A DNA stretch of 64,000 nucleotides. Source: Polyangiales bacterium (GTDB lineage Bacteria > Myxococcota_A > Polyangia > Polyangiales > Houyiibacteriaceae). The notes under the pieces are model-generated. The model made no database searches. It saw only the letters and a program-made list of their open reading frames with translations, and was not told the DNA's origin. Positions 1 through 64,000 of the stretch are shown piece after piece. The stretch is taken from assembly GCA_965227405.1 (NCBI GenBank), contig OZ245758.1, positions 1,449,693-1,513,692 on the forward strand, in the 5' to 3' direction. A program made the position numbers and the translations under genes. Numbering within the stretch: position 1 is the first letter of the stretch; each line of letters opens with the position of its first letter.

Positions 1-3000
1 GGTCATGCAAGCACCAACGCTGGAGCCACAAGCCGCTCCACCACCGGGGTCGCCCTCATCGACCGTACCGTCGCAATCGTCGTCACGTCGGTTGCACACC
101 TCGACCGCGGGGTCGGCAATGTCACAGGCGTATTCGCAGCCCGTCGCCTCGATTCCGTCGATGTCGTAGAAGCCGTCCTCGCAGGCACCCAAGCGGCACT
201 CGCCGGCCGAGCAGGTTGCTGCGGCATTGAGGAAGCGACACGTGCGACCGCAGCTTCCGCAGTTCTCGATGTCCGTGTCGAAGTCGAAGTCCTCGTCGAC
301 GTTGCCGTCGCAATCGTTGTCGCGGAAGTCGCAGATCGAGTCGTCGGCTCCTGTCGGAATACACCGGTATTCACAGCCATTTTCAGGATCTCCGTCGATG
401 TCGAAGAACCCGACATCGCAGCGATCGATGCCGCACACGCTGTCGATGCACGAAGGGAACGCGGCGGGCGGTGTACACGCCATTCCGCAACCACCGCAGT
501 TCTCGGTGTCCGTCGTGGTGTCGATGCCCTCGTCGATCAGCTCATCGCAGTCGTCGTCGCGCTCGTTGCAGAGCTCGGGGGCTCCGGGAACGCAACCCGC
601 GTCGATGTTGGCGTCAAAGCCTGCATCGAGATCGGCATCCGGGGTTCCGGTATCGGGTCGCGTTCCGTCGACTTGAGCGTCGACCGGGGGAGGACCTGCA
701 TCTTCGCAATCGATGCAGAAGGGTTCGACGTCACATCCGCCTAAAAGGAAGAGAGCGCCGAGTCCGAGAAGGGCCGCGATGCGGCCTCGGACTTTTCCCG
801 AGGACGTCGCGACCGAAGAGGCCTTTCCGTTCTTGCGACGGCGACGCCAGCCCACCAGGACGAACATCACCAAACCGAGCGCCCACGGCGTGGGTGCTTG
901 TGATGCCGGCGTACCTGGAACGGCACACGCGCATCCGCCACCGCCGGCGCCGAGAAGGCGCGTTCGATCGTCGCCTCCCGGTCCAGCATCCAGACCCCCT
1001 CCATCGACGCCGGCATCCGGCATGCTCATCTCGACACACTCGCCAGCTTCACACACCTGCTCGCCGGGACAGTTCAGTCCGACACAAGGATCCGCTTCGC
1101 AATCACCCGTCAGCGGATCGCAGATGGTCATCGCCGGGCAAAGCACACCGCGACACATGTCCTCGACGCAGCTTCCGTCGGTGGGATCGCACGCTTCGCC
1201 TGCAGGACAGCTGACTCCGCCACATGCGTCGTCCACGCAGACACCGCGCGCACAGCGCTCGCCGTCCGGACATTCGACGCCCGCGCAACTCGCGACGCAC
1301 TCGCCGTCGATACACGCTTCGGTCTCGTCGCACTCCACGCTGGCGCACGGATCGGTCTCGCACTCGCCGGTTTCGACGTTGCAGACCTCACCGGTCTCAC
1401 AACCCAGTGCGCGACAGCTGTCCTCGACACAGGTGCCGGTGTTCGGCTCGCAAACCGTTCCGTCGGCACACACCGTCCCGTCGCACGGGAAGGTACACGC
1501 GTTGTTCTTGCACGTGCACGAAGGCGTGTCGTCGTCCGGACTACACAGCACTTCGCCATCGCGTTCGATCGTTTGCGGCGAACACGTTTCGGGTGTGCAG
1601 GCCTCGGCGACGCAGAAGCACTCCTCGCCAACCTCGAGCGGCGTGCGGCCGGTCGGACACACAAATCCAAACTCGCTTCGCTCACACGGCAGCGCGCACT
1701 GGCAGTCAACGCAGGAGCTACCTTCCGGACACAACGCGCCGTCAGCTTCTTCGTCGACCGATCCGTCGCAGTCGTTGTCCTCGCAGTCGCAACCTTCGAT
1801 GCCGGGAGGCACCTCACCCACACAGACTTCGCGTCCGTCGATGCACTGCGACACACCTTCCATGCAAAGGCCTTCGTCAGACCCGCAGGCCATGCCGAGC
1901 GGCAAGCCCTCGTCGATCGTGCCGTCGCAGTCGTCATCAAATGCGTTGCAGACCTCTTCCACGGGGCCGATTTCACCGTCGCAAACAGTCATTCCATCGC
2001 GACAAATCGTGATTCCCGGGCTGCACAAGCCTTCCGCCGAGCCGCAGGGAGCACCCACGCCCAGACCGTCGTCGGCAAGGCCGTCACAGTCGTTGTCGAG
2101 CCCGTCGCAGATCTCTTCCGTGGGTCCGACATCGCCGACACACATCAACGCGCCACCGACACACTGGATCATGCCGGTCGAGCACTCGCCGGTATCGGAA
2201 CCGCACGTCGTACCTACATCCGGATCAGTTTCGTCGACTCTGCCGTCGCAGTCGTTGTCATCGCCATCGCAACGTTCGATGCCCGGTCCGATTTCACCGA
2301 TGCACGCGCCGAACGATCCCGACGTACACACTTGAACACCAGCACGACAGACACCTTCATCGGATCCGCAAGACCGACTCTGTCCATCCACGCGGCCATC
2401 ACAGTCGTTGTCGAGTCCGTCACAGACTTCCGGACCACCCGTGGTGGCAGTACAGCCCACCCATGTTCCGGCCATGCACGTTTCGGTACCGGCCATGCAC
2501 TCGCCGATATCCGATCCGCAACTTCGTGTTAGGCCCTCGTCCGTACTGCCGTCGCAGTCGTTGTCCATGTTGTCGCAGGTTTCTGCGCCCGTTGGGACGC
2601 AGCCCATACACACGTCACCTTCGTCGATGACGCCATTGCAGTTGTTGTCGAGACCATCGCAGACCTCGGCGGGAGGCGTTCCGCACAAACCACAGGCGTT
2701 CAACGGCTCATCGGCGGTGCCATCAAAGCAGTTGTCGTCCGACATATCGCAGTCGTCACCGGGGTTTGTGCAGTAGTCGAGACTCGCGGTGGGAGCGCCA
2801 AACGTGCCGTCCAAATCACAGTATTTCTGGAAGCCCTCGTCGATCAGACCGTCGCAGTCGTCGTCGTCTCCATCGCACACTTCGCTCAACAAGGTGTCCG
2901 CAATGATTTGCGAGAACGCGAGCGCGACACCTTCTTCACTGGTTGCAGGAAGCGCTGCGGTGGTTCCACCCGCAGCAGCAATCTGGTTCGCTTGACCGAT

Positions 3001-3615
3001 CAGACCCGCATTGCTTCCGAAGACGATCACGTGGGTCATGATGTCTTCGTTGGGTCCTCCCGCGATGGGCGTGTTTCGCAACCGAGTCGTCGCAGCGAGA
3101 GTGTTGGTCAGGTTGTTCGCGGTGTCGCAACAGGGTTCGCCATCGTGCAAGAGAATGACGCGGTACGGACGACATCCACGTGCAGGATCTCCCTGAACTG
3201 GTCCCGTCGCACTTTGGTAGTACGCGCGCACGTTATCCAACGCGTTCCGGATCGGTGTGACACCGCCTGCCGTCAGCTCCGTCGAGCCGACGAAATCAAC
3301 CCATTGAAGAATCGAAGGTTGGTTGTCCTCCGCAATCGGTGCGTGGATGGTGGTTCCCGTGCCGTACTCCTTGAATGAAGTCAGGCCGAACGTGACATCA
3401 CCAAAGCCATTGACGACTTGCTGCAACGCACACTTGGCATCGTTGAGTCGCGTACGCGGCTGACCACAGCTGTTGTTGCCACTGCCGGTCGACGAACCCA
3501 TCGATCCGGAGTCATCGAAGATGACCATGAAATACGGTTTGATCTGCGTCTGCGCAGAGACCGGGGAGGCTGCTGCAACCCACAGCAAGACAGCCGCCAA
3601 ACACCAACGCACCAT
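1..3615 (-). CDS. Large secreted protein, partial (C-terminus beyond the window start). Cleavable signal peptide, a von Willebrand factor A domain, then more than 20 Cys-rich DNDCDG-type (MopE-like putative metal-binding) repeats.
   Basis: Minus frame is open from ATG 3613-3615 to position 1 and has no stop in the window, so it is absent from the ORF track. Manual translation gives MVRWCLAAVLLWVAAASPVSAQTQIKPYFMVIFDDSGSMG (signal peptide plus VWA MIDAS DxSxS), then VILLHDGEP, then repeated CDGLDNDCDGxxDEG / CGSDxGxC modules. Plus-strand long ORFs here are S/P/T-rich antisense artefacts. Confidence 0.8.
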   Translation of the reverse strand, partial: MVRWCLAAVLLWVAAASPVSAQTQIKPYFMVIFDDSGSMGSSTGSGNNSCGQPRTRLNDAKCALQQVVNGFGDVTFGLTSFKEYGTGTTIHAPIAEDNQPSILQWVDFVGSTELTAGGVTPIRNALDNVRAYYQSATGPVQGDPARGCRPYRVILLHDGEPCCDTANNLTNTLAATTRLRNTPIAGGPNEDIMTHVIVFGSNAGLIGQANQIAAAGGTTAALPATSEEGVALAFSQIIADTLLSEVCDGDDDDCDGLIDEGFQKYCDLDGTFGAPTASLDYCTNPGDDCDMSDDNCFDGTADEPLNACGLCGTPPAEVCDGLDNNCNGVIDEGDVCMGCVPTGAETCDNMDNDCDGSTDEGLTRSCGSDIGECMAGTETCMAGTWVGCTATTGGPEVCDGLDNDCDGRVDGQSRSCGSDEGVCRAGVQVCTSGSFGACIGEIGPGIERCDGDDNDCDGRVDETDPDVGTTCGSDTGECSTGMIQCVGGALMCVGDVGPTEEICDGLDNDCDGLADDGLGVGAPCGSAEGLCSPGITICRDGMTVCDGEIGPVEEVCNAFDDDCDGTIDEGLPLGMACGSDEGLCMEGVSQCIDGREVCVGEVPPGIEGCDCEDNDCDGSVDEEADGALCPEGSSCVDCQCALPCERSEFGFVCPTGRTPLEVGEECFCVAEACTPETCSPQTIERDGEVLCSPDDDTPSCTCKNNACTFPCDGTVCADGTVCEPNTGTCVEDSCRALGCETGEVCNVETGECETDPCASVECDETEACIDGECVASCAGVECPDGERCARGVCVDDACGGVSCPAGEACDPTDGSCVEDMCRGVLCPAMTICDPLTGDCEADPCVGLNCPGEQVCEAGECVEMSMPDAGVDGGGLDAGPGGDDRTRLLGAGGGGCACAVPGTPASQAPTPWALGLVMFVLVGWRRRRKNGKASSVATSSGKVRGRIAALLGLGALFLLGGCDVEPFCIDCEDAGPPPVDAQVDGTRPDTGTPDADLDAGFDANIDAGCVPGAPELCNERDDDCDELIDEGIDTTTDTENCGGCGMACTPPAAFPSCIDSVCGIDRCDVGFFDIDGDPENGCEYRCIPTGADDSICDFRDNDCDGNVDEDFDFDTDIENCGSCGRTCRFLNAAATCSAGECRLGACEDGFYDIDGIEATGCEYACDIADPAVEVCNRRDDDCDGTVDEGDPGGGAACGSSVGACMT

Positions 3616-3837
3616 TGGAACCCTCCAGCGTTACTGGAAATCGTACACCATCTTGGGGATAAAAACCCGCATGTAACGCTGAGGGGGTCTGCTCGTACTG
3701 ATGATGTAGCGTGTGGTCTCCGCGTTGCTGGGGTCATCCCCGTCGATCACAACCCCGGCGGTTAATCCGAGCAGTCCCCTCCCCTCCTTTGCTCGATTCC
3801 ACCCTGGCGCGCGGCGGCCCTCGCGATAACGTCGCGG

Positions 3838-4611
3838 ATGCTCGCGACGACCCGGCTCGGCGACGGCGACAAGACGTTCGTGTTTTTGCACGGCGTGTTT
3901 GGCCGAGGCTCCAACTGGCGCACGATCGCTCGAAAGTTCGTCGACGCGCGGCCTGAGTACAGCGCGCTTTTGGTGGATCTTCGGCTTCACGGAGACTCGT
4001 TGGACCTGTCTCCGCCGCATACGGTCGAACGAGCTGCCCAAGATGTTCTTGCGCTCGGTTCGATTCACGGAATCTCGGGGCACTCGTTTGGCGGGAAAAT
4101 CGCCATTGAAGTGGCGCGACATACACCGCTCGAATCGTTGTGGATCTTGGATTCGATGCCGGGTCCACGACCGGATCGTCGTGGATCTGAAGCAATTTCG
4201 AAGGTGATGGACGCGTTGCGCGCCGTGGACCGGAACTTCGAGACACGCGACGCGTTCGTCCAAGCGCTCGTGGCCCAAGGGCTCGTCGAACCGATCGGTC
4301 GTTGGTTGGCCATGAGCTTGAAGCGCGGCGACTCGGGCTTTGAGAAAGTGGTCGATGTCGACGCGATCGACGGAATGCTCGACGACTACTTCGCTCTGGA
4401 TCTCTGGCCTGCACTCGAATCGCTGGAAACCGAGACGCACTTGGTGATCGCAGAACGCTCAGAGGTGTTCGATACCGATGACCGAGCTCGGGCCGCGTCG
4501 ATCACCCGAAACGGCTTCCATGTCGACCACGTCAACGCTGGCCACTGGCTGCACGTGGAAGCGCCGACAGCGCTTTTGGCGTTGATGACTGCTTCTCAAG
4601 AAAAGTCTTAA
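3838..4611 (+). CDS. alpha/beta-fold hydrolase
   Basis: HGVFGRGSNW oxyanion region, GHSFGG nucleophile elbow (GxSxG), C-terminal HVDHVNAGHWLHVEAP with catalytic His. 257 aa. Confidence 0.85.
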   Translation: MLATTRLGDGDKTFVFLHGVFGRGSNWRTIARKFVDARPEYSALLVDLRLHGDSLDLSPPHTVERAAQDVLALGSIHGISGHSFGGKIAIEVARHTPLESLWILDSMPGPRPDRRGSEAISKVMDALRAVDRNFETRDAFVQALVAQGLVEPIGRWLAMSLKRGDSGFEKVVDVDAIDGMLDDYFALDLWPALESLETETHLVIAERSEVFDTDDRARAASITRNGFHVDHVNAGHWLHVEAPTALLALMTASQEKS

Positions 4612-4694
4612 GCAGAGCCTAAGACATTGTAATTGCTGAATTTTCTGCGACAAAAAGCTGTGAATCAGAGTCGGGTTGGGCCGGTCCAAATATC

Positions 4695-5381
4695 ATGAAA
4701 CGGACCTTGCCCCTTCTCCTTCTCAGCGCGGTCGCCTTTGCTCAAGAAGGCGGTGACGAACTCGCCGCTCCGAGTGCAGCCACCAGTGCTCATCGAGTCG
4801 CTTCGGAAGTTCAGGCGTTCTACGACCAAACCGATACGTTCTCGGCCCGCTTCACGCAGACGTACTACCACCGCCTCTACCAACGCTATCAGCGTTCAAA
4901 CGGTCGGTTCTACTTCGACAAGCCTGGTCGCATGCGCTTCGACTACGCGCAGCCCAACGGCAAGGTCATCGTGAGCGACGGAAGCCACTTCACTGCGTAC
5001 GACCCAGGTGACGAAGGTGAAGCTGGGCAATACGTAAAGGCGCCGGTCGGCGACAGCTCACTTCCGCGCGCGTTTGGTTTCCTGACCGGGCACGGACGGA
5101 TTCTCGACGACTACCGTGTGAGCCTCTTGGACTCAAACCGATATCGGTGGAGTGGTCCTGTGTTGGAGCTTCGTCCGCGTAACTCGGATCCGCGAATCCG
5201 ACGCATCCTTCTTTACGTCGATGGTGATGCCCGTCGTCCGGGTGTGGTGCACCGCATCCGAATCGACGACCACGAGGGCAACCGGAACAAGTTCGAGATG
5301 CGTCGAATGCGCTTCAACCGGGATATGTCGTCGTCACGCTTCGCGTTTAGCCCGCCGCGTGGAGCGCATCGTATCCAGTAG
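4695..5381 (+). CDS. LolA-like outer-membrane lipoprotein carrier or sorting protein, with signal peptide
   Basis: N-terminal MKRTLPLLLLSAVAFAQ signal. LolA-like segment FTQTYYHRLYQ...GRFYFDKPGRMRFDY...KVIVSDGSHFTAYDP. Confidence 0.7.
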   Translation: MKRTLPLLLLSAVAFAQEGGDELAAPSAATSAHRVASEVQAFYDQTDTFSARFTQTYYHRLYQRYQRSNGRFYFDKPGRMRFDYAQPNGKVIVSDGSHFTAYDPGDEGEAGQYVKAPVGDSSLPRAFGFLTGHGRILDDYRVSLLDSNRYRWSGPVLELRPRNSDPRIRRILLYVDGDARRPGVVHRIRIDDHEGNRNKFEMRRMRFNRDMSSSRFAFSPPRGAHRIQ

Positions 5382-5589
5382 TCATTTTGCAGCTAGTGGA
5401 TGGACTCACAGTTCTGGAGTCCATCCGTGTTCCATCGCCAGCGTTGTTCGACCAAAATGACTAGAGGTAAGGTGATGGAAACGGTCGGCGGCTCCCACTC
5501 GCCTAGTCATTTTGCTCGAACAACGCCACAACACAGCACGGATGCACACCGGTAAGAGTGAAACGAGTCGTGCACGAGCAAAATGACTA
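5379..5589. repeat. Cluster of four copies, in two inverted pairs, of the AT-rich 11-12 bp motif TAGTCATTTTGC / GCAAAATGACTA. A 23-bp inverted repeat (gcgttgttcgaccaaaatgacta ... tagtcattttgctcgaacaacgc, 1 mismatch) spans a 40-bp centre.
   Basis: Copies at about 5379-5390, 5453-5463, 5504-5515 and 5578-5589. The last copy overlaps the ATG at 5583 of the downstream gene. The AT-rich motif stands out in a ~68% GC background. Confidence 0.6.
5398..5426 (+). terminator. Perfect 10-bp stem / 9-nt loop hairpin (ggatggactc-acagttctg-gagtccatcc) 17 nt after the LolA-like stop. No U-tract.
   Basis: Read directly. The reverse complement of the left arm equals the right arm. Confidence 0.5.
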
Positions 5590-6149
5590 AGTGGGTCAGC
5601 GCCTGCGTCCTCGGCGAAGCACTCGGTCTTTCGCTCGCCGCTCTCCTCGGCGCATTCGTTTCGCGTCTGAGCGACGATGGATCCGGACTCGTCATCTTGA
5701 TGCCGATCATCGGTCTCCTTGAAGGCGCCGTCCTCGGCGCGTTTCAAGCGTGGGCACTCGGTCGCGGTCGAAAGTGGATCCTCGCTACGAGTCTCGCGAT
5801 CGGCGCGGCTTGGTTGGTGGGCGCGCTCGCGTCGACACTTGAACCACGCGTCACATCCCCACTGCTCATCCTGGGTGTCGCACTCTTGTTTGGACTCCTG
5901 GTTGGAGCTGCCGTTGGACTTGCACAAACACGCGTCGCGAATGCATCACACCATTGGTTGATCGCCAACGTTGCGGGTTGGTCGACCGGACTCGTCGCAA
6001 GCGCACTACTCAGCGAAATGGTTCCGTGGGGGCCATTCACGGCCTACGTGTTCGCGATCGAAGCACTCAAGGGAATCGCAGTGGGTCTCTGTCTCGGCCT
6101 GGTGACAGCACCGTATCGAAACCGGATCCAAGTCGCGCACCAAAACTAG
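5583..6149 (+). CDS. Hypothetical integral membrane protein (about 4-5 TM helices)
   Basis: Hydrophobic and Gly/Ala-rich throughout (LGLSLAALLGAFV, LLILGVALLFGLLVGAAVGLA). No recognisable catalytic motif. Confidence 0.5.
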   Translation: MTKWVSACVLGEALGLSLAALLGAFVSRLSDDGSGLVILMPIIGLLEGAVLGAFQAWALGRGRKWILATSLAIGAAWLVGALASTLEPRVTSPLLILGVALLFGLLVGAAVGLAQTRVANASHHWLIANVAGWSTGLVASALLSEMVPWGPFTAYVFAIEALKGIAVGLCLGLVTAPYRNRIQVAHQN

Positions 6150-6253
6150 GCAAATTCAGCCTCAAAATTCGCGACGCACCGGTCACAAGTTCTACCAATC
6201 ATTGGACTTTTACAGATCCGATGACATTTCTTTTACTTTTCTTGGCCAAATAC

Positions 6254-6332
6254 ACTGACACGTCAGTCTAGTTGAGCTAGAACCGCCCGGTTCGCGCGGA
6301 AACTGACACGTCAGTCTAGTGACCGCGCGGTC
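6254..6332. promoter_or_regulatory. Two 19-bp direct repeats (actgacacgtcagtctagt), each containing a 6-2-6 palindrome ACTGAC-N2-GTCAGT and each followed by a GC-rich palindrome (gaaccgcccggttc, gaccgcgcggtc). They lie 45-120 bp upstream of the lipid operon and are a candidate operator pair.
   Basis: Copies at about 6254-6272 and 6302-6320. Palindromes at about 6281-6294 and 6321-6332. Confidence 0.5.
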
Positions 6333-6376
6333 GCTAAATACCCGAATTCCGGGCGATTTCTGTGAGGGACGAATCG

Positions 6377-7039
6377 ATGAAGACCGCTGCTTTCTTCCGT
6401 GTGGAAGGGACACTGACCGAGCGCACCGCGATTGGCGCGTCGGCTTGGTTGGCGAGCAACGCTCAAAAGATGGGAGAGCGCGTCGCGCGCCTCGGCAACA
6501 TCGCGTTGGCTGCGCCGTTTGCGATTCTTGGCGAGCTGCAAACCGGCTCGACCGCTGCACGCATGACGTGGATGGGTCTGCGCGGAATGAGCGAAGACCG
6601 GATCGCGTTGCTCGGTGAAGAGTACTTCGAGAAGTTTCTCAAGAACGACGCGTTGGAGATCGGAACGCGCTTGTTGAAGCAAGCGAAGAAGGATGGTCGA
6701 CGCATCGTTCTGATCAGCGACAACATCGACCACGTGATCGCTCCCTTCGCAGAGGAGCTCGGTGCAGACGATTTGATCTGCAACCGACTGGAGATGCGAA
6801 AGGGTCGCGCCACCGGTGCACTCGAAGAGCCGATCATCGGCGGCAACGTCACCGGGCAGTGGGCCCGCGGCTTTGCCACCGAACACGAGATCGATTTGAT
6901 GAGCTCGTGGGCGTACGGCGCGAGCGCAGCCGACAGCTTGCTCCTCAGCGCAATCGGTCAGCCCTGCGCAGTGAATCCCGACCGTCAACTTCGTCGTCTC
7001 GCCAAGGACCACGACTGGCCCGTCGTGGAGAAGAACTGA
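6377..7039 (+). CDS. HAD-superfamily subfamily IB-like hydrolase with a degenerate motif I (FFRVEGTLT in place of the canonical DxDGT)
   Basis: RBS GAGGGA upstream of ATG 6377. HAD-IB-like GRRIVLISDNIDHV and AYGASAADSLLLS (motif IV). Both nucleophile and acid Asp positions are substituted (R, E). Stop overlaps the next start (TGATG). Confidence 0.7.
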   Translation: MKTAAFFRVEGTLTERTAIGASAWLASNAQKMGERVARLGNIALAAPFAILGELQTGSTAARMTWMGLRGMSEDRIALLGEEYFEKFLKNDALEIGTRLLKQAKKDGRRIVLISDNIDHVIAPFAEELGADDLICNRLEMRKGRATGALEEPIIGGNVTGQWARGFATEHEIDLMSSWAYGASAADSLLLSAIGQPCAVNPDRQLRRLAKDHDWPVVEKN

Positions 7040-8667
7040 TGACCACCCAGAAGCACAAGATCACCGGTATTCGCGATCGCCGCACGCTGGCGGAAACCTT
7101 CGCAGGCAAGAACCTCTTGGTCACCGGAACCTCCGGTTTCCTCGGCAAGGTCTGGCTGGGGATGGTGCTCGACTACCTGCCCGAGGTCGGCAAAATCGTG
7201 GTCGTTCTCCGCGGCAAAAAGGATCAGAGCGCCGAAGAGCGCTTCGTCCGCATCTTTGAGCGCAGCCCGGTGTTTCGCCCGCTTCGCGAACGACTTGGCC
7301 AAGAACTCCGCACCTTGATCGCCGACAAGATCGAGTTGCTTGACGGTCGTCTTACCGAGCCCTTTGCGGGCATGGATGAGAAGCGTGCTGCCGAAGTCAT
7401 GCGCGACATCGACGCCGTTGTGCACTTCGCGGGACTCACCGACTTCGAACCGGATCCCCAAGACGCCATCGACGCCAACATTCACGGCGCGTGGAACATG
7501 GCCGACCTCGCCGCCCTGAGTCGCGGCAAGCGCTACATCCACGTATCGACCACCTACGTGGCGGGTGTTGCCGACGGTCGAGTTGAAGAGTCGATCACGG
7601 CTGGCATCAGCCCCAACGGCACCGAGATCAATCCGCGCGCTGAAGTGCTGGCAATGGAGACGTTGATCCGCGCCGGCGAGACCAAGAAAGAGCGTCTGGC
7701 GATCGCGCGTGCACGCGCCGCGGAACTCGGCTTCCAGAACGTCTACACGTACACGAAGAGCCTCAGCGAGCACTTGATCGAAGAGCGCACGGACGTGAAG
7801 ACCACCACGTTCCGTCCCGCCATCGTCGAATGCGCACGCAGCTACCCCTTTGCCGGTTGGAACGAAGGCATCAACACCTCGGGTCCGCTGGTGTGGTTGC
7901 TCAGCACGCCCTTCCGCCGTTTGCCGGCCAAGAACGACATCTACTTCGATGTGGTTCCCGTCGACACTGTCGCGCGCTCGATGGTGCTCGTGGTGGGCGA
8001 TGCGCTTCGCGACGACGCGGAAGACGTCTACCAGTGCGGTTCGGGGTATCTGAACCCACTGATGATGCATCGCGCGATGGACCTGACCACGTTGGCGCTC
8101 CGTCGCACCGACGGCAGCTTTTTCACCAAGATCGATAGCTACTGCATGGACAACGCCGTCGAGCGTGAGCAGATCTTCGGCTACGCGCGGATGCGGCAAG
8201 CCAGCGCTGCACTGCGGAACACGCTTCGCAACTTGAAGCTCGAGCGCAAACTGCCGCCTTCGCTCTACGAGCGTCTCGGCGGAGACAAACTCGGCAAGAA
8301 CATCGAGTCGTTCCGCAAGACGCTTCGCGGAACGGAAAAGATGCTCGGCATGGTCGACAAGATGCTGCGCCAGTACCGGCCCTTCATCTACGACTACAGC
8401 TATCTCTTCGTCACCGAAAACCTCAAGCGAGCCAGTGCACGTTTGAGCGACGAAGACCGCGCACTCTTCGGCTTCGACGTCGAAACGATCGACTGGCGCT
8501 ATTACTGGTCGAAGGTCCAAGTCCCCGGTCTTGAGAAGTGGTCGATTCCGCTGCTCAAGGGCGAGACCGTTCCCGACGACGAGGCGTTGCCGCCCGCGTC
8601 CGACGGTGTTCGCACCAAGGGTGCGCTTCGCGAAGAGCGCAAAGAGATCCGCGCAACGGTCGCGTAG
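7039..8667 (+). CDS. Fatty acyl-CoA/ACP reductase-like protein (NAD_binding_4 'male sterility' thioester-reductase domain plus C-terminal FAR-like domain)
   Basis: Start ATG 7039 overlaps the upstream stop. LLVTGTSGFLGKVWL Rossmann GxxGxxG. YTYTKSLSEH (YxxxK). About 540 aa, typical of FAR enzymes. The track ORF from 6859 carries a spurious N-terminal extension. Confidence 0.85.
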   Translation: MTTQKHKITGIRDRRTLAETFAGKNLLVTGTSGFLGKVWLGMVLDYLPEVGKIVVVLRGKKDQSAEERFVRIFERSPVFRPLRERLGQELRTLIADKIELLDGRLTEPFAGMDEKRAAEVMRDIDAVVHFAGLTDFEPDPQDAIDANIHGAWNMADLAALSRGKRYIHVSTTYVAGVADGRVEESITAGISPNGTEINPRAEVLAMETLIRAGETKKERLAIARARAAELGFQNVYTYTKSLSEHLIEERTDVKTTTFRPAIVECARSYPFAGWNEGINTSGPLVWLLSTPFRRLPAKNDIYFDVVPVDTVARSMVLVVGDALRDDAEDVYQCGSGYLNPLMMHRAMDLTTLALRRTDGSFFTKIDSYCMDNAVEREQIFGYARMRQASAALRNTLRNLKLERKLPPSLYERLGGDKLGKNIESFRKTLRGTEKMLGMVDKMLRQYRPFIYDYSYLFVTENLKRASARLSDEDRALFGFDVETIDWRYYWSKVQVPGLEKWSIPLLKGETVPDDEALPPASDGVRTKGALREERKEIRATVA

Positions 8668-8676
8668 GGAGTCGAC

Positions 8677-9831
8677 ATGTCCGATGTAGTGTTCATCACC
8701 GGAGCGACCGGTTACCTCGGGTCGTACGTGCTCGACGCTTACCTGCGCGACACCGACAAGACCGTCGCTGTGCTTACGCGTGCGAAGAACCGCGACGAGG
8801 GTCTCGAGAAGCTGTGGAAGGCGCTGCAGCTCCACATGGACGCCGACACGTTTTGGCAGACCATCGATCGCGTTCAGATCGTCGCGGGTGACTTGCAGCA
8901 ACCCAAGCTTGGCATCGAAGACGCGACCTACGATCGGTTGGTTCAGCAGAGCGAATCGATTCTGCACATCGCTGCCTCGCTCAACCGCAAGAGCGAAAAG
9001 GCGTGTCTGAACCACAACCTCAAGGGCACGTTGTCCATGTGCAAGCTCGCTCGGGCCGCACACGACCATCACGGACTGCGTCGCTTTAGCTTTGTGTCGA
9101 CCACGGCGATTGCTGGAAAGCGCAATGCCGAAACGCTGACCGAAGACCAAGCACTCGAGTGGGATCGCTCGGACTACGACCCTTACGCGCGCACAAAGAA
9201 GTTTTGCGAGCACATGGTTGCTGAGCTTCTGCCCGACGTGGAGCGCACCATCTTTCGACCCAGCACTGTTCTCGGTGACTCGCGTCATCCGCGCAGCACC
9301 CAGTTTGAAATGGTGCAGGCGTTCAACACCGTGTTCTCGATGCCGGTGTTCCCGGTTCGTCCCGAAGCACGCATCGACATCGTCAACGCTGACTGGGTCG
9401 GTCGCGCGATGTTTGAACTGCATCGTCGTCCCGCCAAGTACGACTGCTATCACCTCTCCGGTGGCGTGGCGTCGCCGCAGGCTCGCGAGATCGCCAAGGA
9501 GATGGCCAAGGTGGGTCGTCGCGCGCCGGTGATGATTCCGCAGCTCTTGGGCGCCACGCAGTTTGCGTTCGATCAGATCGCCAGCCTGCCGCAGCGCAAC
9601 ACGGCGACCTACATCGGATCGCTGTTCAAAGTGTTCCTGCCCTACATCACCTTCGACACCGTGTTCGATAACGCACGTGCCGTCGAAGACACCGGACTGC
9701 AGCCGACGAGCTTTCTCGAGTACGGCGCGCCTTACGCCGAGTGGTGTCGCGCGCAGAAGTACCGCTTCCCCTACCAGCCTTTGCCGGCGCGACCGACGCG
9801 CGTGGCCGTCCCGACCGGAGCGAACCCGTGA
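8677..9831 (+). CDS. Second NAD_binding_4-type (thioester reductase / NAD-dependent epimerase-like) protein
   Basis: VVFITGATGYLGSYVL Rossmann motif, YARTK (YxxxK), FRPSTVLGD. 384 aa. Confidence 0.8.
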   Translation: MSDVVFITGATGYLGSYVLDAYLRDTDKTVAVLTRAKNRDEGLEKLWKALQLHMDADTFWQTIDRVQIVAGDLQQPKLGIEDATYDRLVQQSESILHIAASLNRKSEKACLNHNLKGTLSMCKLARAAHDHHGLRRFSFVSTTAIAGKRNAETLTEDQALEWDRSDYDPYARTKKFCEHMVAELLPDVERTIFRPSTVLGDSRHPRSTQFEMVQAFNTVFSMPVFPVRPEARIDIVNADWVGRAMFELHRRPAKYDCYHLSGGVASPQAREIAKEMAKVGRRAPVMIPQLLGATQFAFDQIASLPQRNTATYIGSLFKVFLPYITFDTVFDNARAVEDTGLQPTSFLEYGAPYAEWCRAQKYRFPYQPLPARPTRVAVPTGANP

Positions 9832-11573
9832 GTGAGAAGAAGAAAGAGCGGAAGGTTAAGATCTGGCGTCCAAAGGTCGAGGCTGAAGAGCCTGCTCCCA
9901 AAGAGGAAACCACCGCGATCACGCCGTCGGCACCGGCCAGTCTTGATGTGCGCGGGTTGCTCGACGACCTGCGTGCCTCCGTCGAAAAGCGCGACAAAGA
10001 AACACTCGTCGGTCTGTTCAAAGACATCGGCCGTGTTTCGTTCGACCGCATCAGCGAGTACGCCGACGCCGACCGCGCCCTGATGATCGCCATGAGCGGG
10101 TTCATCGAGGCCGCCGCAAGCCGTTACGCCATCGACCCTGGAGCACAGTGGGCTCAGGGTGAACCGCTTCGGCTACTCCTCGCTGGATATAGCGGTACGC
10201 GCAACACCGGTGCTGACGTTCGCGTCGAAGAGATGATTCGTCAGTTCCGCCATCTCTTTGGCGATGAGCATGTGGCGCTAAGCATCTTCACGCTCGATCC
10301 CGAGCTGACCAAGGGCTACTTCCGCACCGTTCGTCAGCTGGAACTGCCCAAGCTCTTCCCGAAGTTCCTCTTCGACACGATTCACGATCAGCACGCCGTC
10401 ATCGCGTGCGAGGGATCGATGTTCAAGAGCAAGTTCGCCAACGCGCTGAGCACCATGATGGTCGGCGCGATCGGTTTGGCTGCTGCCGAAGGTAAGCTGG
10501 CTGTGGGCTACGGCGGCGAAGCCGGCAAGATGGACAAGTCGCTGGCTCGCCTGGTGAAGAAGTACTGCCAGGACGCGCTGATCATCGCGCGCAACGAGAA
10601 CAGCAAGAAGATCCTGGGCGACCTCGGCGTCGCTTCGCGCAGTGGAACCGACACCGCGTGGACCTTCGATCCTGCACCGCCCGAGGTGGGTCGCAAGATC
10701 CTCATGGACCAGGGCTGGGACGGCAAAATGCCGATTCTCGCGCTGTGTCCGATCAATCCCTTCTGGTGGCCGGTCAAACCGCATGTGCGTCGCGCCGCGA
10801 TCAACGCCGCAACCGGTGTCTACAAGGACAGCCACTACGGCAGCGTCTACTTCCACAAAACCGGCTTCGACGTGGTCGAAGCACAGCACCGCTACTTGGG
10901 TTCGATCGCAACAGCCGTCGTGAAGGTGTTGTCCGAGGGCGAGCGCTTCTTCCCGGTCATGTTCGGCAGCGAACAGCTCGACCGCGAAGCCTGTGAGTCG
11001 ATCGACCGCAAGTTGGTACGTCGCTTGGGAGCGTTCGCGCCCACACGACCGGACGGCTCCAAGGGCTTCCCGATCATCGTCAGCGATGAGTACGACATGT
11101 ACCAGATGGTCAGCGCGATGCGTCAGTCCACGTACATGATCAGCAGCCGCTACCACGCGTGTGTCATGACCATGGCCGGCGGTGTTGTGTCCGGTGGCGT
11201 CACCATGGACGAACGCATTCGCAACCTGATGAAGGACCGCGGCACACCCGAGCTTGCGCTCGAGGTGGACGATCCGGATCTCTACGAGAAGACCTGCACG
11301 ATGATCCGCCACATGATCGCCAACGCGGATTCGATTCGCGAAGGCATCGATGGTTGTGTGTACGCCAACCTCGAACGCATGGGTGAGATGGGCCAGATTC
11401 TGGTCGACCACGTGCGCAAGCATCACCCGGAGTTCCCGTTCCGACCGGAGCTCGGTGAACACGGCGACCCCTGGGATCACCTGCCGACCTTGCCGCCTGC
11501 TGTGGCCGAGTTGGTGCAGCGTGTTCGTGCCCGAGGCCCCAAGGCCGTTCCGCAGTTGGAAGCACGAGCATGA
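9828..11573 (+). CDS. Polysaccharide pyruvyl transferase family (CsaB/WcaK/ExoV-like) protein with an about 100-aa N-terminal extension
   Basis: Probable GTG start at 9828 in a GTGA overlap with the upstream stop. The start is uncertain, and an internal ATG near 10080 is an alternative. LLLAGYSGTRNTGADV matches the family signature GYYGxxNxGD. C-terminal ISSRYHACVMTMAGGVVSGGV matches the conserved R-h-H C-terminal block. Confidence 0.65.
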   Translation: MSEKKKERKVKIWRPKVEAEEPAPKEETTAITPSAPASLDVRGLLDDLRASVEKRDKETLVGLFKDIGRVSFDRISEYADADRALMIAMSGFIEAAASRYAIDPGAQWAQGEPLRLLLAGYSGTRNTGADVRVEEMIRQFRHLFGDEHVALSIFTLDPELTKGYFRTVRQLELPKLFPKFLFDTIHDQHAVIACEGSMFKSKFANALSTMMVGAIGLAAAEGKLAVGYGGEAGKMDKSLARLVKKYCQDALIIARNENSKKILGDLGVASRSGTDTAWTFDPAPPEVGRKILMDQGWDGKMPILALCPINPFWWPVKPHVRRAAINAATGVYKDSHYGSVYFHKTGFDVVEAQHRYLGSIATAVVKVLSEGERFFPVMFGSEQLDREACESIDRKLVRRLGAFAPTRPDGSKGFPIIVSDEYDMYQMVSAMRQSTYMISSRYHACVMTMAGGVVSGGVTMDERIRNLMKDRGTPELALEVDDPDLYEKTCTMIRHMIANADSIREGIDGCVYANLERMGEMGQILVDHVRKHHPEFPFRPELGEHGDPWDHLPTLPPAVAELVQRVRARGPKAVPQLEARA

Positions 11574-12532
11574 CCACCAACGGAAACGGCAACGGTGTTC
11601 CGATGAGCACCCGCTTTGGCACCTGGCAGGCGCGTTTGATCGCCCGCTCGGTGGCCAAGGGTTTGCCGCGTCCGCGCAAAGGTGGAGGTCCGCGCGAGTT
11701 CGAGGGCGCCTGGCTTTCGTGGAAAGTCGTGCCCAACTCGGTGTCGGAGCACCTCGAGGTCACGCTTCATCACGAGCCATGCAATGAGATCGGAACCACC
11801 GCGCTAGGCGAGATCGAAAAGCTTGCCGCGTTTCTGACCGGAGGCGCCGGCGGTGCACGCGCGATGATCGTGCACTCCAACGTCAAGCGCGGGTTTAGTG
11901 CTGGTGCTGACTTACGCGAGCTGCACGCCAACCTGATCGCCAAGTACGACGACGGTGGACGTGGGCTTCGCAACAAGCTGGCGATCGCGACCGAGGTCCG
12001 CGGGTTCATCGACCGGATTCACGCGGCCTTCGATGCCATCGACACCGCACCGATCACCACGATTGCTGCCACACACGGTTTCGTGTTCGGCGGTGGTTTT
12101 GAACTCGCGTTGACCTGCGACGTGATCGTCGCGGAGAAGAGCACGCGCTTTGCGTTCCCCGAACTTCGTCTTGGGTTGGTGCCTGGCTTTGGCGGCATCC
12201 CCCGCTTGAAGCGCGACTTGGGCAACGCGGTGGTCCGCGATCTTCTGCTCACAGGACGTAGCGTCAGCGCCAAACGTGCGCACGAAGTGGGGCTTGTTTC
12301 CCAAGTGGTTGCACGGGGTTCCGGGCTGGACGTGGCCCGCAAAGTGGCCGAACAAGCATCGCGTTTCGACCCGCAGACCACCGCGCTTGCCAAGCGTTTC
12401 ACCAAACCTCTTCCGCGCGAAGAACTCGAGCGCGAGAAGGATCTTTTCATCGAGATGATGGGCTCCCCGGTTGTGGAAGCCGCACTCACCAAGTTTGTCG
12501 AGAGCGACGACGTTCGCCCTTACCTGCCCTGA
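11570..12532 (+). CDS. Enoyl-CoA hydratase/isomerase (crotonase-fold) protein
   Basis: ATGA overlap with the upstream stop. FSAGADLREL and ATHGFVFGGGFELALTCD crotonase signatures. Confidence 0.85.
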   Translation: MTTNGNGNGVPMSTRFGTWQARLIARSVAKGLPRPRKGGGPREFEGAWLSWKVVPNSVSEHLEVTLHHEPCNEIGTTALGEIEKLAAFLTGGAGGARAMIVHSNVKRGFSAGADLRELHANLIAKYDDGGRGLRNKLAIATEVRGFIDRIHAAFDAIDTAPITTIAATHGFVFGGGFELALTCDVIVAEKSTRFAFPELRLGLVPGFGGIPRLKRDLGNAVVRDLLLTGRSVSAKRAHEVGLVSQVVARGSGLDVARKVAEQASRFDPQTTALAKRFTKPLPREELEREKDLFIEMMGSPVVEAALTKFVESDDVRPYLP

Positions 12533-12540
12533 GAACAGAC

Positions 12541-12777
12541 ATGCAACGCGAAGAACTGATCAAGAAGCTGATTCAACTGGCGGCCAAGCGCTTCGAGCGC
12601 GGCGACGACCTTTCAGGCGCCGACGATTTCTTTGAGCGACTGGGTATCGACTCGTTCCAGGCGATGGAACTGATGACCGACCTCGAAGAAGAACTCGACG
12701 TCGAGATTCCGGACTACGAGCTGCAGGGCGTCAACACGTTCGAGAAGCTCGCCGACGTCATCGCACCGCGGTTGTGA
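12541..12777 (+). CDS. Acyl carrier protein
   Basis: 78 aa, acidic. LGIDSFQAMEL contains the phosphopantetheine-attachment Ser (DSL/DSF motif). Confidence 0.85.
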   Translation: MQREELIKKLIQLAAKRFERGDDLSGADDFFERLGIDSFQAMELMTDLEEELDVEIPDYELQGVNTFEKLADVIAPRL

Positions 12778-12781
12778 AGTC

Positions 12782-14488
12782 ATGATCCCGCCTGAACGAT
12801 ACAACTCGGTTGGCGAGCTGCTGCGCGACGCGTGCATCACGTACAAGACCGAAACGGCTTTGCTCGAGTACGACCGCAAGAACGAGAAGGCGTGTCTCTC
12901 GTACCTGGATGTAAAGCGCCAAGGCGAGCGACTTGCTCGACGGCTTCAGGATGCCGGCGTGGGTGCGGGCGACCGCGTGGCGATCGTAATGAGCAACCAG
13001 TCCAAGTGGCTGATCGCCGCCTACGCGATTCTCTATCGCGGCGCTGTGCTGGTTCCGCTGGACTACAAGCTCACCGGCCCCGAGCTGGAAAGCCTGCTGC
13101 AGCACGCGAAACCGAAGGTTTTGATCACCGAGTTCGCCTCCTGGCGAACCATGAAAAACATCGAAGAGCTCGAGTGTTTGAAGATCGTCAGCGAGATGCC
13201 CGACGGGACGGAAGGCACCTTCGAAGCCTGGGATGCGATGCCCGACACGCCGGGTGAGTTCGTGCCTCGACAGCGCAGCGACCAAGCGACGCTGGTGTAC
13301 AGCTCCGGAACCGGCGGTCAGCCCAAGGGCTGCATGCTCACGCATGACAACTACCTGGAGCAGTACCGCACTCTGATTCAACTCTTTCCGTTCAAGGTTG
13401 GGGATCGCTACTTCTCGATCCTGCCAACCAACCACGCGATCGACTTCATGGTCGGATTCGTGGGTCCCTTTGCATGCGGTGCTACTGTGGTGCACCAGCG
13501 TAGCCTTCGTCCGGATCTGATCCGTTGGGTGATGACCAAAAAGAAGATCACGCACATGGCTGTCGTGCCGCTGATCCTCGAAGCGTTCGAGCGGGCGATT
13601 CGAGAGAACCTGGACAAGAAGAACGACGTCATTCAGGTGGCGTTCGAACACGCCAAGCGACTCAATGCTGCGCTGACGTTGCAGAAGCCGCGACGCGGTG
13701 TGAGCCGTCGCTTGATGAAGCCGGTGCTCAATGGCATCGGTCCGCGCCTTAAGATGCTCTTTGTCGGCGGTGCTTTCGTCGATCCCGATCGTGCGCAGTT
13801 CTTCTACGACGTCGGGCTTCCCGTCGTGATTGGCTACGGATTGACCGAAGCCTGCACGGTCTTAACCGTCAATGATCTCAGGCCTTTCCGCTCGGACTCG
13901 GTCGGTCGTCCACTCGAGGGTGTCGAGATCGAAATCCGCAATGCGGACGACAAAGGTGTCGGCGAAGTGTGGGTCAAGAGCCGCACAGTGTTCGCCGGTT
14001 ACCTCGACGAGCCAGAGCTGACCGCCGAAGTTCTTCAAGACGGATGGCTGCGCACCGGTGACCTCGGTTGGCGCGATCCAAGTGGTCACCTTCACCTCGT
14101 CGGTCGCAGCAAGAACATGATCGTCACGGCCGGTGGTAAGAACATCTACCCCGAAGACATCGAGATCGCGTTCGAAGGTGTCGACTGCGAAGAGCTTGTC
14201 GTGTTTGCGTCCGGCTACGTGTGGCCTGCGAGTGGCGGCAAGGAGCTGACCAAGGAATCGCTCTTTGCCGTGGTGCGTGGCAAAGACGGCTCGGTCACCG
14301 ACGACGTGCTCGCTGACCTTCGTCAGCGCAACCACAAGTTGCCCGACTTCAAGCGTGTGGCCGGTGTGCTCGATTGGGACGACGCGTTTCCGCGCACCGC
14401 ATCGATGAAGGTGAAACGCGGCATCCTGGCCGAACAGATTCGTGAGAAGGCCAATGTCGACGCCATTCGGAGGATCGCGCTCGGATGA
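12782..14488 (+). CDS. AMP-dependent synthetase/ligase (fatty acyl-AMP/CoA/ACP ligase)
   Basis: LVYSSGTGGQPKGCMLTH AMP-binding motif I. GYGLTE and GWLRTGDLG motifs. 568 aa. Confidence 0.9.
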   Translation: MIPPERYNSVGELLRDACITYKTETALLEYDRKNEKACLSYLDVKRQGERLARRLQDAGVGAGDRVAIVMSNQSKWLIAAYAILYRGAVLVPLDYKLTGPELESLLQHAKPKVLITEFASWRTMKNIEELECLKIVSEMPDGTEGTFEAWDAMPDTPGEFVPRQRSDQATLVYSSGTGGQPKGCMLTHDNYLEQYRTLIQLFPFKVGDRYFSILPTNHAIDFMVGFVGPFACGATVVHQRSLRPDLIRWVMTKKKITHMAVVPLILEAFERAIRENLDKKNDVIQVAFEHAKRLNAALTLQKPRRGVSRRLMKPVLNGIGPRLKMLFVGGAFVDPDRAQFFYDVGLPVVIGYGLTEACTVLTVNDLRPFRSDSVGRPLEGVEIEIRNADDKGVGEVWVKSRTVFAGYLDEPELTAEVLQDGWLRTGDLGWRDPSGHLHLVGRSKNMIVTAGGKNIYPEDIEIAFEGVDCEELVVFASGYVWPASGGKELTKESLFAVVRGKDGSVTDDVLADLRQRNHKLPDFKRVAGVLDWDDAFPRTASMKVKRGILAEQIREKANVDAIRRIALG

Positions 14489-15387
14489 GCGACAAGACCA
14501 CCGTGATTGTGAACGGCGCCGCGGGTGGCGGACGTTGTCGTGAAGCGGCCCAAGGTGCGCTGAGTCGGCTTCGTGCGCTCGGCATCGAAGCGGACGTACA
14601 CTACACGGAGCGAGCCGGACACGCCTCGGAACTAGCTAAAAATGCTTACAATTCTGGATGTCGCGAGCTCGTTTCGGTGGGTGGGGACGGAACCACGTAC
14701 GAAGTGGTCAACGGACTCTTTCCGCGGCCGGCGGGACATGACGATCCCGTTCGGCTCGGCATCTTGCCCTTGGGTACCGGCAACTCGTTCTTGCGCGACT
14801 TCAATGTGATGAACACGAGTGACGCATTGGATGCGCTTACACGACGTCGTGCACGAAGCATCGACGTGGTTCGCGTGAAGCACTCCACGGGAGTGTTGCA
14901 CTACATCAACTTGCTCACGATCGGTTTCGTCACGAACGCCGGTGATCTGACCAACCGACGCTTCAAGCCCTTCGGCGAAGCCGGCTACCTGATGGCCGCG
15001 ATGGTCTGCATCGCGCGTCTGAAGAACTCGAGCGATCCGATCCGCATCGACGACGGAGATATCGACGCACGTCCGGCACCGTTCTTGGTGTTCTCGAACA
15101 GCCAGTTCACCGGGGGTTCGTTTCACATCGCTCCGCATGCAGATCCCACCGACGGTGAGATCGATGTCATCCGCGCTGTGCCGATGAACCGTGGTGCGTT
15201 CGTGAAGAACCTACTGGCTGTCTACAAAGGCAAGCACGTTGAAGATCCGCGCGTGGAAGAGCGTCGAGCCAAGAAGGTGACGTTCCAAAGCCCACGCGAG
15301 CACTTGGTGATGCTCGACGGAGAGATTTTGCCGCTGACGCTTGAGTCGCTGGAAGTGATGCCGAGCGCCTTGGAGGTTTGGGCATGA
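14485..15387 (+). CDS. Diacylglycerol-kinase catalytic-domain lipid kinase (YegS/BmrU-like)
   Basis: ATGA overlap. VIVNGAAGGGR and VSVGGDGTTYEVVNG (GGDGT) motifs. Confidence 0.8.
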   Translation: MSDKTTVIVNGAAGGGRCREAAQGALSRLRALGIEADVHYTERAGHASELAKNAYNSGCRELVSVGGDGTTYEVVNGLFPRPAGHDDPVRLGILPLGTGNSFLRDFNVMNTSDALDALTRRRARSIDVVRVKHSTGVLHYINLLTIGFVTNAGDLTNRRFKPFGEAGYLMAAMVCIARLKNSSDPIRIDDGDIDARPAPFLVFSNSQFTGGSFHIAPHADPTDGEIDVIRAVPMNRGAFVKNLLAVYKGKHVEDPRVEERRAKKVTFQSPREHLVMLDGEILPLTLESLEVMPSALEVWA

Positions 15388-16247
15388 GTACCGCCGCAAA
15401 GCCTGCTGGAACCGAGAAAAAGCTCGATCCGAACAACCCCGCTCATGCCTCGCATATTGGCGACTGGCGCGAGTGGCGGCCGAGTTTGGTCGACCGCGCA
15501 CTCAGTGGCTTGTGTTGGGGAACCGCAGTGTCGTGGTTGGTGGGATGGACCAACGTCCTGACGCCGATGAACTACATCTTCGGTGCGCACAAGATCCCAG
15601 TGCATCGACTGAGTCAGTTCTTCTCGCGTGGATTGGTCGCGTCCACGTTTTCGTCGTGGAAGGCCTGGGTGCATCCCGATGTGCGTGACGACGAGCAGTA
15701 CATTTTCTGCCAGAACCACATCAACCACTTCGACTTCATCACGATGTATCCCGCCACCCCGCACTACAAGCAGGGGCTCGAGCTGGAGACGCACTTCAAG
15801 TACCCCGTGTACGGCCAGTTCATGAGTAGTCGAGGTACGGTCCCGGTTCCGGCGAATCGCGACAAGCGCTTCGATGCGGTGCGCGAAGGCATCCGCACGG
15901 AGCTTGAGGAAGGCCGAAGCATTCTGGCGTTTCCTGAGGGCACGCGGACATTGAGCGGTCGCGTCGGACCGTTTCGGTCGGGTGTGTTTCGCGTGGCGCG
16001 CGATGTCGGCGCAAAGGTTGCCCCCACCGCTGTGGTCGGGATGTACGACGTGATGCGCAAGGGTTCGCTGATGTTGCGGCCTTTCGGTGATGTCCGCGTG
16101 TTCATCGACAAACCCGTTGATTTCACGGGTGTTTCCGACGACGAGCTACCCGCCAAGATCGACGAGGTTCGCAACGCGATCGTCCGTCGTGTCGACGACT
16201 ATTTCGAGGAGAAGCAGTCATGCCAAGCACCGAGGAAGCGCGGATGA
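15384..16247 (+). CDS. 1-acyl-sn-glycerol-3-phosphate acyltransferase family (PlsC/AGPAT-like) protein
   Basis: ATGA overlap with the kinase stop. NHINHFD (HX4D catalytic motif) and AFPEGTR (motif III). Confidence 0.85.
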   Translation: MSTAAKPAGTEKKLDPNNPAHASHIGDWREWRPSLVDRALSGLCWGTAVSWLVGWTNVLTPMNYIFGAHKIPVHRLSQFFSRGLVASTFSSWKAWVHPDVRDDEQYIFCQNHINHFDFITMYPATPHYKQGLELETHFKYPVYGQFMSSRGTVPVPANRDKRFDAVREGIRTELEEGRSILAFPEGTRTLSGRVGPFRSGVFRVARDVGAKVAPTAVVGMYDVMRKGSLMLRPFGDVRVFIDKPVDFTGVSDDELPAKIDEVRNAIVRRVDDYFEEKQSCQAPRKRG

Positions 16248-16870
16248 GTTCCGTGGATCGTCGTACGGAGCGCGCGACGCGTAAGCGTCGTGATCGCCGT
16301 AAGGCGATCCTACAGGCCGCCCGTCACGTGTTTGCGGAGAAGGGATTTCACCGCACGCACGTCAGCGACATCATCGAAGCGGCGAACATCGCACGCGGCA
16401 CGTTCTACCTGTACTTCGAGTCGAAGAACGCGATCTTTCTGGAGCTGCTCGAGGGTCTGATCGGCGAGGTGCGCGAGAGTATCGTCGGCGTGGATACCAA
16501 GGAAGGCGCACCTCCCGTGCAGCTTCAGCTCGCGCATACATTGCGGCGCGTGTTGGCCACGGTGGTCGAGAACCGGGATCTGACGCGTATTTTGGTGCGT
16601 GAGGCCGTGGGTCTGGGCGAAGACGTCGATGCGCGACTCAACACGTTCTACACGAACTTGTTGGAGTACATCCGGCAGGCTCTGGACAACGGGCAAGAGA
16701 TGGGGATTCTGCGCGAGAGCATGGATACGCATCTCGCATCACTCTGTGTGCTGGGAACGATCAAGTCGTTCATGGAGCAGCTGGTGATGGACGAAGACGG
16801 ATTGGGTGATGACGTCGACCGATTAGTGGTGGCGGTGCTCGACTTTAATCTTCGAGGGTTGCTGAAGTAG
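16244..16870 (+). CDS. TetR/AcrR-family transcriptional regulator
   Basis: HTH RKAILQAARHVFAEKGFHRTHVSDIIEAANIARGTFYLYFESK. ATG 16244 overlaps the AGPAT stop (ATGA). The track offers an alternative start at 16220. Confidence 0.85.
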   Translation: MSSVDRRTERATRKRRDRRKAILQAARHVFAEKGFHRTHVSDIIEAANIARGTFYLYFESKNAIFLELLEGLIGEVRESIVGVDTKEGAPPVQLQLAHTLRRVLATVVENRDLTRILVREAVGLGEDVDARLNTFYTNLLEYIRQALDNGQEMGILRESMDTHLASLCVLGTIKSFMEQLVMDEDGLGDDVDRLVVAVLDFNLRGLLK

Positions 16871-16918
16871 TTTCGGTTTCGGTTTCGGTTTCGGTTTCGG
16901 TTTCGGTTTCGGTTTCGG
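16871..16918. repeat. (TTTCGG)x8 perfect hexanucleotide microsatellite immediately after the TetR stop
   Basis: Read directly: tttcgg repeated 8 times, then gttcgggg. Confidence 0.9.
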
Positions 16919-17243
16919 GTTCGGGGAATTGGGGCCCCGAGGTCGAGCGCAGGAAGGGGGGCATCCTCCTCTCACCGTCGCTGTGTTTGCGTCGTCCGCC
17001 TTCTGTAAGCGCTGCGTCTTTCGCTGCGCCTGAGAGTCGTCAACCCCCGCATCCTACGCTTCCCTCGGGGGTCGTTGGTTCCAACGCACTCCGTCGCGGC
17101 TCCAGATCGCTGCCGGGATCACCGAACACCGCTTGTGTGATCAATGCGCGTCGTCGTCCACTGCTCCGCAGTGTCGCCGCCGCGAATTCGGAGCCGCCCC
17201 GCTGGGCGGCAGTTGCAACGTCGACTGCCGTCGTCCTTCAACC

Positions 17244-17497
17244 GCAATCGCTGTCGCTGCCGCTGTCGCTGTCGCGATCGGCCTTCGCTGTCGCAGTCGC
17301 GATCGCAATCGCCATCGCAGTCGCAGTCGCGATCACAATCGCCATCGCCTTCGCAATCGCCTTCGCAATCGCAGTCGCGATCACAATCGCCATCGCAATC
17401 GCCATCGCAGTCGCCTTCGCCTTCGCTTTCTCCGTCGCTGTCGCCGTCGCTGTCGCGGTCGCAGTCAAAGCAGTCAAAGTTGCGATCGCAGTCGAAG
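17244..17497. repeat. About 250-bp degenerate hexanucleotide array (GCNATC/GCNGTC)n. All six frames are open and dipeptide-repetitive: (AI/AV)n, (SQ/SR/SP)n, (DC/DG/DS)n.
   Basis: Read directly (gcaatcgctgtcgctgcc...gcgatcgcaatcgccatcgcagtcgcagtcgcgatcacaatc...). Track ORFs 17119..17520(-), 17144..17584(+) and 16987..17535(+) all derive from it. Confidence 0.85.
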
Positions 17498-17580
17498 AGC
17501 CCACCAACGCAAATCTTCAATCAAGGTCGAGTTAATCAATACGCATTCCTAGTTCCCAAGAAACCGCCTATAACCCCCAC

Positions 17581-17994
17581 ATGAAACACGCCCTCTGCGT
17601 CCTCGCGCTCCTCGCTTGCGGCTCGTCAGACGAAGCCACCACTTCATCCTCCACCGGCGGTGAACAAGAGGGTCCGTGCCCGTCTGACTTTGATGAGTGC
17701 TACGACGCAGACTCGCGCGCGGAGTGTCTCTCGGTCGCTGAAACGTGCCCGGAAGAGAACATCGTGGTCTTGGAAAGCTGCCCGGTTCAGTACGCGTGCG
17801 ACGAACCCAGCGTTGCTCCTGCGGATGGCGACGAGCCTGTCGCTTCCGACAACGGCGACACCTGTGCGGGATACAGCGTCACCGACTCGTGTATGAACGA
17901 AGAGAACTTCGCAGCATGCCAAGCAGCTGAAGCCCAGTGCCCAGGTTCGGTCGCCGTGATGGAGAGCTGTCCACTGCAGTTCGCGTGCGAATGA
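17581..17994 (+). CDS. Small secreted lipoprotein with two tandem copies of a 4-Cys module
   Basis: [16 protein letters not shown] lipobox. Module 1 is [28 protein letters not shown]. Module 2 is [26 protein letters not shown]. Confidence 0.6.
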
Positions 17995-19085
17995 TCTCGC
18001 CGCTCTCCATTCCTGAACGCGTTCTCATGGGACCTGGTCCGTCCCATGTTCCTGCTTCCGTTCTGTCCGCGATGGCGCGTCCCACTATCGGGCATCTTGA
18101 TCCGGTCTTCCTGCAGATCATGAACGAGATCGCCGAGATGCTGCGCACACTCTTCGGCACCACCAACGCACTTACGATGCCGATGAGCGGCACCGGATCA
18201 GCCGGCATGGAAACCTGCTTGGTCAACCTTCTTGAACCAGGCGACCGCGCGATCATCGGCATCCACGGCGTGTTCGGCGGTCGTATGGCCGAGGTCGCCC
18301 GACGTTGCGGTGCCGAAGTCGAGACCGTCGAAGTCGAGTGGGGCAAACCGCTCGACCCCAACGACTTCCGCAAAGGCGGCCAAGCCAAACTCATCGCACT
18401 CGTGCACGCCGAAACATCCACGGGTGTCCTTCAGGACCTGTCGCCCTTTCGCTCTATCGCCGACGAGCTCGGTGCACTTCTCGTCATCGATGCGGTCACG
18501 TCACTCGGCGGTGTCCGCGTGGATCTCGACACGCACGGTATCGACGCAGCGTACTCGGGATCGCAAAAGTGCTTGAGTGGACCACCGGGTCTATCCCCCG
18601 TTTCGTTTTCGACGCGTGCGCTCGACGCGATGAAGTCACGCAAGAGTCCCGTTCAAAGCTGGTACTTGGACATCGGCCTGATCGCCCGGTACTGGGGCGA
18701 GGAGCGCGCGTACCACCACACCGCACCCATCAACTCGCTCTACGGACTCCACGAAGCGTGTCGACTGGCGTGTGAAGAAGGGCTCGATGCACGGGTGGCT
18801 CGTCACACATCGATGAGCACGCGATTGATCACCGGCCTGCGCGAACTGGGTCTCAACGTTGCTGGTGATGAGAGTACGCGCTTGCCTCCACTCACACTCG
18901 TTCGAACGAACGAGCTCGATGAGGGCGCGATTCGTCGCTCGCTACTCGACGAATACGGTTTGGAGATCGGCGGCGGACTCGGCGCGTTCAAGGGTCAAGC
19001 GTGGCGAATCGGGCTAATGGGCGCGTCCGCTCAACCTCGATTCGTCGACTTGTGTTTGAGTGCGCTACGAAACGCGATGCGCTGA
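17991..19085 (+). CDS. Class V aminotransferase (alanine--glyoxylate / serine--pyruvate aminotransferase family)
   Basis: ATGA overlap. [19 protein letters not shown]-terminus and [12 protein letters not shown] (PLP-Lys), typical of AGXT-family enzymes. Confidence 0.85.
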
Positions 19086-19086
19086 C

Positions 19087-20463
19087 CTACGATTCGATTT
19101 CGGTGCACGACTCGGTGACGTAGCCACCGCCGTTTCCGAAATCCGCGGCGTCCACACCGGCTGCACGCATCATCGTCAGCAACACCTTCGAAGTGTTTTC
19201 CGCGCTCGACGATCGGTAGTGAACACCCGGCGTACGCAGGTAGCCGCATGCGCCTCCCGCGACCAGAATCGGGTAGTCATCCAGTCCGTGGTCCCACGAG
19301 AGGTCGGTGCTGCCCAACACCGCCATGTGGTCGAGCAGCACCCCATCGCCTTCGGGAATGTCGCGGAACGCAGCGATCATGTCGCTGAAGCACTCCATGA
19401 TGTACAGCGTCGCCACATGAACATCGGCCCAGGGATCACCCTCGTCGTGCGTTTGTGAGTGGTGGCCTCCCGACGTACCCGGGTAACGCGTGTTGCTCAC
19501 ACTGCCGCTAAACATGTTGGAGAACACCCGAGTCTGATCACACGCGAGCGCCATGGCCATGACTTGCGCCATGAGTCGATTGCGCTCGCGCAGATCTCCA
19601 CCAGGGTCGCCGGGGACTTCGGTCGGCTCTTCACACGCCGCCAAGTACGGGGGTGGGGTGAGCTCTTCGAGCATCGCGATCTGAAGCTCGAGATCGCGAA
19701 TACCAGCCATGTGTTGATCGAGACGTGCGCGGTCGGAGGTGCCCAGTCGAGCCCGAAGACTATTCGCGTCCTCGAGCACCGCATCGAGCACACTGCGCCG
19801 AAGGGCGAGTCGCGGATCGACCGGTGGCGTTTCCCCAGGAGGCGTGAATCCCTCTCCAAAGATCCGATCAAAGAGCGCACGCGGCGAGTACTCCGGCGGA
19901 TTCACGTTGTCGGGTCCGTTGTGCGACAGATACTTGAGCGTGGTGCCTTCGCTACCCGGAGCTCCGTCGTGCACGCCGTACTCGATCGAGGGGAATCGGG
20001 TCTCGCGCGGAAGCGCGTCTGCGATCACCTGGTCGATCGAGGGTGCGCTAAACGTCGAGGCGTAGCCCGCGCCCATCGGGTCCTGCGAGATCATCGGCGA
20101 GCCCGACAAGATCCCCACCGTACCTGCGTGGTGTCCGCGCTCGTTACCCGTCCGCACACGCATACCGGTAATGACGCTGACCCAGTCACGCACAGGTGCG
20201 AGCGACGCGAGTTGCTCTGAGAGTTCGTACCCCGCGCCCGTTGTGGGTGGCGTCCATCGTTCGGGGATCACACCGTTGCCCCAAAAGAAGATCCCGAAGC
20301 GACGAGGAATCGCACCACCGTCGGCGAGAGCGGTGCCGTTTTCGTTGAACATCGAGTCGAAGATTGGCAGTCCCACCGTGACAAGGGAGCCGCCCACCAT
20401 TCCGCGTAGAACGTTGCGGCGACTTACCCGACGCGCGCGCTTCTTGGTTTTCTTTACGCTCAC
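19087..20463 (-). CDS. DUF1552-family secreted protein with twin-arginine (Tat) signal
   Basis: GTG start with AGGAGAG RBS. VSVKKTKKRARRVSRRNVLRGMVGG Tat motif. The start overlaps the upstream stop (GTGA). The track ORF from 20634 is over-extended. Confidence 0.8.
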   Translation of the reverse strand: MSVKKTKKRARRVSRRNVLRGMVGGSLVTVGLPIFDSMFNENGTALADGGAIPRRFGIFFWGNGVIPERWTPPTTGAGYELSEQLASLAPVRDWVSVITGMRVRTGNERGHHAGTVGILSGSPMISQDPMGAGYASTFSAPSIDQVIADALPRETRFPSIEYGVHDGAPGSEGTTLKYLSHNGPDNVNPPEYSPRALFDRIFGEGFTPPGETPPVDPRLALRRSVLDAVLEDANSLRARLGTSDRARLDQHMAGIRDLELQIAMLEELTPPPYLAACEEPTEVPGDPGGDLRERNRLMAQVMAMALACDQTRVFSNMFSGSVSNTRYPGTSGGHHSQTHDEGDPWADVHVATLYIMECFSDMIAAFRDIPEGDGVLLDHMAVLGSTDLSWDHGLDDYPILVAGGACGYLRTPGVHYRSSSAENTSKVLLTMMRAAGVDAADFGNGGGYVTESCTEIES

Positions 20464-22070
20464 AGCGGCTCTCCTGCTTCGCGAAAGCTTCGACTCATCA
20501 TCATTTGGGCCATCATTTCGCGCAGGCGATAGCCGTTGTCGGTGAACTTCTGCGTGAGGTCGTCGATTTCGATGAACTGCGGTCCGCTTTCGGTTTCGCC
20601 AACTGCGTAGCGGAAGAAGTTTCGGGTGATGCACTGAGCGAGGTCAGGGTGTTCCGCGACGACGCGTCCGAGGTCCGCGCCGTCCGAGAACAGCGCACCG
20701 TCCACTTCACCGGTGGGATCGATCGTCGCCCCGTTTTCCGTGCTTCGCCATCCACCGATGGCGTTGAAGTTCTCCAAACCAAGTCCGATGGGATCCATCA
20801 GCGCGTGACAGCTGGAACAGCCATCGTTCATCAAGTGCTCGGCGACGCGTTCCTTGAGCGTGGGTGCGTCGCTGGGTGGGAACACCGTACTCACGTCGGG
20901 AGGCGGAGGCGGGATTGTTCCGCACAACAACACCTGTCGAACAAATCGGCCGCGCAACGCTGCCGAGGTTTTCTCGTCGTGCGAATAAATGCTGAGCAGG
21001 CTCGCGTGACCCAGAAGACCACGTCGCTCGGGCGGCAACGACACTTCGGCGAACTCGGTACGATCCGCCAAATCCGGAGCCTCACTTCCGAGGCCGTAAT
21101 GCGTCGCCAACTGTGCGTTGACGAAGGTGGTGTCGCTCGTAAACAGCTCGCGGTAGTCGGCGTCTTCGTCAAACACGAGATGCTCGATCAGCATCAACGT
21201 TTCTTCGCGTGCCGCCTCGCGGAAGCTGTCGTTGAACAATGGAAACGCCAGCTCGTTCTTCTCCACCGACTCGAGTTCATCCAACACCAGCAGTTCGCTG
21301 AAGAAGTTTCGAACGGCTTGGCGCGAGCGATCGGAAGCAAGGAGTCGGTCGACCTGGGCGCGCAGCCCCTCGTCCTGCGTCAGCTCACCCCGTTCGGCCG
21401 CTTGCAGCAGAAGCTCATCGGGCGTGGAGTTCCACAGGACATAGCTGAGCCGAGATGCCATCTCGAAGTCGGTGTAGCGATGGTTCTCACCGTCGGGTTC
21501 GCCGAGTTCGACACGGAACAAGAAGTTTGGCGACTGAAGAAAACCCGCCAACGCGAACTCGAGACCTGCGTAGGGGTCACTGAGCGTCGACGATGCGTTG
21601 TCCGCGACACCCACGTAGCGCGTAACTTCTGCTTCGGTGAGGGGTCGACGAAAGAGGCGCCGACCGATCGTGCGAACAAACTCTTCCGTGCACGCTGCCT
21701 CAAGAACCGAACAAGGAACGAACGCGTCACGACGTTCCGGACTGAGAGCCTGGCTGGCGAGGTCGAAGGCCGCTTCTTCGTAGTTCTCGACGCCGCGTCC
21801 GGAAATCGTGGTGCGCGACGAACCGATCGACACGAAACCGTTCAGCGTCGTGTCGGGTTCGGTAATTTCCGGAAGCGTCAGCCCTTCACCGAGCACGTCG
21901 GTCACGGAGTTGTAGTACTGCGTGACGGTCAGTCGCTGCATCGCAGCCGTGACAGGCTGGAACGGAAGCGCTTCGCGGATGGGGTTGTCCGGATCCGTTC
22001 CGTCGACATCCCCGATCGACCCGGTGCAGGCAATCGCACCGAGAACAACCAACCAGGTCACCCTACCCAT
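20460..22070 (-). CDS. DUF1592/DUF1585-family (PSD-domain) protein with CxxCH heme-binding motif and lipoprotein signal
   Basis: MGRVTWLVVLGAIACTG signal and DGCSSCHALMDP CxxCH. Paired with and translationally coupled to the downstream DUF1552 gene. Confidence 0.8.
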   Translation of the reverse strand: MGRVTWLVVLGAIACTGSIGDVDGTDPDNPIREALPFQPVTAAMQRLTVTQYYNSVTDVLGEGLTLPEITEPDTTLNGFVSIGSSRTTISGRGVENYEEAAFDLASQALSPERRDAFVPCSVLEAACTEEFVRTIGRRLFRRPLTEAEVTRYVGVADNASSTLSDPYAGLEFALAGFLQSPNFLFRVELGEPDGENHRYTDFEMASRLSYVLWNSTPDELLLQAAERGELTQDEGLRAQVDRLLASDRSRQAVRNFFSELLVLDELESVEKNELAFPLFNDSFREAAREETLMLIEHLVFDEDADYRELFTSDTTFVNAQLATHYGLGSEAPDLADRTEFAEVSLPPERRGLLGHASLLSIYSHDEKTSAALRGRFVRQVLLCGTIPPPPPDVSTVFPPSDAPTLKERVAEHLMNDGCSSCHALMDPIGLGLENFNAIGGWRSTENGATIDPTGEVDGALFSDGADLGRVVAEHPDLAQCITRNFFRYAVGETESGPQFIEIDDLTQKFTDNGYRLREMMAQMMMSRSFREAGEPL

Positions 22071-22130
22071 AGGGAACTATATCAACCCGAAGCGGCCGAA
22101 CGTACGGTCGAATCGGTCGTCGTAACATCA

Positions 22131-23234
22131 CTAACGATTCCGAACACAACGAACGTGACGTACTTCGGTCACGTCCTCGAGATCGCTCAGTCCTCGACTG
22201 AAGTTCACCGTCCACACCGCTTCCTCACCCAAGTCCCGTCGCGTGTTGGTCCAGAAACCAACGTCGTAGGGCGTGTCGGGGAACAAGAACCGGTCGATCG
22301 AGGGGTTGTAGCCAGCCTCATCCACCAACGACTGCATTTCGTTGAGCGTAGGAAGTCGCGCGCCCTTGTCGGCACAGTACTCGTACGCGCGCTCGAAGGT
22401 GCTCGGTGTGTACGCCTCGCGGTCCCAACGAAGGTTGGTGTTGGCGTCCTCGACGTACTCCTCGTCGACCACGACCTGGTCTTCCGGCAACACCACTTCA
22501 TCGGTGGCGACACAACGGGTGTATGCGCTGGCCATGCCTTCGTCGGAAAGAACCGTTTCGCCCTGACCAAAGTAGATCGAGTAGACGCGACCTTCACTGT
22601 GCTGTGAGCGCGACTGCGTCCAGAAGTAGTTCTCCGGCGTGTCGGGGAACACGTCGTAATCGAGCGAAGGCGTCTGCGTCGCGTCCAGAATCGTGACGAG
22701 TTCAATGCGACCCGGAAGACGCCAATCGTCACGTCCGCCGATCGTCAACGAGTCACAGTACGTGCGTGCATCGAAGTAGGTGCGGCGCGTGCCATCTGCG
22801 TATCGCTGCCAGATCAGATTCGTGGTGCGATCCAGAACCGTTTCGCCGTTCGCTTGGTAGTTCGGCGCTCCTACCGGATACGACGCACGACCATACGTTC
22901 CACAAAGCGGTTCATCGTCGTAGTCACAGTCACATCCCCGTACGTTGCAACGCTCGAACGCCTCGCACGTGATGTCGCAACCGCCGCAGTGAACTGGGTT
23001 GTAGCCCTCGACGCACACCCCGTCGCAGAGGTAGTCGCACATGTCGTCGCCTGCATCGACGTCGCCTGCGTCCGTTCCGTCGCCCGTGTCGATGCCGCCG
23101 CCGTCGTCCATCGGACCGGCGTCATCCATCCCAGCATCAGGGCCAGGACCGGAGTCCTCGCCCATCATCGGCGGGTCTTCTGTACACCCCAGCGGAAAGA
23201 CCAGAGCGCAAACCAAAGCAAATCGCAGAGCCAC
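22131..23234 (-). CDS. Lipoprotein with an acidic Cys-rich N-terminal region and two DUF1566 (Lcl C-terminal-like) domains
   Basis: Signal FPLGCTED. Two repeats of TNLIWQRYADGT...YCDSL...GGRDDWRLPGRIELVTILD and NLRWDREAYTP...YCADKGARLPTLNEMQSLVD. Confidence 0.7.
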   Translation of the reverse strand: MALRFALVCALVFPLGCTEDPPMMGEDSGPGPDAGMDDAGPMDDGGGIDTGDGTDAGDVDAGDDMCDYLCDGVCVEGYNPVHCGGCDITCEAFERCNVRGCDCDYDDEPLCGTYGRASYPVGAPNYQANGETVLDRTTNLIWQRYADGTRRTYFDARTYCDSLTIGGRDDWRLPGRIELVTILDATQTPSLDYDVFPDTPENYFWTQSRSQHSEGRVYSIYFGQGETVLSDEGMASAYTRCVATDEVVLPEDQVVVDEEYVEDANTNLRWDREAYTPSTFERAYEYCADKGARLPTLNEMQSLVDEAGYNPSIDRFLFPDTPYDVGFWTNTRRDLGEEAVWTVNFSRGLSDLEDVTEVRHVRCVRNR

Positions 23235-23399
23235 GCCCGTGATAGAGCAGAAACCGATCCAACGGGATTTGCTCCGTAAACCCTCAGAATTATAGATTTT
23301 CAGGGATGGGGTGGCTTGGCCCCTGGTGCCAGCCGTCCCCGGCGTCTGGACCCCGAATCGACGCTGGGGACTCTACTCCTCTGACGGCTACTGCCACAT

Positions 23400-26219
23400 C
23401 TAGGGATATCCATTGAGCGTGAAGGCTCGAAGCGTGATTCCCGTGAGTGTCCCGTCGGTGAAGGCGACGTCGGCCATCCCGCCGTGACCTTGGTACTGCG
23501 CGAAGTTCGGCGCGTGCAAACAGGTCTCGCCGCTCTCACACATGCTGTTGTCGTTGCCGATGCCGTCGCCGTACTCCTCGATCGCGTTGATGAGGAAGAC
23601 GGTCTGGCAGCTGCCACCGACAAACGTCGAGCCCGTGATCGCCGCTTCGCAGTCTGCAGTGTCGGCGGCACCGGGAACGTCCCAGACCTTGATCCAGATG
23701 TCGTTGCCTGTCGGCACATCCATCCGGCGGAACGTGGTGTCTCCGTTGCGTAGACCAAAGTCCCAGATACGACAGTTGCCGGTGCACTCACCGCGGTTCT
23801 CCGGCATCGGGAAGCCGGGAACCACTTCGACACCCCAGGCGCGGCTCGAATGATCGAGCAGCGTCCAATCGAGATCGGGCCCACGTGGTGCAAGACCGGC
23901 GGTGTCAAAGGTGCTGGTGGCATCGTCCATGGAGATCTTGCCGACGAACGCCGGAAGCGCACTCAACAAGGACTGGATGGAAGTGATCGCCGAGGGCGGT
24001 TCCTCGACCATGCACGTGCCTGCAACGAGTCCATCATCGGGACGGTTCGAAAGACATCCCGCATCCCCCAATCGAATGTGCCCGCGGAACGAGACCGAGG
24101 TGGCGTTGAGGTTGACTTCGGCGGTGGTCGAGTCGGTGATCGCGATGTTTCCAGCGATGTGACCGGAGCCCCGCAGGTAAGACAGACCAATGTCGCCGTT
24201 GATCGACGCCACGTTGAAGACAGTCGATACGCCCATATCCGCCATCGCGATTCCGGCCGTCCAACTGTTGGCAAGGGTCGCGTGGTGAACACCCGAGTTG
24301 TTTCCGTTGATGACGCGCACACCGAATTGTTCGCGTGAAGGCGGGCTCGGTGTGGTGTCGCCGTTGTTCGCGGAGAGGATGTGTGCGACGAGCGAGTTTC
24401 CACCCCGCACATCAAATCCGTGGCGACCGTTGCTGTACGCACGGGCGTCTTGGACGAGCGTGTGTGCAGCTGTGATCGTGAAGCCGTCATCCGTGTTGAG
24501 CGCGGACGTCGCGTTGTAGATGCTGACATCGACGGTGTTGATCCCGTCCACCGCCACGCCGTTTCCGTCGTTGTTGTACGAAAGCACGCCCGTTAACGAA
24601 GCGGCATCGGAGTTGTTCTCCACGGTCACGCCATCGTCACTATTGTCGAACGAACGCAGGTTGGAGATCGCACAGCGAACCGCAGGCTGAAAACGAATGC
24701 CGCGCCCACCGTTGTCCGACGAAACGATGTCGGACACCGTGCAGTCCGTACCCGAAATCGTCGCGCCCTCGCCTCCGTTGTCGGTCGCCGTCAAGTCCGC
24801 AACCGAATCGATGCTGCGCAGTTCAAAACCAGCACCCGCGCCATTGGTCGCCGCCAGCTCCGTGAGCACCACGCCAGTGCTGTTGCGCACGCGAATCGCG
24901 GTGTTCGTACTGGCATCGCACGCCACCTCATCCATGGTGAAGCCGTCGGCTTGTGTGACGTCCACAGCACGTCCGCAGTTATCGAGCGTCAGTTCTTCGA
25001 CGTGGTTGCCTCGCATCGGCGAACCGCCGGGTCCGACCAACGAGAGACACGTATTCGAAATGGTGTCCATCGATACGCGCGCCACTGTGTTGCTGTGACT
25101 CGCTCCGGCGATCTCGATACCGACAACGCCACCATCGATGGTCATGTCGGTGGCTGACGAGCAGCGCACGTTGCGGAGGTTGATCGCGCGAACACGCGAA
25201 ACGTTCCACATGCCACCTTCGACGCGAATGAAGTCAGCGTTGTTCGCATCCACAATGCTCGACGCAGACAAACCATTGATGTCGACGCTACCGAACAAGA
25301 GCGACACGCCAGAAACGCCATCCAAGATGAAGTCCTGACTCGATGCAGACTCGACGATGTAGAGCGTTCCGTCCGCTGCTGCACCGGACGCCAGACCACC
25401 AGACGCATCGGCAATCGGGTTATCCCACCACTCGATCGCGTCGGAGGTGTAGACCATCGAACCGTCGGTGTCGTCGAGCACGGTGATGAAGTTGTCGAGA
25501 AAACCACGCTCGGGTGTGTCGATGAGCATCCGAATCGAGCCCACCGGGTCGGAGCTGACGAACACGATGCCGCCATCTTCCTCAAAGCAGGTCCACGAGA
25601 AGAAGCGCAGATCATCGGTGGCACTGAGGTTGTCGCAGCTGGTTTGGCCGGGCACGCGAATCTGTCGCGCTTCACCACCGTCGAAACAGTCGGTGCATCC
25701 GGCACCCGCGTCATCTGGATCACACGGGCTATCTGCTCCGGCAGCCATACTCGCCACCCAGTCACCCCAGTTCAGTCCGTTGACGGGGTAACGCGCCATG
25801 GTCGCGCACTCGATGATCACATCAGTCACGTTTGCGCCCGCAATGGTTCCACTCGCGTTGCCCACGGAGCAGTGAGCCGCCGATCCACTCGGGTGCTCGA
25901 GCACGCTCACCGTGTAGCTGGTGCCGTCGTCGATGGGTGTCGCAAAGGTGAACGAACCATCGGCGTCGATCGCGAGGTCGTCACCGTCGTTGAGCTGCAA
26001 GGTCGTCGGACCGGTCAGACCTTCGATCATTCCACCGACTGTGAACGGACCGCCGGGCGCATCGGTGCCGGTGTCGTTCATGGTGTCACTCATGACGGTA
26101 TCGGTTGTGGAGTCGACAAGCGCATCCACTGCGCCGTCTGCACCCGCATCCGGATTGGTCATTCCATCGTCGTCACCGCACCCCGCGATGACGACTAGGG
26201 CAAGAAGAAACCGCTTCAT
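23400..26219 (-). CDS. Large secreted lipoprotein with right-handed parallel beta-helix (PbH1) repeats
   Basis: MKRFLLALVVIAGCGDDDG lipobox. Many NxGxxGxxI/V-type repeats (SDNGGRGIRFQ, NNDGNGVAVDG, YSNGRHGFDVRG). Confidence 0.75.
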   Translation of the reverse strand: MKRFLLALVVIAGCGDDDGMTNPDAGADGAVDALVDSTTDTVMSDTMNDTGTDAPGGPFTVGGMIEGLTGPTTLQLNDGDDLAIDADGSFTFATPIDDGTSYTVSVLEHPSGSAAHCSVGNASGTIAGANVTDVIIECATMARYPVNGLNWGDWVASMAAGADSPCDPDDAGAGCTDCFDGGEARQIRVPGQTSCDNLSATDDLRFFSWTCFEEDGGIVFVSSDPVGSIRMLIDTPERGFLDNFITVLDDTDGSMVYTSDAIEWWDNPIADASGGLASGAAADGTLYIVESASSQDFILDGVSGVSLLFGSVDINGLSASSIVDANNADFIRVEGGMWNVSRVRAINLRNVRCSSATDMTIDGGVVGIEIAGASHSNTVARVSMDTISNTCLSLVGPGGSPMRGNHVEELTLDNCGRAVDVTQADGFTMDEVACDASTNTAIRVRNSTGVVLTELAATNGAGAGFELRSIDSVADLTATDNGGEGATISGTDCTVSDIVSSDNGGRGIRFQPAVRCAISNLRSFDNSDDGVTVENNSDAASLTGVLSYNNDGNGVAVDGINTVDVSIYNATSALNTDDGFTITAAHTLVQDARAYSNGRHGFDVRGGNSLVAHILSANNGDTTPSPPSREQFGVRVINGNNSGVHHATLANSWTAGIAMADMGVSTVFNVASINGDIGLSYLRGSGHIAGNIAITDSTTAEVNLNATSVSFRGHIRLGDAGCLSNRPDDGLVAGTCMVEEPPSAITSIQSLLSALPAFVGKISMDDATSTFDTAGLAPRGPDLDWTLLDHSSRAWGVEVVPGFPMPENRGECTGNCRIWDFGLRNGDTTFRRMDVPTGNDIWIKVWDVPGAADTADCEAAITGSTFVGGSCQTVFLINAIEEYGDGIGNDNSMCESGETCLHAPNFAQYQGHGGMADVAFTDGTLTGITLRAFTLNGYP

Positions 26220-26252
26220 GCATCCCCCCAGTTTGGGGTGCAGAGTATTTAT

Positions 26253-27671
26253 CTACGTCAGCATTGGCAATGCACCGCGAAGAGAGATCGGGTTTCCATC
26301 CCGATCGTTCAGTTCGGTCAGGCCAAAACTATCGTCGGGCATTCCCATCCCCTGCATGAGGCTCACGTAGAGCTGGGTGTTGGGCGGACCGATGAAGAAG
26401 TCACCGCCGTAGCTAAAGGGCGTGAGTTGGTTGCTCGCGAAGTGCACGTAGCGACCCGTTCGAAAGTGTCCGCATCCACTTCCTGCAATCACCGTGGGCG
26501 TTTGATCCAACCAATGCGTTCCGGTCGCCAACTCCGTGAGCCACACGACCATCGTGTTGTCGAGCAGCGTGCCTCCATTCTCAGGAATGGAATCCAGTTC
26601 GTCCAAGAGGGTCGCGAAGTGCTCTGCGTACACGCGGTTGTAGTCGGTCATCCCCTGCGCTGCAGACGGCGTGTAGCCGGCAGCATCATCGGTGGAGTTG
26701 TGCGCCAAGTCCTGATGGATGTTGATGCTTTCGTCGGCGCCGAACTCCATGTTCGACAGACGCGGCGTCACAATCGTCACCACGCGCGTGAGATCACAGG
26801 CAAGCGCCATCGCTGCAATACGTGCGAACTGCCCGATCTCGTGTCCGTCCGCGCTGAACATCGGATCGCACGCGGGTCCCATTGGTCCCGCAGTCAACGT
26901 CACTTCGAGATCACGAACCAACTGTCGATGGCGATCGAGCTTCTCGCGATCCTCCGCGCCCAGGCGTGGCAACACCGCATCGAACTCGTCGGCAGCAAGG
27001 TCCAACACACTACTGCGCGCGGCTCGAATTCGTTCTTCACGCGTCGGCTCACCGCTCGTATCCGGTGGAACCAGTCCGACAATGTCGGCAAACGCGTTCA
27101 TCGGCGAGTCTTCACGCGGCGAAGGTTCACCTCGCGCCACAAAGCTGTACGGGTGCTGGTGGCGAAAGCCATACACACGACTGGCCCAACGCCCGGGCTG
27201 ACCCACAGCATCGCCGATCACTTGGTCGATGCTGCGTGCACCACCAATCACGGTGTTGCCTTCGCGCTGCCATCCGTAGTCGCAGGTCATCAAGTGCGCC
27301 TGTGCGACGTGGTGTTCGTTCGCGTCGTCCCCAAGCCCTTCGCGCTGCACACGATGGATCTCTCCGTACGCAGTCGTGCGCGCAAGGTTGTCCACAACCA
27401 AGAGCTTTTGGCGATGGCGGTACAGCGGCCGAAGGATCTCCGACCACTCGCCTTCCGCACGACCGGTCAAATCGTAGTCGTAGTCCGAACCATCCATCCC
27501 TGCCTGCCGCATGCGCCAGCGGTTGGGCACCGTTCCATGCGGTGTGACGTAGAAAACCACGCGCACGGGATCGTCGGCGCTCGCGCGTGCGGGTGTACGC
27601 AAACTCGGCAACGCGAGCGTGCCGGCACCGAGTCCCAACGCGGCGAGGAAACGTCGACGATCGAACTTCAT
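26253..27671 (-). CDS. DUF1552-family secreted protein with Tat signal
   Basis: MKFDRRRFLAALGLGAGTLALP Tat motif. ATGA overlap with the upstream DUF1592 stop. Paralogous to 19087..20463 and 31030..32436. Confidence 0.8.
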   Translation of the reverse strand: MKFDRRRFLAALGLGAGTLALPSLRTPARASADDPVRVVFYVTPHGTVPNRWRMRQAGMDGSDYDYDLTGRAEGEWSEILRPLYRHRQKLLVVDNLARTTAYGEIHRVQREGLGDDANEHHVAQAHLMTCDYGWQREGNTVIGGARSIDQVIGDAVGQPGRWASRVYGFRHQHPYSFVARGEPSPREDSPMNAFADIVGLVPPDTSGEPTREERIRAARSSVLDLAADEFDAVLPRLGAEDREKLDRHRQLVRDLEVTLTAGPMGPACDPMFSADGHEIGQFARIAAMALACDLTRVVTIVTPRLSNMEFGADESINIHQDLAHNSTDDAAGYTPSAAQGMTDYNRVYAEHFATLLDELDSIPENGGTLLDNTMVVWLTELATGTHWLDQTPTVIAGSGCGHFRTGRYVHFASNQLTPFSYGGDFFIGPPNTQLYVSLMQGMGMPDDSFGLTELNDRDGNPISLRGALPMLT

Positions 27672-29287
27672 TCTTCGCCTCCAATCGCAGGGCGAAGCGA
27701 GAATTCGGGACGCAGCACGATGTCCACCAAGAGCTGCTCAATGTCGTGGCCACTCTCATCAAACGCACGCTCGAGCGCATCGAGATGACACGCGTCTTCT
27801 TGCTCAGGTGCGCGGCCATTTGCGTACGTCAGCCACTTCTCTGCGACGCATCGCTGCACCACGTCGCTGTTCATCAGCAGTTGCTGCAACTCGACCGCAC
27901 CGTCGTATGCAGCATCGTTTCCAATGCCCAACGCGAAACCGGTCGCGTCAACGGGCAACGTATTGTCGATCGTGCGGTACGCACCGGTCGTGTCGTAGTT
28001 CTCAAAGCCGTAGCCAAAGCCGTCGATGCGACGATGACAGCCAAGACACAGCGAAGGCGACGTGCGCTGCTCGAAGAGTTGCCGATTGGTAAACGGTCCT
28101 TCGCCAAACCGCTGCATGGGCGGCGATGTGTCCGCATCACCTGGCGGCGAAGGTCGTGGTTCACACAGCAAGCGCTCCATCACGAACACACCACGCAGCG
28201 GTGGTGAGCCGACGGCTTCGTGCGCGTGACCTCCCAGAAACGCGATGCGTGTCAGGATGCCCGCACGCGTGTTCGGATCGAGTGCGACTTCGCCAAAGGG
28301 TTCACTCGGCGCATCCACTTCGTAGATCGGTGCCAGACTCTCGTCGATGAACGCGACGCTGCTGGAGAAGAGCGCCCTGAGCCCACCTCCACCAAACACC
28401 GCGTGTTCCGCAAAGCGCTGGGATTCCTCGCGCGCAGACTCTCGAACCGTGTCGTTCCACAACGGAAAGTCCGCGATCTTGTCTTCGTCGGCAACGCGAT
28501 CCAGGTGCAACCACTGCCGATGAAAGTTGCGTACTGCAGCGCGCGCACGAGGGTCGTCCAGGAGCCGTCGGGCTTGTGCTTCGAGATCCAACTCGCCTGC
28601 TTCGGCTGCATCCAAAAGTTCGTCGTCAGGAGTGCTCTCCCAAAGGAAGAACGAAAGCCGTGCCGCCAACTCGTAGGGATCGAGCGAAACCTGTTCGCCG
28701 CTTCCGGCCCCGTGCTCGAGCCGATAGAGGAAGTACGGCGACTGCAACATTGCAGCGAGGGTGAGCTGGACCGCTGCATCGAAATCGATCGCGCTTTGCT
28801 GGGCTTCAAAGAACGCCGCAAAACGACTCACCTGTTCAGAACTCAAGGGTCGACGAAACAACTTTCGTCCCGCGTGTCGGATGAACATGTCCGCGCACGC
28901 GGAGTCTTCGGTCGAACACGGCACCAAGCGTGAGCGCACGTCGGCATCATTGACGGCATGTGCGCCCATGGTCATCGCCGCGGCTTCGTAGCGTGCGATG
29001 CGAAGGTCTGAGGGTCCGAGCGAGCGCGCGTCGTTTTCAAAGACGCCGGAAGCGACGCCGTCGTCGGGCATGCTCGGCAACTCAGGCACGCTGCCAAACA
29101 CATCGCGCAGCGTGTTGAGGTACTCGACGTTGGTCAGTCGCCGGACAGGTGCAGACCCTAAAACGATCGCGTCTGGGTCTTCGCAGACGGTAGGGACGCC
29201 AGGATCTTTGGGCTCATAGCGAGGGTCGCTGATGCTGCCTTCGCAGCTCAGCACAGCCAGAAGCGCACATGCTCCCCATCGCGACAC
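27668..29287 (-). CDS. DUF1592/DUF1585-family protein with CxxCH motif
   Basis: CLGCHRRIDGFG CxxCH. Paralog of 20460..22070 and 29414..31033. Confidence 0.8.
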   Translation of the reverse strand: MSRWGACALLAVLSCEGSISDPRYEPKDPGVPTVCEDPDAIVLGSAPVRRLTNVEYLNTLRDVFGSVPELPSMPDDGVASGVFENDARSLGPSDLRIARYEAAAMTMGAHAVNDADVRSRLVPCSTEDSACADMFIRHAGRKLFRRPLSSEQVSRFAAFFEAQQSAIDFDAAVQLTLAAMLQSPYFLYRLEHGAGSGEQVSLDPYELAARLSFFLWESTPDDELLDAAEAGELDLEAQARRLLDDPRARAAVRNFHRQWLHLDRVADEDKIADFPLWNDTVRESAREESQRFAEHAVFGGGGLRALFSSSVAFIDESLAPIYEVDAPSEPFGEVALDPNTRAGILTRIAFLGGHAHEAVGSPPLRGVFVMERLLCEPRPSPPGDADTSPPMQRFGEGPFTNRQLFEQRTSPSLCLGCHRRIDGFGYGFENYDTTGAYRTIDNTLPVDATGFALGIGNDAAYDGAVELQQLLMNSDVVQRCVAEKWLTYANGRAPEQEDACHLDALERAFDESGHDIEQLLVDIVLRPEFSLRPAIGGEE

Positions 29288-29413
29288 GTCCTAACCCTAC
29301 GTGATTCTCGGGACGAAGTCCGATGTAGGGACAAGACCCACATCTACGCAATCGAGATAACGGACGGCGCCCCTATACTGTGAGGACAGTTCACGGACTG
29401 GAAAGGGAAGAGG

Positions 29414-31033
29414 ATGACCCGTCTCGGACTGCTCATGGTCGCGTGTCTCGCGCTCGGTGCTTGCGCCGGTGAGATCACCGAACCGGAAGGCGACTCGCCG
29501 TACAATCCGGTGCCTCCAATTGATCCGGTCGATCCGGAAGACTTGGCGCCTACGTTTCGCTTGGAGCCGGATGCGCCGACAACGCAGCCCGGTATTCGTC
29601 GTCTGACGCACAGCGAACTGGTTCGCACGATCCGTCACGCCACGGGAGTCACTCCGGATGTAAGTGCGCTTCCGGAAGATGACGAGCTGCTGCACCTGGC
29701 CAACGACGCAAGCCGGCTGAACATCAGCGACGGCACGCACATGCGTGAGCTTCTGGTCATCGCGACCGACGTCGCTGCGGCTGTGGACATCGATGCTGTT
29801 CTCCCTTGCGCAGGTGCCTGCAACGACGACGAGCTTCGCACGTATCTGGAGCGCGCGTTTAGTGAGCCTCTCGACGCGGACACGATGACCAGGTTCCGCG
29901 ACATCTACGCACAAGCGCAGTCCGAACTCAGTGGTGAGCTGGCGCGTCGTGCAGTGGTGCAACAGTCGGTGTTCTCGCCCAAGATGCTGTACCGCACCGA
30001 AATCGGTGAGGGCGGGGATCTGACCTCCAGTGAACTCGCCAAGAAGCTCTCGTACTTCTTGTGGGGTCGCCCACCTGACGATGCGCTTCGAGCGCGTGCC
30101 TTCGACGGAAGCCTAACTGACGAATCGGTCTATTCCAGCGAGGTGGAACGCTTGCTCTCGCACGACAACACCCGCGAGCGCATCGTCGAAATCGTGTTCG
30201 ATTACCTGGGCATGGATCACTTTGATCTGAGCACCAAGGACGCGTCAGCGGACCTGGACGACATCAGTGCACTCGAAGCTTCAATGATCGAAGAAGCAGA
30301 GCGCATGATCGGTCGGGTGCTCTTCGAAGAGGCCAGCGGGTTCCGCGAGCTTCTCACCACCGAGACCACCGAGGTCGATGAACTCTTGGCGATGCACTAC
30401 GGCATCGAGGGTGTGACCGGCAGCGAGTTTCAAGAAGTGTCGCTGGCAGGCACCAGCCGACGAGGGTTACTCACCACCGCGCTCGCACTTTCGGCGCACT
30501 CGAAGGAATCAGGTCGCTCCCCCATGCAGCGCGGTTCCTTCCTGGTGGACGAACTGCTCTGCCTGAGCTTTCCGCCCGATGCCGGTACCGCCTCGATGAC
30601 GCTGCCGGACGGTGTTGAAGACCGAACCTTTCGCGAGCAGTTCGCTCCGCTGGAAACGACCGCACCGTGCAGCAACTGTCACCGCATGCTCAACGCCGGT
30701 TTTGCGCTCGACCTCTTCGACAACATCGGTCGTCGTTACCCACTCAGTCGCGTGGGTGATGAAGAAGCTGTTGGCACGCTCGACGTCGTCCCCTTCGATT
30801 CAGTCGAGTTCTCAAATCCTGGCGAAGCCGTTGAAGGATTCAGTCTGCATCCGGTCTTCACGCGATGCGCTGTTGGGCAGGTCTACCGCTACGGACAAGG
30901 CAGCGTGCCTGCGGATGTCGACGCCGATCTGATGATGAACCTCGAAGAATCCTTCGATAGCAGCAACGGAAACATGCTTGAGCTGCTTCGCTCTATCGCG
31001 CTGTCTGAGCGCTTCGCGGAGGCTGTCCGATGA
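29414..31033 (+). CDS. DUF1592/DUF1585-family lipoprotein with CxxCH motif
   Basis: MTRLGLLMVACLALGACAGE lipobox and CSNCHRMLNAGF CxxCH. Confidence 0.8.
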   Translation: MTRLGLLMVACLALGACAGEITEPEGDSPYNPVPPIDPVDPEDLAPTFRLEPDAPTTQPGIRRLTHSELVRTIRHATGVTPDVSALPEDDELLHLANDASRLNISDGTHMRELLVIATDVAAAVDIDAVLPCAGACNDDELRTYLERAFSEPLDADTMTRFRDIYAQAQSELSGELARRAVVQQSVFSPKMLYRTEIGEGGDLTSSELAKKLSYFLWGRPPDDALRARAFDGSLTDESVYSSEVERLLSHDNTRERIVEIVFDYLGMDHFDLSTKDASADLDDISALEASMIEEAERMIGRVLFEEASGFRELLTTETTEVDELLAMHYGIEGVTGSEFQEVSLAGTSRRGLLTTALALSAHSKESGRSPMQRGSFLVDELLCLSFPPDAGTASMTLPDGVEDRTFREQFAPLETTAPCSNCHRMLNAGFALDLFDNIGRRYPLSRVGDEEAVGTLDVVPFDSVEFSNPGEAVEGFSLHPVFTRCAVGQVYRYGQGSVPADVDADLMMNLEESFDSSNGNMLELLRSIALSERFAEAVR

Positions 31034-32436
31034 GTAACTTCAAACACAAGCGCCGAACGTTCCTGCGCAACTCGGTCATGGCGAGCTTGCTCGCACCCGT
31101 TGCCTACTACTGGGACGACCTCGCCGAAGCACAGCCCATCGCTGGACGCACGCACATGGTGTTGGCGTTCCTTCCGAACGGAAAGGTCGCGGGCAACCCG
31201 TACATCATGGGGAGCGGAAGCGACTTCACCCTCGGCTACGGCTACGAGCCCTACATGGCGTTCAAGGACGACATGATCCTCTTCGATGAGTACGGCTTTC
31301 AGTCGTTCATCGCAGCCGAGTACAGCGGCGACCACGGCGGTCACGTGGCGCCTGGTGGTGTGATGTGGTCCGGCGAAGTCCCGCACGCGGTTGACGGCGA
31401 GGGTCGTGCAGGAATGGCGCCTTCGATCGATCAGATCGTCGCGTGGGACTACTTGGACCGAGGCGTGATCACCAACCCGCTGCGCAAGAGCCTCAACATC
31501 AAGATGACCGGAAGCAGTTTCCGGTTGAGCACGGTGTTCGTGGACACGCCTGCGGACTATTCGTTGGGGGCGACCTACACGCGCGCACTCGATTCGATTC
31601 CGCAGCACAACCAGCCGCAAGACGGCTTCGAACAGATGTTTGGTGGCTTCGCGACGATGGCGGGAAGCACCACCGAGGAACTCTGGGCGTTCGGCAAGAG
31701 CATCCTGGATGTTCCGAACGCGGAGCTGCAGCGCATTTACCCGCAGCTTCCACGCGAAGGTCAGATCATCGTCGACGAGCATCAGCAGTCACTGCGTGAT
31801 TTGGAGCTGAGCTTCATGGACGAAGGCCCACCGCCCGGTGAAATCCCGCCGGAACCGGGTTCGATGGACACAGCGCCGGGCAACCACGTCAACGTGTGGT
31901 CGCAGTGGGTTCGCATCATCGATGCCGCGCTGCGCTTTGATCGCACCCGCATCGTGAACGTGCAGTTCGGTGGTGTGGCGAGCCGCTTCAAAGTGCCCGA
32001 ACTGGGCCTTGGCTTTGTTGGCGAGTCCGGCGACAGCAACTCGGGCGACGACCACCACAGCTACACGCACTGGGATGGCGACAACGTTCCGCACTTCATG
32101 AACTGGTACGCCGAACGCATGTCCGAGCTACTGGGTGCGATGAAGGGCGGAACCGCGAGCGGCAGCACCAACCTGCTGGACTCGAGCGTTGTCGGCGTCG
32201 GTATGGAGTTTGGTCGCAACCACAACGCGAGCGACATGCCGGTGATGTTGTTTGGCAGCTTGGGCGGCTATCTGCAGCCCGGGCAGCGGATCATGCACGG
32301 CAACGATCTGGACAACTACCACAAGCACACCGGCATGCTGATGGCGTTAGCGCAGGGCATGGGAACGAGTCTTCCGAACGTGGGCAATCCGAAGTCGCAG
32401 TATCAGCAGGGCGTGTATTCGGCACTGCTCGCCTAA
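31030..32436 (+). CDS. DUF1552-family secreted protein with Tat signal
   Basis: KRRTFLRNSVMASLLAPVAYY Tat motif. ATGA overlap with the DUF1592 stop. Confidence 0.8.
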   Translation: MSNFKHKRRTFLRNSVMASLLAPVAYYWDDLAEAQPIAGRTHMVLAFLPNGKVAGNPYIMGSGSDFTLGYGYEPYMAFKDDMILFDEYGFQSFIAAEYSGDHGGHVAPGGVMWSGEVPHAVDGEGRAGMAPSIDQIVAWDYLDRGVITNPLRKSLNIKMTGSSFRLSTVFVDTPADYSLGATYTRALDSIPQHNQPQDGFEQMFGGFATMAGSTTEELWAFGKSILDVPNAELQRIYPQLPREGQIIVDEHQQSLRDLELSFMDEGPPPGEIPPEPGSMDTAPGNHVNVWSQWVRIIDAALRFDRTRIVNVQFGGVASRFKVPELGLGFVGESGDSNSGDDHHSYTHWDGDNVPHFMNWYAERMSELLGAMKGGTASGSTNLLDSSVVGVGMEFGRNHNASDMPVMLFGSLGGYLQPGQRIMHGNDLDNYHKHTGMLMALAQGMGTSLPNVGNPKSQYQQGVYSALLA

Positions 32437-32470
32437 ACGTCACCGTTTTGCGTCGACGTTCGATTTTTTC
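32437..32470 (+). terminator. Hairpin plus T6 intrinsic terminator (aacgtcaccgttttgcgtcgacgtt cga tttttt)
   Basis: Read directly after the TAA stop at 32434-32436. Confidence 0.55.
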
Positions 32471-32473
32471 GGC

Positions 32474-33019
32474 ATGAATGCCTTCAACTGGCTGGTTTGC
32501 TTGGTTTTTCTCGTTGGATGCACCGACGACGATCGTCGTTCCCCAGACTCGTCGATCGACGGCGGTGCCGATGATGCACCCATGTTCGATGCCGGCGGCG
32601 ACGATGCCGGCGACACGTGCACGTGCGGACCCGGCGAAGGTTGCTTGGTGTTCGAGCTGAGTCGCTCCGCGGACGACGCCAACCTTCCGTGGATAGCCTT
32701 TGAAGTGGGCGACGCCGACGGGATGGGCACGATGGTTGTGGGTGCTCTGAACACGGTCGCATTCGAGGAGGTCGCGCGGATGGAGTTTCCCGCACAAGAC
32801 CTGACCAACCCCTCGTGGAACCTGACCGTCGATCTTGGATGCGTGCCAGCGACACGTTTGGAAGCACGCGCGTTCTTGGACGACGATCTCGACACCATGG
32901 GCGGTGTCACCAGCTCAGACTTTGTGGACGCGTGTTTAGATGGGCGACGGGTCGAAGTCACCGTCGGCGAAGCTGTTACGACGCGCGCGACGGGCGTGAT
33001 CGCGCAGAGCTGCGACTGA
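32474..33019 (+). CDS. Hypothetical lipoprotein with an acidic D/G/A-rich N-terminal region
   Basis: MNAFNWLVCLVFLVGCTDDD lipobox. No recognisable domain. Confidence 0.6.
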   Translation: MNAFNWLVCLVFLVGCTDDDRRSPDSSIDGGADDAPMFDAGGDDAGDTCTCGPGEGCLVFELSRSADDANLPWIAFEVGDADGMGTMVVGALNTVAFEEVARMEFPAQDLTNPSWNLTVDLGCVPATRLEARAFLDDDLDTMGGVTSSDFVDACLDGRRVEVTVGEAVTTRATGVIAQSCD

Positions 33020-33027
33020 CGGAACTT

Positions 33028-33062
33028 GGCGAAACGCCGGCGAACCGCCGGCGTTCGCCACG
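33028..33062 (+). terminator. GC-rich imperfect hairpin (tggcgaaacgccggcg-aac-cgccggcgttcgcca) after the 32474..33019 stop. A degenerate second copy lies at about 33444-33470.
   Basis: Read directly. 15-16 bp stem with one bulge. Confidence 0.5.
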
Positions 33063-33141
33063 TGAATTCGGCGTAATTGTCGAGTCTCCAGTCGGCACGT
33101 TGGGTGCTTTGGCATCCCACGCTACATTGGAGGTGCCGAAA

Positions 33142-33435
33142 ATGGCCGAAGACTTGAACACAGAGATCCTGAAATCCATCCGCGACGAACTGCGTGATAC
33201 ACGGCTTGAGCTGCGTGATACCCGCGAAGATCTCGGAAGACGGATCTCGGAGACGAACGTACGTTTGGATCGGCTCGAGAAGCGTCAGACCCAAACCGAG
33301 ATTCGGCTCGCCACAGAGCTCACCGAAGTGGCGAAGCTGATCGGCTCCCTACGCGATGCGATTCTGGAAGACCGGCAACTTCGGGCGCGCGTGGATGATC
33401 ACGAAGCGCGAATCCGTAGCCTCGAAACCGCCTGA
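33142..33435 (+). CDS. Small coiled-coil protein (97 aa), paralog 1
   Basis: RBS GGAGGTG 7 nt upstream of the ATG. Heptad-rich sequence with LEKRQTQTEIRLATELTE. The upstream part of track ORF 32815.. overlaps the preceding gene and is rejected. Confidence 0.5.
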   Translation: MAEDLNTEILKSIRDELRDTRLELRDTREDLGRRISETNVRLDRLEKRQTQTEIRLATELTEVAKLIGSLRDAILEDRQLRARVDDHEARIRSLETA

Positions 33436-33525
33436 CGAAAACCTGGCGAAGCGCCGGCGTCCGCCACCCTTCTCGACGACTTTTGCCGACGCCAGCGCAG
33501 GCATAGCTCGTGCTCAACGGTGGGT

Positions 33526-33741
33526 ATGGATCGAGACACAGCCATCCGCTGGATACGGGACGAGCTCACCGAGCTGAACGAGCGATTCACCGAGAGACAC
33601 ACCGAACTGCGCGTCTCTCTCGCACGGTTGAACATGCGGGTGGCTCAACTGGAAAAACGCCAAGCCGAAACCGAGCTAAGTCTGCGCACCGAACTCGAGA
33701 ACATCGTTTTGCTGCTCCACGATCGACTTCGCGACGATTAG
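33526..33741 (+). CDS. Small coiled-coil protein (71 aa), paralog 2
   Basis: IRWIRDELTELNERF...LEKRQAETELSLRTELEN aligns with paralog 1. The upstream DNA (ctgacgaaaacctggcgaagcgccggcg) duplicates the upstream region of paralog 1. Confidence 0.45.
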   Translation: MDRDTAIRWIRDELTELNERFTERHTELRVSLARLNMRVAQLEKRQAETELSLRTELENIVLLLHDRLRDD

Positions 33742-34268
33742 CCCCAACGAACTTCGAACTCGGCCCAGTCGGACCCCGTCTCGCCGATCGTACCGCTCAC
33801 AGGCGCCGCGCCGGTCAATGCGAGCGTCGCTTCGATTCCGGCCAGCACGGCAACCGAGTACAAACGATGCGAGATCGGCGGGTGCTCGATGATTCGCCCT
33901 TTGGCCCAGTCGGTACCAAACCCATCGATCACCAACTGACCCGATTGATGCTGGCGTCGCCAAAACCACGCTGCACGATCCATTAATGTTCGCGGCTTCA
34001 GGACCCGCAGAACCATCTTGTACACGCGTGAATACGCGACGGTTTGTTGGTCTCGAAAGTACTTTCGAACCGCATCTTCGTTCTTCAGGTTCAAGCCGTC
34101 GACCACGGCTTCGGTCAGACGAACGGTCAACCACTCGTCAACCCAGTCCGCTGGGCGTACGTGTTCAAGGATCTCGCGATCCGCTTCGCTCAACGACGAG
34201 AGCACCCGTTCGCGCGCCGGCGATCCAGGCGCGAGACGAGGCGAACGCAGCATGTGCCACACCACCAT
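33738..34268 (-). CDS. Hypothetical protein
   Basis: Start placed at MVVWHMLRSP, the first Met downstream of the metalloprotease stop. The longer track ORF to 34511 overlaps the upstream gene. Confidence 0.45.
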   Translation of the reverse strand: MVVWHMLRSPRLAPGSPARERVLSSLSEADREILEHVRPADWVDEWLTVRLTEAVVDGLNLKNEDAVRKYFRDQQTVAYSRVYKMVLRVLKPRTLMDRAAWFWRRQHQSGQLVIDGFGTDWAKGRIIEHPPISHRLYSVAVLAGIEATLALTGAAPVSGTIGETGSDWAEFEVRWG

Positions 34269-34312
34269 CGCGCGGTGCAGCAAAGGTGCACTCGGCGTGT
34301 GGGCGACGTGGT

Positions 34313-35221
34313 TCACGCTCGGCGACGAAGCCGGAACGCGATCAATCCGCTCACGACCCAGAGCCAGCCAGCGCTCTTGTCGCCCGCGCCTGGTGCGGAA
34401 CACCCGCATCCTTCCTTCGGTCGATCTGCGCGACACAAGGGATCGAAGCCACCCCGCGGTGTGTAGTCGCACTCCGCTGGAAGCGTGTCGGGTGGCGGAT
34501 AGGCCGCGCACAATCCCTCCGCGTCATCCGTCGTCAGGTCACGTTTGAAGATCTCCGCTTCGTCCGCGCACGCCCACATCGTGGCCATTTCATCGTCGGG
34601 CGTGTGTGCGAGTCCGAAAAAGTGACCGAGCTCGTGGGTCACTGTGTTTTCAAGATCGACGACACCGTCTTCGCATCCAGAGTCGGGGCAGTCATCGAAC
34701 ACCCAGAATTCCTGGTTGAGTTCCATGTCGGCGTCGAAGATCTCGCCGTTGGTTGTGTCGAACCATGTGGTCGTGAGCGCAAATGCACCCCCGGCATGAC
34801 CCCGACCGGACCAGTTGGACACGAACGCCATGGTATTCGCGTTGGCGCCTCCAGAAACGTACTGCGGCACGTTGCACAACCCGGGTTCGGGTCCAAGACG
34901 CACGTCAAACCCGATCGATTCGCCACCACACGAGACATCCAACCAGGTTTGGAAGCTGCGTTCGAAAACCGCTTCAACCTCGGCTTGTGTCAGTTGCAGC
35001 GACTCGCGCGCATCCACGACGTACTCCATGCACCGTCGTCGCCAGCCGAGTTCCACAATGCGTCGCGACTCGATCTCCTCGGGCGAGAAATCGCTCAACT
35101 CCAGACACTCTTGCCGGCACGACGAACTCGCCGACACCACCGAAAGCGATCGGCAGAACGCGTGGCTGGTTGCGGGCGCGAAGACGGCGAAGACAACGAG
35201 GAACGCGAGGCCGCGAATCAC
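34313..35221 (-). CDS. Secreted zinc metalloprotease (matrixin/M10-like HExxHxxGxxH) with a MYXO-CTERM-type C-terminal sorting tail
   Basis: Signal MIRGLAFLVVFAVFAPATSHA. HELGHFFGLAHT zincin motif. The C-terminus EGCGCSAPGAGDKSAGWLWVVSGLIAFRLRRRA has a GC motif, a TM segment and an Arg cluster. Confidence 0.8.
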   Translation of the reverse strand: MIRGLAFLVVFAVFAPATSHAFCRSLSVVSASSSCRQECLELSDFSPEEIESRRIVELGWRRRCMEYVVDARESLQLTQAEVEAVFERSFQTWLDVSCGGESIGFDVRLGPEPGLCNVPQYVSGGANANTMAFVSNWSGRGHAGGAFALTTTWFDTTNGEIFDADMELNQEFWVFDDCPDSGCEDGVVDLENTVTHELGHFFGLAHTPDDEMATMWACADEAEIFKRDLTTDDAEGLCAAYPPPDTLPAECDYTPRGGFDPLCRADRPKEGCGCSAPGAGDKSAGWLWVVSGLIAFRLRRRA

Positions 35222-35237
35222 AGGCGCAGTATAGCGC

Positions 35238-36551
35238 TCACTTGTAGGGAACGGGCATCCCTTCGTAAATCGCTCGGAAGTCGCGATCGCGGTGTTCGGC
35301 CTCGAGCATCCACGGCATCACCCTCAGCTGAAAGATGCTCTCGAACATGATCCAGACCGAGCGATCGGGAATTCGAACAGGCTTGTCGGCCTGGTCGTCG
35401 GATCGTTCGAGATGCGACTTGACGGAACTCGCTGCAACGCCGTGCCCGGTCAGACTCGGTGTGTAGAACGACACTCCCTTTGCAAATCCGTTGCCTGCGC
35501 CAGCCGTTTTGATCACCGCGTTGAACTCTGTCGCGACGTTACGGTGAAAGTAGGGCGGTCGAAACGAATGCTCCGCCACATCCCATCGTCCGGTGAAGGC
35601 GACGAAGTCGGCGACGTTGTTGCCGTGCGCATCAAAGGGAACGGTCAACACCGTGAAGATCGATGGGTCCGTATGGTCAAAGCTCACGCTGCCTTGCGCG
35701 TTGAAGTGTCTCAGGTCGTACCGATACGGAACGTGATTGCCGTGCCACGCAACGACATCAAAGGGCGAGTGATCAAGCTGTGCTCGCCAGAGCGAACCAC
35801 CAAGCTTCGCGATCAGTGTCGTGTCGTTCTGCGCATCTTCGAACGCTGCGACGGGCGCCTCGAAGTGTCGTGCATCGGCCAACCCGTTGGCGCCGATCGG
35901 TCCACGCTCTGGAAGTTCAAACGGGCCGGAAAACACCTCCAGCACAAACCCGCGCGCTTGCGCATCGTGCAAGCCCACTGCGAACTTGATCCCCTTCGGG
36001 ATGAGCAACGCTTGTCCAGGCGCCACATCAAGCAGACCGAGTTCGGTGCGAACCCTGAACGCCCCTTCTTCAGGCGTGATGAGCAAGTCACCGTCCGCGT
36101 TGTAAAAGGCACGTTCCATCGATTGGGTCGCGCTGTACGCATGGATCGCAAGTCCGTTGCGCAACGCGGGCGATCCAATACCCGCAATCGTGGTGATGCC
36201 GTCCACGAAGTCGCCATCGCTCATCGGTGTGGGCTTCCATCGCAGCAGCTCCGCGGCGACCACGCCTTGGGAAAAATCACCCGTAAAGCGCGGATTGCCG
36301 GAGTACCCCTCGAACGCACTTTGCAGAACGCTGGGTCGAATCCGGTACATCCAGACGCGTTGGTTGTGCGCACGTTTGGCGGTGAACCCAGTTCCGTTCA
36401 ACTGTTCGGGATGCAGCCCGTACGGCGCGTTGCGCGGACTGTTTTGGTCCGGCGGCAACGCTCCATCACGCGCCTCGCTCTGCAGCGACGCTCGAAATCC
36501 GCGCAGGTACGAAAGTTCATGGTCCGTTTGGTAACCCGTGGGAAGAGTCAT
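35238..36551 (-). CDS. hmgA: Homogentisate 1,2-dioxygenase
   Basis: 437 aa. Strong family-level resemblance across the length (WMYRIRPS, HGNHVPYRYDL, FHRNVATEF). Confidence 0.85.
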   Translation of the reverse strand: MTLPTGYQTDHELSYLRGFRASLQSEARDGALPPDQNSPRNAPYGLHPEQLNGTGFTAKRAHNQRVWMYRIRPSVLQSAFEGYSGNPRFTGDFSQGVVAAELLRWKPTPMSDGDFVDGITTIAGIGSPALRNGLAIHAYSATQSMERAFYNADGDLLITPEEGAFRVRTELGLLDVAPGQALLIPKGIKFAVGLHDAQARGFVLEVFSGPFELPERGPIGANGLADARHFEAPVAAFEDAQNDTTLIAKLGGSLWRAQLDHSPFDVVAWHGNHVPYRYDLRHFNAQGSVSFDHTDPSIFTVLTVPFDAHGNNVADFVAFTGRWDVAEHSFRPPYFHRNVATEFNAVIKTAGAGNGFAKGVSFYTPSLTGHGVAASSVKSHLERSDDQADKPVRIPDRSVWIMFESIFQLRVMPWMLEAEHRDRDFRAIYEGMPVPYK

Positions 36552-37492
36552 TGCGGCGGCAGTCCTTTCATCGCGTTTGTGACCAGTTTCGTCAGGCGCG
36601 ACGCGTCCATCGGCTCGGGATTGGGATAGGGCGCGCGCATCACCTCACTCACCACATCGTTCACAGGCACCGCTTTCGCAAGCTGCGTCGGTGCACCGAT
36701 GTTTTGCATCAGCGTGAAAAGCGCGTTGGGGTCCAGATCCGTATGGTTCTGGTTGTACGCGATCACGTGTGGAAGCAGCACCGCGTGAGTGTCCGCATGG
36801 GGCAAACCGTGTGTTCCACCCAACACGTGGGCGAGCTTGTGCTGCAAGCCCATCGTGCCGCGATGCAGAGCGATGCCCGAGTCATGGGCGGCTCGTAGCG
36901 CCGCTTCACGCAGTGCCAAGTCCTTCGGTGTCGCAACCAGTTGAGGGAGCGTGTCCATCCAGCCCTCGATCGCGCGAGAGCAAGCGGCGGCGAGCGCGTC
37001 GTCCGCACCGTTCCACGACGCGTCGACCGGATGCGCCATGGCGTTGAGCGCACTGGTGATCGATGTGGCGACGGGAAAGTTGAGCGTCAGCGCCGGATCG
37101 TAGACCACGAGTTGTGGACGCACGCGTGGTTCGCGCGAAGTTGTTTTGCCGGTTGCGTTGGTGATCGCCCAGATGTCGGTCATCTCGGAGCCGGCGTATG
37201 TGGTCGGAACAGCCCCAAAGATCACATCGCGATGGAACGCGATGGCTTTGCCCAAACCTGTGGCCGTGCCACCACCAATGCTCAGAATCGCGTCCGCATC
37301 GCCAAGTTGTTCGAGAGCCGCATCGACGACGCGTTGCGGCAGCTGCGGCTCGGCAATCGCAAGTGCACGCACATCCGGGGGCGCATACTCGACCCGCCCA
37401 GGCGTCGTAATCACAACAACGCGTGTGGCACCAAGCTGATGCAGCTCGTCGATGGCTGAAGCCGCAAGCCCAGCCCCGAAGAGAACGCGCAC
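36548..37492 (-). CDS. Iron-containing alcohol dehydrogenase-family protein (maleylacetate reductase-like)
   Basis: GTG start overlapping the upstream stop. SIGGGTATGLGKAIA (GGGSxxD-like). Metal-binding His cluster HKLAHVLGGTHGLPH. Confidence 0.75.
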   Translation of the reverse strand: MRVLFGAGLAASAIDELHQLGATRVVVITTPGRVEYAPPDVRALAIAEPQLPQRVVDAALEQLGDADAILSIGGGTATGLGKAIAFHRDVIFGAVPTTYAGSEMTDIWAITNATGKTTSREPRVRPQLVVYDPALTLNFPVATSITSALNAMAHPVDASWNGADDALAAACSRAIEGWMDTLPQLVATPKDLALREAALRAAHDSGIALHRGTMGLQHKLAHVLGGTHGLPHADTHAVLLPHVIAYNQNHTDLDPNALFTLMQNIGAPTQLAKAVPVNDVVSEVMRAPYPNPEPMDASRLTKLVTNAMKGLPPQ

Positions 37493-37493
37493 C

Positions 37494-37931
37494 TTACGCG
37501 GTGTGGGATTCGATCAGCTTGCTGAGACGCGGGATCGCGGCTTCCACGTTCTTCTTGGCGCTTCCGCGAAGACGCTTGTACGTGCCTTTGACCAAACCGT
37601 TGGTGGACTTCTGCGCTTTGGCGTCTGTCACCGCGAGCAACGCGTCGGCAACGCGCGCACTGTTGGCGGGAAAGAACGCGCTCACGCTCTGACCTTGGGC
37701 CACGGCTTCCGCGTGAATCGGCTCAAGCGCATCTGCGAACTCGGGCAAGAGTCCTTCGACGACCGACTTCACAAAACCGGGCTTGATGCCTTTGACAGCC
37801 TTGTACCCAGCCTTGACCGCAGCGCCGCCGAGACCACGCTTGTCGGCGACCTCTTCGTCGATGAGCTTCAGGCAATCCTGAACAATGGCGGGCTTCTTGG
37901 ACTCGTCGGTCAATGCGGCAGAGAGACTCAT
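37494..37931 (-). CDS. Hypothetical Lys/Ala-rich protein (about 146 aa)
   Basis: Start at MSLSAALTDE. Lies 20 bp downstream of the Dam stop, across a perfect GGCCATATGGCC palindrome. No recognisable motif. Confidence 0.45.
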   Translation of the reverse strand: MSLSAALTDESKKPAIVQDCLKLIDEEVADKRGLGGAAVKAGYKAVKGIKPGFVKSVVEGLLPEFADALEPIHAEAVAQGQSVSAFFPANSARVADALLAVTDAKAQKSTNGLVKGTYKRLRGSAKKNVEAAIPRLSKLIESHTA

Positions 37932-37951
37932 GAGGAGGCCATATGGCCTCT

Positions 37952-39079
37952 TTAGGCGCGTCGGGCAAGCGGGGATCCGACCGCTTTCACTGCCGCACAT
38001 GCGCGTTCCACGGCTTCTTCTGCAGGCGCGACCACGAAGATCAGCTCTTTGTTTTCCGTGTGCGAAACCTTGCCCACCTTCTGACCCTTGGGATTGTGGA
38101 TTCCGATCTTGGCTCCGACGTACCGACCGAATGCAACGGGAACAACACCCACGTGGCCTTTGCTCTCGAGAATGCTCACCACCACGTCGCGAGAGAGGTA
38201 GCCCTCGTTGTTGAACGAGACGACCAGGTTCGGAGCACGAACCGCGTCCACGACCGCGCGAAACGCGTCTTCGATCTTGCGCTTGGAGTTGAACTCGCTC
38301 TTTCGTTCGCGACAGTCCGTTCGTTTGCGGGCAACTCCATACGCTTCAGGCGCGTCCCAACGAACGAGCGTTTCCCAGATGTGATAGTTGCCTAAGTAGC
38401 TGTGCTGGTTGTACGGCGGGTCGAGATACACCGCGTCGAGATCCTGCTTCGCGGCTTCGAGCGCATCGCCTTCGCGCGCGTGTCCCTTCCCAGGAACGAG
38501 CTCGGGCAAACGTAACTGCAGATCATTGTGCGCGCGCTTCGCCCATTTCTTGAGATAGGCCATCTGCACGCCCGTTGTGCTGTCCACGCGATCCGCCGCC
38601 TCCATCAGGGAGACAAGAACAATCGCGCGTACGTTTTCGTTCAGGTCGAGTTCGTCGATCGCATCTCGGATCGCGTCGACCTTGGCGCCGTTCTTCGGAT
38701 GGAAGTAACGAGCGTCGCGGCAGAAGGTTTCCGTGAAGTAGCCGTCCTTCGGTGTGACCGAGGCGAGCTTGGCGAGATGTTTCTCGGCGTGTTCTGCATC
38801 TTGTTGTGTTGCCGCGACGTAACAGCGAGCAAGCGTCGCCGCGAAACGGAGTTGGTCGTTGGCGAAGACTTCGTATCCGGCTTCGCGTAAGGCACGACCG
38901 ACTCGCGCCGTTCCGCTGAACAAGTCGCCGACACGCTTCACATTGGGAAGCTCCGCGAACGCCGCCAGGATGTGCGGAAGCAGAAGGCGTTTGGATCCGA
39001 GGTACTTGATCACGTCGGCGGCGACACCATAGGACGGAACGCCGAGGTTTTTGGTCCTTTTCGGGGGAGTGCGGTTCAT
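37952..39079 (-). CDS. Dam-family (D12-class) DNA N6-adenine methyltransferase, with no adjacent restriction gene
   Basis: KYLGSKRLLLPHI (cf. Dam KWAGGKRxLLP) and YLDPPYNQHSY (DPPY catalytic motif). The ATG at 39077-39079 lies inside a dispersed repeat element. An internal GTG (VAADVIKYLGSKR) is an alternative start. Confidence 0.8.
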   Translation of the reverse strand: MNRTPPKRTKNLGVPSYGVAADVIKYLGSKRLLLPHILAAFAELPNVKRVGDLFSGTARVGRALREAGYEVFANDQLRFAATLARCYVAATQQDAEHAEKHLAKLASVTPKDGYFTETFCRDARYFHPKNGAKVDAIRDAIDELDLNENVRAIVLVSLMEAADRVDSTTGVQMAYLKKWAKRAHNDLQLRLPELVPGKGHAREGDALEAAKQDLDAVYLDPPYNQHSYLGNYHIWETLVRWDAPEAYGVARKRTDCRERKSEFNSKRKIEDAFRAVVDAVRAPNLVVSFNNEGYLSRDVVVSILESKGHVGVVPVAFGRYVGAKIGIHNPKGQKVGKVSHTENKELIFVVAPAEEAVERACAAVKAVGSPLARRA

Positions 39080-39107
39080 TTCTGACCCTGTCCCCAAACT
39101 GAACCCC
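39073..39107 (-). repeat. Dispersed palindromic repeat element, copy A (subfamily 1). The minus strand reads GGTTCAGTTTGGGGACAGGGTCAGAAATGAACC, with an about 35-bp conserved extension running into the Dam 5' coding region.
   Basis: Near-identical to copy E (59871-59905). Inverted relative to copy D (59777-59809). Confidence 0.7.
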
Positions 39108-39158
39108 CAAAAGAATACCCGCCGCATGGTGGTGCGGCGGGTTTCGATAGGTTCGGGT

Positions 39159-39500
39159 TTAGCTCAGTTCGACTTTGCCGTGGTCGTCGCAGTGGTCGCC
39201 GTGCGGGTGATGCAGGTGACCATCGACGATGTAGTCGACGTGATCTCCATGAGGAACCGCCTCATGACCGCATCCCGGTCCATGAACGTGATCCGCGTCA
39301 TGACCGCCACAGGTATGCGCCGGAGTGCAGTCTGCAGGGTTGTCCGCGCTCACATCAAGCGCGTGCTCTTCGACCGTTCCGTCCGCCTTCGGGTGGTGCA
39401 AATGACCGTCGTGGACAAAGTCGACGTGGTCACCGTGCTTGATCGCGGTGTGTCCACAGTCGGGTCCGTGCTTGTGGTCGTGGTCGTCATGAGTATGCAT
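39159..39500 (-). CDS. Histidine-rich putative metal-binding protein with an internal duplication (113 aa, about 30% His)
   Basis: Two copies of HGPxCGHxAxxHGDHVDxxxDGHLHHP. 11 bp downstream of the ArsR/SmtB gene. Confidence 0.65.
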   Translation of the reverse strand: MHTHDDHDHKHGPDCGHTAIKHGDHVDFVHDGHLHHPKADGTVEEHALDVSADNPADCTPAHTCGGHDADHVHGPGCGHEAVPHGDHVDYIVDGHLHHPHGDHCDDHGKVELS

Positions 39501-39511
39501 TGTCGATCTCC

Positions 39512-39850
39512 TTAGTCGTGCGACGCGTGCTCCAACGCGCCCCGAACCAACTCACGAACGTGATCATCCGCGAGCGTGTAATAAATGTGCTTGCCTTCAC
39601 GACGGCGCTTTACGAGCCCTTCAGAACGCAAAATCTTGAGACGCTGAGACACCGTGGACATGCCGTCCCCGCTCTCCGCGGCGAGGTCCGTCACGCAATG
39701 CTCCTCGCACAAAAGGCAGTGCAGAATGCGCAGCCTTCCTGGATCCCCCGCCGCGCGGAACAGCGCAGCGGCACGTTCGAGCACCTCCGGTTTGACCGGA
39801 GCGTGGTCGCGACCTGAGTGGTCGTCGGAATCACACGTGTCGTGAACCAT
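39512..39850 (-). CDS. ArsR/SmtB-family metal-sensing transcriptional repressor
   Basis: wHTH GRLRILHCLLCEEHCVTDLAAESGDGMSTVSQRLKILRSEGLV. Candidate metal ligands CDSDDH (N-terminal), CxxC in alpha3, HASHD at the C-terminus. Confidence 0.85.
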   Translation of the reverse strand: MVHDTCDSDDHSGRDHAPVKPEVLERAAALFRAAGDPGRLRILHCLLCEEHCVTDLAAESGDGMSTVSQRLKILRSEGLVKRRREGKHIYYTLADDHVRELVRGALEHASHD

Positions 39851-39858
39851 ATCTACAT

Positions 39859-39874
39859 TTCATCATATGTTGAA
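39859..39874. promoter_or_regulatory. 16-bp near-palindrome TTCATCATATGTTGAA (TTCAnCATATGnTGAA) in the AT-rich divergent promoter region. Candidate ArsR/SmtB operator.
   Basis: 9 bp upstream of the arsR-like ATG. It sits in an unusually AT-rich 78-bp intergenic region. Confidence 0.45.
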
Positions 39875-39928
39875 GTGTTGAGTTGGTCAAGATTCTATTG
39901 AGCAATTCCAGCGAGATTCGTCTCCAAT

Positions 39929-41017
39929 GTGGAACTAGCCATCAGGGAAAGCCGACCTACGTTGGCGGGAGTGCCGTCCACCCCGCCTGCCCGCATCCGC
40001 AAGACTCGAGTTGTTTTCCTTGATGCCGGCCAGGCCCGTGATGTCGCAGACACGCGCCGAACCATGCTGCCTGGCCCGCTCTACTCGGCCGATGTCATGG
40101 GGTTCCGCAACGCGTTTCGACAGCACTACGAGCCCATCCGCCGGTTCGTTGCGGAGCGTGATCTCGGGGTGGCGTTGGTTGCGGTGCATGACAACGGACA
40201 CCTCGGTGGTCGTGCGTGGATCGGCGCGCGCATGGGCGCGATCCAAAGCGCGGTAATCGGGCGTCATCCCTCCGTGGATCTTTTTCTGCAGGACGATCCC
40301 TCTCTCTCGAATCGACATCTCGCGTTGGTGATCGATCCCGTGAGCACATGGGAGCCCAACGACCTGCGCTTTCGATTTCTGGATCTGCGAACCGGCGCAG
40401 CCATGTGGACCGAAACGGGCGACCGAGTCGAGGCGCTCGTTTCCGAAGGCCCGGCGTTTGTTCGTATCGGTTCGTATCGCTTGATGGCGTTTCAAACCGG
40501 TGGACTGCCGTGGCCCAACAACGCCGATGATGCGTGGGACACGCTTCCGGAACGAGTCTTCGTCGATGAGCGAGAAGCCGAGCCCGACCGATGGAAGCGA
40601 CTGGCGCTACAAGCTCAGCAGCAACAACGCAGTCGACGCAGAAAGATCACGCTCCTCCCAGGAGCACTGGGTAGCAACGAATTACGCGGCGGCCGACCGC
40701 TTGGAACACTCACGATTCGCTCACACCATGGACGCATCGAGCGCGAACTGACGCGCGCCGAAGCACAACGTGGGGTGATTCTGGGGCGCGAACCACGGTG
40801 TGATTTCGCCGGATTACTCGCGATTATTGAGGTTTCCCGCGTGCACATGATGATCGTGGAGATCGGTCGACGCTTGTATGCCATCGACGCCGGCAGCCTC
40901 GCGGGGATCCGGCACGGTGGCCAAGCCGTGCGCGTGTTGGAGCTGGATCAGGAGCGCACGTTTTCCATGGGAGCGCACCTGGTCGGAATGCACTGGCAGC
41001 CCATCGCGCTCCACTGA
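39929..41017 (+). CDS. FHA-domain protein (C-terminal FHA domain, and a second FHA-like region N-terminal)
   Basis: C-terminal GVILGREPRCDFAG...VSRVHMMIVEIGRRLYAIDAGSLAGIRHGGQAV. N-terminal IGRHPSVDLFLQDDPSLSNRHLAL is FHA-like. Confidence 0.65.
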   Translation: MELAIRESRPTLAGVPSTPPARIRKTRVVFLDAGQARDVADTRRTMLPGPLYSADVMGFRNAFRQHYEPIRRFVAERDLGVALVAVHDNGHLGGRAWIGARMGAIQSAVIGRHPSVDLFLQDDPSLSNRHLALVIDPVSTWEPNDLRFRFLDLRTGAAMWTETGDRVEALVSEGPAFVRIGSYRLMAFQTGGLPWPNNADDAWDTLPERVFVDEREAEPDRWKRLALQAQQQQRSRRRKITLLPGALGSNELRGGRPLGTLTIRSHHGRIERELTRAEAQRGVILGREPRCDFAGLLAIIEVSRVHMMIVEIGRRLYAIDAGSLAGIRHGGQAVRVLELDQERTFSMGAHLVGMHWQPIALH

Positions 41018-41024
41018 GGTTTCG

Positions 41025-42857
41025 TCAGTGTGCGTGGCCGTGACCGCCATGCCCGTGACCGCCATGCCCGTGACCGCCATGTCCGTGACCGCCATGTCCG
41101 TGACCGCCGTGTCCGTGACCATGTCCGTGGTGCCCGCCGAGTGCTGCTAGCCAACCGCGTAGACCCGAGAACCACACCCCTGCACCGGCGAGCAAGCAGA
41201 GCAACGCAAGTCCCACGTTGGCCCACCAGCCGTGAGCGTGTGCATGACTGTGATACGCAACGGGAACCGTCGGATCGAGCGCGTTCAACCCCACGCCAAC
41301 ACCCCACGCCACAACAACCAGACCCGCAATGGCACCCAGCGCTGCACGAGCTCCATACGCCGCACGAAGCCAGCCCACCGTGGCCAGATTTGTGGCGGGG
41401 CCAAGCAGCAGCCCGACGAGCACAGCACCCGGTGAAAGACCTTTGCCGATCAAGACCGCGGCCAAGGGCGTCGCACTTGTCGCGCACACGTAGCTCGGCA
41501 CAGCGACCATCGTCACGACCAGGAAGTCGGCGAACACGCCCCACCCTTCGAAGGCATCGCTCGGAAGCACGGCCTGCAGATACGCCGCGGCGAGCAAACC
41601 AACCGCGGTCCAAGGCAGCGTGTGTCGCAACACTTCGTCGAGCTGCGCAAAGAAGAACTTCAGGCGCGAGCCCTCAGGTCCTGTATCGACGACTGGACCG
41701 ATCTCGGGCGCAATGGTCTGACGCTTTTTCAGCAACGAGGAGACCAGTAGTGCCGCCACGAGCGAGACCGCCATGGCCGCGAGCAAGCGCGTCCACGCAA
41801 AGGTCCAACCGAGGAACTTCACCGAGAGCGCAAAGGTCTCGATGCCCAGCTCAGGCGTCGCTAGGAGCAACGCAACCACCAACGCTGGCGCCGCTTTGCG
41901 CTGCTTCAGTGATTGCGCGACAGGCAAGATCCCGCACGCGCAAATCGGCAAAGGCAGCCCCAACAGCACGCCCTTTCCAGCTAGGCGGAACGACGAACCA
42001 CCTCGCAGCCAACGATCTGGAATGTGTCGTCCGAACGTTTGGAGAATCGCCGCAAGCGTGAGTCCGATCAGGAGAACCGGCGCCGTTTCCAAACTCAACT
42101 CGAGCAACGCTGCGCCCGTGTCCGCACGAACGCTCTCGGCAAGATTGATCCCACCAACACCAGGGTGACCTTGCCCAAGAACCACCAAGGTCACCCCCGC
42201 AGCAGCCGCACCAAAATCGGTGAGCCGAGCTGCCCAACCGGTTGGCATCGCGGCAGTCCACCCGTGCATCACCACGTGGAGGAGCAAACCCGCCGTGGCG
42301 GCCGACACCCAGGGATGCGCAGCCATCAGCGCATCGGTGGGCACCAGGTTCACCAACAACACCCCAACCACGGCACACGTGGCGAGAATCCCGGCGCGCA
42401 TCAATGCGTGCTTCATCCCTCGAGGGAGAAACGCGAGCACGACCATCACAGTCACGGGAACCGCATGCGCAGCAACCGCAAAGAGAACATCAAACGATGG
42501 CGCGACCGGACCCACGCCGGGCCAAATCGGCGAAGCAAAGTGACCCAGCGCAATCCCGTCGGCGACCTTGTGGAGACACAGGCCCACAAAACCAAGCTCG
42601 AGACCGAGTGCACGGTTGCTCGACACGTGCGCCCATCGATCCAAGCCCGCGGCGAAAACCAGACTCAGCGCAAACACGACAAGCGCAACCAAGCCAACGC
42701 CGGCGAGTGCTTCGGGCAGCAGGTGCACGAGCACCACACCCAACGCAGACACAACAGCAAAGGTCTGAATGCCCGTGAGTGCGGTGGCTGTCCGCGAGAG
42801 CGCGAGCAGCGTGCCGAAGACGACAGACCCGATGGCGATGGCCAACGCGATGGTCAT
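41025..42857 (-). CDS. Metal transporter fusion: N-terminal ZIP-like (ZupT-like) half, C-terminal DUF318/ArsP-type permease half (CxC motif), and a C-terminal (HGHGG)n His-rich tail
   Basis: ZIP-like HKVADGIALGH. DUF318-like LPICACGILPVAQSL. C-terminus GHHGHGHGHGGHGHGGHGHGGHGHGGHGHGGHGHAH. About 14 TM segments. Confidence 0.7.
   Translation of the reverse strand: MTIALAIAIGSVVFGTLLALSRTATALTGIQTFAVVSALGVVLVHLLPEALAGVGLVALVVFALSLVFAAGLDRWAHVSSNRALGLELGFVGLCLHKVADGIALGHFASPIWPGVGPVAPSFDVLFAVAAHAVPVTVMVVLAFLPRGMKHALMRAGILATCAVVGVLLVNLVPTDALMAAHPWVSAATAGLLLHVVMHGWTAAMPTGWAARLTDFGAAAAGVTLVVLGQGHPGVGGINLAESVRADTGAALLELSLETAPVLLIGLTLAAILQTFGRHIPDRWLRGGSSFRLAGKGVLLGLPLPICACGILPVAQSLKQRKAAPALVVALLLATPELGIETFALSVKFLGWTFAWTRLLAAMAVSLVAALLVSSLLKKRQTIAPEIGPVVDTGPEGSRLKFFFAQLDEVLRHTLPWTAVGLLAAAYLQAVLPSDAFEGWGVFADFLVVTMVAVPSYVCATSATPLAAVLIGKGLSPGAVLVGLLLGPATNLATVGWLRAAYGARAALGAIAGLVVVAWGVGVGLNALDPTVPVAYHSHAHAHGWWANVGLALLCLLAGAGVWFSGLRGWLAALGGHHGHGHGHGGHGHGGHGHGGHGHGGHGHGGHGHAH
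41031..41120. repeat. 15-bp tandem repeat (gtgaccgccatgccc, about 6 copies) encoding the (HGHGG)n tail
   Basis: Read directly. Confidence 0.85.
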
Positions 42858-42913
42858 GCACGCCTCATGTCCTTGAACCTACAGGCGAAACGCCCGGGCG
42901 CAAGGATCCTGCA

Positions 42914-45712
42914 CTAGGCGTCCGGTGCGGTAACCTTTTTGGCGGCTTTCTTCTTCGCAGCCTTCTTGGTCGTCTTCTTCGCGGCCTTCTTGGTCGTCTT
43001 CTTTTTGGCGGCCTTCTTGGTCGCCTTCTTCGCAGTCTTCTTCTTAGCTGCCTTCTTCGTCGTCTTCTTGGTCGACTTCTTCTTGGCTGCCTTCTTGGTC
43101 GACTTCTTCTTCGCCGCCTTCTTTTTCTTCTTCTTCGGGTTCGCGGCTTCTCGCTCCCGACGAAGCTGCAGCAACTCGGCCGCGCGGACGACGTCGATGG
43201 TCTTCGGATCGTCGCCTGTACGCAGCGACGCGTTGGTATCGCCATCCGTCACGTAGGGGCCCCAACGACCCTCCTTCAACACGATGGGCTTCTCGCTTAC
43301 CGGGTCGGTCCCGATCTCGCGCAGCGGCGGCTTCTCCACCTTGCCGCGTCGCTTCTTCGGTTGCGCCAAGAGTTTCAGCGCATCCTCAAGTGTGATCGTA
43401 AAGAGCTGGTCTTCGGTTTCGAGACTGCGGTTCTCTTTGTTGTGAACGATGTAGGGCCCGTAGCGTCCGTTGAACGCCATCACCGGCTCACCGTCCGCAG
43501 CGATGCCCACCTCACGCGGTAGCGAGAGCAACTTGAGCGCCTGGTCGAGCGTGAGCTCTTTCGGCTCCATGCTCTTGAGCAACGACGCTGTCTTCGGCTT
43601 CTCCTTGGCGTCCTTGCCACCCTCGCCGAGCTGTACGTACGGCCCGTAGCGACCCGCCTTGAGGAAAATCGTCAGGCCCGTGTCGGGATCGGCGCCGAGT
43701 TCACGGTCATCCGAAGGCGCGTCGAGAAGTTCGATCGCTTTCGCGAGATCCAACTCGTCCGGTGCGAGGTCGGGTGGAATCGACGCGGTCTTCTTGTCGT
43801 CGTCGACACCGGTCTGCACGTAAGGGCCGTACTGACCCATCCGAATCACAACGGCTTTGCCGTCCTCGGTTTTGCCGAGCGGAAACGTCTCGAGACGCTT
43901 CACCTCTTCGAGGTCGATCTCGTCCATCTTGGTTTTGACGCGGGTCTCCAAACCCTCGTCGCCCAAGAAGAAATCCTCGAGGTACTTGCTGCGCTTGCCC
44001 GACCCACTCGCGATCGCATCGAGGTCATCCTCCATGCGCGCGGTGAACTGGTAGTCCACCAAATCGCCGAAGTGCTCCTCGAGCAGACGCACGACCTGGA
44101 ACGCCTTGAACGAAGGAACGAGTGCACGTCCCTTCTTCCACACGTACCCACGGTCTTGAATCACGGACATGATCGACGCGTAGGTCGACGGGCGTCCGAC
44201 ACCCAACTGCTCCAGCATCTTGACCAACGACGCTTCGGTGAAACGCGCAGGTGGCTTGGTCTCGTGACCGGCCACCTCAAGGTCCGTTGCGGTGACCTTC
44301 TGGCTCTTCTTGAGCGGCGGCAGTTGCTTCTGGTTCTTGGCGAGATCCTTTTCGGGATCGTCGCTGCCTTCCACGTACGCCTTCTGGAAACCAGGGAAGG
44401 TAATGGTCTGACCACTCACACCAAAGAGCACCGACTTGCCGGCGGTGGTCTTGGCTTCAAGCGTCACGCTCAGGGTCTGTCCCTTCGCATCGGCCATCTG
44501 TGAGGCCACGGTGCGCTTCCACACCAGCTCGTAGAGCTTGGCTTCTTGCGCACCCACTTCCTTGGCCACCTGCGCAGGCATCTTGAACTCGTCGCCCGCG
44601 GGGCGAATCGCCTCATGAGCCTCTTGCGCGTTCTTGACCTTGCGCTTGTAGATGCGCGGCTCTTTCGGGACGTAGTCGTCGCCGTAGAGCTCTTTGATCT
44701 GCTTGCGCGCGGCGTCCAATGCCGTGTCCGAAAGCGTAGTGCTGTCGGTACGCATGTAGGTGATGTAACCGGTTTCGTAGAGGCGCTGCGCAACACGCAT
44801 TGTGCTGCGTGCACCCCAACCAAACTTGCGGCCTGCTTCCTGCTGAAGCGTCGAGGTCATGAACGGCGGCGCCGGTCGACGCGTCAAAGGACGCGTTTCG
44901 ACGGAAGCAACCGTAAAGCTCTTGCCCTTGAGATCGGTCGCCAATGTGTTGGCTTCCGCCTCGCTGAGGCACACGACATCTTTCTTGAGCTTGCCGTCCG
45001 CACCGAAGCTCTGACCGGTCGCGACGCGCTTGCCGTCGAACTCTTTGATCTCGGCTTCGAACTTCTCGTCCTCTTGCGTGACGAAGAGTCCGTCGAGATC
45101 CCAATACGACGCACGTACGAATGCAATGCGCTCACGCTCGCGCTCAACCACGATGCGCGTCGCAACACTCTGAACGCGACCCGCGGACTTACCGCGGCTC
45201 TTACGGCGCGACATGTCGCTCATCGCAAAGCCGTAGAGTCGGTCGAGAATGCGTCGTGCTTCTTGCGCGTCGACCAAACGCGTATCGATCTCGCGCGGAT
45301 TATCGACGGCCGCGAGAATCGCTTTCTTGGTGATCTCGTGAAACACCATGCGCTTCACGGGCACCTTGGGGTTGAGCACCTCCACGAGGTGCCACGCGAT
45401 GCTCTCCCCTTCGCGGTCCTCATCAGTCGCGAGCAGAAGTTCATCGGACTGCTTCAGAATCTTCTTCAGCTGCGCGATGTGCTTCTTGCGATCCGGGGAC
45501 ACGATGTAGAGCGGCTTGAAGTCGTCCTCCACATCGACCGCGTAGGTCTTGATGTAGGTGTTCTTGGACTTGACCTCTTTGGTGAGCTCCGAGGGCCGCG
45601 CGAGATCGCGGATATGCCCAATGGAAGACTCCACCACGAAGTCAGAACCCAAGTATTTCCCAATGGTTTTGGCCTTGGCGGGAGACTCGACGATGACGAG
45701 GGCGCGGGACAT
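42914..45712 (-). CDS. topA: DNA topoisomerase I with a Lys-rich (AAKKK/TKKAAKKK)n C-terminal tail
   Basis: Toprim N-terminus MSRALVIVESPAKAKTIGKYLG...GHIRDL. Type IA topoisomerase core. About 90-aa Lys/Ala/Thr tail. Confidence 0.95.
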   Translation of the reverse strand: MSRALVIVESPAKAKTIGKYLGSDFVVESSIGHIRDLARPSELTKEVKSKNTYIKTYAVDVEDDFKPLYIVSPDRKKHIAQLKKILKQSDELLLATDEDREGESIAWHLVEVLNPKVPVKRMVFHEITKKAILAAVDNPREIDTRLVDAQEARRILDRLYGFAMSDMSRRKSRGKSAGRVQSVATRIVVERERERIAFVRASYWDLDGLFVTQEDEKFEAEIKEFDGKRVATGQSFGADGKLKKDVVCLSEAEANTLATDLKGKSFTVASVETRPLTRRPAPPFMTSTLQQEAGRKFGWGARSTMRVAQRLYETGYITYMRTDSTTLSDTALDAARKQIKELYGDDYVPKEPRIYKRKVKNAQEAHEAIRPAGDEFKMPAQVAKEVGAQEAKLYELVWKRTVASQMADAKGQTLSVTLEAKTTAGKSVLFGVSGQTITFPGFQKAYVEGSDDPEKDLAKNQKQLPPLKKSQKVTATDLEVAGHETKPPARFTEASLVKMLEQLGVGRPSTYASIMSVIQDRGYVWKKGRALVPSFKAFQVVRLLEEHFGDLVDYQFTARMEDDLDAIASGSGKRSKYLEDFFLGDEGLETRVKTKMDEIDLEEVKRLETFPLGKTEDGKAVVIRMGQYGPYVQTGVDDDKKTASIPPDLAPDELDLAKAIELLDAPSDDRELGADPDTGLTIFLKAGRYGPYVQLGEGGKDAKEKPKTASLLKSMEPKELTLDQALKLLSLPREVGIAADGEPVMAFNGRYGPYIVHNKENRSLETEDQLFTITLEDALKLLAQPKKRRGKVEKPPLREIGTDPVSEKPIVLKEGRWGPYVTDGDTNASLRTGDDPKTIDVVRAAELLQLRREREAANPKKKKKKAAKKKSTKKAAKKKSTKKTTKKAAKKKTAKKATKKAAKKKTTKKAAKKTTKKAAKKKAAKKVTAPDA

Positions 45713-45802
45713 AAGGGATGTGCTCTAAAGCGGATGGTCGCTGGGTTGTCAAATCGGAAGCGAAGTGCTCAGTCGGCGAATCGGGTGCAACTAGCCGACT
45801 TC

Positions 45803-45840
45803 ACGACGAAACCCCGCCACGCAGCGAAGCGCGAGCGGGG
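45803..45840 (-). terminator. Hairpin (ccccgc...gcgggg) followed by UUUCGUCG on the minus strand, downstream of the Zn-ribbon gene
   Basis: Read directly. Confidence 0.4.
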
Positions 45841-45864
45841 CTCATGAGGAACCGCGAAGCGAGA

Positions 45865-46128
45865 TCAGGCTTCGCCGTAGAAGCCGGCCTCTTCCTCAGC
45901 GGCCTGCTTTGCGCGGAATTCTTCGGCGCAGGTTGGGCACGCGAGGGCTTCCTTGGCGATTTCGTATCCGGCTCCACCAGAGTCGTCCATGTGCTTTGCC
46001 TTGCGGCCTACGCGCATTTTGTGGGCCTTCGGGCGGCTCGGGTACTCGGTCGGTCGGGTCTCAGTAATGACCTTCGAGCAGCGGGTGCGCGGCGGTTGAA
46101 CGGTGTTGCAGAGCTCACAGCGGTACAT
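45865..46128 (-). CDS. Small zinc-ribbon protein (CxxC...CxxC), 87 aa
   Basis: MYRCELCNTV...ACPTCAEEF. Lies between the sulfatase gene and topA on the same strand. Confidence 0.5.
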   Translation of the reverse strand: MYRCELCNTVQPPRTRCSKVITETRPTEYPSRPKAHKMRVGRKAKHMDDSGGAGYEIAKEALACPTCAEEFRAKQAAEEEAGFYGEA

Positions 46129-46205
46129 GTCGATCTAGTTCCTAGAAAAGTGGGTCTGCCGAGATAGCGGATCCCTTTCGGGCGTGCAACTCACGCCAAA
46201 GTCGA

Positions 46206-46249
46206 GGTGTAAATTCCAGGGACAGGTTCATTAATGAACCGACCCATGG
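46206..46249 (+). repeat. Dispersed repeat element, copy B (subfamily 2): GGTGTAAATTCCAGGGACAGGTTCATTAATGAACCGACCCATGG, with a conserved extension (AACTnnCTGAAAT) shared with copy C
   Basis: Contains the perfect palindrome GGTTCATTAATGAACC. Its ATG starts track ORF 46234..46572, which is rejected as a gene because it is antisense to the sulfatase 3' end. Confidence 0.65.
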
Positions 46250-46294
46250 TCGCCAACTACCTGAAATCGCTCAGGTCGAGAAAACGAGCGACCC

Positions 46295-49200
46295 TCAGTC
46301 GCAGTACTGCGTCAGACCACGCTCGCAACACGACTCGCGACTCGCGTATCCAAGCGCGCAGTTCTTCGCAGCCTGCTCGTCGTCGATCTCGACTGTCACG
46401 CCTTCGACCGCTCCTTCACGAGCAGCCTGGCTCTGTTCGCTCAGCGTCGACTGCAGAACCTCGAGATCGGCTTCCGAAGACTCAGCAACGTTTCGCTCTT
46501 CGCCCGGATCGTAGTCCACACGATACAGCTCCACTTCCTCGAGCCCGCGCGGGTTGCGCGCGTTGGCCGTGATCAGCTTCCACTCGTCGGTGCCGCGACG
46601 CTGACGAACCGACTCGAGCACGTTGCCCTCGTGGCTCTCCTCCGCGTAGACGACGTCACTGCCCTCGAAGATGTCGCCACCCTGCATTCCATCGGGCGGC
46701 TCGAGACCGGCGAGACCCACCAAGGTCGGCATCAGGTCCACACTCTGCGTCCAGTGACCAATACGCGTTCCACCACGCGCGTTGTTCGGCAGCTTCACGA
46801 AGAGCGGAATCCGGATCTGCTCGTCGTAGAGCGTCGTGCCGTGCCAGAACCCGCCGTGCTCGCAGAACTCCTCACCGTGGTCAGACGTGATCACGATGGT
46901 CATGTCGTCGTACACACCACGACGCTTCAGGTCTTCGATGAGCGCGCCGAAGTGCTCGTCCCAGTACTCGATCTCGCCGTCGTACAACCCGCGCAGACGA
47001 TCCGCTTCCGAAGGATCCGGGCGCTGGTTGGCCGCACGTGAGTAGCCCGTTCCGTCGTAGGGATGCGGATAGTAGGGATCGTGCGGATCCATGTAGCCGA
47101 CGAAGAAGAAGAAGGGTCGGTCCGAATCCACTTCGTCAAGCCAGCGCGAAACCGTGGCGTTGACGTGCGTCGCATCTTGGTACGCCACACCGGGTGCCAC
47201 CCGTCCAAGCGCAGCGTCGATCTTCTCGCTGATTCGCTTGAACACCGACATCAACAAGAGCTTCGCAGCGGCGTCATCGGCGCCAAACACGTAGTTGGGC
47301 TCGAGGTATTCGTAGCTGTCGAAGCCCTGACCGAAGTTGTAGTAGGGCGCGACGTTGTGGTTGGTCGCGACACCACGCGTTTGCCAACCGGCGGCACGAA
47401 AGACTTCGGGCATTGTGACCAGCTCATCGGAAAGTGCCGAGCTCTTGTCCATGACGCCGTGGCTCGAAGGCATGCGGCCCGTCATGATCGAAGCGAAGCT
47501 CGGACGCGTCCAACTCGCGTTGGCAAAGGCCATGTTGAAACGAATCGCGTCTTCGGCGAACGAGTCCAAGTTGGGCGTTTCGATCGCGTCGTAGCCGTAG
47601 AGCGGAAGGTGGTCTGCACGCAGGGTGTCGACCACGATCACCAAAACGCTGTTGGCGTCGGCGGGTGCTTCGACCTCGTCGCCATTCGATAGCGCTTCAG
47701 CCGGATCGCCGTTGAAGAAGGTCGCGAGCGAAAGCACGCCGCAGAGGATTCCGACAACCACCGGAGAGCCCCACGCACGCAGCATGATCTCGCCGGGTCG
47801 ACGCGCGACGATCCAGCGCAGCCCCGCCGATACCGCGAGGTAGAGAATCCCGGCGCCCACAACACACGCGAGCAACACGCCAAGACCCATCGCGCTCTTC
47901 CAGACCAGCTCCTCATGAAACACGTCACGACGCACGCGGAAGGCGGTCAGCGCCAACCCAAAGAGCGCGATCAGAAACGCAGTCATGCGTGCATACGCAG
48001 CCGGTTCGGGCATCGCCGGTCGTTTCATCCAGCGACCCGAAAGCGCCAACACAAAGCCCATCCCTGCGCCCATGAGCGCGCAGAAGATTCCGTACACCAT
48101 CGCCCCGTAGGCGAGGACACCGGGACCGACCGTGCCGTTCCCCAAAGCAATGACCACAGCGGCTTCGCTGGTCCCAATAACTAAACCAGCGAGTGCACCG
48201 GCACCGAGGCCAATGGTCAGACCGCGAAGCGGCTTGGGCTGCTCGGCACGCTCAACCTCTTCGATGGCTTCGATGGCCCGTTGTTCGTGCTCGAGCTCGT
48301 CGACCTCGATCTCAGGCTTGTACCCGTCGCGACGCGCCAAAAAGATCAAACCGCCCACCGCAGATACAGTCATCTCACAGAGGATGAAGCCACCCGCCAT
48401 GAGCAGAATCGCCGCGGACTCTGGAAGACCGACAGCTGCAGACGAAAAGAGCGCAACCGCCGACATCTCGCGCAGACCCAGGCCGTTGATCGACGCAGGA
48501 AGAATCGTGGCGAGAATCGTGAGGTTCGCACCAAAGAAGACCACGCCGATCGGCAGGTCCAGTCCGAATGCTTGTGCGGAGCAAACGTAGATCAGGTTGT
48601 TGAACGCGTGGACACCCACGCCAAGTGCGAAGGCCTTCGCGAGGAGTTTGCCTTTGCCCTCGTAGGCGCACACCGCGTCGAGAAGCGTTTGGACGCGCGC
48701 TTGAACCTGGCGAGGCAGAAAGCGGGCGAACGTACGAAAGAGCTTCGGCTTGGCGAGCAGCAGCAGCGCCGTGCCGATGATACCGGTGAAGCAGGCGACC
48801 AGGATGTACACCGCGTTCATGCCGATGAGTTGCGCACCGAAGAGCAGTGCGCCGAAGACGACCACAACGCCCATGGCCGCTTGGCCGAGGAACGTCTCGA
48901 CACCGATCGTCGCTGTGGCGCGAGCAACCTTGCCCGTGTGCTTGGCGACGTCGTAGATGCGCCAGCCGCCAAAGCCGGTGAACCCCCCCGGAGTGAACGC
49001 GCCGAAGAAGCGCGCGATCATGATCGAGCCACCGAGAAAGCCCCAGCCTGGACGAATGCCCTGACCGCCGAGCAGCGTTTTCCAGCGAAGCGTCGCGAAC
49101 GAGATCGCGATCAACTGCATGACGATGCCAGCGCCGATCCATCCCCAGGAGATGTCGCTCAGCCGTGCCCACAGATCTTCGCTTCCGTCTCGCCCGAGGA

Positions 49201-49354
49201 CCTTGCGGAAGATCAGCCAATAGGCGCCGACCGCGAAGGCGACCTTCAACGCAAGCAGAAGGATGCGCTTCGGAGTCCATCGACCCTTCGGCTGGGTTTG
49301 TTCACGCTGCGCGTGATCGCTCGTAGTGTCCTCGCCCGGACGCTCGTCGCTCAT
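46295..49354 (-). CDS. Membrane protein fusion: N-terminal lysyl-phosphatidylglycerol-synthase-like TM (flippase-like) region, additional TM helices, and a C-terminal sulfatase / alkaline-phosphatase-superfamily domain (LtaS/MdoB-like)
   Basis: Start chosen at MSDERPGED (RBS AAGGAAAGGG). VLVIVVDTLRADHL and VITSDHGEEF sulfatase motifs. Confidence 0.75.
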   Translation of the reverse strand: MSDERPGEDTTSDHAQREQTQPKGRWTPKRILLLALKVAFAVGAYWLIFRKVLGRDGSEDLWARLSDISWGWIGAGIVMQLIAISFATLRWKTLLGGQGIRPGWGFLGGSIMIARFFGAFTPGGFTGFGGWRIYDVAKHTGKVARATATIGVETFLGQAAMGVVVVFGALLFGAQLIGMNAVYILVACFTGIIGTALLLLAKPKLFRTFARFLPRQVQARVQTLLDAVCAYEGKGKLLAKAFALGVGVHAFNNLIYVCSAQAFGLDLPIGVVFFGANLTILATILPASINGLGLREMSAVALFSSAAVGLPESAAILLMAGGFILCEMTVSAVGGLIFLARRDGYKPEIEVDELEHEQRAIEAIEEVERAEQPKPLRGLTIGLGAGALAGLVIGTSEAAVVIALGNGTVGPGVLAYGAMVYGIFCALMGAGMGFVLALSGRWMKRPAMPEPAAYARMTAFLIALFGLALTAFRVRRDVFHEELVWKSAMGLGVLLACVVGAGILYLAVSAGLRWIVARRPGEIMLRAWGSPVVVGILCGVLSLATFFNGDPAEALSNGDEVEAPADANSVLVIVVDTLRADHLPLYGYDAIETPNLDSFAEDAIRFNMAFANASWTRPSFASIMTGRMPSSHGVMDKSSALSDELVTMPEVFRAAGWQTRGVATNHNVAPYYNFGQGFDSYEYLEPNYVFGADDAAAKLLLMSVFKRISEKIDAALGRVAPGVAYQDATHVNATVSRWLDEVDSDRPFFFFVGYMDPHDPYYPHPYDGTGYSRAANQRPDPSEADRLRGLYDGEIEYWDEHFGALIEDLKRRGVYDDMTIVITSDHGEEFCEHGGFWHGTTLYDEQIRIPLFVKLPNNARGGTRIGHWTQSVDLMPTLVGLAGLEPPDGMQGGDIFEGSDVVYAEESHEGNVLESVRQRRGTDEWKLITANARNPRGLEEVELYRVDYDPGEERNVAESSEADLEVLQSTLSEQSQAAREGAVEGVTVEIDDEQAAKNCALGYASRESCCERGLTQYCD

Positions 49355-49545
49355 GAATCCCTTTCCTTGTGTCGTCGTTCGCCCCGACGACTCCTTGCGG
49401 TAGCTGGCGCTGACGAATCGGTCAAAAATTCGCAGCTCAGGAGGGAAATCCACGCGAAATCCCCCACATTCCGCCGTCAGGGATTCCCTCCCTCAAAAGC
49501 AGCGCAATGTTGCGCGCGATCTCGGGTGTTGGTAGCAGCGTGGAC

Positions 49546-50910
49546 ATGCGACTTCGGCTCGGATTGGCGTTCGGACTCTTCGTGATCGTGATGTACGTGG
49601 CGTGCGGCGGTGAGAACCGCGAAACGCCCAACAACGAGACTCCAGACAACACCACGATGGAAACGTCGATGAGTTCGATGGGCACCTCGATGGCACCCCG
49701 CGAGACCAACGACGAACCCCGTGGGGACGAGATCCCCGACAACCTCACCCGCGGTCTGCTGATCACCTACTCGCCCTTCGACCAAAACGAGCAAGGCAAC
49801 TGGGTCGTTCCACAGCCAGCACGCTTGGAGATGCTGACGCGTCGCAACGGCGAATGGAGCGCCCAGGTGATCACCGATGAAGACAGCAACGTCTTCCACA
49901 AAGCGATGGTCTACGACCCGCCTGGTGATGCAGCCCCCGGCGTTCTCACCATCGGTGGCATGGAGGCGTACGTGAAGCTTTGGCGCCGCGTCGACGGTGA
50001 CTGGCAGGCCGAGACGCTGTGGCACGAGAACTTCGGCGGTGAACGCAACCGCATGCGCGACGTTGAGATTGCCCACCTCTACCCTGGTGGTCAGGCGGCA
50101 CTTGCCATCGCCACGCACGACCAGGGCATCTTCGCGACCATCCGGCCCGACGGTGAGAACTGGAACGTCACGCAAAGCGCACGACACCCGAACACGTTCG
50201 TGCACGAAGTTGAGATCGGAAACCTCAACGGCGACGGCAACCTCGAGGTCTACACCACGCCGAGCGAGCCCAACACGATGCAGGGCGGCACCCAGTCGGG
50301 GCAGGTTCTTCGTTACATTCCCGCAGAAAACATGGAGGGAACGGTCGTTGCCGATCTCGGAAACCGCCACGCCAAAGAGATCTGGGTCGGCGATGCAGAC
50401 GGCGATGGAACCGACGAACTCTACGTTTCGGTCGAGGGTCTGACGCGCCGCGAAGGTGGCACCCTCGAGGTGATCGAACCGGTCGAAATTCGTCGCTACG
50501 ACGCAGATACTCCGCCCGATCAGGGTGTCGTGATTGCCCGCATTGAAGGCGACCACCTGATGCGTTTCTTGACCGTCGGCGACATCGACGGAGACGGAGA
50601 CAAAGAGATGGTCGCAGCATCGTTTAGCCGCGGCTTGTGGCTACTGCGTCCGGGATCGAACCCACGCTCGGAGTGGAGCAAGGAAAGCATCGACCGCGAG
50701 TCGGGTGGATTCGAACACGCGTCGATCCTCGCCGACCTGGATGGCGACGGAACCGACGAGCTCTACGTGTCTTCGGACAACCACGGCGAGCTTCGCCGCT
50801 ACGTGTGGATCAACGGGTCACCGCGACGAAGCGTGATTCATCGTCGCGCCGAACCGCGTTCGATGATCACCTGGAACCTGATGCCTGCGCCAGCGGAACT
50901 GATTCGCTGA
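49546..50910 (+). CDS. Lipoprotein with FG-GAP / integrin-alpha-type Ca-binding repeats (beta-propeller-like)
   Basis: MRLRLGLAFGLFVIVMYVACGG lipobox. Repeats GDADGDGTDELYVS, GDIDGDGDKEMV, ADLDGDGTDELYVS. Confidence 0.7.
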   Translation: MRLRLGLAFGLFVIVMYVACGGENRETPNNETPDNTTMETSMSSMGTSMAPRETNDEPRGDEIPDNLTRGLLITYSPFDQNEQGNWVVPQPARLEMLTRRNGEWSAQVITDEDSNVFHKAMVYDPPGDAAPGVLTIGGMEAYVKLWRRVDGDWQAETLWHENFGGERNRMRDVEIAHLYPGGQAALAIATHDQGIFATIRPDGENWNVTQSARHPNTFVHEVEIGNLNGDGNLEVYTTPSEPNTMQGGTQSGQVLRYIPAENMEGTVVADLGNRHAKEIWVGDADGDGTDELYVSVEGLTRREGGTLEVIEPVEIRRYDADTPPDQGVVIARIEGDHLMRFLTVGDIDGDGDKEMVAASFSRGLWLLRPGSNPRSEWSKESIDRESGGFEHASILADLDGDGTDELYVSSDNHGELRRYVWINGSPRRSVIHRRAEPRSMITWNLMPAPAELIR

Positions 50911-51289
50911 CCGGTTCCTTGGCCAACTTGAGTTGCGTCGTCGCTTTCTCTTTCTTGCGACGCGGCTTGCGCGGCTTCTTCGTCGGCTGAAGCACGATCG
51001 ATTCGAGCTGCTCACTCAGCTCCGTATCGTCCGACGCGTATACGCGTGCGTACTGCTGAGCGCGCAACGCGGTCTTGAGCAACTCCGCGCGTTGGGTGTC
51101 GAGCGCGCTACGGGCTTGCTCAAGTTCGGCTTGGCGTTGGGTGACGAGCGCGAACGCGTCTTCAACACCGCGGACTTGTTCTGCAAGCACGTCGCGATCG
51201 ACGTCGGGAAAACGAACCTCCGAGAGGGAGTCTTCGAAAAGCGCGAGAAGGTCGTGGATAGCGGAGGAAATCGGAGCTTGACTGTTCAT
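50867..51289 (-). CDS. Hypothetical protein with a basic C-terminal tail
   Basis: Start at MNSQAPISSAIHDLL. No domain recognised. Confidence 0.4.
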   Translation of the reverse strand: MNSQAPISSAIHDLLALFEDSLSEVRFPDVDRDVLAEQVRGVEDAFALVTQRQAELEQARSALDTQRAELLKTALRAQQYARVYASDDTELSEQLESIVLQPTKKPRKPRRKKEKATTQLKLAKEPVSESVPLAQASGSR

Positions 51290-51315
51290 TCGTTCAGTAT
51301 ACTCAAATCCGCTCT

Positions 51316-52017
51316 CTAGACCAGTTCGGGAGCAAACACCTCCACGTCCACGCCGGGCGAGTAGTGGATCAACTCCGGTCCTTCGCTCGGTGCAGGCAGG
51401 GCCGCCGCTGCGATCAACGACTCCTCGCAACGCGTCACCTGTGCGTCGAAGGCGGGGTATGGAACGTGATGCACCTGGCCACGAACAAGCCGACCGCGCT
51501 TGATCGCGAACAGATAGTAGCGCTCCAAGAAGAAGTGCTCATGTGAACCCAAGGGTGATGCGCCGAGCTCGTTCCCGATCGTGTAGTCGACCCGAAGGTG
51601 CGCTCCATCGGCGTGACGAACGGTCTCGAACGTTCCCGCCGACGCCGACATCGTCGCGTGGTGATAGGGCAAGCCCCAACCGGTACGCGCGGCTTGAACC
51701 GCAAGCCATGAGCTTGCTTCAAGCGAGAAGAAGTACACGCCCGGCTGATCGTTGTAGTGCACGTACGTGCGTAGGTTGCATTCGAGAAAGTTGAACGCGA
51801 GTGCGCTGGGCCACCACGAAGGCGCGATGTCACGCATCAGGAAGGGAACGACACCCACCCACGCACGCCCGTCGTAGAGATCGAGTTCGAGCTCGTCAGG
51901 AACGACGGCGCGCATCGCGTCAACAGGAACCGACCAGTGAAGGAAGAGCAACTCGCGCCAACGCTGAGTACCCGCGTTGGATCCAGGCGGTCGAATCGAA
52001 GGAGCGTGCCGATCCAC
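51316..52017 (-). CDS. DUF2071 (YqjF-like) family protein
   Basis: N-terminal WRELLFLHW and the overall pattern are typical of the DUF2071 family. Confidence 0.6.
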   Translation of the reverse strand: MDRHAPSIRPPGSNAGTQRWRELLFLHWSVPVDAMRAVVPDELELDLYDGRAWVGVVPFLMRDIAPSWWPSALAFNFLECNLRTYVHYNDQPGVYFFSLEASSWLAVQAARTGWGLPYHHATMSASAGTFETVRHADGAHLRVDYTIGNELGASPLGSHEHFFLERYYLFAIKRGRLVRGQVHHVPYPAFDAQVTRCEESLIAAAALPAPSEGPELIHYSPGVDVEVFAPELV

Positions 52018-52021
52018 AAGT

Positions 52022-52733
52022 CATGGTTACGGTACTGCTCTTGAACGTTCGAATCCATCTCGACCACCCGCTTTCGCTCGCGCAGATCCGCGGGTTGCGA
52101 AGGCTTGTGCCGTATCTCCGCACGCGTCGTGCTGTCGATATTCGGGAGATTCTCGCGCGACAGCGTTGGTGGATTGCAACTGGGGTCAACGACATCCGGA
52201 AAGCCCTGCGTGAGTTGGGATTCCGGTTCGAGACGTTCGAACACGGTGAGTACGGTGCGACGTTTCTCCGCTCTGTACTCACGTCCGACCTCGAAGCCGA
52301 AGACGCGGGGTTTGACGTTGTCTTTGAGCCCTCGTTCACTCCACAAAGCATCGTTTGGGCCAGTGCTGAACGCATCGAGCTCGTGGCGTCACCTGTCGGT
52401 CTTCACACGCAGTTCTTCACCGACTCGCAACACGCGTCGCACCAAGAGTTCCAGGTCCTTCGAGAAACCATCACGTATCGCGAGCCAGCGCTTCAACTGC
52501 TCGCGCACGCGACTCCCGATCGTGGAAGAGATTTTGGTCTTGATGGAACCACCGTGACGCTTCGATCACGCCGGACGAGCGAAGTGCGCACCACGGAGAT
52601 GTGGTGTCCGTCACGTGCGAGCCACACTGAGGCGTACTCGGTGATCGCACGCGTACTGACGCTGCTGGAAGACGAGCTACGCGACGAACGCCTGCGACGT
52701 TGTGTGCAACGTTTGCGCTCAACGCTGGGCTAG
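52022..52733 (+). CDS. Hypothetical protein. Coding status is uncertain.
   Basis: Open frame with protein-like composition, but GC3 is clearly lower than in neighbouring genes, and its start lies 5 bp from the divergent DUF2071 start. Confidence 0.3.
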
Positions 52734-52770
52734 TACCGTTTCAACGCCAAAGTGATCTTAGCACCCACGT

Positions 52771-53694
52771 TCACCACTCCACCCAACAACGCGCGCACAG
52801 CACGAGTGCTTCTTCGATCACCCGCACCTCGCCTTCGACACCGCACTGCGGGCACTCGCCAGTCGTCCACTCCGCCGGCTTGGGATCGTCCATGGTGCCG
52901 AGAAGCGCTTTCGAGGCAGCCGCGAGCTTAACGCGCATGTCCGCTCGAAGATCCTCGCGTTCCTGCTTGCGCCACCGACGTTCAGCCTCTTCTGCTTCAC
53001 GTTGCTCGCGCGCCTCAATGTTCTGCCGAAGCGCAATCATTGGGTCCGTGGGTCGATATGGAATGTCGTAGTCGGGCCCTTTCGCTTCGCCGGCTTCTGC
53101 ACGATCAAGCCAGTGTTCGTACCAGTCCAGGAAACTGGGCCCGGCGGGAGTGAAGCCTGCTGGTAGTTCGCCGGGCACCTTCGTGAAAGGTCCAAATGCA
53201 CCGGCGTTTGGTTCGTGCGTCCACACTTCGTCGGCGTGTGGTCCGTTCAGCACGAGCATGCCCGACGTTCCAGAGTCGTAGCTCACAATTGTCAGCGTCC
53301 CGTCGCCAAGCTCGTCTCCGCGTTCCCAGTCGTCGTCGGACCGCACTTCGATCCCGGGAAACGCGCGAGTCTCGCCGTCAAACTCACACGCCGCTGCCAC
53401 CACCGCCTGCCCATAGTATGCGTAGTCCAACGGGTCGCCGTCGGTCCTCGCGTCTGGAACCACGCGGTCTAGAGTCACGAGTGCGAAGCGTTCCAAGCTA
53501 AACGCCGGACCAGCACCGCCGTTTCCAACCGTCTGGATGAACGCTCGATACTGCGGAGGCAGCCGGATCCCACGCGCCTCTTCGATCTCAACGACCTGTT
53601 CTTCGCTCAGCACGTTGCCGATTTCGAAGCCGAACTCACGTTCCAACGCTTCAAGCCGCTCAATGATCTTCGTCAGGCGCCCGGCGACATCCAC
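52771..53694 (-). CDS. SMI1/KNR4 (SUKH-1 superfamily) immunity-like protein with a C-terminal CxxC...CxxC zinc ribbon
   Basis: RLPPQYRAFIQTVGNGGAGPAFSL matches the SUKH signature (LPxxYxxFL...NGG). C-terminal CPQCGVEGEVRVIEEALVLCARC. Confidence 0.7.
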   Translation of the reverse strand: MDVAGRLTKIIERLEALEREFGFEIGNVLSEEQVVEIEEARGIRLPPQYRAFIQTVGNGGAGPAFSLERFALVTLDRVVPDARTDGDPLDYAYYGQAVVAAACEFDGETRAFPGIEVRSDDDWERGDELGDGTLTIVSYDSGTSGMLVLNGPHADEVWTHEPNAGAFGPFTKVPGELPAGFTPAGPSFLDWYEHWLDRAEAGEAKGPDYDIPYRPTDPMIALRQNIEAREQREAEEAERRWRKQEREDLRADMRVKLAAASKALLGTMDDPKPAEWTTGECPQCGVEGEVRVIEEALVLCARCWVEW

Positions 53695-53711
53695 GTCGCC
53701 ACTCTACGCAT

Positions 53712-54416
53712 TCAAGCGGCCAACGCTAGAGACAGCGCTAGGTTTCGTGTCCTTGTCACCAACTCTTCCGACACTCGCGGTTCCAGGTAGTTCGCGGCGT
53801 AGTGCATCAGCTGCGCATCCACTTGCGACGGACGACCTCGCGCGTCGAGCAAGCTCGACAGGTACTCACTCGGATCGAAGTCCGCGAAGATCACGGGCGC
53901 ACCGCGGTTCTCTGCCAGCCACACCACCAAGTTCTTCACGGCAAGCGTGGCCACGCGGTGATCCGACTCGTCAACATCTTTGAGGAACAACTCGATCGTG
54001 CGGTTCTCCCGCAAGATGCTCAACGCGGCAGCGACTTCTTTGCCGGTGATCTGTTTGCCGTCAGGCAGCTTCATGTACCGCGCCTTCATCCCAACGTGTT
54101 GGCGACGCGCGCGTTCCAACTCGAACAACCACAGAGCCACGTCCTCGTTTCCGAAGTGACCTTTGCGGCCCATCCAACGAAACCAACGTTCCAGTAGTTT
54201 GAACGTGTGGCCCGTCCCCGAACCGGCTGCGTACACATTCACGTAGACTTCGCAGCTGGCTTCGGTGAAGAACGACCAGTACTCGATGCCTTGGCGAGGG
54301 TCGGTCGGGAAGCGACGTGCCAGCGCAACCTGCAAGACCTCGCGGCACATGTCGGGATTGGCGGGGCGAACGTCGGCGAGAAAGGGCTCGATCAAGTCGA
54401 GCGGTCGAATCGTCAT
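53712..54416 (-). CDS. Hypothetical protein (234 aa)
   Basis: Open frame, no motif recognised. Immediately upstream of the SUKH gene on the same strand. Confidence 0.45.
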   Translation of the reverse strand: MTIRPLDLIEPFLADVRPANPDMCREVLQVALARRFPTDPRQGIEYWSFFTEASCEVYVNVYAAGSGTGHTFKLLERWFRWMGRKGHFGNEDVALWLFELERARRQHVGMKARYMKLPDGKQITGKEVAAALSILRENRTIELFLKDVDESDHRVATLAVKNLVVWLAENRGAPVIFADFDPSEYLSSLLDARGRPSQVDAQLMHYAANYLEPRVSEELVTRTRNLALSLALAA

Positions 54417-54458
54417 GCCGGTGTATCGGCCTACGCCACGATGAGTTGCTTCGAAGGC

Positions 54459-55193
54459 TCAGTTCGAACCGCAACTGATCAATGCGGTGCCGCCAGGTGT
54501 CTGAACTTCACGCGCACAGGTCACCTCGCAGCGATCCGGGCCGTGGTACTCGAACAGCACGCGGTAGCTGGCGTTGGGCTCGATGTGAATGGGGAAGCTG
54601 CGATTGCATCCGCGTTCAGCGTAGCGACGGACGCTCGTCGAGTGATGGTATCGCGTGACAGTGTACGATCGTCCGTTGCGATACTCCGTGCCCAAACTCG
54701 TCCAGTTGTGATGTCGGATTTGCTGAATCACCGGCGCACTGCCAACGCTGAGGTACTGAGTGCCTGCCTCGACCGGAAACGCGAACGCACCCGGATCACG
54801 ACGACGAACGATCTCACCATGACCCTGAACGCGATATGTCTCGCGTTGCGCGATCCCTTCGGTTGAGTGGTAGTGCGCCTCGATTTTCACAATGCCTTGT
54901 GCAGCGTTTTCGGGGGGGGCTTCGTAGGACCGATCATCACGACAACTACCGTTTCGACTGCCGAAGGGATCGCACTCCAAGCGCGCCACACGACCGCAAC
55001 CCCAAGCAACCCAACGCTGTGCTCGTCCCGGCAGCGGGTCCCGACGGTACGGATTGTCGGGCGCTCGCGCGATCTCGACATCGTCACAATCGAGTTGCTG
55101 CTCGATCATATCGCGTGCGTGGTGACGCGGTCGAAAGGGCTCCCGGACAGCACAGGCCTGGACAAGCAAGGCGAGAATCAACAGCTGTTTCAT
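54459..55193 (-). CDS. Hypothetical secreted Cys-containing protein
   Basis: Signal MKQLLILALLVQACA. Confidence 0.45.
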   Translation of the reverse strand: MKQLLILALLVQACAVREPFRPRHHARDMIEQQLDCDDVEIARAPDNPYRRDPLPGRAQRWVAWGCGRVARLECDPFGSRNGSCRDDRSYEAPPENAAQGIVKIEAHYHSTEGIAQRETYRVQGHGEIVRRRDPGAFAFPVEAGTQYLSVGSAPVIQQIRHHNWTSLGTEYRNGRSYTVTRYHHSTSVRRYAERGCNRSFPIHIEPNASYRVLFEYHGPDRCEVTCAREVQTPGGTALISCGSN

Positions 55194-55801
55194 CGGACGC
55201 TCCGGAGGGCAATGGTCATGGCGACAGTGCCGTACGCGTCGAGCCAGGACTCGCCGCCGATCTCACGAAGGTTGATTCCTGCTTCGACCTCGGTGGCGAC
55301 GATTTTGCCGATGTGAAAACCGACGTGCGGGCCTATGTGCCAACCTTCATCACGTGCATCGTTCTCGAACGACCAGTCGTAGCTGATGCCACCGTGACCA
55401 CCGAGGAACACCGACACGATCCCAGCACTCGCGCGGACGCGAAGCTTCGTTCCGACATCCAGCAATGCGTGGTCGCGTGGGTCATCAAGAATGTCATCGG
55501 TACCTTCGCGCCACCAACCAGCGCGAGCGTACAGACCAATGCTAAACGCGACGCCCAGTGCAACGTCCACACCCATGCTGCCCACGACGCCAGCCGAGAT
55601 GGCGTCGTCGCCATGGTCGCGAAGGGGAATGAGCATTTGTGCGCCGATGACCAATCGTGGAACGCGAAGGTAACCGCGCTCGTTCGACAGCGGGTCGAGC
55701 TCAGACGTGTTGACCCGATGCCGGGTTAGAGGGACGTCCCACTGCGCTTGGGCAACACTGGTTGTCGCAGCAGCGAGAAGAATGAGGATGACGCGAGGCA
55801 T
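55190..55801 (-). CDS. Hypothetical secreted protein (possible small outer-membrane beta-barrel)
   Basis: Signal MPRVILILLAAATTSVAQAQ. Alternating hydrophobic pattern and Gly-rich strands. C-terminal aromatic-like end. Confidence 0.45.
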   Translation of the reverse strand: MPRVILILLAAATTSVAQAQWDVPLTRHRVNTSELDPLSNERGYLRVPRLVIGAQMLIPLRDHGDDAISAGVVGSMGVDVALGVAFSIGLYARAGWWREGTDDILDDPRDHALLDVGTKLRVRASAGIVSVFLGGHGGISYDWSFENDARDEGWHIGPHVGFHIGKIVATEVEAGINLREIGGESWLDAYGTVAMTIALRSVR

Positions 55802-55871
55802 GCCGGCTTATCGGCGCGGCTAAGCACCAGTTGCTTGTTCCGTCAGATTCAATAATTTCAGCCAGTTACAG

Positions 55872-55916
55872 CTCATGGGTCGGTTCATTTCTGAACCTGT
55901 CCCTCAAATTTACACC
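55872..55916 (-). repeat. Dispersed repeat element, copy C (subfamily 2). The minus strand reads GGTGTAAATTTGAGGGACAGGTTCAGAAATGAACCGACCCATGAG, 60-110 bp upstream of the minus-strand gene starting at 55801.
   Basis: About 85% identical to copy B over 45 bp, plus a shared downstream extension. Confidence 0.65.
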
Positions 55917-55992
55917 TGGGCTTTGACGGGGCGGTGTTGGTGGGCCATACATCCGGCCCCGCTGCGTATGACCCGCAGGGGCGAGATTTTCC

Positions 55993-56238
55993 ATGAAGCC
56001 CGATATCCATCCCGACTATCACCCCGTTGTCTTCGTGGACGACGAGCACGAGATCATCACGCGCTCGACCATGAAGTCCGGCGAAACCCGCAGCATCAAC
56101 GGCGTTGACCACTTCGTGGTTCGCGTTGACATCAGCTCCTTCTCGCATCCGTTTTACACGGGTCGCCAGAAGGTCGTCGACCGAGAAGGTCGCGTGGAGC
56201 GCTTCAAGAAGCGCTACGCGAAAAAGAAGAAGAGCTGA
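55993..56238 (+). CDS. rpmE2: Ribosomal protein L31 type B (Cys-less, zinc-independent paralog)
   Basis: [14 protein letters not shown]...[25 protein letters not shown]. No CxxC zinc ribbon. Confidence 0.85.
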
Positions 56239-56251
56239 TCGCTCTCGCATC

Positions 56252-56276
56252 GGCCCGCTTCGGCGGGCCGTTTTTC
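56252..56276. terminator. Canonical intrinsic terminator ggcccgc-ttcg-gcgggcc plus GTTTTTCG, between convergent rpmE2 and hemB
   Basis: Read directly. Confidence 0.75.
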
Positions 56277-56277
56277 G

Positions 56278-57288
<1,011 letters not shown>

Positions 57289-57302
57289 CTATGCTGCCGA
57301 GC

Positions 57303-58076
57303 ATGAAGCAGCGAGCGCGAGGTCCCTGGGTGGTGACCGGAGCAGCCAGCGGGTTTGGACGCACGTTCGCGCAACGCATTGCGGCGCAGGGCGATCCTGT
57401 GGCGCTTTGGGATCTCAACGCAGCGGGGCTGCGCGAGACCGAGAGCATGCTTGGTGGTGCGCGAAGCTGTTGTGTTGAAGTCGACGTCACCGACCCTGAG
57501 GCGGTGAAGCGAGCCGCGACGCAGACTCTGGAATCGCTAGGTTCGGTCGCGCACGTGGTTCATTCCGCAGGCGTGTTGCGGGTCGGTCCGGCCGAAGTCG
57601 TTTCGCCGGCGGACTACGAACTGATGATGAAGGTGAACTACCTCGGGTCGGTTCACGTCGCTCAAGCCTTGTTGCCGCAACTGCGCGATGCACGAGGTCG
57701 CTCGGTGCTGATGTTTGTGGCGAGCGTGGCAGGGCTGCGCGGATTTCCTGAGCTTGCGGGCTACTCGGCGAGCAAGTTTGCCGTGGTCGGGTTCTCGCAA
57801 GCGCTGCGCGACGAGCTTCACAACACCAACGTGGATGTCCGGGTGCTCTGTCCTCCTCCTGGAGACACGCCCATGGTTCGGAACCTGCCGAAGCTTCCGC
57901 CGATCTACAAACTCAGCAAGATGTTCTCGGCAGACCAAGTTGTTGACGCTGCGATGCGTGGAATCGAGAAGCGCTCGTGGGTACTGCTGGTCGACATGAA
58001 CAGCAAAGCCATGGAGCGAATCGGCGCGTTGATGCCAGGCGTACTGGACCGGGTGATCCGCTTCGCATCCCGATAA
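57303..58076 (+). CDS. Short-chain dehydrogenase/reductase (SDR)
   Basis: VVTGAASGFG cofactor motif. YSASKFAV (YxxxK). Start at MKQRARGPW. Confidence 0.8.
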   Translation: MKQRARGPWVVTGAASGFGRTFAQRIAAQGDPVALWDLNAAGLRETESMLGGARSCCVEVDVTDPEAVKRAATQTLESLGSVAHVVHSAGVLRVGPAEVVSPADYELMMKVNYLGSVHVAQALLPQLRDARGRSVLMFVASVAGLRGFPELAGYSASKFAVVGFSQALRDELHNTNVDVRVLCPPPGDTPMVRNLPKLPPIYKLSKMFSADQVVDAAMRGIEKRSWVLLVDMNSKAMERIGALMPGVLDRVIRFASR

Positions 58077-58387
58077 GCCCCTGTTGGATCCAGGTCCGTG
58101 TGGGGACGTAGTCCGTACGGACCTGAACCTCGAAAACCGCCCGTTTCCTTCGCAGAATCGAACGCGACCCTGCTGCAACGGTTCTCTGCACGCGTGAAAC
58201 AGCGAGAACCGTTCGGTCTGCACGAGCGATTGGCGCATCGGTCCACAACAAGCCAAGCGCAGCACTTCCCTCTGAACGCACTCACACCAGACTTCGATCA
58301 CAGCCCCATCCCGGGAGCTGGTCGCGGGCCCTCCACATCTCCCCTCGGAATCGGCATCCCAAAAAGCCGATCGTGCCCGCGACCGAA

Positions 58388-58422
58388 CGCCTGACTGTTC
58401 GCAGTCGGGCGTTCTTCTTTTT
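58388..58422 (+). terminator. Intrinsic terminator (cgcctgactg-ttcg-cagtcgggcg plus TTCTTCTTTTT) about 310 bp downstream of the SDR gene. It delimits a possible small non-coding transcript.
   Basis: Read directly. The overlapping track ORF 58098..58394 is P/S-rich and not protein-like. Confidence 0.5.
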
Positions 58423-58441
58423 GCACTGATAGTGTGCCCAC

Positions 58442-59743
58442 ATGGCGTTTCGGGACGACCGCGAGGCTCTGCGAGCCAAAAGCGATGCGCTCGAAGCGGA
58501 TCTCGCCGAGGCTCAAGAGCGACTGCTCGAACTCGAGAGTCGTGGGGACGCGGACCAGCGGGAACTGCGACGTCTTCGTCGACAACTAGCGCGTGCAGTA
58601 CCGAGCCGTCGTGTTCCGGTTCTGTCCATCTTGGTGACACTCTTGTTCTTGTTGGGAGTGATCGGGGGAATGCTGGCGTTCAGCCAAGACGACGAAGCGC
58701 CCTCCGACACCGTCGACGAGCCTGAACAGGCTCCGCTTGCTCGAATCGAAACACCACCGCGTGTCGCATTTGGTGCACAGGTGATTCGCTCAACAGGAGC
58801 CACCATCGATTCGGGTTGCGTGTTCGTCGCAAATCTTGAGCGTGGACCTACGGTCAGTCGCTTGGTTGCGCGATGCGACGACCAGGTGCTCTTTGACTCC
58901 AACGTCGAGCAGCCGGGTGTTCGTATCCGGGACCATCAGGTGCACGAAATCGAACAGCACGAGTTGCTGCAGTACCGGTTGCGGTATCGGGACACGGGAA
59001 GTGCGGGCACACAAATCGTGGTCGATTCGCAGCATCGCCGTGCGCGGATTTGGAACGACGCGGTCGACCTTCGCTTTGCGCTGGACGATCGAAGTGGAGC
59101 GCGTGCGGGAGCACGGTTCGGACAGCCATTGTCGCAGCCGATTGCGGACTCGCTGCATGTTCGAGCGGTTCCGATGTCGAGCCGAGGCAACGCGCCAGAG
59201 TTGAGCGAGATGTGCGAGCTTCGCGTGCATCCCGCAGTGGGCCGCGAATCGCAGAACTGCCGAATCGTCGTGGATTGCGGGACGATTCTCTACGGTGCGA
59301 ACAACGGTGGGTACAACGAGTGCACCTTCGATGAGGGCCGACCCGATACCGCACGAGATTCACGCGGAGCCGACTTTGACGGGGACCCAAAGCTGACGCT
59401 GAACTTTCAGGAACGAACGCTCGTGGTCGAAGACGCGTGGCGCCACGAGTTCACCTTGGAAGAAGACGAACGTTGCCAGATCGCCGGAGCGTGGGACGGA
59501 GATTTCCGAAGCATGGGGCTGTACGTGTTCACGCAGAACGGCAGAACGCTCGCGACGACCGACCTCGCCGATTCGATGGTGTGGGATGCGCGGGTGGATT
59601 TGGACTGCAAGAGCGGACAGGGAACGATCGAGATCGACGACCACGGGTTGTTCGAAGGTCGATTTGGACCTGGCTTCCAAACCTTCGTGGGTCACGTGCG
59701 CAGCCTGGACGCGACGACCTTCTACCTAATGCGAACCGAGTAA
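58442..59743 (+). CDS. Hypothetical bitopic membrane protein (N-terminal coiled coil, one TM helix, about 340-aa extracytoplasmic domain)
   Basis: RVPVLSILVTLLFLLGVIGGMLAF TM segment. Confidence 0.55.
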   Translation: MAFRDDREALRAKSDALEADLAEAQERLLELESRGDADQRELRRLRRQLARAVPSRRVPVLSILVTLLFLLGVIGGMLAFSQDDEAPSDTVDEPEQAPLARIETPPRVAFGAQVIRSTGATIDSGCVFVANLERGPTVSRLVARCDDQVLFDSNVEQPGVRIRDHQVHEIEQHELLQYRLRYRDTGSAGTQIVVDSQHRRARIWNDAVDLRFALDDRSGARAGARFGQPLSQPIADSLHVRAVPMSSRGNAPELSEMCELRVHPAVGRESQNCRIVVDCGTILYGANNGGYNECTFDEGRPDTARDSRGADFDGDPKLTLNFQERTLVVEDAWRHEFTLEEDERCQIAGAWDGDFRSMGLYVFTQNGRTLATTDLADSMVWDARVDLDCKSGQGTIEIDDHGLFEGRFGPGFQTFVGHVRSLDATTFYLMRTE

Positions 59744-59776
59744 CCTTCGTCCCGCAATCGGGTAGATTGAGCAAAA

Positions 59777-59905
59777 GGTTCAGATTGGGGACAGGGTCAG
59801 ATCTGAACCGGACTCCTCCGAAAACGACCCACTTTCCTCGTGATCGCGAATTGTATGGTCACATAGTTCAGTTCAGTTCTGACCGTGTCCCCAAACTGAA
59901 CCCCC
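59777..59905. repeat. Inverted pair of subfamily-1 repeat elements: D at 59777-59809 (+) reads GGTTCAGATTGGGGACAGGGTCAGATCTGAACC, and E at 59871-59905 (-). They are separated by about 61 bp between convergent genes. MITE-like or bidirectional-terminator-like.
   Basis: D equals the reverse complement of A with 3 mismatches. E matches A with 33/36 identities. Confidence 0.7.
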
Positions 59906-59923
59906 ATCTGGGATTGAGGACGC

Positions 59924-61153
59924 TTAGGCGGAGTCGTGGTTCGCGTGTTGCGCCGCAACCATCGCGCCGGTCCACCACTCGTAGTCGCGTCCCATGGGAT
60001 CACCATCGGGGAAGAACACGAGGTAGCTCATCGAGTCGTAGGGAACAAAGCTCGGTCGACCCCCGGCCAGGTTTCCGATCTGGTGCACGGTTCGCCACGT
60101 TCCGGTGTTGAAGTACACGGCGTTGTTTCCATCCACGGTTCCGAGCGGAACCATCGACGAAAAGTGCGAGTGACCATTGACCACGTACTGAAAGCCTTTG
60201 CGCTTTCGTAGCTCTTCCACGCCACGCACGGCCATCTTCCCGTCCATGCCGTGCTGAATCATCTTGTAGACCTTCGTCAGCCGCTGGTCGCTTCCACGCG
60301 CCACCACTCGCTTGGTTGAAAGCTCCAACAAGAGCTTCAACTTCTGACCGGTATGGAACCCAAGTTTCTTGGACTCCGCGGCACGACGTTGACGCATCCA
60401 ACCCCGCACAAAGGGTTTGGAGAAAAAGTCCTCCACCAACATGGACCACGTTTGCCCTGCCGGCTTCAGCAGCTCCTTACGGATAATCCCCAGCTGACGC
60501 ACCCACGCCGGCACCGCGTAAATCGGTCGCACATCGTCGATGTCATCCAGCAGATTTCCCAGTGTGGGCTCGGGCAAGAGTCGCTTCACGTTCCGCGGAA
60601 AGCGCGTGATCAACTCCAACCCAATCGCGTCACCAATCGTTCCCTCTTTGGGATGCACGGTCGCATTGATCGGGTCACCCACGTGCCCGTGGTACGCGAG
60701 CACTTTGTGCTCCGGAAACTCCGCATCCGAACGAAACTCGACATCTTCGTCTTTGCCGGTGAGTGCTTTCCAGATCATCCGTCGTGACTTGGGCGCCGAC
60801 GCCAAAAGTCGGTCGTGGTTACCCAGCAAGTAGGTGATCTCGAGTGCACCCGCTTCAACCTGCTGACGAATCGCGGCAAAGAAATCTTTCTCACGATCCA
60901 GGATGCGTTCGACGATTCCATCGACGGTGTCGATCACTCCACCCACGGCTTCGTGGTACGGGCGGTACGCACCATCCAGCCACGTCGGCGAACGCACCAG
61001 GTCGAAGAGGTCGCCAGCAAACACCATCTTGGCGGGACGCTTGCCACGCGCGGCCTGAATCCGAGTCCAAAATCGCTCGAAGGTAAGCGCGCGCGGGATC
61101 GAGCTGCCGTGAAGCGCATCCGTGAGGTGGATGTCGCTCACGAAGATCAGCAT
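59924..61153 (-). CDS. Calcineurin-like metallophosphoesterase
   Basis: MLIFVSDIHLTD, GDLFDL, LLGNHD, YHGHVGDP metallophosphoesterase motifs. Confidence 0.75.
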   Translation of the reverse strand: MLIFVSDIHLTDALHGSSIPRALTFERFWTRIQAARGKRPAKMVFAGDLFDLVRSPTWLDGAYRPYHEAVGGVIDTVDGIVERILDREKDFFAAIRQQVEAGALEITYLLGNHDRLLASAPKSRRMIWKALTGKDEDVEFRSDAEFPEHKVLAYHGHVGDPINATVHPKEGTIGDAIGLELITRFPRNVKRLLPEPTLGNLLDDIDDVRPIYAVPAWVRQLGIIRKELLKPAGQTWSMLVEDFFSKPFVRGWMRQRRAAESKKLGFHTGQKLKLLLELSTKRVVARGSDQRLTKVYKMIQHGMDGKMAVRGVEELRKRKGFQYVVNGHSHFSSMVPLGTVDGNNAVYFNTGTWRTVHQIGNLAGGRPSFVPYDSMSYLVFFPDGDPMGRDYEWWTGAMVAAQHANHDSA

Positions 61154-61251
61154 CGGCCTATCCCCCATGAACACACCGATCCTAAACGACTCGGCCTTCG
61201 ATCGCGGTCACTTTTTGCGCAACTCACACCCTCAAAGTCCGATGAGCTTGC

Positions 61252-61917
61252 ATGCCTTCGGACACAGTTAGCCTTTTCGAGCTGGGCAGTGCGGCTCTTT
61301 CCCTTCCACCTACCGGCGTTGCCAGCATTCTGAGCTTGGGCTCCGGCGCACTCTCGCTGCTCTGGCTCTCCTCCAAAGGCACCGACTGCATTTGTGGCGT
61401 CGACCCCTTGGCCCGCTTCGAAAGCGCTGCCGGCCTGAGCGCAGTTCTTCTCGAAGCCGACCCGTCCGAACGCGCTGCTCTGATTCACGCTTTAGGCGAT
61501 GGCATTCGACCCCACATGGAACGAACGCTTGGGCCCAACTTCATCAGCGAACTTCGCGCAGCCCACTTTGAACTGGCCGACGGAATCGCTGCTGCGTTTT
61601 GTGGTCACGAAGATCGCGAGGGTCCCTTCCAACAAGGTCGTCGATTGATGCGCACCTTGATGCAGACCAACGGGCACGAGATGCAACCGCTCTTCAACGA
61701 AGCACGCGTCCACTTTGATCGCGGCTTGTGCGACGCGACCTACAACAGCATCGACGGACGCCGCTTTGTCCGCGATGCCTGCTACCGCGCAGGTGTCGGC
61801 TATGGTCGCTCGATCCGCGAAGCGCGTCGCGTCGAAGAAGCACGCGAAGCCCACGCACGGCTCGAACGCGATCGCGTACTACGGCATCAAGTCGGTGGTG
61901 TCGCCGACAAGAGGTGA
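61252..61917 (+). CDS. Hypothetical protein
   Basis: Open frame, no motif recognised. Confidence 0.35.
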   Translation: MPSDTVSLFELGSAALSLPPTGVASILSLGSGALSLLWLSSKGTDCICGVDPLARFESAAGLSAVLLEADPSERAALIHALGDGIRPHMERTLGPNFISELRAAHFELADGIAAAFCGHEDREGPFQQGRRLMRTLMQTNGHEMQPLFNEARVHFDRGLCDATYNSIDGRRFVRDACYRAGVGYGRSIREARRVEEAREAHARLERDRVLRHQVGGVADKR

Positions 61918-62621
61918 CGCGCTGCACCCCAGGGCGTGGTCGGCAACGCAGCGAAGTACTGCATGGCACCGGGCAACGTTCCAAAGATCTTTTCGATGGC
62001 CGCAAAGGGCCCTTCTTGGACGTTGATCCGAACCGGTGCTTTGGCATCGCGGCTGGCTCGAAACTCGCGCACGTAGCCCAACAGGCGCTCGTGGTAGTCG
62101 GGCTCTTCGACGATCGCTGAGATCGCCCGAAAGCGCGGATGCGTCCCTTCGAGCATCTGCAGCACTTGGGTTTCGAGCTGGTGCAACCCATCGGGATACG
62201 ACTCGAGAAGCTGCAGGTCGTACGCCGGATTCGCGTGCACCACCTGCATCACGTGGCCGATGATCCCGTCACGCGTGGACAGAAACCCCGTCGGATCCAC
62301 CAACGACGCAGGCTCATCCAGAAAACGCAGGATCTGGTGAAAACGAAAGTCGATGCCTTTGTCTTCGTAGTAGTCGGCCGCCGCCGGAACGATCCAAAAG
62401 CGGAGCATGTCGATGCTCCCCACGACCAGCTGCAGGCGCGTAGGCGGCGTCTCCACGTATCCCAGCTCCTGCAGGTAGTGAAGCCGGGCATCGAGCGCAT
62501 CGCCCTGGGTGTAGGCGCGTAGAGCCGAAGCGAGCCGCCGTACTTTGCCCAGCATCTCGCGCGGTGTGCCTGCGGTTTCGCGAACCAGCGTCCAGGCGCT
62601 CTGTTGAGTTCGAGCCGTCAT
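61887..62621 (-). CDS. Hypothetical protein (244 aa)
   Basis: Open frame. ATGA-coupled to the downstream lipoprotein gene. Confidence 0.45.
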   Translation of the reverse strand: MTARTQQSAWTLVRETAGTPREMLGKVRRLASALRAYTQGDALDARLHYLQELGYVETPPTRLQLVVGSIDMLRFWIVPAAADYYEDKGIDFRFHQILRFLDEPASLVDPTGFLSTRDGIIGHVMQVVHANPAYDLQLLESYPDGLHQLETQVLQMLEGTHPRFRAISAIVEEPDYHERLLGYVREFRASRDAKAPVRINVQEGPFAAIEKIFGTLPGAMQYFAALPTTPWGAARHLLSATPPT

Positions 62622-63253
62622 GGTTCCATGCAGAGGTCCGCCTCACAGGTCCAACCTGCTGGGCAGGGACAGGGAGGACGTTTGCAGCGACCTTCGTCAC
62701 AAACGTAGGGAGCGGGACAACTTCCGCAGCTCACCAACGCACAACGCCCCGAGCCCAAGCACTGCCAACCCGGTCCACAGTCGTCGTCGGTGTCGCAGTC
62801 CCGAATGCAAGTCGCAAACTCACTGCAGCTCGTTCCGCTCGGACAGCTGCCATCTGTGCATCCTAAACAGATTCCACCCGGTGCTTCGCGGTTGCACGAC
62901 GCGGATGGACCTGAGCAGTCCTCGCTGCTTCGACACTGAACCGGAATGGGTGCTCCAGCGTCGGGGACTGGACCTGCATCAGCACCGGCATCGCCACCGG
63001 CATCGGTTCCAGCGTCAGCGCCTGCGTCGTCTGCAGCAGCGTCGGTCGCCGCATCATCCCCAGCGTCCCCGCCCGCATCCGCTGAAGACGCATCGGTTGA
63101 AGAAGCATCCGTCGCCGCGTCATCGCCCGGCCCCGAGTCGGGAGTCGTCGCGTCCGCCCCAGAATCGCGACTGGTCGACGCGTCCGCCATGGGTCGACTC
63201 GAGTCATCACCACACGCGAGCGCAAAACATGTCAGCAGCACCCAAATTCTCAC
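62618..63253 (-). CDS. Secreted lipoprotein with an acidic low-complexity (D/A/G/T) linker and a C-terminal Cys-rich module (about 20 Cys)
   Basis: MRIWVLLTCFALACGDD lipobox. Repeats DAGxDAG... Confidence 0.55.
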   Translation of the reverse strand: MRIWVLLTCFALACGDDSSRPMADASTSRDSGADATTPDSGPGDDAATDASSTDASSADAGGDAGDDAATDAAADDAGADAGTDAGGDAGADAGPVPDAGAPIPVQCRSSEDCSGPSASCNREAPGGICLGCTDGSCPSGTSCSEFATCIRDCDTDDDCGPGWQCLGSGRCALVSCGSCPAPYVCDEGRCKRPPCPCPAGWTCEADLCMEP

Positions 63254-63366
63254 GACAAGACTCTAGCTCGCCGGGTCTCGCCTTTGCACGCCTTTGCAAG
63301 GCTTTGAACTCTTCCGGAAAATGAACGGTATCCCACCCCACCAAACCGCCCGCGGTATGCTCCACA

Positions 63367-64000
63367 CATGAAGTTTGCCGCCGAGGTGATCGACGGAAAC
63401 GCCGTACCGCTCGTGGCGGACGCACCCCCGCAAACCGTCGATGCCCCCAACGGCTCCATCGTGTTGGTCGAGGGTGACGACGTTCAAGTCCTGGCCCCCG
63501 CGGGCAGTGCCAAAGCCGCTCTATACCGAGTTGCCGGACGCAACGGCATGAACCCCGCGTTTCCTGACGCTGTACTCGCCGAAGTCGAAGCCTGGGAACG
63601 CGAACCGCATATCCACGACGCCGACCTCGACGACCTTACCCACCTCGCCTTCGTCACCATCGACGGAAAGACCAGCCGAGACCTCGACCAAGCTCTGCAC
63701 ATCGAAGCTGACGGTGAGGGACACATCGTTCGTTACGCACTCGCAGACGCGGCCTTCTACGTCCGGCCTGGAACCGCACTCTTCGATGAAGCCTTGCGAC
63801 GCGGCGCCAGCTACTACCTGCCCGGCGTCATGATTCCGATGTTGCCGCGCGCACTTTCGGAAGGCTTGGTCTCGCTCAACCCCAACGTCGACCGCCGCTC
63901 GCTCGTGTTCACGATGAAGCTCGACGCAGAAGGCCGCTGCACATCGACCACACTGAGCCGTGCGCGCATCCGCAGTCGCGCCAAGTTGGATTGGGGCGGT
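63367..64000 (+). CDS. RNB-domain exoribonuclease (RNase II/R family), N-terminal part. Runs off the window.
   Basis: Open to the window edge, so absent from the ORF track. FVTIDGKTSRDLDQALHIE matches the RNB signature (IDxxxAxDLDDA). Confidence 0.65.

Follow-up and report, generated by a model that had tools for sequence, protein, structure and literature searches.

A lineage-specific noncoding compound tandem repeat at a hypervariable intergenic junction in a Polyangia (Myxococcota) bacterium

INTRODUCTION

The intergenic SSR/VNTR loci of bacteria, which serve in MLVA typing and abound, for instance, in Burkholderia mallei/pseudomallei, consist of head-to-tail units lying between genes, arise by slippage, differ between strains, and break short-read assemblies. 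In the contingency loci of Neisseria, Haemophilus, Campylobacter, and other host-adapted bacteria, perfect or near-perfect tracts of short units, likewise differing between strains, are found near surface-protein genes, placed either within the coding frame or in the promoter, between its -35 and -10 elements. Tandem units of the GAY-NGC type, which read as NNTCGC on the opposite strand, encode the acidic (Asp/Glu-Gly/Ser/Ala/Thr)n linkers seen in secreted proteins and lipoproteins, those of myxobacteria among them; these linkers occur in real ORFs after signal peptides and contain neither Cys nor Arg. The rut regions at which Rho loads are untranslated, exceed 80 nt, contain more C than G, have little structure, and are rich in YC dinucleotides; they are not normally tandem repeats. 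We found no literature specific to myxobacterial microsatellites, and to our knowledge Polyangia are not known as a repeat-rich clade.

Here, we describe a repeat-bearing spacer in a 64-kb window of a Polyangia genome, the window being the whole stretch of DNA that was analyzed. An earlier reading of the letters alone (the original prediction) had judged the spacer to be probably noncoding and its repeats to be a classic slipped-strand contingency element. We find that the feature is real but ordinary, namely, a lineage-specific noncoding compound tandem repeat at a hypervariable intergenic junction. We consider it likely that its 710 bp are noncoding and were recently gained in one lineage of an uncultured-type Polyangia (Myxococcota) bacterium, and that they represent neutral slippage DNA that would likely uncouple the downstream genes from the preceding operon.

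RESULTS

The spacer and its flanking genes

The spacer begins directly after the TAG stop (16868-16870) of a plus-strand gene for a TetR-family regulator (16220..16870), which is in the ORF list, matches Pfam TetR_N (E=3e-17), and is syntenic in the related contigs L082, L084, and L093. This gene is the last of a lipid-related operon coding for an acyl-CoA synthetase, a DAG-kinase-like protein, an acyltransferase, and the TetR protein. On the right, the spacer is bounded by a plus-strand gene for a Cys-rich lipoprotein (17581..17994), present in the ORF list and among the genes annotated in the source genome, with an aminotransferase gene downstream of it. The intergenic gap measures 710 bp and holds two hexamer tracts; the ORF coordinates thus bear out the earlier placement of the repeats 3' of the operon and 5' of the lipoprotein gene. 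The lipoprotein signal sequence ends in ...|GSS, its homologs are 62-84% identical, and in L096, a contig of a close strain, the same protein is encoded with 12 synonymous differences in 414 bases. The gene is under strong purifying selection, and the protein is not variable itself.

A perfect tract and a degenerate array

The first tract (16871..16924, no strand assigned), defined from the sequence, TRF, and shuffles, comprises eight TTTCGG units with zero mismatches (16871-16918) and one variant unit, GTTCGG (16919-16924). Its first base is the base right after the TetR stop, as the original prediction had stated for its perfect (TTTCGG)8. TRF reports a period of 6 with 9.2 copies and 97% matches, and a pattern of three TTTCGG units is matched 7 times in the 64-kb window against 0.00 expected in shuffles. 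The tract is separated from the lipoprotein ATG (17581) by about 656-660 bp.

A gap of 318 bp, close to the predicted ~320 bp, leads to the second tract, a degenerate hexamer array of 37 NNTCGC units (17243..17466, no strand assigned) delimited by TRF, register alignment, and shuffles; the number of units had been put at about 40. The array had been described as (GCNATC/GCNGTC)n, and while its existence is upheld, its constant core is better given as NNTCGC. TRF finds a period of 6 with 37.2 copies and 74% matches, and a four-unit TCGCNN pattern is matched 29 times, every time within 17248-17462, against 0.02 expected in shuffles. No further copies of either hexamer array were found elsewhere in the 64 kb. 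The array ends 114 bp before the lipoprotein ATG, and a one-base insertion (C17282) shifts its register after the first six units.

The variation in this array is unevenly distributed. Mismatches at the successive positions of NNTCGC number 24, 21, 1, 0, 4, and 2, such that 45 of the 52 deviations from the consensus fall at positions 1-2. Even with the 13 unique unit types counted once each, 16 of 22 deviations are at these positions (simulated P about 0.001). The TCGC core is accordingly near-invariant across the array, with the two N positions free. Such a restriction of variation to two of six positions exceeds simple neutral decay and hints at constraint or coding ancestry, although block duplication of founder units explains part of the pattern, both here and in a second array, L003 (see below). 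A period of 30 outscores the period of 6 (TRF 190 versus 96), pointing to higher-order blocks. Moreover, a 24-bp block, GCAGTC-GCGATC-GCAATC-GCCATC, occurs three times (17295, 17325, and 17373), with two copies sharing the same TCAC variant. This threefold occurrence indicates that the array grew through the duplication of multiunit blocks. For both the TTTCGG tract and the long array, neither strand folds better than shuffles, no stable single-strand structure being found in either, and hairpin-driven expansion was rejected on this basis.

The unique middle and the right flank

The nonrepetitive middle of the spacer (16925..17242, no strand assigned; 65% G+C), characterized by codon scores and homology searches, has no relative that blastn or tblastx could detect, either elsewhere in the window or among the fetched loci (about 1 Mb), and a plasmid search with the spacer returned no match. 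An identity as a REP/MITE-type mobile or dispersed element was rejected, as neither the 64 kb nor the fetched loci nor plasmids contain another copy. A CRISPR identity was likewise dismissed: the period is 6, versus a spacer-repeat period of >20 nt. In Rfam, nothing passed a curated threshold. The only matches were to two plant miRNA models and scored far under the respective gathering cut-offs, and a known RNA family was rejected on the basis of these sub-threshold low-complexity matches. Just 5' of the long array, the MFE and centroid folds agree on a plus-strand hairpin (17205..17232) with an 11-bp G+C-rich stem, GGCGGCAGTTG / CAACGT loop / CGACTGCCGTC. The hairpin has no U-tract, and a terminator scan detected no canonical intrinsic terminator in the spacer.

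The right flank (17467..17580, plus strand) is distinct in composition, with about 48% G+C and a C-rich/G-poor plus strand, and contains a 9-bp unit, GCAGTCAAA, present twice, and the palindrome TTGCGATCGC. A scan of 16500-18100, covering promoters of the sigma-70 type only, found no such promoter; a promoter belonging to the lipoprotein gene itself would likely lie in this flank. From the start of the array to the ATG (17243-17580), the C/G ratio of the plus strand is 1.55-1.84, which ranks among the highest 1% of all 200-nt windows across the 64 kb, and the corresponding RNA, with a fold z of +0.93, is no more structured than shuffles.

No evidence of translation

The original prediction drew attention to the coding potential of the long array while judging it probably noncoding, a view with which the codon scores, database look-up, homology searches, and Pfam all agree. 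Under a codon log-odds model for which 21 window genes served as the training set and control genes score positive, the middle (16925-17242) gives -0.17 to -0.41 bits per codon across all six frames, and the right flank (17467-17580) is negative in all six as well; GC3>GC2 periodicity is absent from both regions. Inside the array, two frames score slightly positive, (Ala-Ile/Val/Phe) on the plus strand and (Asp/Glu-X) on the minus strand, but these scores reflect the composition of the repeated unit alone. The statement that every frame is open through the array holds for five of the six, one minus frame having two stops. The translations themselves are as had been described, being (AI/AV/AF)n and (SQ/SR/SP)n on the plus strand and (DC/DG/DR/DS)n on the minus strand. 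At the C17282 insertion, however, every frame that the repeats encode is broken, (DC)n giving way to (RQ)n and (AV)n to (SL)n.

Exact look-up recovered none of the six spacer ORFs tested in a collection of 15 billion proteins that contains the flanking TetR and lipoprotein of the same 9.07-Mb genome, which is a single contig of 9,074,070 bp. In a word-indexed search of 5.8 billion proteins, the (DC)n ORF had no match at E<=0.01 and the (AI)n ORF matched only a few low-complexity hypothetical proteins. An exhaustive HMMER search of 1.84 billion representatives with the (DC)n ORF gave 14 weak matches (best E = 2e-6); all five that were inspected are Cys-free acidic (DG/DA/DS/DT)n linkers. The (DC)n proteins that the original prediction had proposed to look for in proteomes thus did not materialize, such linkers being all that was seen among the matches inspected, and neither an (Asp-Cys)n nor an (Ala-Ile)n protein family was found among the 5.8 billion and 1.84 billion proteins or in Pfam. 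Against Pfam, no spacer ORF scored above the cut-off, the one sub-threshold match being to TrAA12 (21.1 bits versus 30.9), an unrelated family. There was also no recognizable match to a metallothionein-like or Cys-rich metal-binding peptide family, and no conserved Cys pattern in the relatives. A lead from another contig, L164, in which (DC)n seemed to lie in a long ORF, was set aside, as the plus-strand (SQ)n frame there reads like the true protein; that contig is presumably eukaryotic.

It had also been suggested that the minus-strand (DC)n echoes the DNDCDG repeats of the gene at the start of the window (1-3600, minus strand), which codes for a vWA domain and MopE-type (PF11617) repeats with CDGxDNDCDG motifs. 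This does not stand: blastn and tblastx give no significant match between the spacer and that gene, and the period of the spacer repeats is 6 nt versus about 120 nt for the ~40-residue motif of the MopE-type gene. We therefore rejected the idea that the array and the MopE-repeat gene are homologous, the likeness being compositional only. The exact look-up, protein searches, HMMER, Pfam, and codon model together led us to reject the coding hypotheses for all spacer ORFs. On this sequence evidence, we take neither strand of the spacer to be translated and no frame to be a gene; the (Asp-Cys)n ORF is an artefact of period-6 DNA.

A recent gain at a variable junction

Relatives of the locus were sought as syntenic contigs from 90%-identity clusters of the TetR protein and the downstream aminotransferase. 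No close relative exists among the species-representative genomes, in which the best TetR match (37%) is to Polyangiaceae MAGs. Repeats after the TAG are confined to the two closest strains, L093 (94.6% TetR DNA identity) and L001 (95.5%). In L093, the TAG is followed by (TTTCGG)4 ATTCGG, and in L001 by eight mixed GTTCGG/TTTCGG/TGTCGG units, both contigs ending within the tract. Three versions of the TTTCGG tract are thus seen in three strains with a TetR DNA identity of at least 94.6%, those of L001 and L093 being known only to their contig ends. The tract is polymorphic between strains, which is the outcome predicted from slippage for a comparison of the perfect tract across strains. L001 and L093, both metagenome contigs from other samples, bear TTTCGG-type units after the same TAG, which independently supports a real tract over an artefact of assembly.

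A further contig from the same sample as L093, L096, starts at the equivalent of window position 17519, and the segment 17519-17580 is conserved in it, its roughly 62 bases differing by a single substitution and one additional C. With L093 ending in the left tract and L096 beginning near-identically at 17519, a second strain probably shares the spacer, the comparison between strains covering its two ends only. L096 also has a 3.4-kb MopE-repeat gene inserted ahead of the aminotransferase.

The TetR-lipoprotein junction differs in nearly every relative. In three cases, the TetR gene is followed by the lipoprotein gene after a short spacer devoid of repeats: 16 bp in L094 and 35 bp in L082/L083 (TetR DNA 82% identical in each) and 64 bp in L264 (lipoprotein 62% identical). 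In L084 (TetR DNA 85% identical), the junction spans 418 bp and includes an extra gene for a 121-aa lipoprotein-like protein, and in L085-L092 (83%), it spans 6 kb with three minus-strand genes and no lipoprotein gene. Minus-strand genes for secreted proteins occupy the same junction in some relatives. Since relatives retain the gene pair with 16, 35, and 64 bp and no repeats, about 690 bp can be ascribed to a recent lineage-specific gain. The lipoprotein and aminotransferase genes of the relatives with spacers of 16-64 bp look like operon members. The possibility that the spacer is a remnant of one of the junction genes (the 121-aa gene of L084, the three-gene block of L085, or the MopE gene of L096) was rejected, as tblastx gave no signal.

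Similar arrays elsewhere

Among the fetched loci (about 0.9 Mb besides the window), arrays of period 6/7 with at least 6 units occur in six loci. For Myxococcota-like contigs, two arrays were checked, and both proved to be acidic repeats that are part of a coding sequence, namely, SE/TE in an 848-aa protein (L007) and D/R (L002). A metagenome scan recovered at least 120 (TCGCNN)>=7 arrays; among those listed, the majority are built from one unit type only, and many are within long ORFs, antisense of (D/E-G/S)n. A viral scan yielded 47 (TTTCGG)>=5 arrays, 35 of them within long ORFs, where they usually read as (ET)n or (PK)n. The claim that such microsatellites are rare in bacteria therefore holds in part: short tandem repeats are generally depleted in bacterial genomes (PMC12699852), yet these motifs recur in the metagenome and viral scans, mostly within long ORFs, as coding linkers would be. 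The motifs are not exotic; the presence of two noncoding tracts in one bacterial spacer is less usual.

The nearest structural counterpart is a compound array in a Polyangia MAG (JAUHZF010000204.1; L003 4827-5129), which consists of 33 degenerate units of CTCG+NN, i.e., with a constant four-base core and two variable positions. It has a higher-order period of 30-36, is joined to a near-perfect (GAACCTC)14 tract abutting the stop codon of the upstream gene, and is intergenic, as is the spacer studied here. It differs from the latter in its unit sequences, in the lack of unique DNA between the tracts, and in its opposite strand bias, and the organism and locus are unrelated (TetR 35% identical). 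On the strand that encodes the genes beside it, the L003 array is rich in G, and hence a role in Rho loading is not a general property of such arrays.

DISCUSSION

Origin and consequence of the spacer

We propose that both tracts grew in 6-base steps by replication slippage or unequal recombination. Under this scenario, (TTTCGG)8 would be the young tract, still perfect and strain-variable, and the NNTCGC array an older one, built from block duplications and by now presumably too degenerate for frequent slippage. The repeats are most likely near-neutral passengers whose spread is limited by selection, acting on the TetR stop at the left end and on the region of the lipoprotein start at the right.

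Their presence would probably have regulatory consequences. As the transcript of 17243-17580 would be C-rich, G-poor, unstructured, and untranslated, operon read-through would likely be terminated by Rho; we predict that Rho would load on the roughly 700 nt of untranslated RNA beyond the TetR stop, of which the C-rich part makes up the final 340 nt. The lipoprotein and aminotransferase genes would then rely on a promoter in the 114 bp of low G+C content before the ATG. If this reading is true, the locus offers an example of an operon tail cut loose by the recent gain of repeat-rich noncoding DNA.

Alternative readings

In line with the contingency element of the original prediction, the locus could be a tunable spacer, in which slippage of one or both tracts changes the spacer length and thereby switches or tunes lipoprotein expression. 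The differences of the perfect tract among three close strains, the hypervariability of the locus among relatives, and the downstream lipoprotein, which belongs to a typical target class of phase variation, would all fit such a role. However, the perfect tract adjoins the 3' end of a different gene and is 660 bp away from the ATG, and the nearer array is just 74% matched and stops 114 bp short of the ATG. No sigma-70-like promoter spans either tract, in relatives, 16-64 bp free of repeats suffice between the two genes, and the lipoprotein, under strict purifying selection, is not itself variable. We accordingly regard a classic slipped-strand contingency element as quite unlikely. The array has also to be considered as a coding relic, that is, a pseudogene of a minus-strand acidic (Asp/Glu-Gly/Ser)n linker from a secreted protein or lipoprotein, in which past selection would have left behind the pattern of two free positions out of six. 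On the minus strand, 18 of the 37 units read as DS, DG, EG, or ES; the best HMMER matches, P0033 and P0034 (E about 1e-4), are linkers that follow lipoprotein signal peptides; most of the listed metagenome TCGCNN arrays are antisense of (D/E-G/S)n in long ORFs; and relatives have minus-strand secreted-protein genes at this very junction. Yet 12 units read as Asp-Cys and 5 as Asp-Arg, which real linkers do not have, and tblastx detects no remnant of the remaining gene. Furthermore, a decaying pseudogene should vary at all six positions, and the minus strand has neither a signal peptide nor a start context. Such an ancestry, too, appears unlikely.

A living small protein, in the form of either a cytoplasmic metal-binding (Asp-Cys)n peptide (ORF 17119-17520, minus strand) or a hydrophobic (Ala-Ile/Val/Phe)n peptide (ORF 16987-17535, plus strand), strikes us as extremely improbable. 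Both ORFs are open, codon scores within the array are slightly positive in both frames, and all variation in the plus frame is synonymous (GCN) or conservative (Ile/Val/Phe), mimicking purifying selection. Against this, both ORFs have TTG starts and no Shine-Dalgarno sequence, are unannotated in the source genome, and are absent from relatives; their nonrepeat parts score negative for coding, the C17282 insertion breaks the (DC)n and (AV)n frames, and no homolog was found in 5.8 billion or 1.84 billion proteins, nor any (DC)n protein. Alternatively, the regularly spaced UCGC/TCGC cores might titrate or position an RNA- or DNA-binding protein, in which case Rho loading would be a selected property. 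A core tetranucleotide kept in 37 units beside two free neighboring bases is the pattern of a repeated site, the RNA is unstructured with a strong excess of C over G, and a second compound array with a constant four-base core exists in an unrelated Polyangia MAG. But the core of that array is a different one and its strand bias runs the other way, Rfam offers no family at its curated threshold, conservation does not extend past very close strains, and, with sites every 6 bp, each would face the side of the DNA helix opposite to that of its neighbor. We therefore assign a very low probability to a functional RNA or binding array. More broadly, there is a very low probability that the spacer and the L003 array are members of an undescribed class of compound intergenic hexamer minisatellites in Polyangia, with a constant four-base core, two free positions, and a near-perfect stop-abutting tract, which would be maintained as adjustable insulators between transcription units beside fast-evolving surface-protein loci, working through the loading of Rho or the binding of some protein to the array.

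Significance and comparison with known systems

With neutral slippage DNA as the favored reading, the locus marks a junction at which close relatives bear different secreted-protein genes. For genome annotation and proteome mining, it is a caution that ORFs as attractive as (Asp-Cys)n and (Ala-Ile)n are here artefacts created by DNA with a period of 6. The fixed core with two free positions, common to this array and an unrelated one in Polyangia, is the sole feature that is possibly worth more work.

Set against the systems introduced above, the locus shares with contingency loci a perfect tract of short units near a surface-protein gene that differs between strains, but its tracts lie neither in the frame of a gene nor in any recognizable promoter. 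With the acidic linkers, it has in common the class of DNA motif, whereas the array in the window has no surrounding gene and reads in part as the Cys and Arg that those linkers lack. The resemblance to rut regions is compositional only: the segment 17243-17580 is untranslated, longer than the 80 nt expected of them, richer in C than in G, unstructured, and rich in YC dinucleotides, yet, unlike rut sites, much of it is a tandem repeat. The locus also resembles the intergenic SSR/VNTR loci. Here, too, head-to-tail units are arranged in tandem beyond chance and outside any gene, variation between strains is seen in the TTTCGG tract, and the locus breaks short-read assemblies and could be used as a strain marker. 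In contrast to those loci, it combines two unrelated hexamer tracts in one spacer, the longer of which is degenerate around a fixed four-base core.

Gene content at the TetR-aminotransferase junction

The stretch from the TetR gene to the class-V aminotransferase gene (window 16871-17990) is a hot spot of gene content, as seen when it is set against L082, L084, L085, L094 and L264 (contigs of relatives), L095, and L096 (a contig of a second strain). In the relatives, the two flanking genes may enclose the small Cys-rich lipoprotein gene by itself, an additional lipoprotein-like gene of 121 aa (L084), three minus-strand genes (320, 1138 and 471 aa) without the lipoprotein (L085), or a 1130-aa MopE-repeat lipoprotein inserted 3' of the small lipoprotein (L096). 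The last of these contigs starts at the equivalent of window position 17519, in unique sequence about 20 bases past the last repeat-like sequence and not within a repeat. This placement may be a sign that the second strain's sample holds several coexisting variants, which differ upstream of that position.

The lipoprotein gene (17581-17994) differs from its counterpart in the second strain (L096 64-477) at 12 nucleotides, all of them synonymous. Identity of the protein despite these differences places the small Cys-rich lipoprotein under strong purifying selection, while its surroundings have been reshuffled. A Shine-Dalgarno sequence is absent before the lipoprotein ATG; in its place stands a YTAYAAC-like motif, 6-9 bases 5' of the start codon and conserved in all relatives compared (window 17560-17580; L082 8662-8678; L084 9055-9069; L094 902-917) in the versions CTATAAC, GTACAAC, GTACAAG and CTACAAC.

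Coding repeats in the window

The window that holds the spacer arrays also contains a coding tandem repeat, an array of 15-bp units on the minus strand (41038-41120, within 41025-41120; 5.5 copies, 97% matches). It encodes the His/Gly-rich C-terminal tail (GGHHGHGHGHGGHGHGGHGHGGHGHGGHGHGGHGHAH) of a 610-aa polytopic membrane protein (41025-42857, minus strand); the tail has the look of a metal-binding extension of a permease. Also on the minus strand, 27/39/66-bp repeats (42935-43136, within 42914-43201) code for the Lys/Ala/Thr-rich C-terminus of a 932-aa ORF (42914-45712); this tail reads KKAAKKKSTKKAAKKK... and, in our reading, resembles a basic repeat of the histone-H1/AlgP type.

The giant Cys-repeat gene that the original prediction placed at the window start corresponds to a minus-strand gene (1-3600, continuing past the window start) for a very large secreted protein, in which a vWA-like N-terminal region is combined with many CDGxDNDCDG (MopE-type) Cys/Asp repeats and other Cys-rich repeats. 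The echo of this gene proposed for the spacer array was rejected as kinship, the two being unrelated.

Similar repeats in other genomes

Tracts of (TTTCGG)>=5, that is, of at least five units, were found in 47 viral contigs from IMG/VR (L097-L143), giant-virus MAGs among them. In about 20 of these (4-8 kb, 43-49% G+C) the ORFs flanking an (ET)5 repeat are arranged in nearly the same way, suggesting a single, widespread family of phage proteins that contain a Glu-Thr linker. In a contig of a Polyangia MAG (L003 4827-5129), an intergenic compound array consists of (CTCG+NN)33 followed by (GAACCTC)14, the latter tract leading directly into the upstream gene's stop codon. This array has the same architecture as the window spacer but is built from different repeat units.

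Follow-up and report, generated by a model that had tools for sequence, protein, structure and literature searches.

The region at 39040-39110 of the window (the whole stretch of 64,000 nucleotides analysed here) contains one member, designated copy A, of a family of dispersed repeats. The most likely reading, to which we assign a probability of about 60%, is that these are lineage-restricted, extragenic nested-palindrome repeats of a REP/REPIN-like or MITE-like kind. The present analysis establishes the repeat family, its architecture, its turnover among relatives and a corrected start for the DNA methyltransferase gene that lies next to copy A.

Copy A is located in a spacer of 145 nt, which extends from the stop codon of an upstream His-rich gene (39159) to the GTG of the methyltransferase gene (39013). 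The features of this locus are as follows:

37952-39013, minus strand: coding sequence of a D12-class N6-adenine DNA methyltransferase with the corrected start (GTG 39013-39011; 353 aa, (M)IKYLGSKR...)
39014-39079, minus strand: spurious 22-codon N-terminal extension MNRTPPKRTKNLGVPSYGVAAD, which belongs to the 375-aa product in the public record
39026-39031, minus strand: -10-like hexamer TATGGT, 12 nt upstream of the GTG, a candidate promoter element suggested by alignments
39105-39053, minus strand: copy A, sequence GGTTCAGTTTGGGGACAGGGTCAGAAATGAACC + GCACTCCCCCGAAAAGGACC (covariance model score 58.5 bits, E 4e-12)
39105-39097, minus strand: arm 1 of copy A, GGTTCAGTT
39096-39082, minus strand: loop of copy A, T-GGGGAC-AGGGTCAG
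39081-39073, minus strand: arm 3 of copy A, AAATGAACC, with ATG 39079-39077 inside it
Following arm 3, minus strand: GCAC, then TCCCC (39068-39064), then the A-rich tail CGAAAAGGACC to 39053
39117-39142, minus strand: canonical intrinsic terminator of the His-rich gene (10-bp stem with 8 GC pairs, T-tract)
39159-39500: upstream His-rich gene

The terminator of the His-rich gene is immediately 5' of copy A and distinct from the repeat; it is found in the related locus L001 and not in L002.

The original prediction of a repeat element at this position is borne out, as the 33-mer of copy A gives three matches with at most three mismatches, versus 0 in 100 shuffles. A second copy does exist at 59777, as had been claimed, but it extends over 53 nt (59777-59829) at 89% identity rather than over 70 bp. 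It indeed lacks the ATG, since ATCTGAACC replaces the AAATGAACC of copy A. The earlier account had missed an inverted copy (C), a further copy (F) and two divergent ones (D and E). The other copies in the window are:

46194-46267, plus strand: copy D, divergent subfamily (AGGGACAGGTTCATTAATGAACCGACCC), antisense to both flanking genes
55928-55855, minus strand: copy E, divergent subfamily, between the divergently transcribed rpmE and a 203-aa gene
58091-58137, plus strand: copy F, CAGGTCCGT - GT GGGGAC GTAGTCCGT - ACGGACCTG + AACCTCGAAAAC (46.9 bits)
59777-59862, plus strand: copy B, hairpin at 59777-59809 (GGTTCAGAT / ATCTGAACC), tail to 59829 (57.8 bits)
59902-59870, minus strand: copy C, inverted relative to copy B (52.7 bits)

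The covariance model yields four matches in the window at 47-58 bits and recovers copies D and E weakly, which gives four strong and two divergent copies in 64 kb of a 9.07-Mb genome. All six are intergenic according to the gene map. Copy B begins 33 nt past the stop codon of a 433-aa gene, copy C 21 nt past that of a 416-aa metallophosphoesterase gene and copy F 14 nt past that of an SDR gene. Within a convergent spacer, copies B and C make up a REPIN-like doublet of two inverted 33-nt units 60 nt apart. The hairpin and tail of copy B are followed by AATTGTATGGTCAC (59849-59862), a 14-mer that recurs unchanged immediately before the methyltransferase start in the related loci L002/L003, and copy F is of the subtype found upstream of the L002 methyltransferase gene (29 nt, 93% identity to L002 9909-9937). 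Copy D is part of some 85 nt that are inserted relative to L025/L026; it also yields a spurious ORF (MNRP...) at 46234.

The 3' arm of copy A includes the ATG at 39079-39077, which shares the frame of the methyltransferase ORF. An exact look-up finds a 375-aa product that starts at this ATG (MNRT...) in NCBI/ENA, on a contig of 9,074,070 bp. To this extent the proposal that the element supplies the start codon holds, but only about nine codons are covered by the repeat, not 12, and the N-terminus is extended by 22 aa compared to all orthologs, not by about 14. These 22 residues are covered by none of the best 120 homologs (query coverage at most 94%), and the alignment of orthologs begins at (M/V)IKYLGSKR in 22 of 22 sequences. 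A GTG occupies the corrected start position in the DNA of all orthologs, in agreement with the suggestion that the gene starts at an internal GTG with the element upstream. The particular GTG named for this purpose was a misread, out-of-frame triplet: the putative start VAADVIKYLGSKR (VAADV) is nonexistent, its valine codon being GTC (39025-39023), and the only in-frame GTG is the one at 39013-39011.

It is highly improbable that ATG 39079 is nevertheless the true start and that the repeat provides a genuine N-terminal peptide in this strain. The codon is in frame and is taken as the start in the public record, and GGGACAGGG upstream of it could pass as a weak Shine-Dalgarno sequence, but in the near-identical relatives L001 and L027 the same ATG is out of frame owing to 1-nt indels, in L005 and L008 the frame derived from it hits a stop codon, and in L002 it is missing altogether. 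The lack of homologs for the extension and the uniform ortholog start likewise stand against it, as does the Pfam domain, which opens at residue 4 of the short form. The 22-aa extension is thus almost certainly untranslated, with GTG 39013 as the start, and on these comparisons the 375-aa gene model is an annotation artefact over an ordinary REP-like repeat. The gene call added 22 non-homologous residues because the ATG of the AAATGAACC arm happens to be in frame here.

The product of the corrected gene matches PF02086 (D12) above the gathering score (129.1 bits, residues 4-237 of the 353-aa form, from profile position 1), and the catalytic DPPY motif, present as DPPYNQHSY, is invariant across the methyltransferase alignment. 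The protein thus shares the fold family and the DPPY motif of E. coli Dam; its N-terminal xKYxGSKR motif is equivalent to the KWAGGK of Dam, and, as a further likeness, no nuclease gene was recognised among the neighbours of the methyltransferase gene. The label Dam, under which the gene was originally described, is too specific all the same: the enzyme has 353 aa, compared to about 278 aa in Dam, and scores 19 bits against the NCBIfam dam model (TIGR00571), below the cut-off of 114.85.

Related elements occur at the copy A locus in L001, L002/L003, L005-7, L008 and L027, with the F subtype in L002. The retention of an element at this locus in five lineages is also compatible with a locus-specific function. 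Such a function forms the basis of one alternative, that of a cis-regulatory module (an operator, an upstream activating site or part of a promoter/5' leader) which belongs to the methyltransferase gene and was copied to a few loci elsewhere. Methyltransferase expression would then be governed by a regulator that binds the palindrome or by an RNA structure. The same spacer is occupied in all these lineages despite diverged surroundings, and the core GGGAC-N3-GGTTCA-N4-TGAACC-GA-CCC forms an imperfect palindrome of 28 bp, such as dimeric regulators bind. The 14-mer that copy B shares with the sequence preceding the L002 methyltransferase start points in the same direction, as does the -10-like box 40-55 nt downstream of the element. 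At the position aligned with TATGGT, the relatives have TATAAG (L005/L008), TGTATGGT (L002) and TGTGTGGT (L004). As this box falls between copy A and the GTG, copy A may be situated upstream of the transcription start, judging from the sequence. The box is retained, however, in L004, which has no element at this locus, and in the more distant L025 and L026 the methyltransferase gene abuts or overlaps the preceding gene (an arsR-type gene in L025), with no spacer. Copies B, C and F, like those of the sister lineage, immediately follow stop codons or occupy a convergent spacer, where there is nothing to regulate. In addition, the stems vary freely, which a sequence-specific DNA operator would not tolerate. 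A consensus scan for sigma-70 promoters (-35/-10, 16-18 nt spacing) detects 0 sites at 38900-39300 and 59650-60000 and does not call TATGGT at 39026-39031. We consider a cis-regulatory origin improbable on this evidence, and the claim that the element donated a promoter and start to the gene is not supported, in view of the box retained in L004, the missing spacer in L025/L026, the negative sigma-70 scan and the location of the other copies at gene 3' ends or in the convergent spacer. Separately, sigma-54/ECF promoters, a LexA box, parS, attC and CRISPR repeats were compared by eye with consensus sequences, and none fitted.

The architecture common to the copies is that of a nested palindrome, with 5' and 3' arms that pair and enclose a loop whose first bases are always (T)GGGGAC. 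In most copies TCCCC follows 10-21 nt downstream and can pair with GGGGA, and it is succeeded by an A-rich CGAAAAC tail. The stems vary in sequence yet stay complementary, as in GGTTCAGAT/ATCTGAACC, GGTTCAGTT/AACTGAACT, CAGGTCCGT/ACGGACCTG, GGTTCC/GGAACC, GGAAGATC/GATCTTCC and GGGATTC/GGATCCC. In the 9-10-bp stem, 88% of the cells are paired and 8 of the 10 pairs exhibit changes on both sides, a result matched by 0 of 500 shuffles, although the statistic is partly circular because copies F, L002b/c and L022a/b were found with a filter that requires a stem. Stems of at least eight Watson-Crick pairs surround 5 of 79 GGGGAC sites, versus 3 of 1580 with shuffled flanks. A downstream TCCCC partner accompanies GGGGAC in nine element copies and in two other cases among 88 GGGGAC sites in total. 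On the sense strand G-U pairs are tolerated.

The B-C composite folds into one long hairpin (DNA dG -36.6 kcal/mol, z = -6.6), and so does the doublet L002b/c (z = -5.6). The folding of single copies is unremarkable; with z values of just -0.6 to -2.1, they are not singled out by thermodynamics alone. The element does not resemble an intrinsic terminator, as it has a loop of 13-17 nt and an A-rich tail, and because U-tracts are missing the hairpins are not canonical terminators. A scan for intrinsic terminators calls only the hairpin at 39142-39117, which is separate from the element, and none at B/C.

This architecture has also to be weighed against a second alternative, which treats the element as a structured RNA motif that works within the upstream gene's transcript, either as a hairpin in the 3'-UTR or as one whose loop pairs with downstream sequence (GGGGA:UCCCC). 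A specific RNA-binding protein or nuclease would recognise it, and its dispersal would reflect selection for function and not mobility. The invariant GGGGAC loop on covarying stems, the recurrent GGGGA...TCCCC pairing and the tolerance of G-U pairs on the sense strand would all be expected of an RNA, and at 6 of about 9 independent loci in the window and its relatives a stop codon precedes the element by 2-53 nt, with the element in sense orientation. However, that sample is small, copies D and L002c are antisense, and copy E has no co-oriented upstream gene. Rfam gives 0 matches in the window at the gathering threshold, and permissive scans over the elements (E up to 5) return chance matches to miRNA, snoRNA and sRNA models. 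The geometry of a 4-nt linker across a 9-10-bp stem indicates that both pairings could hardly form together; an H-type pseudoknot combining them is sterically unlikely. Moreover, presence or absence between very close relatives and inverted doublets typify DNA repeats. An RNA motif dispersed by selection is consequently an unlikely explanation, and dispersed DNA repeats of the REP/REPIN or MITE kind are the preferred one.

Comparison with the related loci reveals the presence/absence polymorphism of REP/REPIN type. Copies B/C are missing from the orthologous spacer in L022/L023, copy D is absent in L002, L004, L025 and L026, and the spacer of copy F measures 365 nt in the window versus 21 nt in L022, a member of the sister lineage. 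At the site of copy E the sister lineage contains a different hairpin with the same architecture (L022 15031), and it carries extra copies after the DUF6918 and ALAD genes that have no counterpart in the window. The sequences scanned from L004, L024, L025 and L026 contain no copies. The contigs of L008 and L027 break off within the element, as is usual for assemblies at repeats. Among the genome contigs of GTDB species representatives, a scan gave 12 matches, of which 11 are chance-like and one is plausible (L020, a Polyangia MAG); the metagenome scan gave a single match, a chance one in low-GC DNA, and the viral scan zero. The best reading of these distributions is that the repeat family is lineage-restricted.

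Among known repeats, the REP and REPIN sequences of Pseudomonas and enterobacteria, which are mobilised by RAYT Y1 transposases, are similar in several respects. Like them, the repeats of the window are short, imperfect palindromes that are dispersed and extragenic, often just after genes, and that are vertically inherited and turn over between close relatives. A REPIN is defined as an inverted REP doublet with a spacer that folds into one long hairpin (PMC3337134). The window family similarly includes both singlets and inverted doublets that form a long hairpin (B-C, L002b/c). It differs in that the stems diverge markedly within one genome and the GGGGAC loop is the invariant part, whereas in classical REP families the stem is conserved, along with a 5' GTAG-like tetranucleotide. 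The host, which belongs to an uncultured-type Myxococcota lineage, is another difference, as is the lack of a RAYT gene in the sequence covered: neither a RAYT gene nor any other transposase gene turned up in the window or in the roughly 300 kb of related loci, and PF01797 (Y1/HUH) has no match among the genes of the related loci or the window genes adjoining the copies.

MITEs, exemplified by the neisserial Correia elements, which may bring promoter parts with them and give rise to gene-start artefacts, share with the family a size of approximately 50-130 bp, terminal inverted repeats (in the doublet form) and intergenic insertion near gene starts and ends; the idea of an element that provides promoter or start signals, advanced in the original prediction, also has its parallel there. 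In contrast to MITEs, the singlets of the window consist of one hairpin that is not bounded by terminal inverted repeats, and consensus scans give no evidence of promoter activity. Nor is a convincing target-site duplication recognised at D, B-C or F, copy D having just a GTCGAG hexamer near both ends.

The elements would represent non-autonomous mobile or copy-converted DNA. They occur as singlets (A and F) and inverted doublets (B-C), and their turnover is fast enough that, among close relatives, a given site may have an insertion, be empty or hold another subtype. As most copies follow a stop codon by 2-53 nt and are in sense orientation, transcription probably places them in 3'-UTR or intercistronic RNA, in which the stem-loop would act like enterobacterial REPs, by 3'-end protection or partial termination.

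The immediate consequence is a corrected gene model, in which the methyltransferase comprises 353 aa from GTG 39013 and not the 375 aa of the public record. The case also illustrates that an ATG carried by a dispersed palindrome, here in the AAATGAACC arm, can seed false N-terminal extensions. A small REP/REPIN-like family is hereby documented in one uncultured-type lineage of the Myxococcota; a literature search on REP/RAYT in myxobacteria found no description of such elements in the phylum. The family shows an unusual conservation pattern, with stems that are free to change around a fixed loop. Discovery of a cognate transposase or binding protein would extend the REP-RAYT type of system to a new phylum; without such a partner, this would be a routine intergenic repeat. 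We tentatively raise the possibility, in itself rather doubtful, that a dedicated protein of this Myxococcota lineage might recognise the GGGGAC loop on covarying stems, with its TCCCC partner. The protein would be either a RAYT-like HUH transposase with a non-classical loop reading or a 3'-UTR RNA-binding or processing factor. In either case the family would be a new hairpin system under selection for function, and more than a set of decaying repeats.

The D12-class N6-adenine DNA methyltransferase gene is preceded on the minus strand by copy A of a small palindromic repeat, which reads as the original prediction had given it. A 33-mer of copy A found three matches in the window at no more than three mismatches, as against none in 100 shuffles, and other copies were recognized by mutual similarity or by enclosing stems:

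39105-39053, minus: copy A, reading GGTTCAGTTTGGGGACAGGGTCAGAAATGAACC GCACTCCCCCGAAAAGGACC; 53 nt past the stop of the His-rich gene, just beyond that gene's canonical terminator (39142-39117)
59777-59809, plus: copy B (33-mer search), stem GGTTCAGAT/ATCTGAACC; 33 nt past the stop of a 433-aa gene
59902-59870, minus: copy C, inverted (33-mer search), stem GGTTCAGTT/AACTGAACT; 21 nt past the stop of a 416-aa gene, opposite B in a convergent spacer
46194-46267, plus: copy D, divergent (similarity to E); antisense to both neighbouring genes
55928-55855, minus: copy E, divergent (similarity to D); divergent spacer adjoining rpmE
58091-58137, plus: copy F (screen of GGGGAC sites for enclosing stems), stem CAGGTCCGT/ACGGACCTG; 14 nt past the stop of the SDR gene

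Copy B carries ATCTGAACC in place of the AAATGAACC of copy A and hence has no ATG. The proposed recurrence without an ATG at 59777 was thus confirmed, but A and B are similar (89% identical) along 53 nt, and not along 70 nt. The divergent pair D and E is 81% identical across 74 nt and has the core GGGACAGGTTCAnnAATGAACCG in common with A. With a covariance model of the hairpin, A, B, C and F were recovered at scores of 47-58 bits, and nothing else in the window matched convincingly; F is tied to the family independently of the stem filter, by 93% identity over 29 nt to the copy in L002, a related locus from another assembly.

All strong copies are in register, composed of a 5' arm, a loop opening with (T)GGGGAC and a complementary 3' arm, usually followed by a TCCCC able to pair with GGGGA and a CGAAAAC-like tail. 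The stem sequences vary while complementarity is kept; those of the relatives are GGTTCC/GGAACC (L002, methyltransferase locus), GGAAGATC/GATCTTCC (L002b and L022a, copies within L002 and the sister-lineage locus L022) and GGGATTC/GGATCCC (L022b). In an alignment of ten sequences, 88% of the stem cells are paired and both sides have changed in 8 of 10 pairs; no shuffle matches this pairing, and sliding the partner columns abolishes the signal. These figures carry the caveat that a filter demanding a stem had selected five of the ten sequences. In a control, stems of at least eight Watson-Crick pairs enclose 5 of 79 GGGGAC sites, compared to 3 of 1580 with shuffled flanks. An unusual trait of the family is that its invariant part is the loop and not the stem. 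Folding of single copies is unremarkable (z -0.6 to -2.1); the inverted doublets B-C (DNA dG -36.6 kcal/mol, z -6.6) and L002b/c (z -5.6) fold unusually well. In the sister lineage (L002 9888-9915; L022 15005-15035) the 5' arm and G-run are tandemly duplicated (GTTCCATTCGGGGA GGTTCCATTCGGGGAC; GGATTCTGGGG TGGGATTCTGGGGAC), giving four G-runs and thus a putative G-quadruplex potential. A symmetric variant in L020, a Polyangia MAG (1865-1917; GGGGACAG paired to CTGTCCCC, z -3.75), is a hint that the oldest part of the family is the GGGGAC/GTCCCC inverted motif.

The sister-lineage copies lie 2-15 nt past the stops of His-rich, DUF6918 and ALAD genes, and L022b, like E, occupies the divergent spacer adjoining rpmE. 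From these positions, the placement of all copies is extragenic, and most (at about 6 of 9 independent loci) immediately follow a gene in the sense orientation. No transposase was found beside any copy among the Pfam matches of adjoining window genes. The AATGAACCG arm of copy D starts a spurious 112-aa ORF, 'MNRPMVANYL...' (46234-46572, plus), running antisense into the 3' end of a sulfatase/LPG-synthase gene.

Copy A has its ATG (39079-39077) within the 3' arm of the hairpin, in frame with the methyltransferase ORF. Exact look-up found the resulting 375-aa protein in the NCBI/ENA public record (9,074,070-bp contig) and, for other assemblies, a 353-aa call of the same gene. Judged from sequence, the longer public call is almost certainly an error. 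Among the 120 best homologs, not one reaches into the first 22 residues of the 375-aa form; all 22 aligned orthologs start with (M/V)IKYLGSKR, each having GTG as the corresponding codon; and PF02086 matches from its profile position 1, which falls on residue 4 of the 353-aa protein. Among the related loci, L001 (95% protein identity) and L027 (same 90%-identity cluster) have 1-nt indels within the A-run that throw the element's ATG out of frame; the ATG is likewise out of frame in L008, meets a stop after nine in-frame codons in L005, and is missing from the element in L002. Together, these observations place the predicted true start at GTG 39013-39011, 39 nt beyond the tail of copy A. An internal GTG had indeed been offered as one alternative, but the valine codon then chosen (VAADVIKYLGSKR) is a GTC, and the excess over orthologs is 22 residues, not about 14. 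The other alternative, in which the element donated promoter and start, is not supported; between copy A and the GTG lies a lone -10-like TATGGT (39031-39026), which may be part of a promoter that the gene itself owns. The name 'Dam' is too specific, because the protein scores 19 bits on the NCBIfam dam model (cut-off 114.85). The start (39005-39013, minus) reads GTGATCAAG, and all orthologs examined have a GATC overlapping the start codon; GATC also occurs in or beside the stems of several copies (AGATCT in B, GGATCC in F, GGAAGATC...GATCTTCC in L002b and L022a).

The order arsR, His-rich gene, methyltransferase, DUF6918, Fe-ADH, HgmA is kept in the related loci L001-L008, and downstream the same order is seen in L027, whose sequence starts at the methyltransferase gene. 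In the window, an ArsP-type permease (41025-42857), whose C-terminal (HG)n tail derives from a 15-nt tandem repeat (GHHGHGHGHGGHGHGG..., 41020-41135, minus), the ArsR-family regulator (39512-39850) and the 113-aa His-rich protein (39159-39500) resemble a cluster for metal handling, directly preceding the methyltransferase. Other repetitive sequence includes the lysine/alanine-rich C-terminus of topA (topoisomerase I, 42914-45712; KKAAKKKSTKK..., 12/15-nt periodic DNA at 42908-43161, minus), and an Asp/Cys-rich periodic ORF (DCDGDCDGDCDRDCDC..., 17119-17520, minus) and a separate set of ~53-nt repeats with 159/237-nt spacing (50-2883), which look like cysteine-rich repeat-protein modules.

The His-rich/methyltransferase spacer holds an element in L001, L002/3, L005-7, L008 and L027, its subtype varying by lineage (F-type loop GGGGACGTAGTCCGTACGG in L002). 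In this spacer L004 has an insertion of two genes but no element; the TGTGTGGTCAC box ahead of its start is nonetheless preserved. In the more distant L025/L026 the methyltransferase directly adjoins or overlaps the gene before it (arsR-type in L025) with no element, and none was found elsewhere in those 42 kb. A locus-specific regulatory role is possible, at a lower probability than a REP/REPIN-like repeat. The sister lineage (L022/L023) lacks B and C in its orthologous convergent spacer; D corresponds to an ~85-nt insertion when compared with L025/L026, and L002/L004 lack it; the spacer with F (SDR to 433-aa gene, 58077-58441) measures 365 nt versus 21 nt in L022; the sister lineage has copies at sites where the window has none; and the rpmE site carries different family members in the two lineages. 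Two independent metagenome/SRA assemblies (L008 1-38, L027 1-54) terminate within the element that precedes the methyltransferase, as is typical where a multi-copy repeat breaks the assembly graph. Scans of public collections gave essentially no copies outside this clade, L020 being the sole plausible exception.

Besides copy F, the SDR/433-aa spacer contains a strong terminator-like hairpin with a T-run (~58385-58425), ending about 20 nt short of the 58442 ATG. The Rfam 'sar' model gives a sub-threshold match there (58375-58418; 30.9 bits, gathering score 43), probably to this hairpin only; a small RNA gene between copy F and the hairpin is conceivable. Upstream of rpmE (L31), a GC-rich hairpin, CCCCGCTGCGTATGACCCGCAGGGG, lies on the rpmE strand (55940-55992; L022 14930-14985), where 41 nt (window 55939-55979) are 97.6% identical between lineages and the remaining spacer is replaced; the conserved stretch is probably an rpmE promoter or leader.

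A lineage-restricted REP/REPIN-like repeat is the best-supported reading, because of rapid gain, loss and subtype replacement, the inverted doublets, strictly extragenic placement and the lack of a link to gene function. The position of copy A before the methyltransferase, and its in-frame ATG in this strain, would then be chance. Enterobacterial REPs offer an analogy for stem-loops in 3'-UTR or intercistronic RNA and, together with the sense-after-stop bias, suggest that the elements may act in RNA in this way; a dedicated RNA motif is possible but less probable than the REP/REPIN-like repeat. REPINs are described as two inverted REPs with a spacer between them, mobilized by RAYTs (PMC3337134), an arrangement that the doublets B-C and L002b/c resemble. 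A literature search found no description of REP systems in the host clade. The finding is partly an annotation artefact, and any family member can seed false 'MNR...' gene starts, as copies A and D do; the repeat itself is a further example of a well-known kind of bacterial repeat.

Follow-up and report, generated by a model that had tools for sequence, protein, structure and literature searches.

REP and REPIN sequences are present in tens to hundreds of copies per genome and are accompanied by a single-copy RAYT (a Y1 HUH transposase) flanked by repeats; the REP is reportedly provided with a conserved GTAG tetranucleotide on the 5' side of its palindrome. Further hallmarks of REPs are a short length (about 20–60 nt), an imperfect palindromic core, an extragenic position and the formation of hairpins by inverted doublets (PMC3116915), with the GI–GIII repeats of Pseudomonas fluorescens SBW25, which are mobilised by RAYTs, as the reference (Bertels & Rainey, 2011, PMC3116915). 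No description of REPs in myxobacteria was found in a literature search. The host of the DNA considered here is an uncultivated marine Polyangiales-like myxobacterium, and two repeat copies in it, B and C, are on balance probably singlets of a clade-specific family of non-coding REP/REPIN-like interspersed palindromic repeats.

The window (the whole 64 000-nucleotide stretch of DNA that was analysed) contains five copies of the repeat, A–E. B and the reverse complement of C were aligned without gaps over 46194–46267 and 55855–55928 (74 nt at 81% identity) and differ at five positions (∼89% identity) in a 44-nt core (46206–46249 versus 55872–55916). The homology put forward in the original prediction is genuine, although the gapless match is somewhat shorter than the 'about 90 bp' given there. 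Both copies contain ATGAACCGACCCATG (46234–48 on the + strand in B, 55888–74 on the − strand in C) and, as had been stated, the downstream block AACTnnCTGAAAT. With up to two mismatches, the core GGGACAGGKTCAN4TGAACC occurs five times in the window versus 0.08 expected and none of 100 shuffles reached five occurrences, which bears out the earlier argument that five copies in 64 kb are not due to chance. A profile HMM and a covariance model (filters off) each recovered exactly A–E at 38–44 bits, with the next best match at 13.9 bits, and neither yielded a sixth copy in the window.

All five copies are intergenic, lying between Pfam-supported or long ORFs, and they occur in either orientation. 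Copy A (39043–39113, − strand; core 39066–39095) is a subfamily 1 singlet composed of the head GGTTCAG, the box GGGGACAGG, the imperfect hairpin GGGTCA-GAAA-TGAACC and the tail CGCACTCCCCCGAAAAGGACC; it was matched at 6.6e-17 by nhmmer and at 40 bits by the covariance model, and 53 nt of it are 89% identical to D. It is located directly 3' of the terminator hairpin of the gene at 39159–39500. It either lies upstream of a D12 DNA methyltransferase ORF or overlaps its beginning, and as the Pfam domain begins at residue 26, only a possible N-terminal extension of this ORF is reached. Copy B (46194–46271, + strand; core 46218–46247) is a subfamily 2 singlet with the head CAAAGTCGAGGTGTAAATT, the box AGGGACAGG, the perfect hairpin GGTTCA-TTAA-TGAACC, which is lengthened by GGG/CCC to give a 34-nt imperfect palindrome, and a tail with AACTACCTGAAAT; it has the sulfatase gene terminator on one side and, on the other, a conserved promoter-like region belonging to the 87-aa/topA operon. 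Copy C (55850–55928, − strand; core 55875–55904), also a subfamily 2 singlet, has its head, box and tail as in B and the hairpin GGTTCA-GAAA-TGAACC. It occupies the divergent spacer between rpmE (55993–56238, + strand), the −35 box of which (TTGACG) is abutted by its head, and a 203-aa gene with its ATG at 55801 (− strand), from which it is 84 nt upstream; rpmE, and with it the divergent spacer, had been overlooked in the original prediction. No partner was present within 300 nt of A, B or C. Copies D (59771–59839, + strand; core 59787–59816; subfamily 1, with the loop GATC and hence no ATG) and E (59840–59906, − strand; core 59863–59892), the latter the most degenerate copy, with a subfamily-1 head and a B/C-like (subfamily-2-like) tail, are the left and right halves of a REPIN-like inverted doublet (59777–59906; 130 bp, imperfect arms of about 35 bp, spacer ∼60 nt). 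This doublet, the only one at the four loci, is situated between the convergent genes 58442–59743 (+ strand) and 59924–61174 (− strand), and a 7-nt direct repeat, GATTGAG, is found outside it at 59765–71 and 59912–18.

The invariant unit consists of the box GGGACA(G/A)G directly followed by a 16-nt hairpin (6-bp arms and a 4-nt loop) and then (C)G-N-AC; an optional head (GGTGTAAATT in B and C, GGTTCAG in A, D and E) precedes this core and an optional tail follows it. Heads, hairpins and tails appear from comparison of the copies to have been shuffled, and B and C look chimeric. As single-stranded DNA, B folds with −7.9 kcal/mol (z = −3.9) and C with z = −4.8; the single units of subfamily 1 (A, D and E) are poor palindromes, their z values being −1.3, +0.15 and −1.5. 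D/E consists of two units placed tail-to-tail, which fold into a hairpin of ∼35 bp with −68 kcal/mol versus −40.8 ± 4.2 kcal/mol for shuffles (z = −6.5, both strands). Covariation was assessed in a gapless alignment of 30 columns and 11 units from the window, the strain contigs, a sister lineage and two other loci. The box was present in 11/11 units and the 6-bp/4-nt hairpin was paired in 90.9% of the cells, compared with 14–44% in slid registers; two pairs showed double changes in four cells, giving a score which derives from three variant hairpins only and was reached in 0/500 shuffles. Among the relatives the box and geometry remain constant and the arms change with compensation (TTCA/TGAA, AAAC/GTTT, GCAC/GTGC), so that the hairpin has evidently been kept by compensatory changes as its sequence changed.

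The orthologous spacers of related lineages are occupied differently. B is missing from L076 and L077, in which the stop codon of the sulfatase gene is followed by a conserved GGCGYRAGTTGC...ATCCGCTATCTC block, or by other repeats, in place of B. C is replaced in the sister lineage L072 and retained in strain L078; at the C locus of L080 the head is kept and the hairpin differs, reading GGTTAATTAATTTACC. The D locus contains GGGGACAGGTAAACTGGTTTACCGGACCT instead of D in strains L078 and L079 (97% identical) and a reversed GGGGACAAGTGCACCAGTGCACCGAGCC in L080–85. To judge from these comparisons, gain, loss or replacement of copies has evidently occurred not only from lineage to lineage but also among strains. 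Logan k = 31 contigs from at least seven samples terminate inside the elements (L071 at A and B, L078 and L079 at D', at least the six contigs L080–85 at D'' and L080 at C''). The elements thus act as repeats in de Bruijn assemblies, which is indirect evidence for a REP-like copy number, and the REP/REPIN-like reading would explain why assemblies from short reads break up at these spacers.

Wider exact-pattern scans gave 34 hits in 185 579 species genomes, with an estimated ∼35 expected by chance, and 36 hits in JGI metagenomes, i.e. about the chance number; no genome among the 185 579 contained multiple exact matches to this variant, which speaks against a high copy number. Were the source genome part of the scanned collection, with nothing but the window masked, the hairpin variant would be confined to a 21-kb stretch. 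Two distant copies, in L034 (a Polyangia MAG) and in L052, match well past the search pattern at 41–42 bits, and that in L052 is located between convergent ORFs.

The 'REP/MITE-like family' half of the original prediction is supported by elements that are extragenic, form hairpins, occur in both orientations and once as an inverted doublet, are missing or differ at orthologous sites and break assemblies. Like REPs and REPINs, the units are short (∼30–75 nt here) and strictly extragenic in either orientation, with an imperfect palindromic core; singlets occur beside an inverted doublet (spacer ∼60 nt) that forms one long hairpin, a conserved motif is placed directly 5' of the hairpin, several variants coexist and there is turnover between related genomes. 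They differ in that the 5' motif is GGGACA(G)G and GTAG is absent, in that this variant may be low-copy and in the apparently modular heads and tails; moreover, a Pfam scan revealed no RAYT/IS200-type or other transposase, recombinase or integrase among the window ORFs. Under the REP/REPIN-like reading the units would spread, or become homogenised, as DNA. The likeliest route would be that an enzyme acting in trans, with its gene in another part of the genome, recognises the single-stranded DNA hairpin and the adjacent box, much as a RAYT/IS200-type HUH transposase recognises the REP and its 5' GTAG. The modules would be mixed as copies undergo gene conversion with one another, and any effects on neighbouring genes (as a terminator or mRNA-end hairpin or as a promoter spacer) would be secondary. 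If this reading is true, REP/REPIN-like resident repeats are extended to uncultivated marine Polyangiales-type myxobacteria, and GGGACARG plus the 6/4/6 hairpin is a clean signature for finding the partner enzyme.

D/E also resembles MITEs (Correia/NEMIS, Nezha and the Tn3-derived TIMEs) in being a non-coding intergenic sequence of ∼130 bp with long terminal inverted repeats. It could, with a low probability, be a non-autonomous transposon, complete at 130 bp and bounded by terminal inverted repeats of ∼35 bp, that depends on a DDE transposase with its gene in another place; A, B and C would in that case be solo ends or decayed copies. The folding of its long imperfect repeats as one hairpin, the GATTGAG on both sides and the polymorphism of the locus between strains are consistent with this; however, GATTGAG is separated from the inverted repeat by 5 nt and, on the right side, by 5–6 nt, so that no flush target-site duplication is present, three of the four loci are singlets, and the variants conserve the internal box and the compensating hairpin rather than the termini. 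No IS with matching ends was found in the window, plasmid records and viral contigs gave no match, and the relatives yielded no clean empty site showing a duplicated target. Tn3-type ends begin with GGGG, a difference from the inverted repeat here, which extends outward past the GGGG run. It is similarly doubtful that the hairpin was selected for function as RNA rather than for mobility, whether as a small RNA, a stabiliser of mRNA or a 3' hairpin like that of an intrinsic terminator. Three copies (A, D and E) come directly after genes of their own orientation, compensatory changes maintain the hairpin and D/E could stop read-through from both convergent genes, but B is antisense to the gene it follows, a short T-run is present only on the minus-strand side of D/E and at none of the other copies, the single units fold only weakly as RNA (z = +0.4 to −2.1) and the presence/absence turnover speaks against a locus-specific function. 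The Rfam check for a structured RNA suggested earlier was negative, with zero hits at the gathering score in the whole window and none with E ≤ 5 at the elements (38900–60100); no tRNA was found.

Quite improbable is the 'conserved promoter-leader cassette' proposed alongside the repeat family, in which the head would provide a −10-like TGTAAAT and the box and hairpin would serve a regulon as its 5' UTR. Three copies (A, C and that in L034) are upstream of and co-oriented with a gene, two of these genes encoding secreted proteins, and a lineage with an overall identity of ∼82% has the same head at C. The conservation of this head may instead be due to the −35 box of rpmE, which it immediately precedes, and the head is all of C that L080 has in common. 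Of the five copies, just A and C point towards the start of a gene, whereas B points at a 3' end and D, E and the L052 copy are between convergent genes or ORFs; B is absent from, and C replaced in, the orthologous spacers described above, and a conserved start-proximal GCCGATAAGCCGGCATG motif, outside the element, is retained by the 203-aa gene in L072, where C is lacking. As no σ70 promoter-like site (−35 and −10 hexamers with 16–18 nt spacing) was present in 55700–56100 or 45700–46400, the suggestion of an extended −10 at TGTAAAT was not substantiated in or around B and C. Small coding genes or leader peptides beginning in ATGAACCGACCCATG (MNRPM...) are the most remote of the readings, although the ATG is common to B and C and is followed in each, some codons on, by N-(Y/W)-L-K. 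The original prediction rightly called this ATG a pseudo-start: it consists only of the loop A plus the arm TGAACC, and D, E and L034 have CTG instead. The ORF from B (46234–46572, + strand) runs, as had been noted, antisense through the Pfam-supported LPG-synthase/sulfatase gene (46295–49453), and no protein with E ≤ 10 was found among 5.8 billion sequences for any element frame. The C-borne ORF was rejected as a gene since its 22 codons are interrupted by a TGG→TAG stop at codon 9 in L078 (97% identical). If the REP/REPIN-like reading is true, ATG-containing ORFs at these elements should be treated as annotation artefacts, as possibly should the long methyltransferase N-terminus. The elements do not reveal a new regulatory or coding system and are a modest and fairly ordinary find. 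It is very unlikely that they are site-specific recombinase sites, the nested inverted pairs A/D and B/C flanking invertible segments of 20.7 and 9.7 kb. The layout <-A B-> <-C D-> does give one inverted pair per subfamily, and in a different strain the contigs are broken at A, B and D; however, no recombinase gene is present in the window, the L071 and L078 contigs are colinear with it and show no inverted junction, the paired copies are only 81–89% identical and the enclosed segments contain the housekeeping genes topA, hemB and rpmE. Integron attC sites likewise conserve structure over sequence and lie between genes in a strain-variable region, but the orientation here is not uniform and there is no integrase in the window; on reading the copies by eye, no RYYYAAC or GTTRRRY core sites were seen at the unit ends.

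There is a small chance that the units represent an undescribed mobile or recombinogenic 'boxed hairpin' of Myxococcota, in which an invariant GGGACAGG box, at constant distance from a freely covarying 6/4/6 hairpin, would be handled by a dedicated enzyme other than a classical GTAG-type RAYT, with exchange of head and tail modules among copies. Were this true, the same design in Burkholderiales/Xanthomonadales contigs would point to one widespread, unrecognised element–enzyme system. GGGGACAGGTTCAAAAATGAACCTGACCCC palindromes, of which no published description was found in the literature, are present in Burkholderiales, Usitatibacter and Lysobacter MAG contigs (L004, L008, L020, L021, L023, L026, L053, L054, L057, L060, L067 and L069). 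They differ from the units in the window in being full 13-bp palindromes without head or tail modules and in belonging to unrelated phyla; either a common enzyme type or convergence may lie behind the resemblance. They share the GGGGACAGGTTCA-N4-TGAACC core, which is identical by construction as they were retrieved by the search pattern itself, together with the GGGG/CCCC closure and the same A.A mismatch, and they are often arranged as inverted doublets 43–65 nt apart.

Five copies (A–E) of a short repeat, in which a box, GGGACA(G/A)G, is followed by a hairpin, lie in the window at 39043-39113 (A, - strand), 46194-46271 (B, +), 55850-55928 (C, -), 59771-59839 (D, +) and 59840-59906 (E, -), and they are a real, non-chance and non-coding repeat family. 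The pattern GGGACAGGKTCAN4TGAACC, searched with up to two mismatches, matched five times in the window against 0.08 matches expected [39073-39094 (-) in A, 46219-46240 (+) in B, 55882-55903 (-) in C, 59788-59809 (+) in D and 59870-59891 (-) in E]. No sixth copy was found in the window by a profile HMM trained on the five copies or by a covariance model run with filters off, which scored A–E at 38-44 bits and the next best segment at 13.9 bits. The positions at which the original prediction had placed B and C were confirmed on the sequence, and both copies carry ATGAACCGACCCATG and the AACTnnCTGAAAT block. The similarity claimed for this pair is present over a shorter length than the predicted 90 bp or so, extending over 74 nt at 81% identity without gaps (46194-46267 and 55855-55928), with ∼89% identity by our count across the 44-nt core. 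A and D are 89% identical across 53 nt. In the intergenic stretch that separates the SDR and 433-aa genes lies GGGGACGTAGTCCGTACGGACCTGAACC at 58102-58131 (+), which contains a GGGGAC box, a hairpin of 5 bp and the arm motif CTGAACC and is conserved in the same-species contig L078; its covariance-model match is very weak (8.7 bits, E 8.5) and it may be a decayed sixth copy.

All available units were anchored on GGGACA, which yielded a gapless alignment of 30 columns and 11 sequences; the shared parts follow in the order invariant GGGACA, (G/A)G, 6-nt arms around a 4-nt loop and ACC-G-N-AC. Two kinds of head precede the box, GGTTCAG(T/A)TT in A, D and E (subfamily 1) and CAAAGYCSAGGTGTAAATT in B and C (subfamily 2), and the downstream tails are also of two kinds. 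In E, a head of subfamily 1 is joined to a tail like that of B and C (...CTATGTGACCATAC), and the modules therefore look exchangeable. The 6-bp helix was tested on the same alignment, which holds only three variant hairpins. Standard pairs are formed by 90.9% of the helix cells, double-sided changes occur in two pairs (four cells; UA->AU/GC and CG->AU), the observed pairing or covariation score was matched by 0 of 500 column shuffles, and sliding the 3' arm by 1-3 columns lowered the pairing to 14-44%. Small as this sample is, its direction is clear: the hairpin and the spacing between it and the box are preserved, and the arm sequence is free.

A GGG/CCC extension of the stem turns B and C into 34-nt imperfect palindromes, with single-stranded DNA folds of -7.9 kcal/mol (z -3.9) and -7.8 kcal/mol (z -4.8), respectively. 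In A, D and E the stem contains a G.A mismatch, and their single-unit folds were no better than those of shuffles. D and E form an inverted doublet, joined tail-to-tail into a hairpin of ∼35 bp with a folding energy of -68 kcal/mol versus -40.8 ± 4.2 kcal/mol for shuffles (z -6.5 on both strands). For A, B and C, a search of the surrounding 300 nt revealed no inverted partner.

By Pfam, the gene content of the window is that of an ordinary chromosome (homogentisate dioxygenase, D12 DNA methyltransferase, ArsP permease, topA, an LPG-synthase/sulfatase fusion, an FG-GAP protein, DUF2071, a SUKH/SMI1 protein, hemB, an SDR, a metallophosphatase, a lipid-synthesis cluster and DUF1552/DUF1592 pairs), and no transposase, integrase or recombinase was annotated in it. 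The source names of the best homologues of the sulfatase assign the organism to Myxococcota, as Polyangiales-like. All five copies are intergenic and are arranged as <-A B-> <-C D-> <-E. A follows the terminator hairpin of the gene at 39159-39500 and precedes the methyltransferase, B is flanked by the stop of the sulfatase gene and the 87-aa/topA operon, and the D/E pair occupies the spacer of the convergent genes 58442-59743 and 59924-61174. An rpmE gene at 55993-56238 (+), overlooked in the original prediction and with a start legible in the sequence, places C between two divergent genes, rpmE and the 203-aa gene, in their 191-nt spacer. A and C are the only copies facing the start of a gene. 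For the D12 methyltransferase (39079 vs 39010), the sole in-frame ATG upstream of the domain sits within element A (MNRTPPK...) and an alternative in-frame GTG (VIKYLGSK...) stands immediately before the domain; the 375-aa version has no record in the gene collection, and D encodes the same peptide as LNRTPPK by repeat homology. The rpmE leader (55939-55992, ∼55 nt) contains a GC-rich hairpin, GCCCCGCTGCGTATGACCCGCAGGGGC, and is kept together with a TTGACG-N17-CATACA promoter-like pair in L072, L078 and L080, while the flanking spacer varies.

Several other readings were weighed against these observations. A coding function was rejected: the ATG, taken as a pseudo-start in the original prediction, indeed consists of the loop A and the arm TGAACC, is CTG in D, E and the Polyangia locus L034 and is missing from the remaining hairpin variants; in strain L078 a TGG->TAG stop at codon 9 interrupts the 22-codon ORF of C; and the ORF at B is, as had been stated, antisense to the sulfatase gene, which has Pfam support. 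A protein search with a chimeric query of all stop-free frames of the five copies returned nothing at E ≤ 10. The suggestion of a promoter-leader cassette was not borne out, as no sigma-70 promoter is recognisable at the elements, and the proposed check for a structured RNA gave no match to a known Rfam family. A tRNA or tmRNA origin was discarded, neither being found in the window.

Among mobile-element readings, Tn3-type ends were dropped on inspection of the sequence, in which the inverted repeat runs past the GGGG run, as were integron attC and dif/Xer sites, the core sites of which were not seen and for which the window lacks a recombinase. The elements are probably not inversion sites, judging from a window without a recombinase and strain contigs colinear with it. 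For the D/E doublet a MITE is possible, given its inverted repeats and a nearby GATTGAG direct repeat, but this direct repeat does not abut the ends, and the internal box and hairpin are the centre of conservation. REP elements and REPINs are marked by short length, a palindromic core, extragenic location and inverted doublets that form hairpins (PMC3116915). A–E resemble them in being short and extragenic with a palindromic core, in occurring both as singlets and as an inverted doublet forming a hairpin, and in a conserved motif 5' of the hairpin; they differ from REPs in the GTAG feature, which they lack. The REP/MITE-like family of the original prediction is thus supported, and with several hallmarks present A–E would by analogy work like REP/REPIN elements, although they are not filed here as proven members. 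Most likely, a putative trans-acting enzyme acting on single-stranded DNA hairpins would recognise the box and hairpin, and gene conversion would shuffle modules between copies. The novelty is modest: a variant of a known element type in a little-studied clade.

Syntenic contigs were retrieved via the sulfatase and the 433-aa protein. L071 (99.3% identical) and L078/79/86/87 (96-98%) belong to the same species; L072/73 and L080-85 are two sister lineages with nucleotide identities of ∼82%, and L076, L077 and L074/75 are more distantly related. In look-ups of window proteins aimed at further strains, three proteins had no record and three led only to contigs of the same two Logan samples. Neither the HMM nor the covariance model found the element in L072-L077. 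At the B locus, a few bases at most separate the sulfatase stop in L077 from the block GGGGCGCAAGTTGCGCC...ATCCGCTATCTC, which in the window begins exactly at the outer edge of the head of B; the ∼98 bases by which the window is longer comprise B and a terminator-like hairpin. At this locus, L076 carries another insert, of ∼300 nt and with its own simple repeats. At the C locus, L072 and the window have in common the rpmE leader with its apparent promoter (TTGAC-N17-CATACA) and, at the start of the 202-aa gene, the motif GCCGATAAGCCGG(G)CATG, between which L072 carries different, lineage-specific repeats; L080 shares the head of C (CAAAGCCCAGGTGTAAATTcttGGGACAGG) and differs in the hairpin, GGTTAATTAATTTACC. 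At the D locus, a 38-nt head precedes GGGGACAGG-GTCAGATCTGAAC-CGGACTCC in the window, the same-species contigs L078 and L079 read GAGTAA-ACCTT-GGGGACAGG-TAAAC-TG-GTTTA-CCGGACCT (variant unit D'), and in L080-85 the unit is reversed (GGGGACAAGTGCACCAGTGCACCGAGCC). Small repeats in L072 (2194-2224, 2742-2772, 5538-5599 and 13177-13225) include GGGGACGCGTA..CCCCACACCTCG, present twice, on both sides of rpmE, and CGTCCCCCAGTAGCTC in about four tandem copies, plus a partial one in inverted orientation downstream of the sulfatase gene; they may be diverged relatives of the GGGGAC-box family.

Ends of Logan contigs (k = 31) fall inside elements. L071 spans exactly from the core of A to that of B, L078 and L079 end inside D', 34 nt past the stop of the 433-aa gene, L080 starts inside the variant unit C'', and the sister-lineage contigs end at the same base, ...CACTTGTCCCC (six of six among those listed). 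The break at A is the exact point at which A and E diverge after a common 30-mer, with a one-base difference there in the window strain. No window copy accounts for the break at B, which points to another copy elsewhere or to a population variant. The breaks are an indirect sign of multiple copies.

Exact-pattern scans gave 34 loci in species genomes, where ∼35 are expected by chance (our estimate; 2.9e-11 per position × 2 strands × 596 Gb), and 36 in JGI metagenomes, and no match in IMG/VR. Most matches are unrelated to A–E. L034 and L052 are similar far beyond the search pattern and score 41-42 bits with the covariance model; L056 and L061 are perhaps related. A serious limitation is that the species collection holds no genome rich in exact copies of this hairpin variant, which may reflect a low copy number or simply the absence of the source genome from that collection. 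BLAST of B and D/E against PLSDB plasmids gave no match, the only published strings matching the core and the Burkholderiales-type palindrome were unrelated eukaryotic primers, and a literature search for repetitive extragenic palindromic sequences in Myxococc* gave nothing relevant. This palindrome, the near-perfect 30-nt GGGGACAGGTTCAAAAATGAACCTGACCCC, occurs in MAG and soil metagenome contigs of Burkholderiales, Usitatibacter and Lysobacter (L004, L008, L020, L021, L023, L026, L053, L054, L057, L060, L067 and L069), often close to contig ends and in inverted doublets with a spacing of 43-65 nt. It has the same box, arm sequence and A.A mismatch as B and C, and no publication describing it was found.

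A 17-nt motif, GCCGATANNCCGGCATG, ends at the start codons of two unrelated genes (BLASTP E = 21) of 234 aa [54414-54430 (-)] and 203 aa [55799-55815 (-)], with GCAACT ∼14 nt upstream; it also precedes the L072 orthologue and looks like a -10 box placed for leaderless mRNA. The genes of 244 aa and 203 aa (1.4 kb; 54433-55848 vs L078 7375-7403 and L087) are missing from a strain of the same species. The deletion junction falls inside the common leader motif, so that the deletion looks like recombination between two leader copies, and it leaves element C upstream of the 234-aa gene. C was rejected as its cause, since the two copies of the unrelated leader motif explain it. The region 52018-53712, with a SUKH/SMI1-KNR4 (immunity-protein-like) gene, also varies between strains: its counterpart, L078 2595-6653, has extra genes of 296 aa, 273 aa (Exo_endo_phos), 162 aa and 87 aa, and the SMI1 genes are only 84% identical. 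In L072, a HipA/HTH toxin-antitoxin pair that the window lacks separates the DUF2071 gene from the FG-GAP gene.

Directly upstream of the 433-aa gene, a strong hairpin with a T-run after it, CGAACGCCTGACTGTTCGCAGTCGGGCGTTCTTCTTTTT, occupies 58375-58418 (+); its sub-threshold Rfam matches to sar and ctRNA (30.9 bits vs a gathering score of 43) probably reflect a terminator-like shape only. Two overlapping inverted repeats at 5441-5610, GCGTTGTTCGACCAAAATGACTAG / CTAGTCATTTTGCTCGAACAACGC (24 nt, 96%, 38 nt apart) and a 36-nt pair (5483-5518 / 5575-5610), lie in a gap of ∼1.7 kb without a gene in the ORF screen. Coding tandem repeats occur at 41020-41135, 42908-43161, 17255-17476 and 1-3630, and comprise a (GHGHG)n tail on the ArsP permease, a K/A-rich tail on topA, a 6-nt periodic repeat at 17.3 kb and MopE-type Cys/Asp repeats in the first ORF.

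Follow-up and report, generated by a model that had tools for sequence, protein, structure and literature searches.

Two inverted copies of a short repeat, here called D and E, occupy the gap between two convergent genes in a 64-kb stretch of DNA (the window) from an uncultured Myxococcota. On balance, we favour the view that the pair is a doublet of a lineage-specific REP-like (REP/BIME/REPIN-like) repeat, the hairpin units of which, 33-53 nt in length, form a dispersed intergenic family, and we infer both that an enzyme moves these units and that they act on the 3' ends of RNA. The family carries a conserved GGGGAC(A/G) loop, and its arms vary by subfamily and lineage yet stay complementary. 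The best reading of the family is that of a new sequence family belonging to a known kind of element (REP/BIME/REPIN-like), and the layout of the pair fits a REP doublet (REPIN/BIME-like) better than a miniature inverted-repeat transposable element (MITE).

The inverted pair and its gene gap

The window has a GC content of 61% and reads as housekeeping chromosome, carrying topoisomerase I, hemB, L31, DUF1552/DUF1592 pairs and fatty-acyl reductases; no tRNA gene was found in its 64 kb. The genes on both sides of the pair are convergent, in agreement with an earlier sequence-only reading of this DNA. The upstream gene (58442..59743, + strand) encodes a lineage-specific protein of 433 aa in which no Pfam domain was found and for which Logan assemblies gave two homologues, one at 98% and one at 72%. 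The gene facing it (59924..61174, - strand) encodes a metallophosphoesterase of 416 aa, whose homologues come from Myxococcota, Sandaracinaceae or Polyangiaceae MAGs, identifying the host as an uncultured member of the Myxococcota. Elsewhere in the window, positions 19087-32436 hold three consecutive DUF1552 (HXXSHH) + DUF1592/1588/1595/1585/1587 gene pairs, a paralogous expansion of a type characteristic of Planctomycetota and Myxococcota. Tandem repeats of 12-18 nt that keep the reading frame lie in or near coding sequence (42908-43161, 41020-41135, 17255-17476 and 16870-16929) and include the lysine/alanine-rich tail of topoisomerase I and a histidine-rich stretch. The gap between a LolA-like gene and the gene next to it contains inverted repeats unrelated to D and E (5441-5464/5503-5526, 24 nt, 96%; 5483-5518/5575-5610, 36 nt, 75%) with the core AAAATGACTAG.

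Unit D (59777..59829, + strand) is a full-length copy of 53 nt that begins 34 nt beyond the stop codon of the 433-aa gene, and unit E (59865..59906, - strand) is an inverted copy of about 42 nt that lacks part of the unit and sits 18 nt beyond the stop codon of the metallophosphoesterase gene; both are in sense orientation. The 35-nt spacer between them (59830..59864, no strand assigned) shows weak self-pairing. The hairpin of D consists of a 9-bp stem (GGTTCAGAT/ATCTGAACC) and the loop TGGGGACAGGGTCAG, followed by a tail, GGACTCCTCCGAAAACGACC, that is common to D and to a third copy, A (39053..39109, - strand). The hairpin of E has an 8-bp stem (GTTCAGTT/AACTGAAC) with an internal CTGAA duplication, and is without the 3' tail of D and A. 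At their outer ends, CAAAA precedes GGTTCAG on the D side and CTGAACC is followed by CCCAT on the E side. A repeat search returned arms of 38 nt (59777-59814 / 59865-59902) that are 87% complementary and separated by 50 nt; measured on the cores of 33-35 nt (59777-59809 and 59871-59905), the separation becomes 61 nt. The initial description of D and E as inverted copies at least 90% identical to A and about 61 bp apart was thus borne out, the D 33-mer recurring at 39073-39105 (- strand) with 3 mismatches (30/33) and E being 94% identical to A over 36 nt and 90% over 42 nt.

The complementarity continues outside the units. The left flank (59744..59776), which forms a small local hairpin (CAATC..GATTG), carries CGTCCCGCAATC, complementary to the right flank (59907..59923; ..GGGATTGAGGACG), so that the palindrome reaches both stop codons. 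Structure prediction for the 180-nt intergenic region between the stop codons gave -79.7 kcal/mol on the + strand (z = -6.6) and -81.0 kcal/mol on the - strand (z = -6.5), confirming the long imperfect palindrome proposed between the convergent 3' ends. The accompanying proposal, that each unit is a hairpin in itself, holds at the level of sequence, where the stems are 8-9 bp long, but the folding energies of single units are unremarkable (z = -1.3 for D, -1.5 for E and -0.3 for A).

A pair of this kind had been likened to a MITE or to a bidirectional terminator. MITEs carry a target-site duplication abutting their terminal inverted repeats and occur as several full-length copies with the same interior. 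We consider it very unlikely that the pair is a classical MITE, i.e. a deletion derivative of a DDE transposon with terminal inverted repeats that inserted once between these genes, even though it has inverted terminal arms of 38 nt, a total length of 129 bp, no coding capacity and a 7-nt direct repeat, GATTGAG, near both ends. No target-site duplication directly abuts the ends of D and E. The two GATTGAG copies (59765-59771 and 59912-59918), tried as such a duplication, are offset by 5 nt at the D end and by 6-9 nt at the E end, and are accounted for by the palindromic flanks (CAATC/GATTG). Searching the 64-kb window, we found no second full-length copy of the 129 bp, and no other match to the spacer at E < 0.5. 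Moreover, the unit stands alone as copy A, the likeness of D to A over 53 nt runs into the supposed interior, and the units are unequal in length (53 vs 42 nt). No parent IS was found, no transposase or integrase domain was detected among the 55 ORFs of the window, and there was no match in the plasmids, phages or viral contigs searched.

The terminator reading did not hold in its canonical form either. An intrinsic terminator is a GC-rich stem-loop followed by a U-tract, considered for each transcribed strand. A scan of positions 59000-60600 detected 0 terminator-like sites, and the only U-rich run is a UUUUG that trails the long hairpin in the minus-strand transcript. A textbook terminator was found at 39142-39117, with copy A beginning 8 nt downstream of it, and another lies between hemB and L31 in a ~75% relative (L135); canonical terminators therefore occur separately in this lineage.

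Subfamily S1 and GGGGAC-loop hairpins across the window

Copies A, D and E make up subfamily S1, with three copies in 64 kb; 0 of 100 shuffles gave two or more matches to the D 33-mer. D and A are 89% alike over 53 nt, the full unit being GGTTCAGNTTGGGGACAGGGTCAGANNTGAACCGSACTCCYCCGAAAASGACC, GGTTCAG..TGAACCGSACTCCYCCGAAAASGACC, which indicates that the unit is longer than the 33-35 bp originally described. A similarity of 84 nt between A and D beyond ..GACC came from a gapped local alignment and was given no weight. The three copies are near-equidistant (3, 3 and 4 differences per 33 nt), so a recent local inverted duplication did not give rise to the pair. Unit positions 8 and 26 form a base pair, and at both of them D departs from A and E (T-A to A-T), a compensatory change that came from sequence similarity and not from a structure search.

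Copy A is a solitary full-length unit located upstream of, or overlapping, the 5' end of a D12 DNA methyltransferase ORF. An ATG within it (GAAATGAACC; window 39026-39109) is in frame with this orphan N6-adenine DNA methyltransferase (ORF 37952-39127, - strand), the Pfam domain of which begins at residue 42. Copy A may provide the ribosome-binding site and start codon of the methyltransferase, or may sit in its 5' UTR.

The members of the wider family have a common layout, a hairpin of 8-9 bp with a loop of 13-17 nt that contains an invariant GGGGAC(A/G). A covariance model (R1), built as a 9-bp stem around the GGGGAC loop and used with an E cut-off of 0.01, found six members in the window (A, D, E, 58091-58125 and two blocks referred to as S2), all six of them intergenic. 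A model match at 42162-42197 was a hairpin inside a coding region and was rejected as a member. Counting the motif by itself, 5/14 GGGGAC[AG] 7-mers fall within the intergenic 5.3% of the window (p = 6e-4). The fifth intergenic GGGGAC is in 23234-23400 (- strand; GGGGACG at 23334), ~60 nt beyond the stop codon of a 939-aa beta-helix gene, where it forms a weak bulged hairpin (CCAGacGCC-GGGGAC-GGCTGG) that may be a decayed family member.

The degenerate look-alike reported next to the short-chain dehydrogenase/reductase (SDR) gene proved to be a real hairpin of the same layout (58091..58125, + strand; 9-bp stem, arms CAGGTCCGT/ACGGACCTG, GGGGACG loop; z = -3.5), but its arm sequences are unlike those of the units. 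It starts 15 nt beyond the SDR stop codon and is retained in a relative with 97% identity, with one loop change.

The S2 blocks comprise S2a (46194..46267, + strand), a longer stretch of conserved sequence ahead of an 87-aa CxxC ORF, and S2b (55855..55928, - strand), in the divergent gap that precedes the gene for ribosomal protein L31. The two blocks are 74 nt long and 81% complementary to each other, and have the core GGGACAGG + GGTTCATTAATGAACC (GGTTCA..TGAACC) in common with the S1 units; in the S2 blocks, GGTTCATTAATGAACC is a near-perfect 16-bp palindrome. S2b is kept at the same position in two relatives (97% and ~82%), its hairpin showing a compensatory change. Each block precedes a small gene of the zinc-ribbon type by ~80 nt: for S2b this is L31 (55993-56238, + strand), and for S2a the 87-aa CxxC..CxxC ORF (46128-45865, - strand). 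The blocks resemble a promoter, operator or leader shared by these genes more than they do a mobile copy. We considered and rejected a small ORF that begins at the ATG of the unit (MNRP.. in S2, MNRTPPK.. in A); in the 97% relative the S2b ORF stops at codon 9, indicating that coding is unlikely.

The promoter-side position of the S2 blocks, ahead of two small zinc-ribbon-type genes, together with their 16-bp palindrome, would agree with the family being double-stranded DNA binding sites of a regulator or nucleoid protein, i.e. operator-like palindromes, D and E being two adjacent sites. We regard this as the least probable of the explanations considered here, given that the S1 copies are at gene 3' ends, between convergent genes, with nothing to regulate, that arm sequences vary freely from one subfamily to another, a latitude not open to a sequence-specific operator, and that the turnover described below is rapid.

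Comparing 8 units that represent six independent arm types, we found that 88.9% of the cells were paired, that 8/9 pairs change on both sides, and that no shuffle or shifted register came close; because these units had been picked for having stems and are a biased sample, the count describes the family and is no proof of structure. Support for the structure that is independent of this choice comes from the S1 change at positions 8/26, from the S2 orthologue of a ~82% relative (L004), where C-G is replaced by A-T, and from matches of the model to units on which it had not been trained. In addition, 6/6 copies located no more than 60 nt from a stop codon are in sense orientation (D, E, 58091-58125, A, the end of contig L002 and L010 14484; two-sided p ~0.03). 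This orientation bias could fit a role at the RNA level, such as 3'-end protection or damped convergent read-through, or else a bias of insertion.

Turnover of the gap in relatives and wider distribution

The gap between the 433-aa and metallophosphoesterase genes is occupied differently in every relative recovered, even in one that is otherwise 97% identical. In this relative (contigs L002 and L003), nucleotide identity to the window is 97% up to position 59747, 4 nt past the stop codon, and is followed by ACCTTGGGGACAGGTAAACTGGTTTACCGGACCT and the end of the contig; the unit there has the layout of D (arm, TTGGGGACAGG, hairpin, CCGGAC) but GTAAAC arms. A search for the far side of this gap with the C-terminal 150 aa of the metallophosphoesterase gave no fragment of >81% identity. 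Six contigs of a ~82% relative (L004-L009) all end in ..GGTGCACTGGTGCACTTGTCCCC, a unit with GTGCAC arms in the opposite orientation. In another ~82% relative (L010/L011, two ENA assemblies), the gap is 112 nt long and contains unrelated hairpins and no GGGGACA unit. The ~75% relative (L135, an NCBI Myxococcota MAG) is without the 433-aa gene, and its metallophosphoesterase gene overlaps the SDR gene, leaving no gap. The site is therefore not fixed, where an identical sequence in all relatives would have spoken against a mobile element; no precise empty site or excision was found among the relatives recovered. It is from this turnover of the site that we infer mobility of the units.

Eight Logan contigs, one from each of 8 samples, break off at the same base within a unit, and not where the strains diverge, and L004 also begins inside a unit, its S2 orthologue. 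De Bruijn-graph assemblies break at repeats of about 30 nt or more, which indirectly suggests that the units are multi-copy in those genomes, with near-identical copies of at least 30 nt elsewhere. The units thus break short-read assemblies of this lineage, and, as they mark gene gaps that turn over even at 97% genome identity, they can serve as strain markers.

This turnover also bears on an alternative that we think unlikely, namely that the GGGGAC-loop hairpins are an RNA element selected by the host, a 3'-end or regulatory motif (terminator, stabiliser or protein-binding) that is recognised by a factor and arose or was kept at many gene ends, the pair being its two-way version. Such an element would explain the sense orientation of all six copies near stop codons, the conservation of the loop while the arms vary, the retention, in the 97% and ~82% relatives, of the hairpins orthologous to 58091-58125 and S2b, and the UUUUG after the long hairpin of the minus-strand transcript. 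However, a canonical U-tract is missing, and copy A, lying 8 nt behind a fully canonical terminator, is not needed there. Wholesale replacement of the gap at 97% genome identity suits insertion or deletion over selection in place, and the contig breaks imply near-identical copies elsewhere in the genome. The element also corresponds to no Rfam family: there were 0 gathering-threshold matches across the window, and a local Rfam search by E-value gave only far-sub-threshold chance matches (two microRNA families and one SECIS element).

The relatives differ from the window at further places. L010 and L011 have GGGGAC families of their own, with hairpins after hemB and upstream of L31, and 16-mer tandem arrays. 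The tandem 16-mer GGGGACGGAGCTACTG occurs in inverted arrays (L010 9919-9960, + strand, and 17849-17881, - strand; L011 3-60 and 7970-8002) that bracket a syntenic block of ~7.9 kb in this ~82% relative, comprising the metallophosphoesterase gene, L31 and four further genes, up to a 90-aa ORF. Two genes (244 aa and 203 aa) at 54432-55849 are absent from the 97% relative (L002 7374-7404) and present in L010; the ~37-nt direct repeats at the junctions (ATGCCGG..TATCGGC..AGTTGCTT) suggest that recombination between similar 5' regions removed them. Positions 52017-52771 are swapped in the 97% relative for ~2.3 kb that include an Exo_endo_phos gene (L002 2594-4867), a second variable spot <8 kb from the pair.

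Beyond the relatives, the exact S1 core was absent from the genome and metagenome collections searched (the metagenome scan with the exact pattern gave 0 matches); the sole genome-collection match lay inside a gene on a Parcubacteria contig of 33% GC and was dismissed as chance. A looser pattern, TTGGGGACAGG-N12-CCGSAC, was then applied to the metagenomes, and among the 120 matches listed only L078, L110, L125, L100/L081 and L101 looked related, several of them at 65-70% GC. Most of the 120 were chance matches or unrelated repeats, e.g. a repeat family in contigs of 45-55% GC and a conserved soil RNA-like block. The contig L078 (70% GC) has two palindromic pairs of the form GGGGACAGGTAGATTTCTGAACCGGAC-loop-reverse complement, the first of which fills the gap between two convergent stop codons exactly, while the right-hand gene of the second is unconfirmed. 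Other paired copies therefore exist, as pairs of a related family in a different organism. L110 and L125 each carry single units. In L081 and L100, CTGAACCG-nn-GGGGACAGGTAC-TTnG-GTTCA is repeated in arrays, both tandem and inverted, and these units are outside the training set of the covariance model yet were detected by it (E = 2.5e-4 to 7e-3). These arrays (L081 2742-2925 and 602-677; L100 1881-2023 and 4088-4165), with TGAACCG/CGGTTCA arms and a GGGGACAGGTAC loop, are on contigs of 70% GC and adjoin the gene of a CCA-adding enzyme.

GGGGAC-loop hairpins thus occur in several Myxococcota lineages and on unrelated 70%-GC metagenome contigs (L081/L100). One could take the invariant GGGGAC(A/G)G loop with its freely varying arms as the mark of a distinct, undescribed class of element that is read by a loop-specific factor, either a new kind of single-strand DNA transposase that recognises the loop instead of the foot of the stem, or a protein that binds RNA at the 3' ends of genes. 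We hold this to be decidedly unlikely; if it were true, the sense-orientation bias would reflect function and not insertion history.

Comparison with known repeat elements

Returning to the reading that we favour, a REP-like doublet, an enzyme encoded elsewhere would copy or move the units by way of the hairpins they form in single-stranded DNA. By analogy, the candidate model for this enzyme is an HUH/Y1 transposase of the RAYT type, a choice that follows from the lack of target duplications. Once inserted, the hairpins would act as 3'-end RNA structures that shield the upstream mRNA from exonucleases or damp convergent read-through. Since D and E are just past the stop codons in sense orientation, both convergent transcripts could end in a unit or in the 38-bp long hairpin. 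For the two neighbouring genes, the consequence probably goes no further than the structure of RNA 3' ends.

REPs are imperfect palindromes of ~20-40 nt that are strictly extragenic and present in tens to hundreds of copies per genome. In RAYT-REP systems, a single-copy gene for a RAYT (HUH/Y1 transposase) is flanked by the repeats, and in the RAYT-associated REPs the 5' foot of the palindrome bears a conserved GT[AG]G head. In REPINs it is the doublet that replicates; doublets are over-represented, show better conservation than singlets do, and are excised in one piece. The units described here are palindromic, with stems of 8-9 bp and the compensatory change at 8/26, and extragenic, as seen for 6/6 members in the window; the tally for S1 within these 64 kb is one doublet and one singlet. 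No RAYT or other transposase was found in the 55 window ORFs or in 10 ORFs adjoining the related elements in L078/L100, and neither GTAG nor GTGG recurs at a set position across the S1 copies, the sole GTAG being 12 nt upstream of D. For these two reasons we liken the pair to REP/REPIN elements and do not file it in the RAYT-REP family.

REP/REPIN-type repeats are well studied in Gammaproteobacteria. In the literature searched, no report of them in Myxococcota was found, and nothing relevant on the motif itself. A Myxococcota family in which the loop is conserved and the arms can be exchanged would widen the range of REP/REPIN-type elements and, if the moving enzyme is found, could point to a different mode of recognition.

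Like bidirectional terminators, the pair is a palindromic hairpin between convergent stop codons; unlike them, it has no flanking A- or U-tract, its stem is interrupted and very long, and it is repeated at unrelated loci. With MITEs such as Correia/NEMIS, ERIC and RUP it shares small size, non-coding content, intergenic location, inverted ends and the possibility of forming an RNA hairpin, but it lacks a target-site duplication and a conserved interior, and its ends also occur free-standing. The likeness to the BIMEs of E. coli lies in REP units that alternate in orientation within gene gaps, often at gene 3' ends and between convergent genes, with proposed roles in mRNA 3'-end stability or attenuation. 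The D/E sequence is unrelated to that of BIMEs and forms a single pair instead of a cluster, clusters being seen in the related L081/L100.

A REPIN is defined as a hairpin-forming pair of REPs of the same group, inverted and separated by a variable spacer, and is accompanied by decaying singlets elsewhere (PMC3337134); REPINs and REP singlets have been described in Pseudomonas and Enterobacteria (PMC3337134, PMC3116915). The anatomy of D and E corresponds to this published definition (PMC3337134). The pair departs from REPINs in that its conserved part is in the hairpin loop (GGGGACAGG) and not at the foot of the stem, and in having no GTAG-type head; its units are also longer (33-53 nt) and unequal, no RAYT was seen in the window, and the host belongs to the phylum Myxococcota. 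In common with REPINs, D and E are inverted copies of one short, palindromic, extragenic repeat around a poorly conserved spacer of tens of nt, the two are members of one subfamily, a long hairpin forms from the element as a whole, singlets are present elsewhere, no target duplications are made, and several subfamilies exist within one genome.
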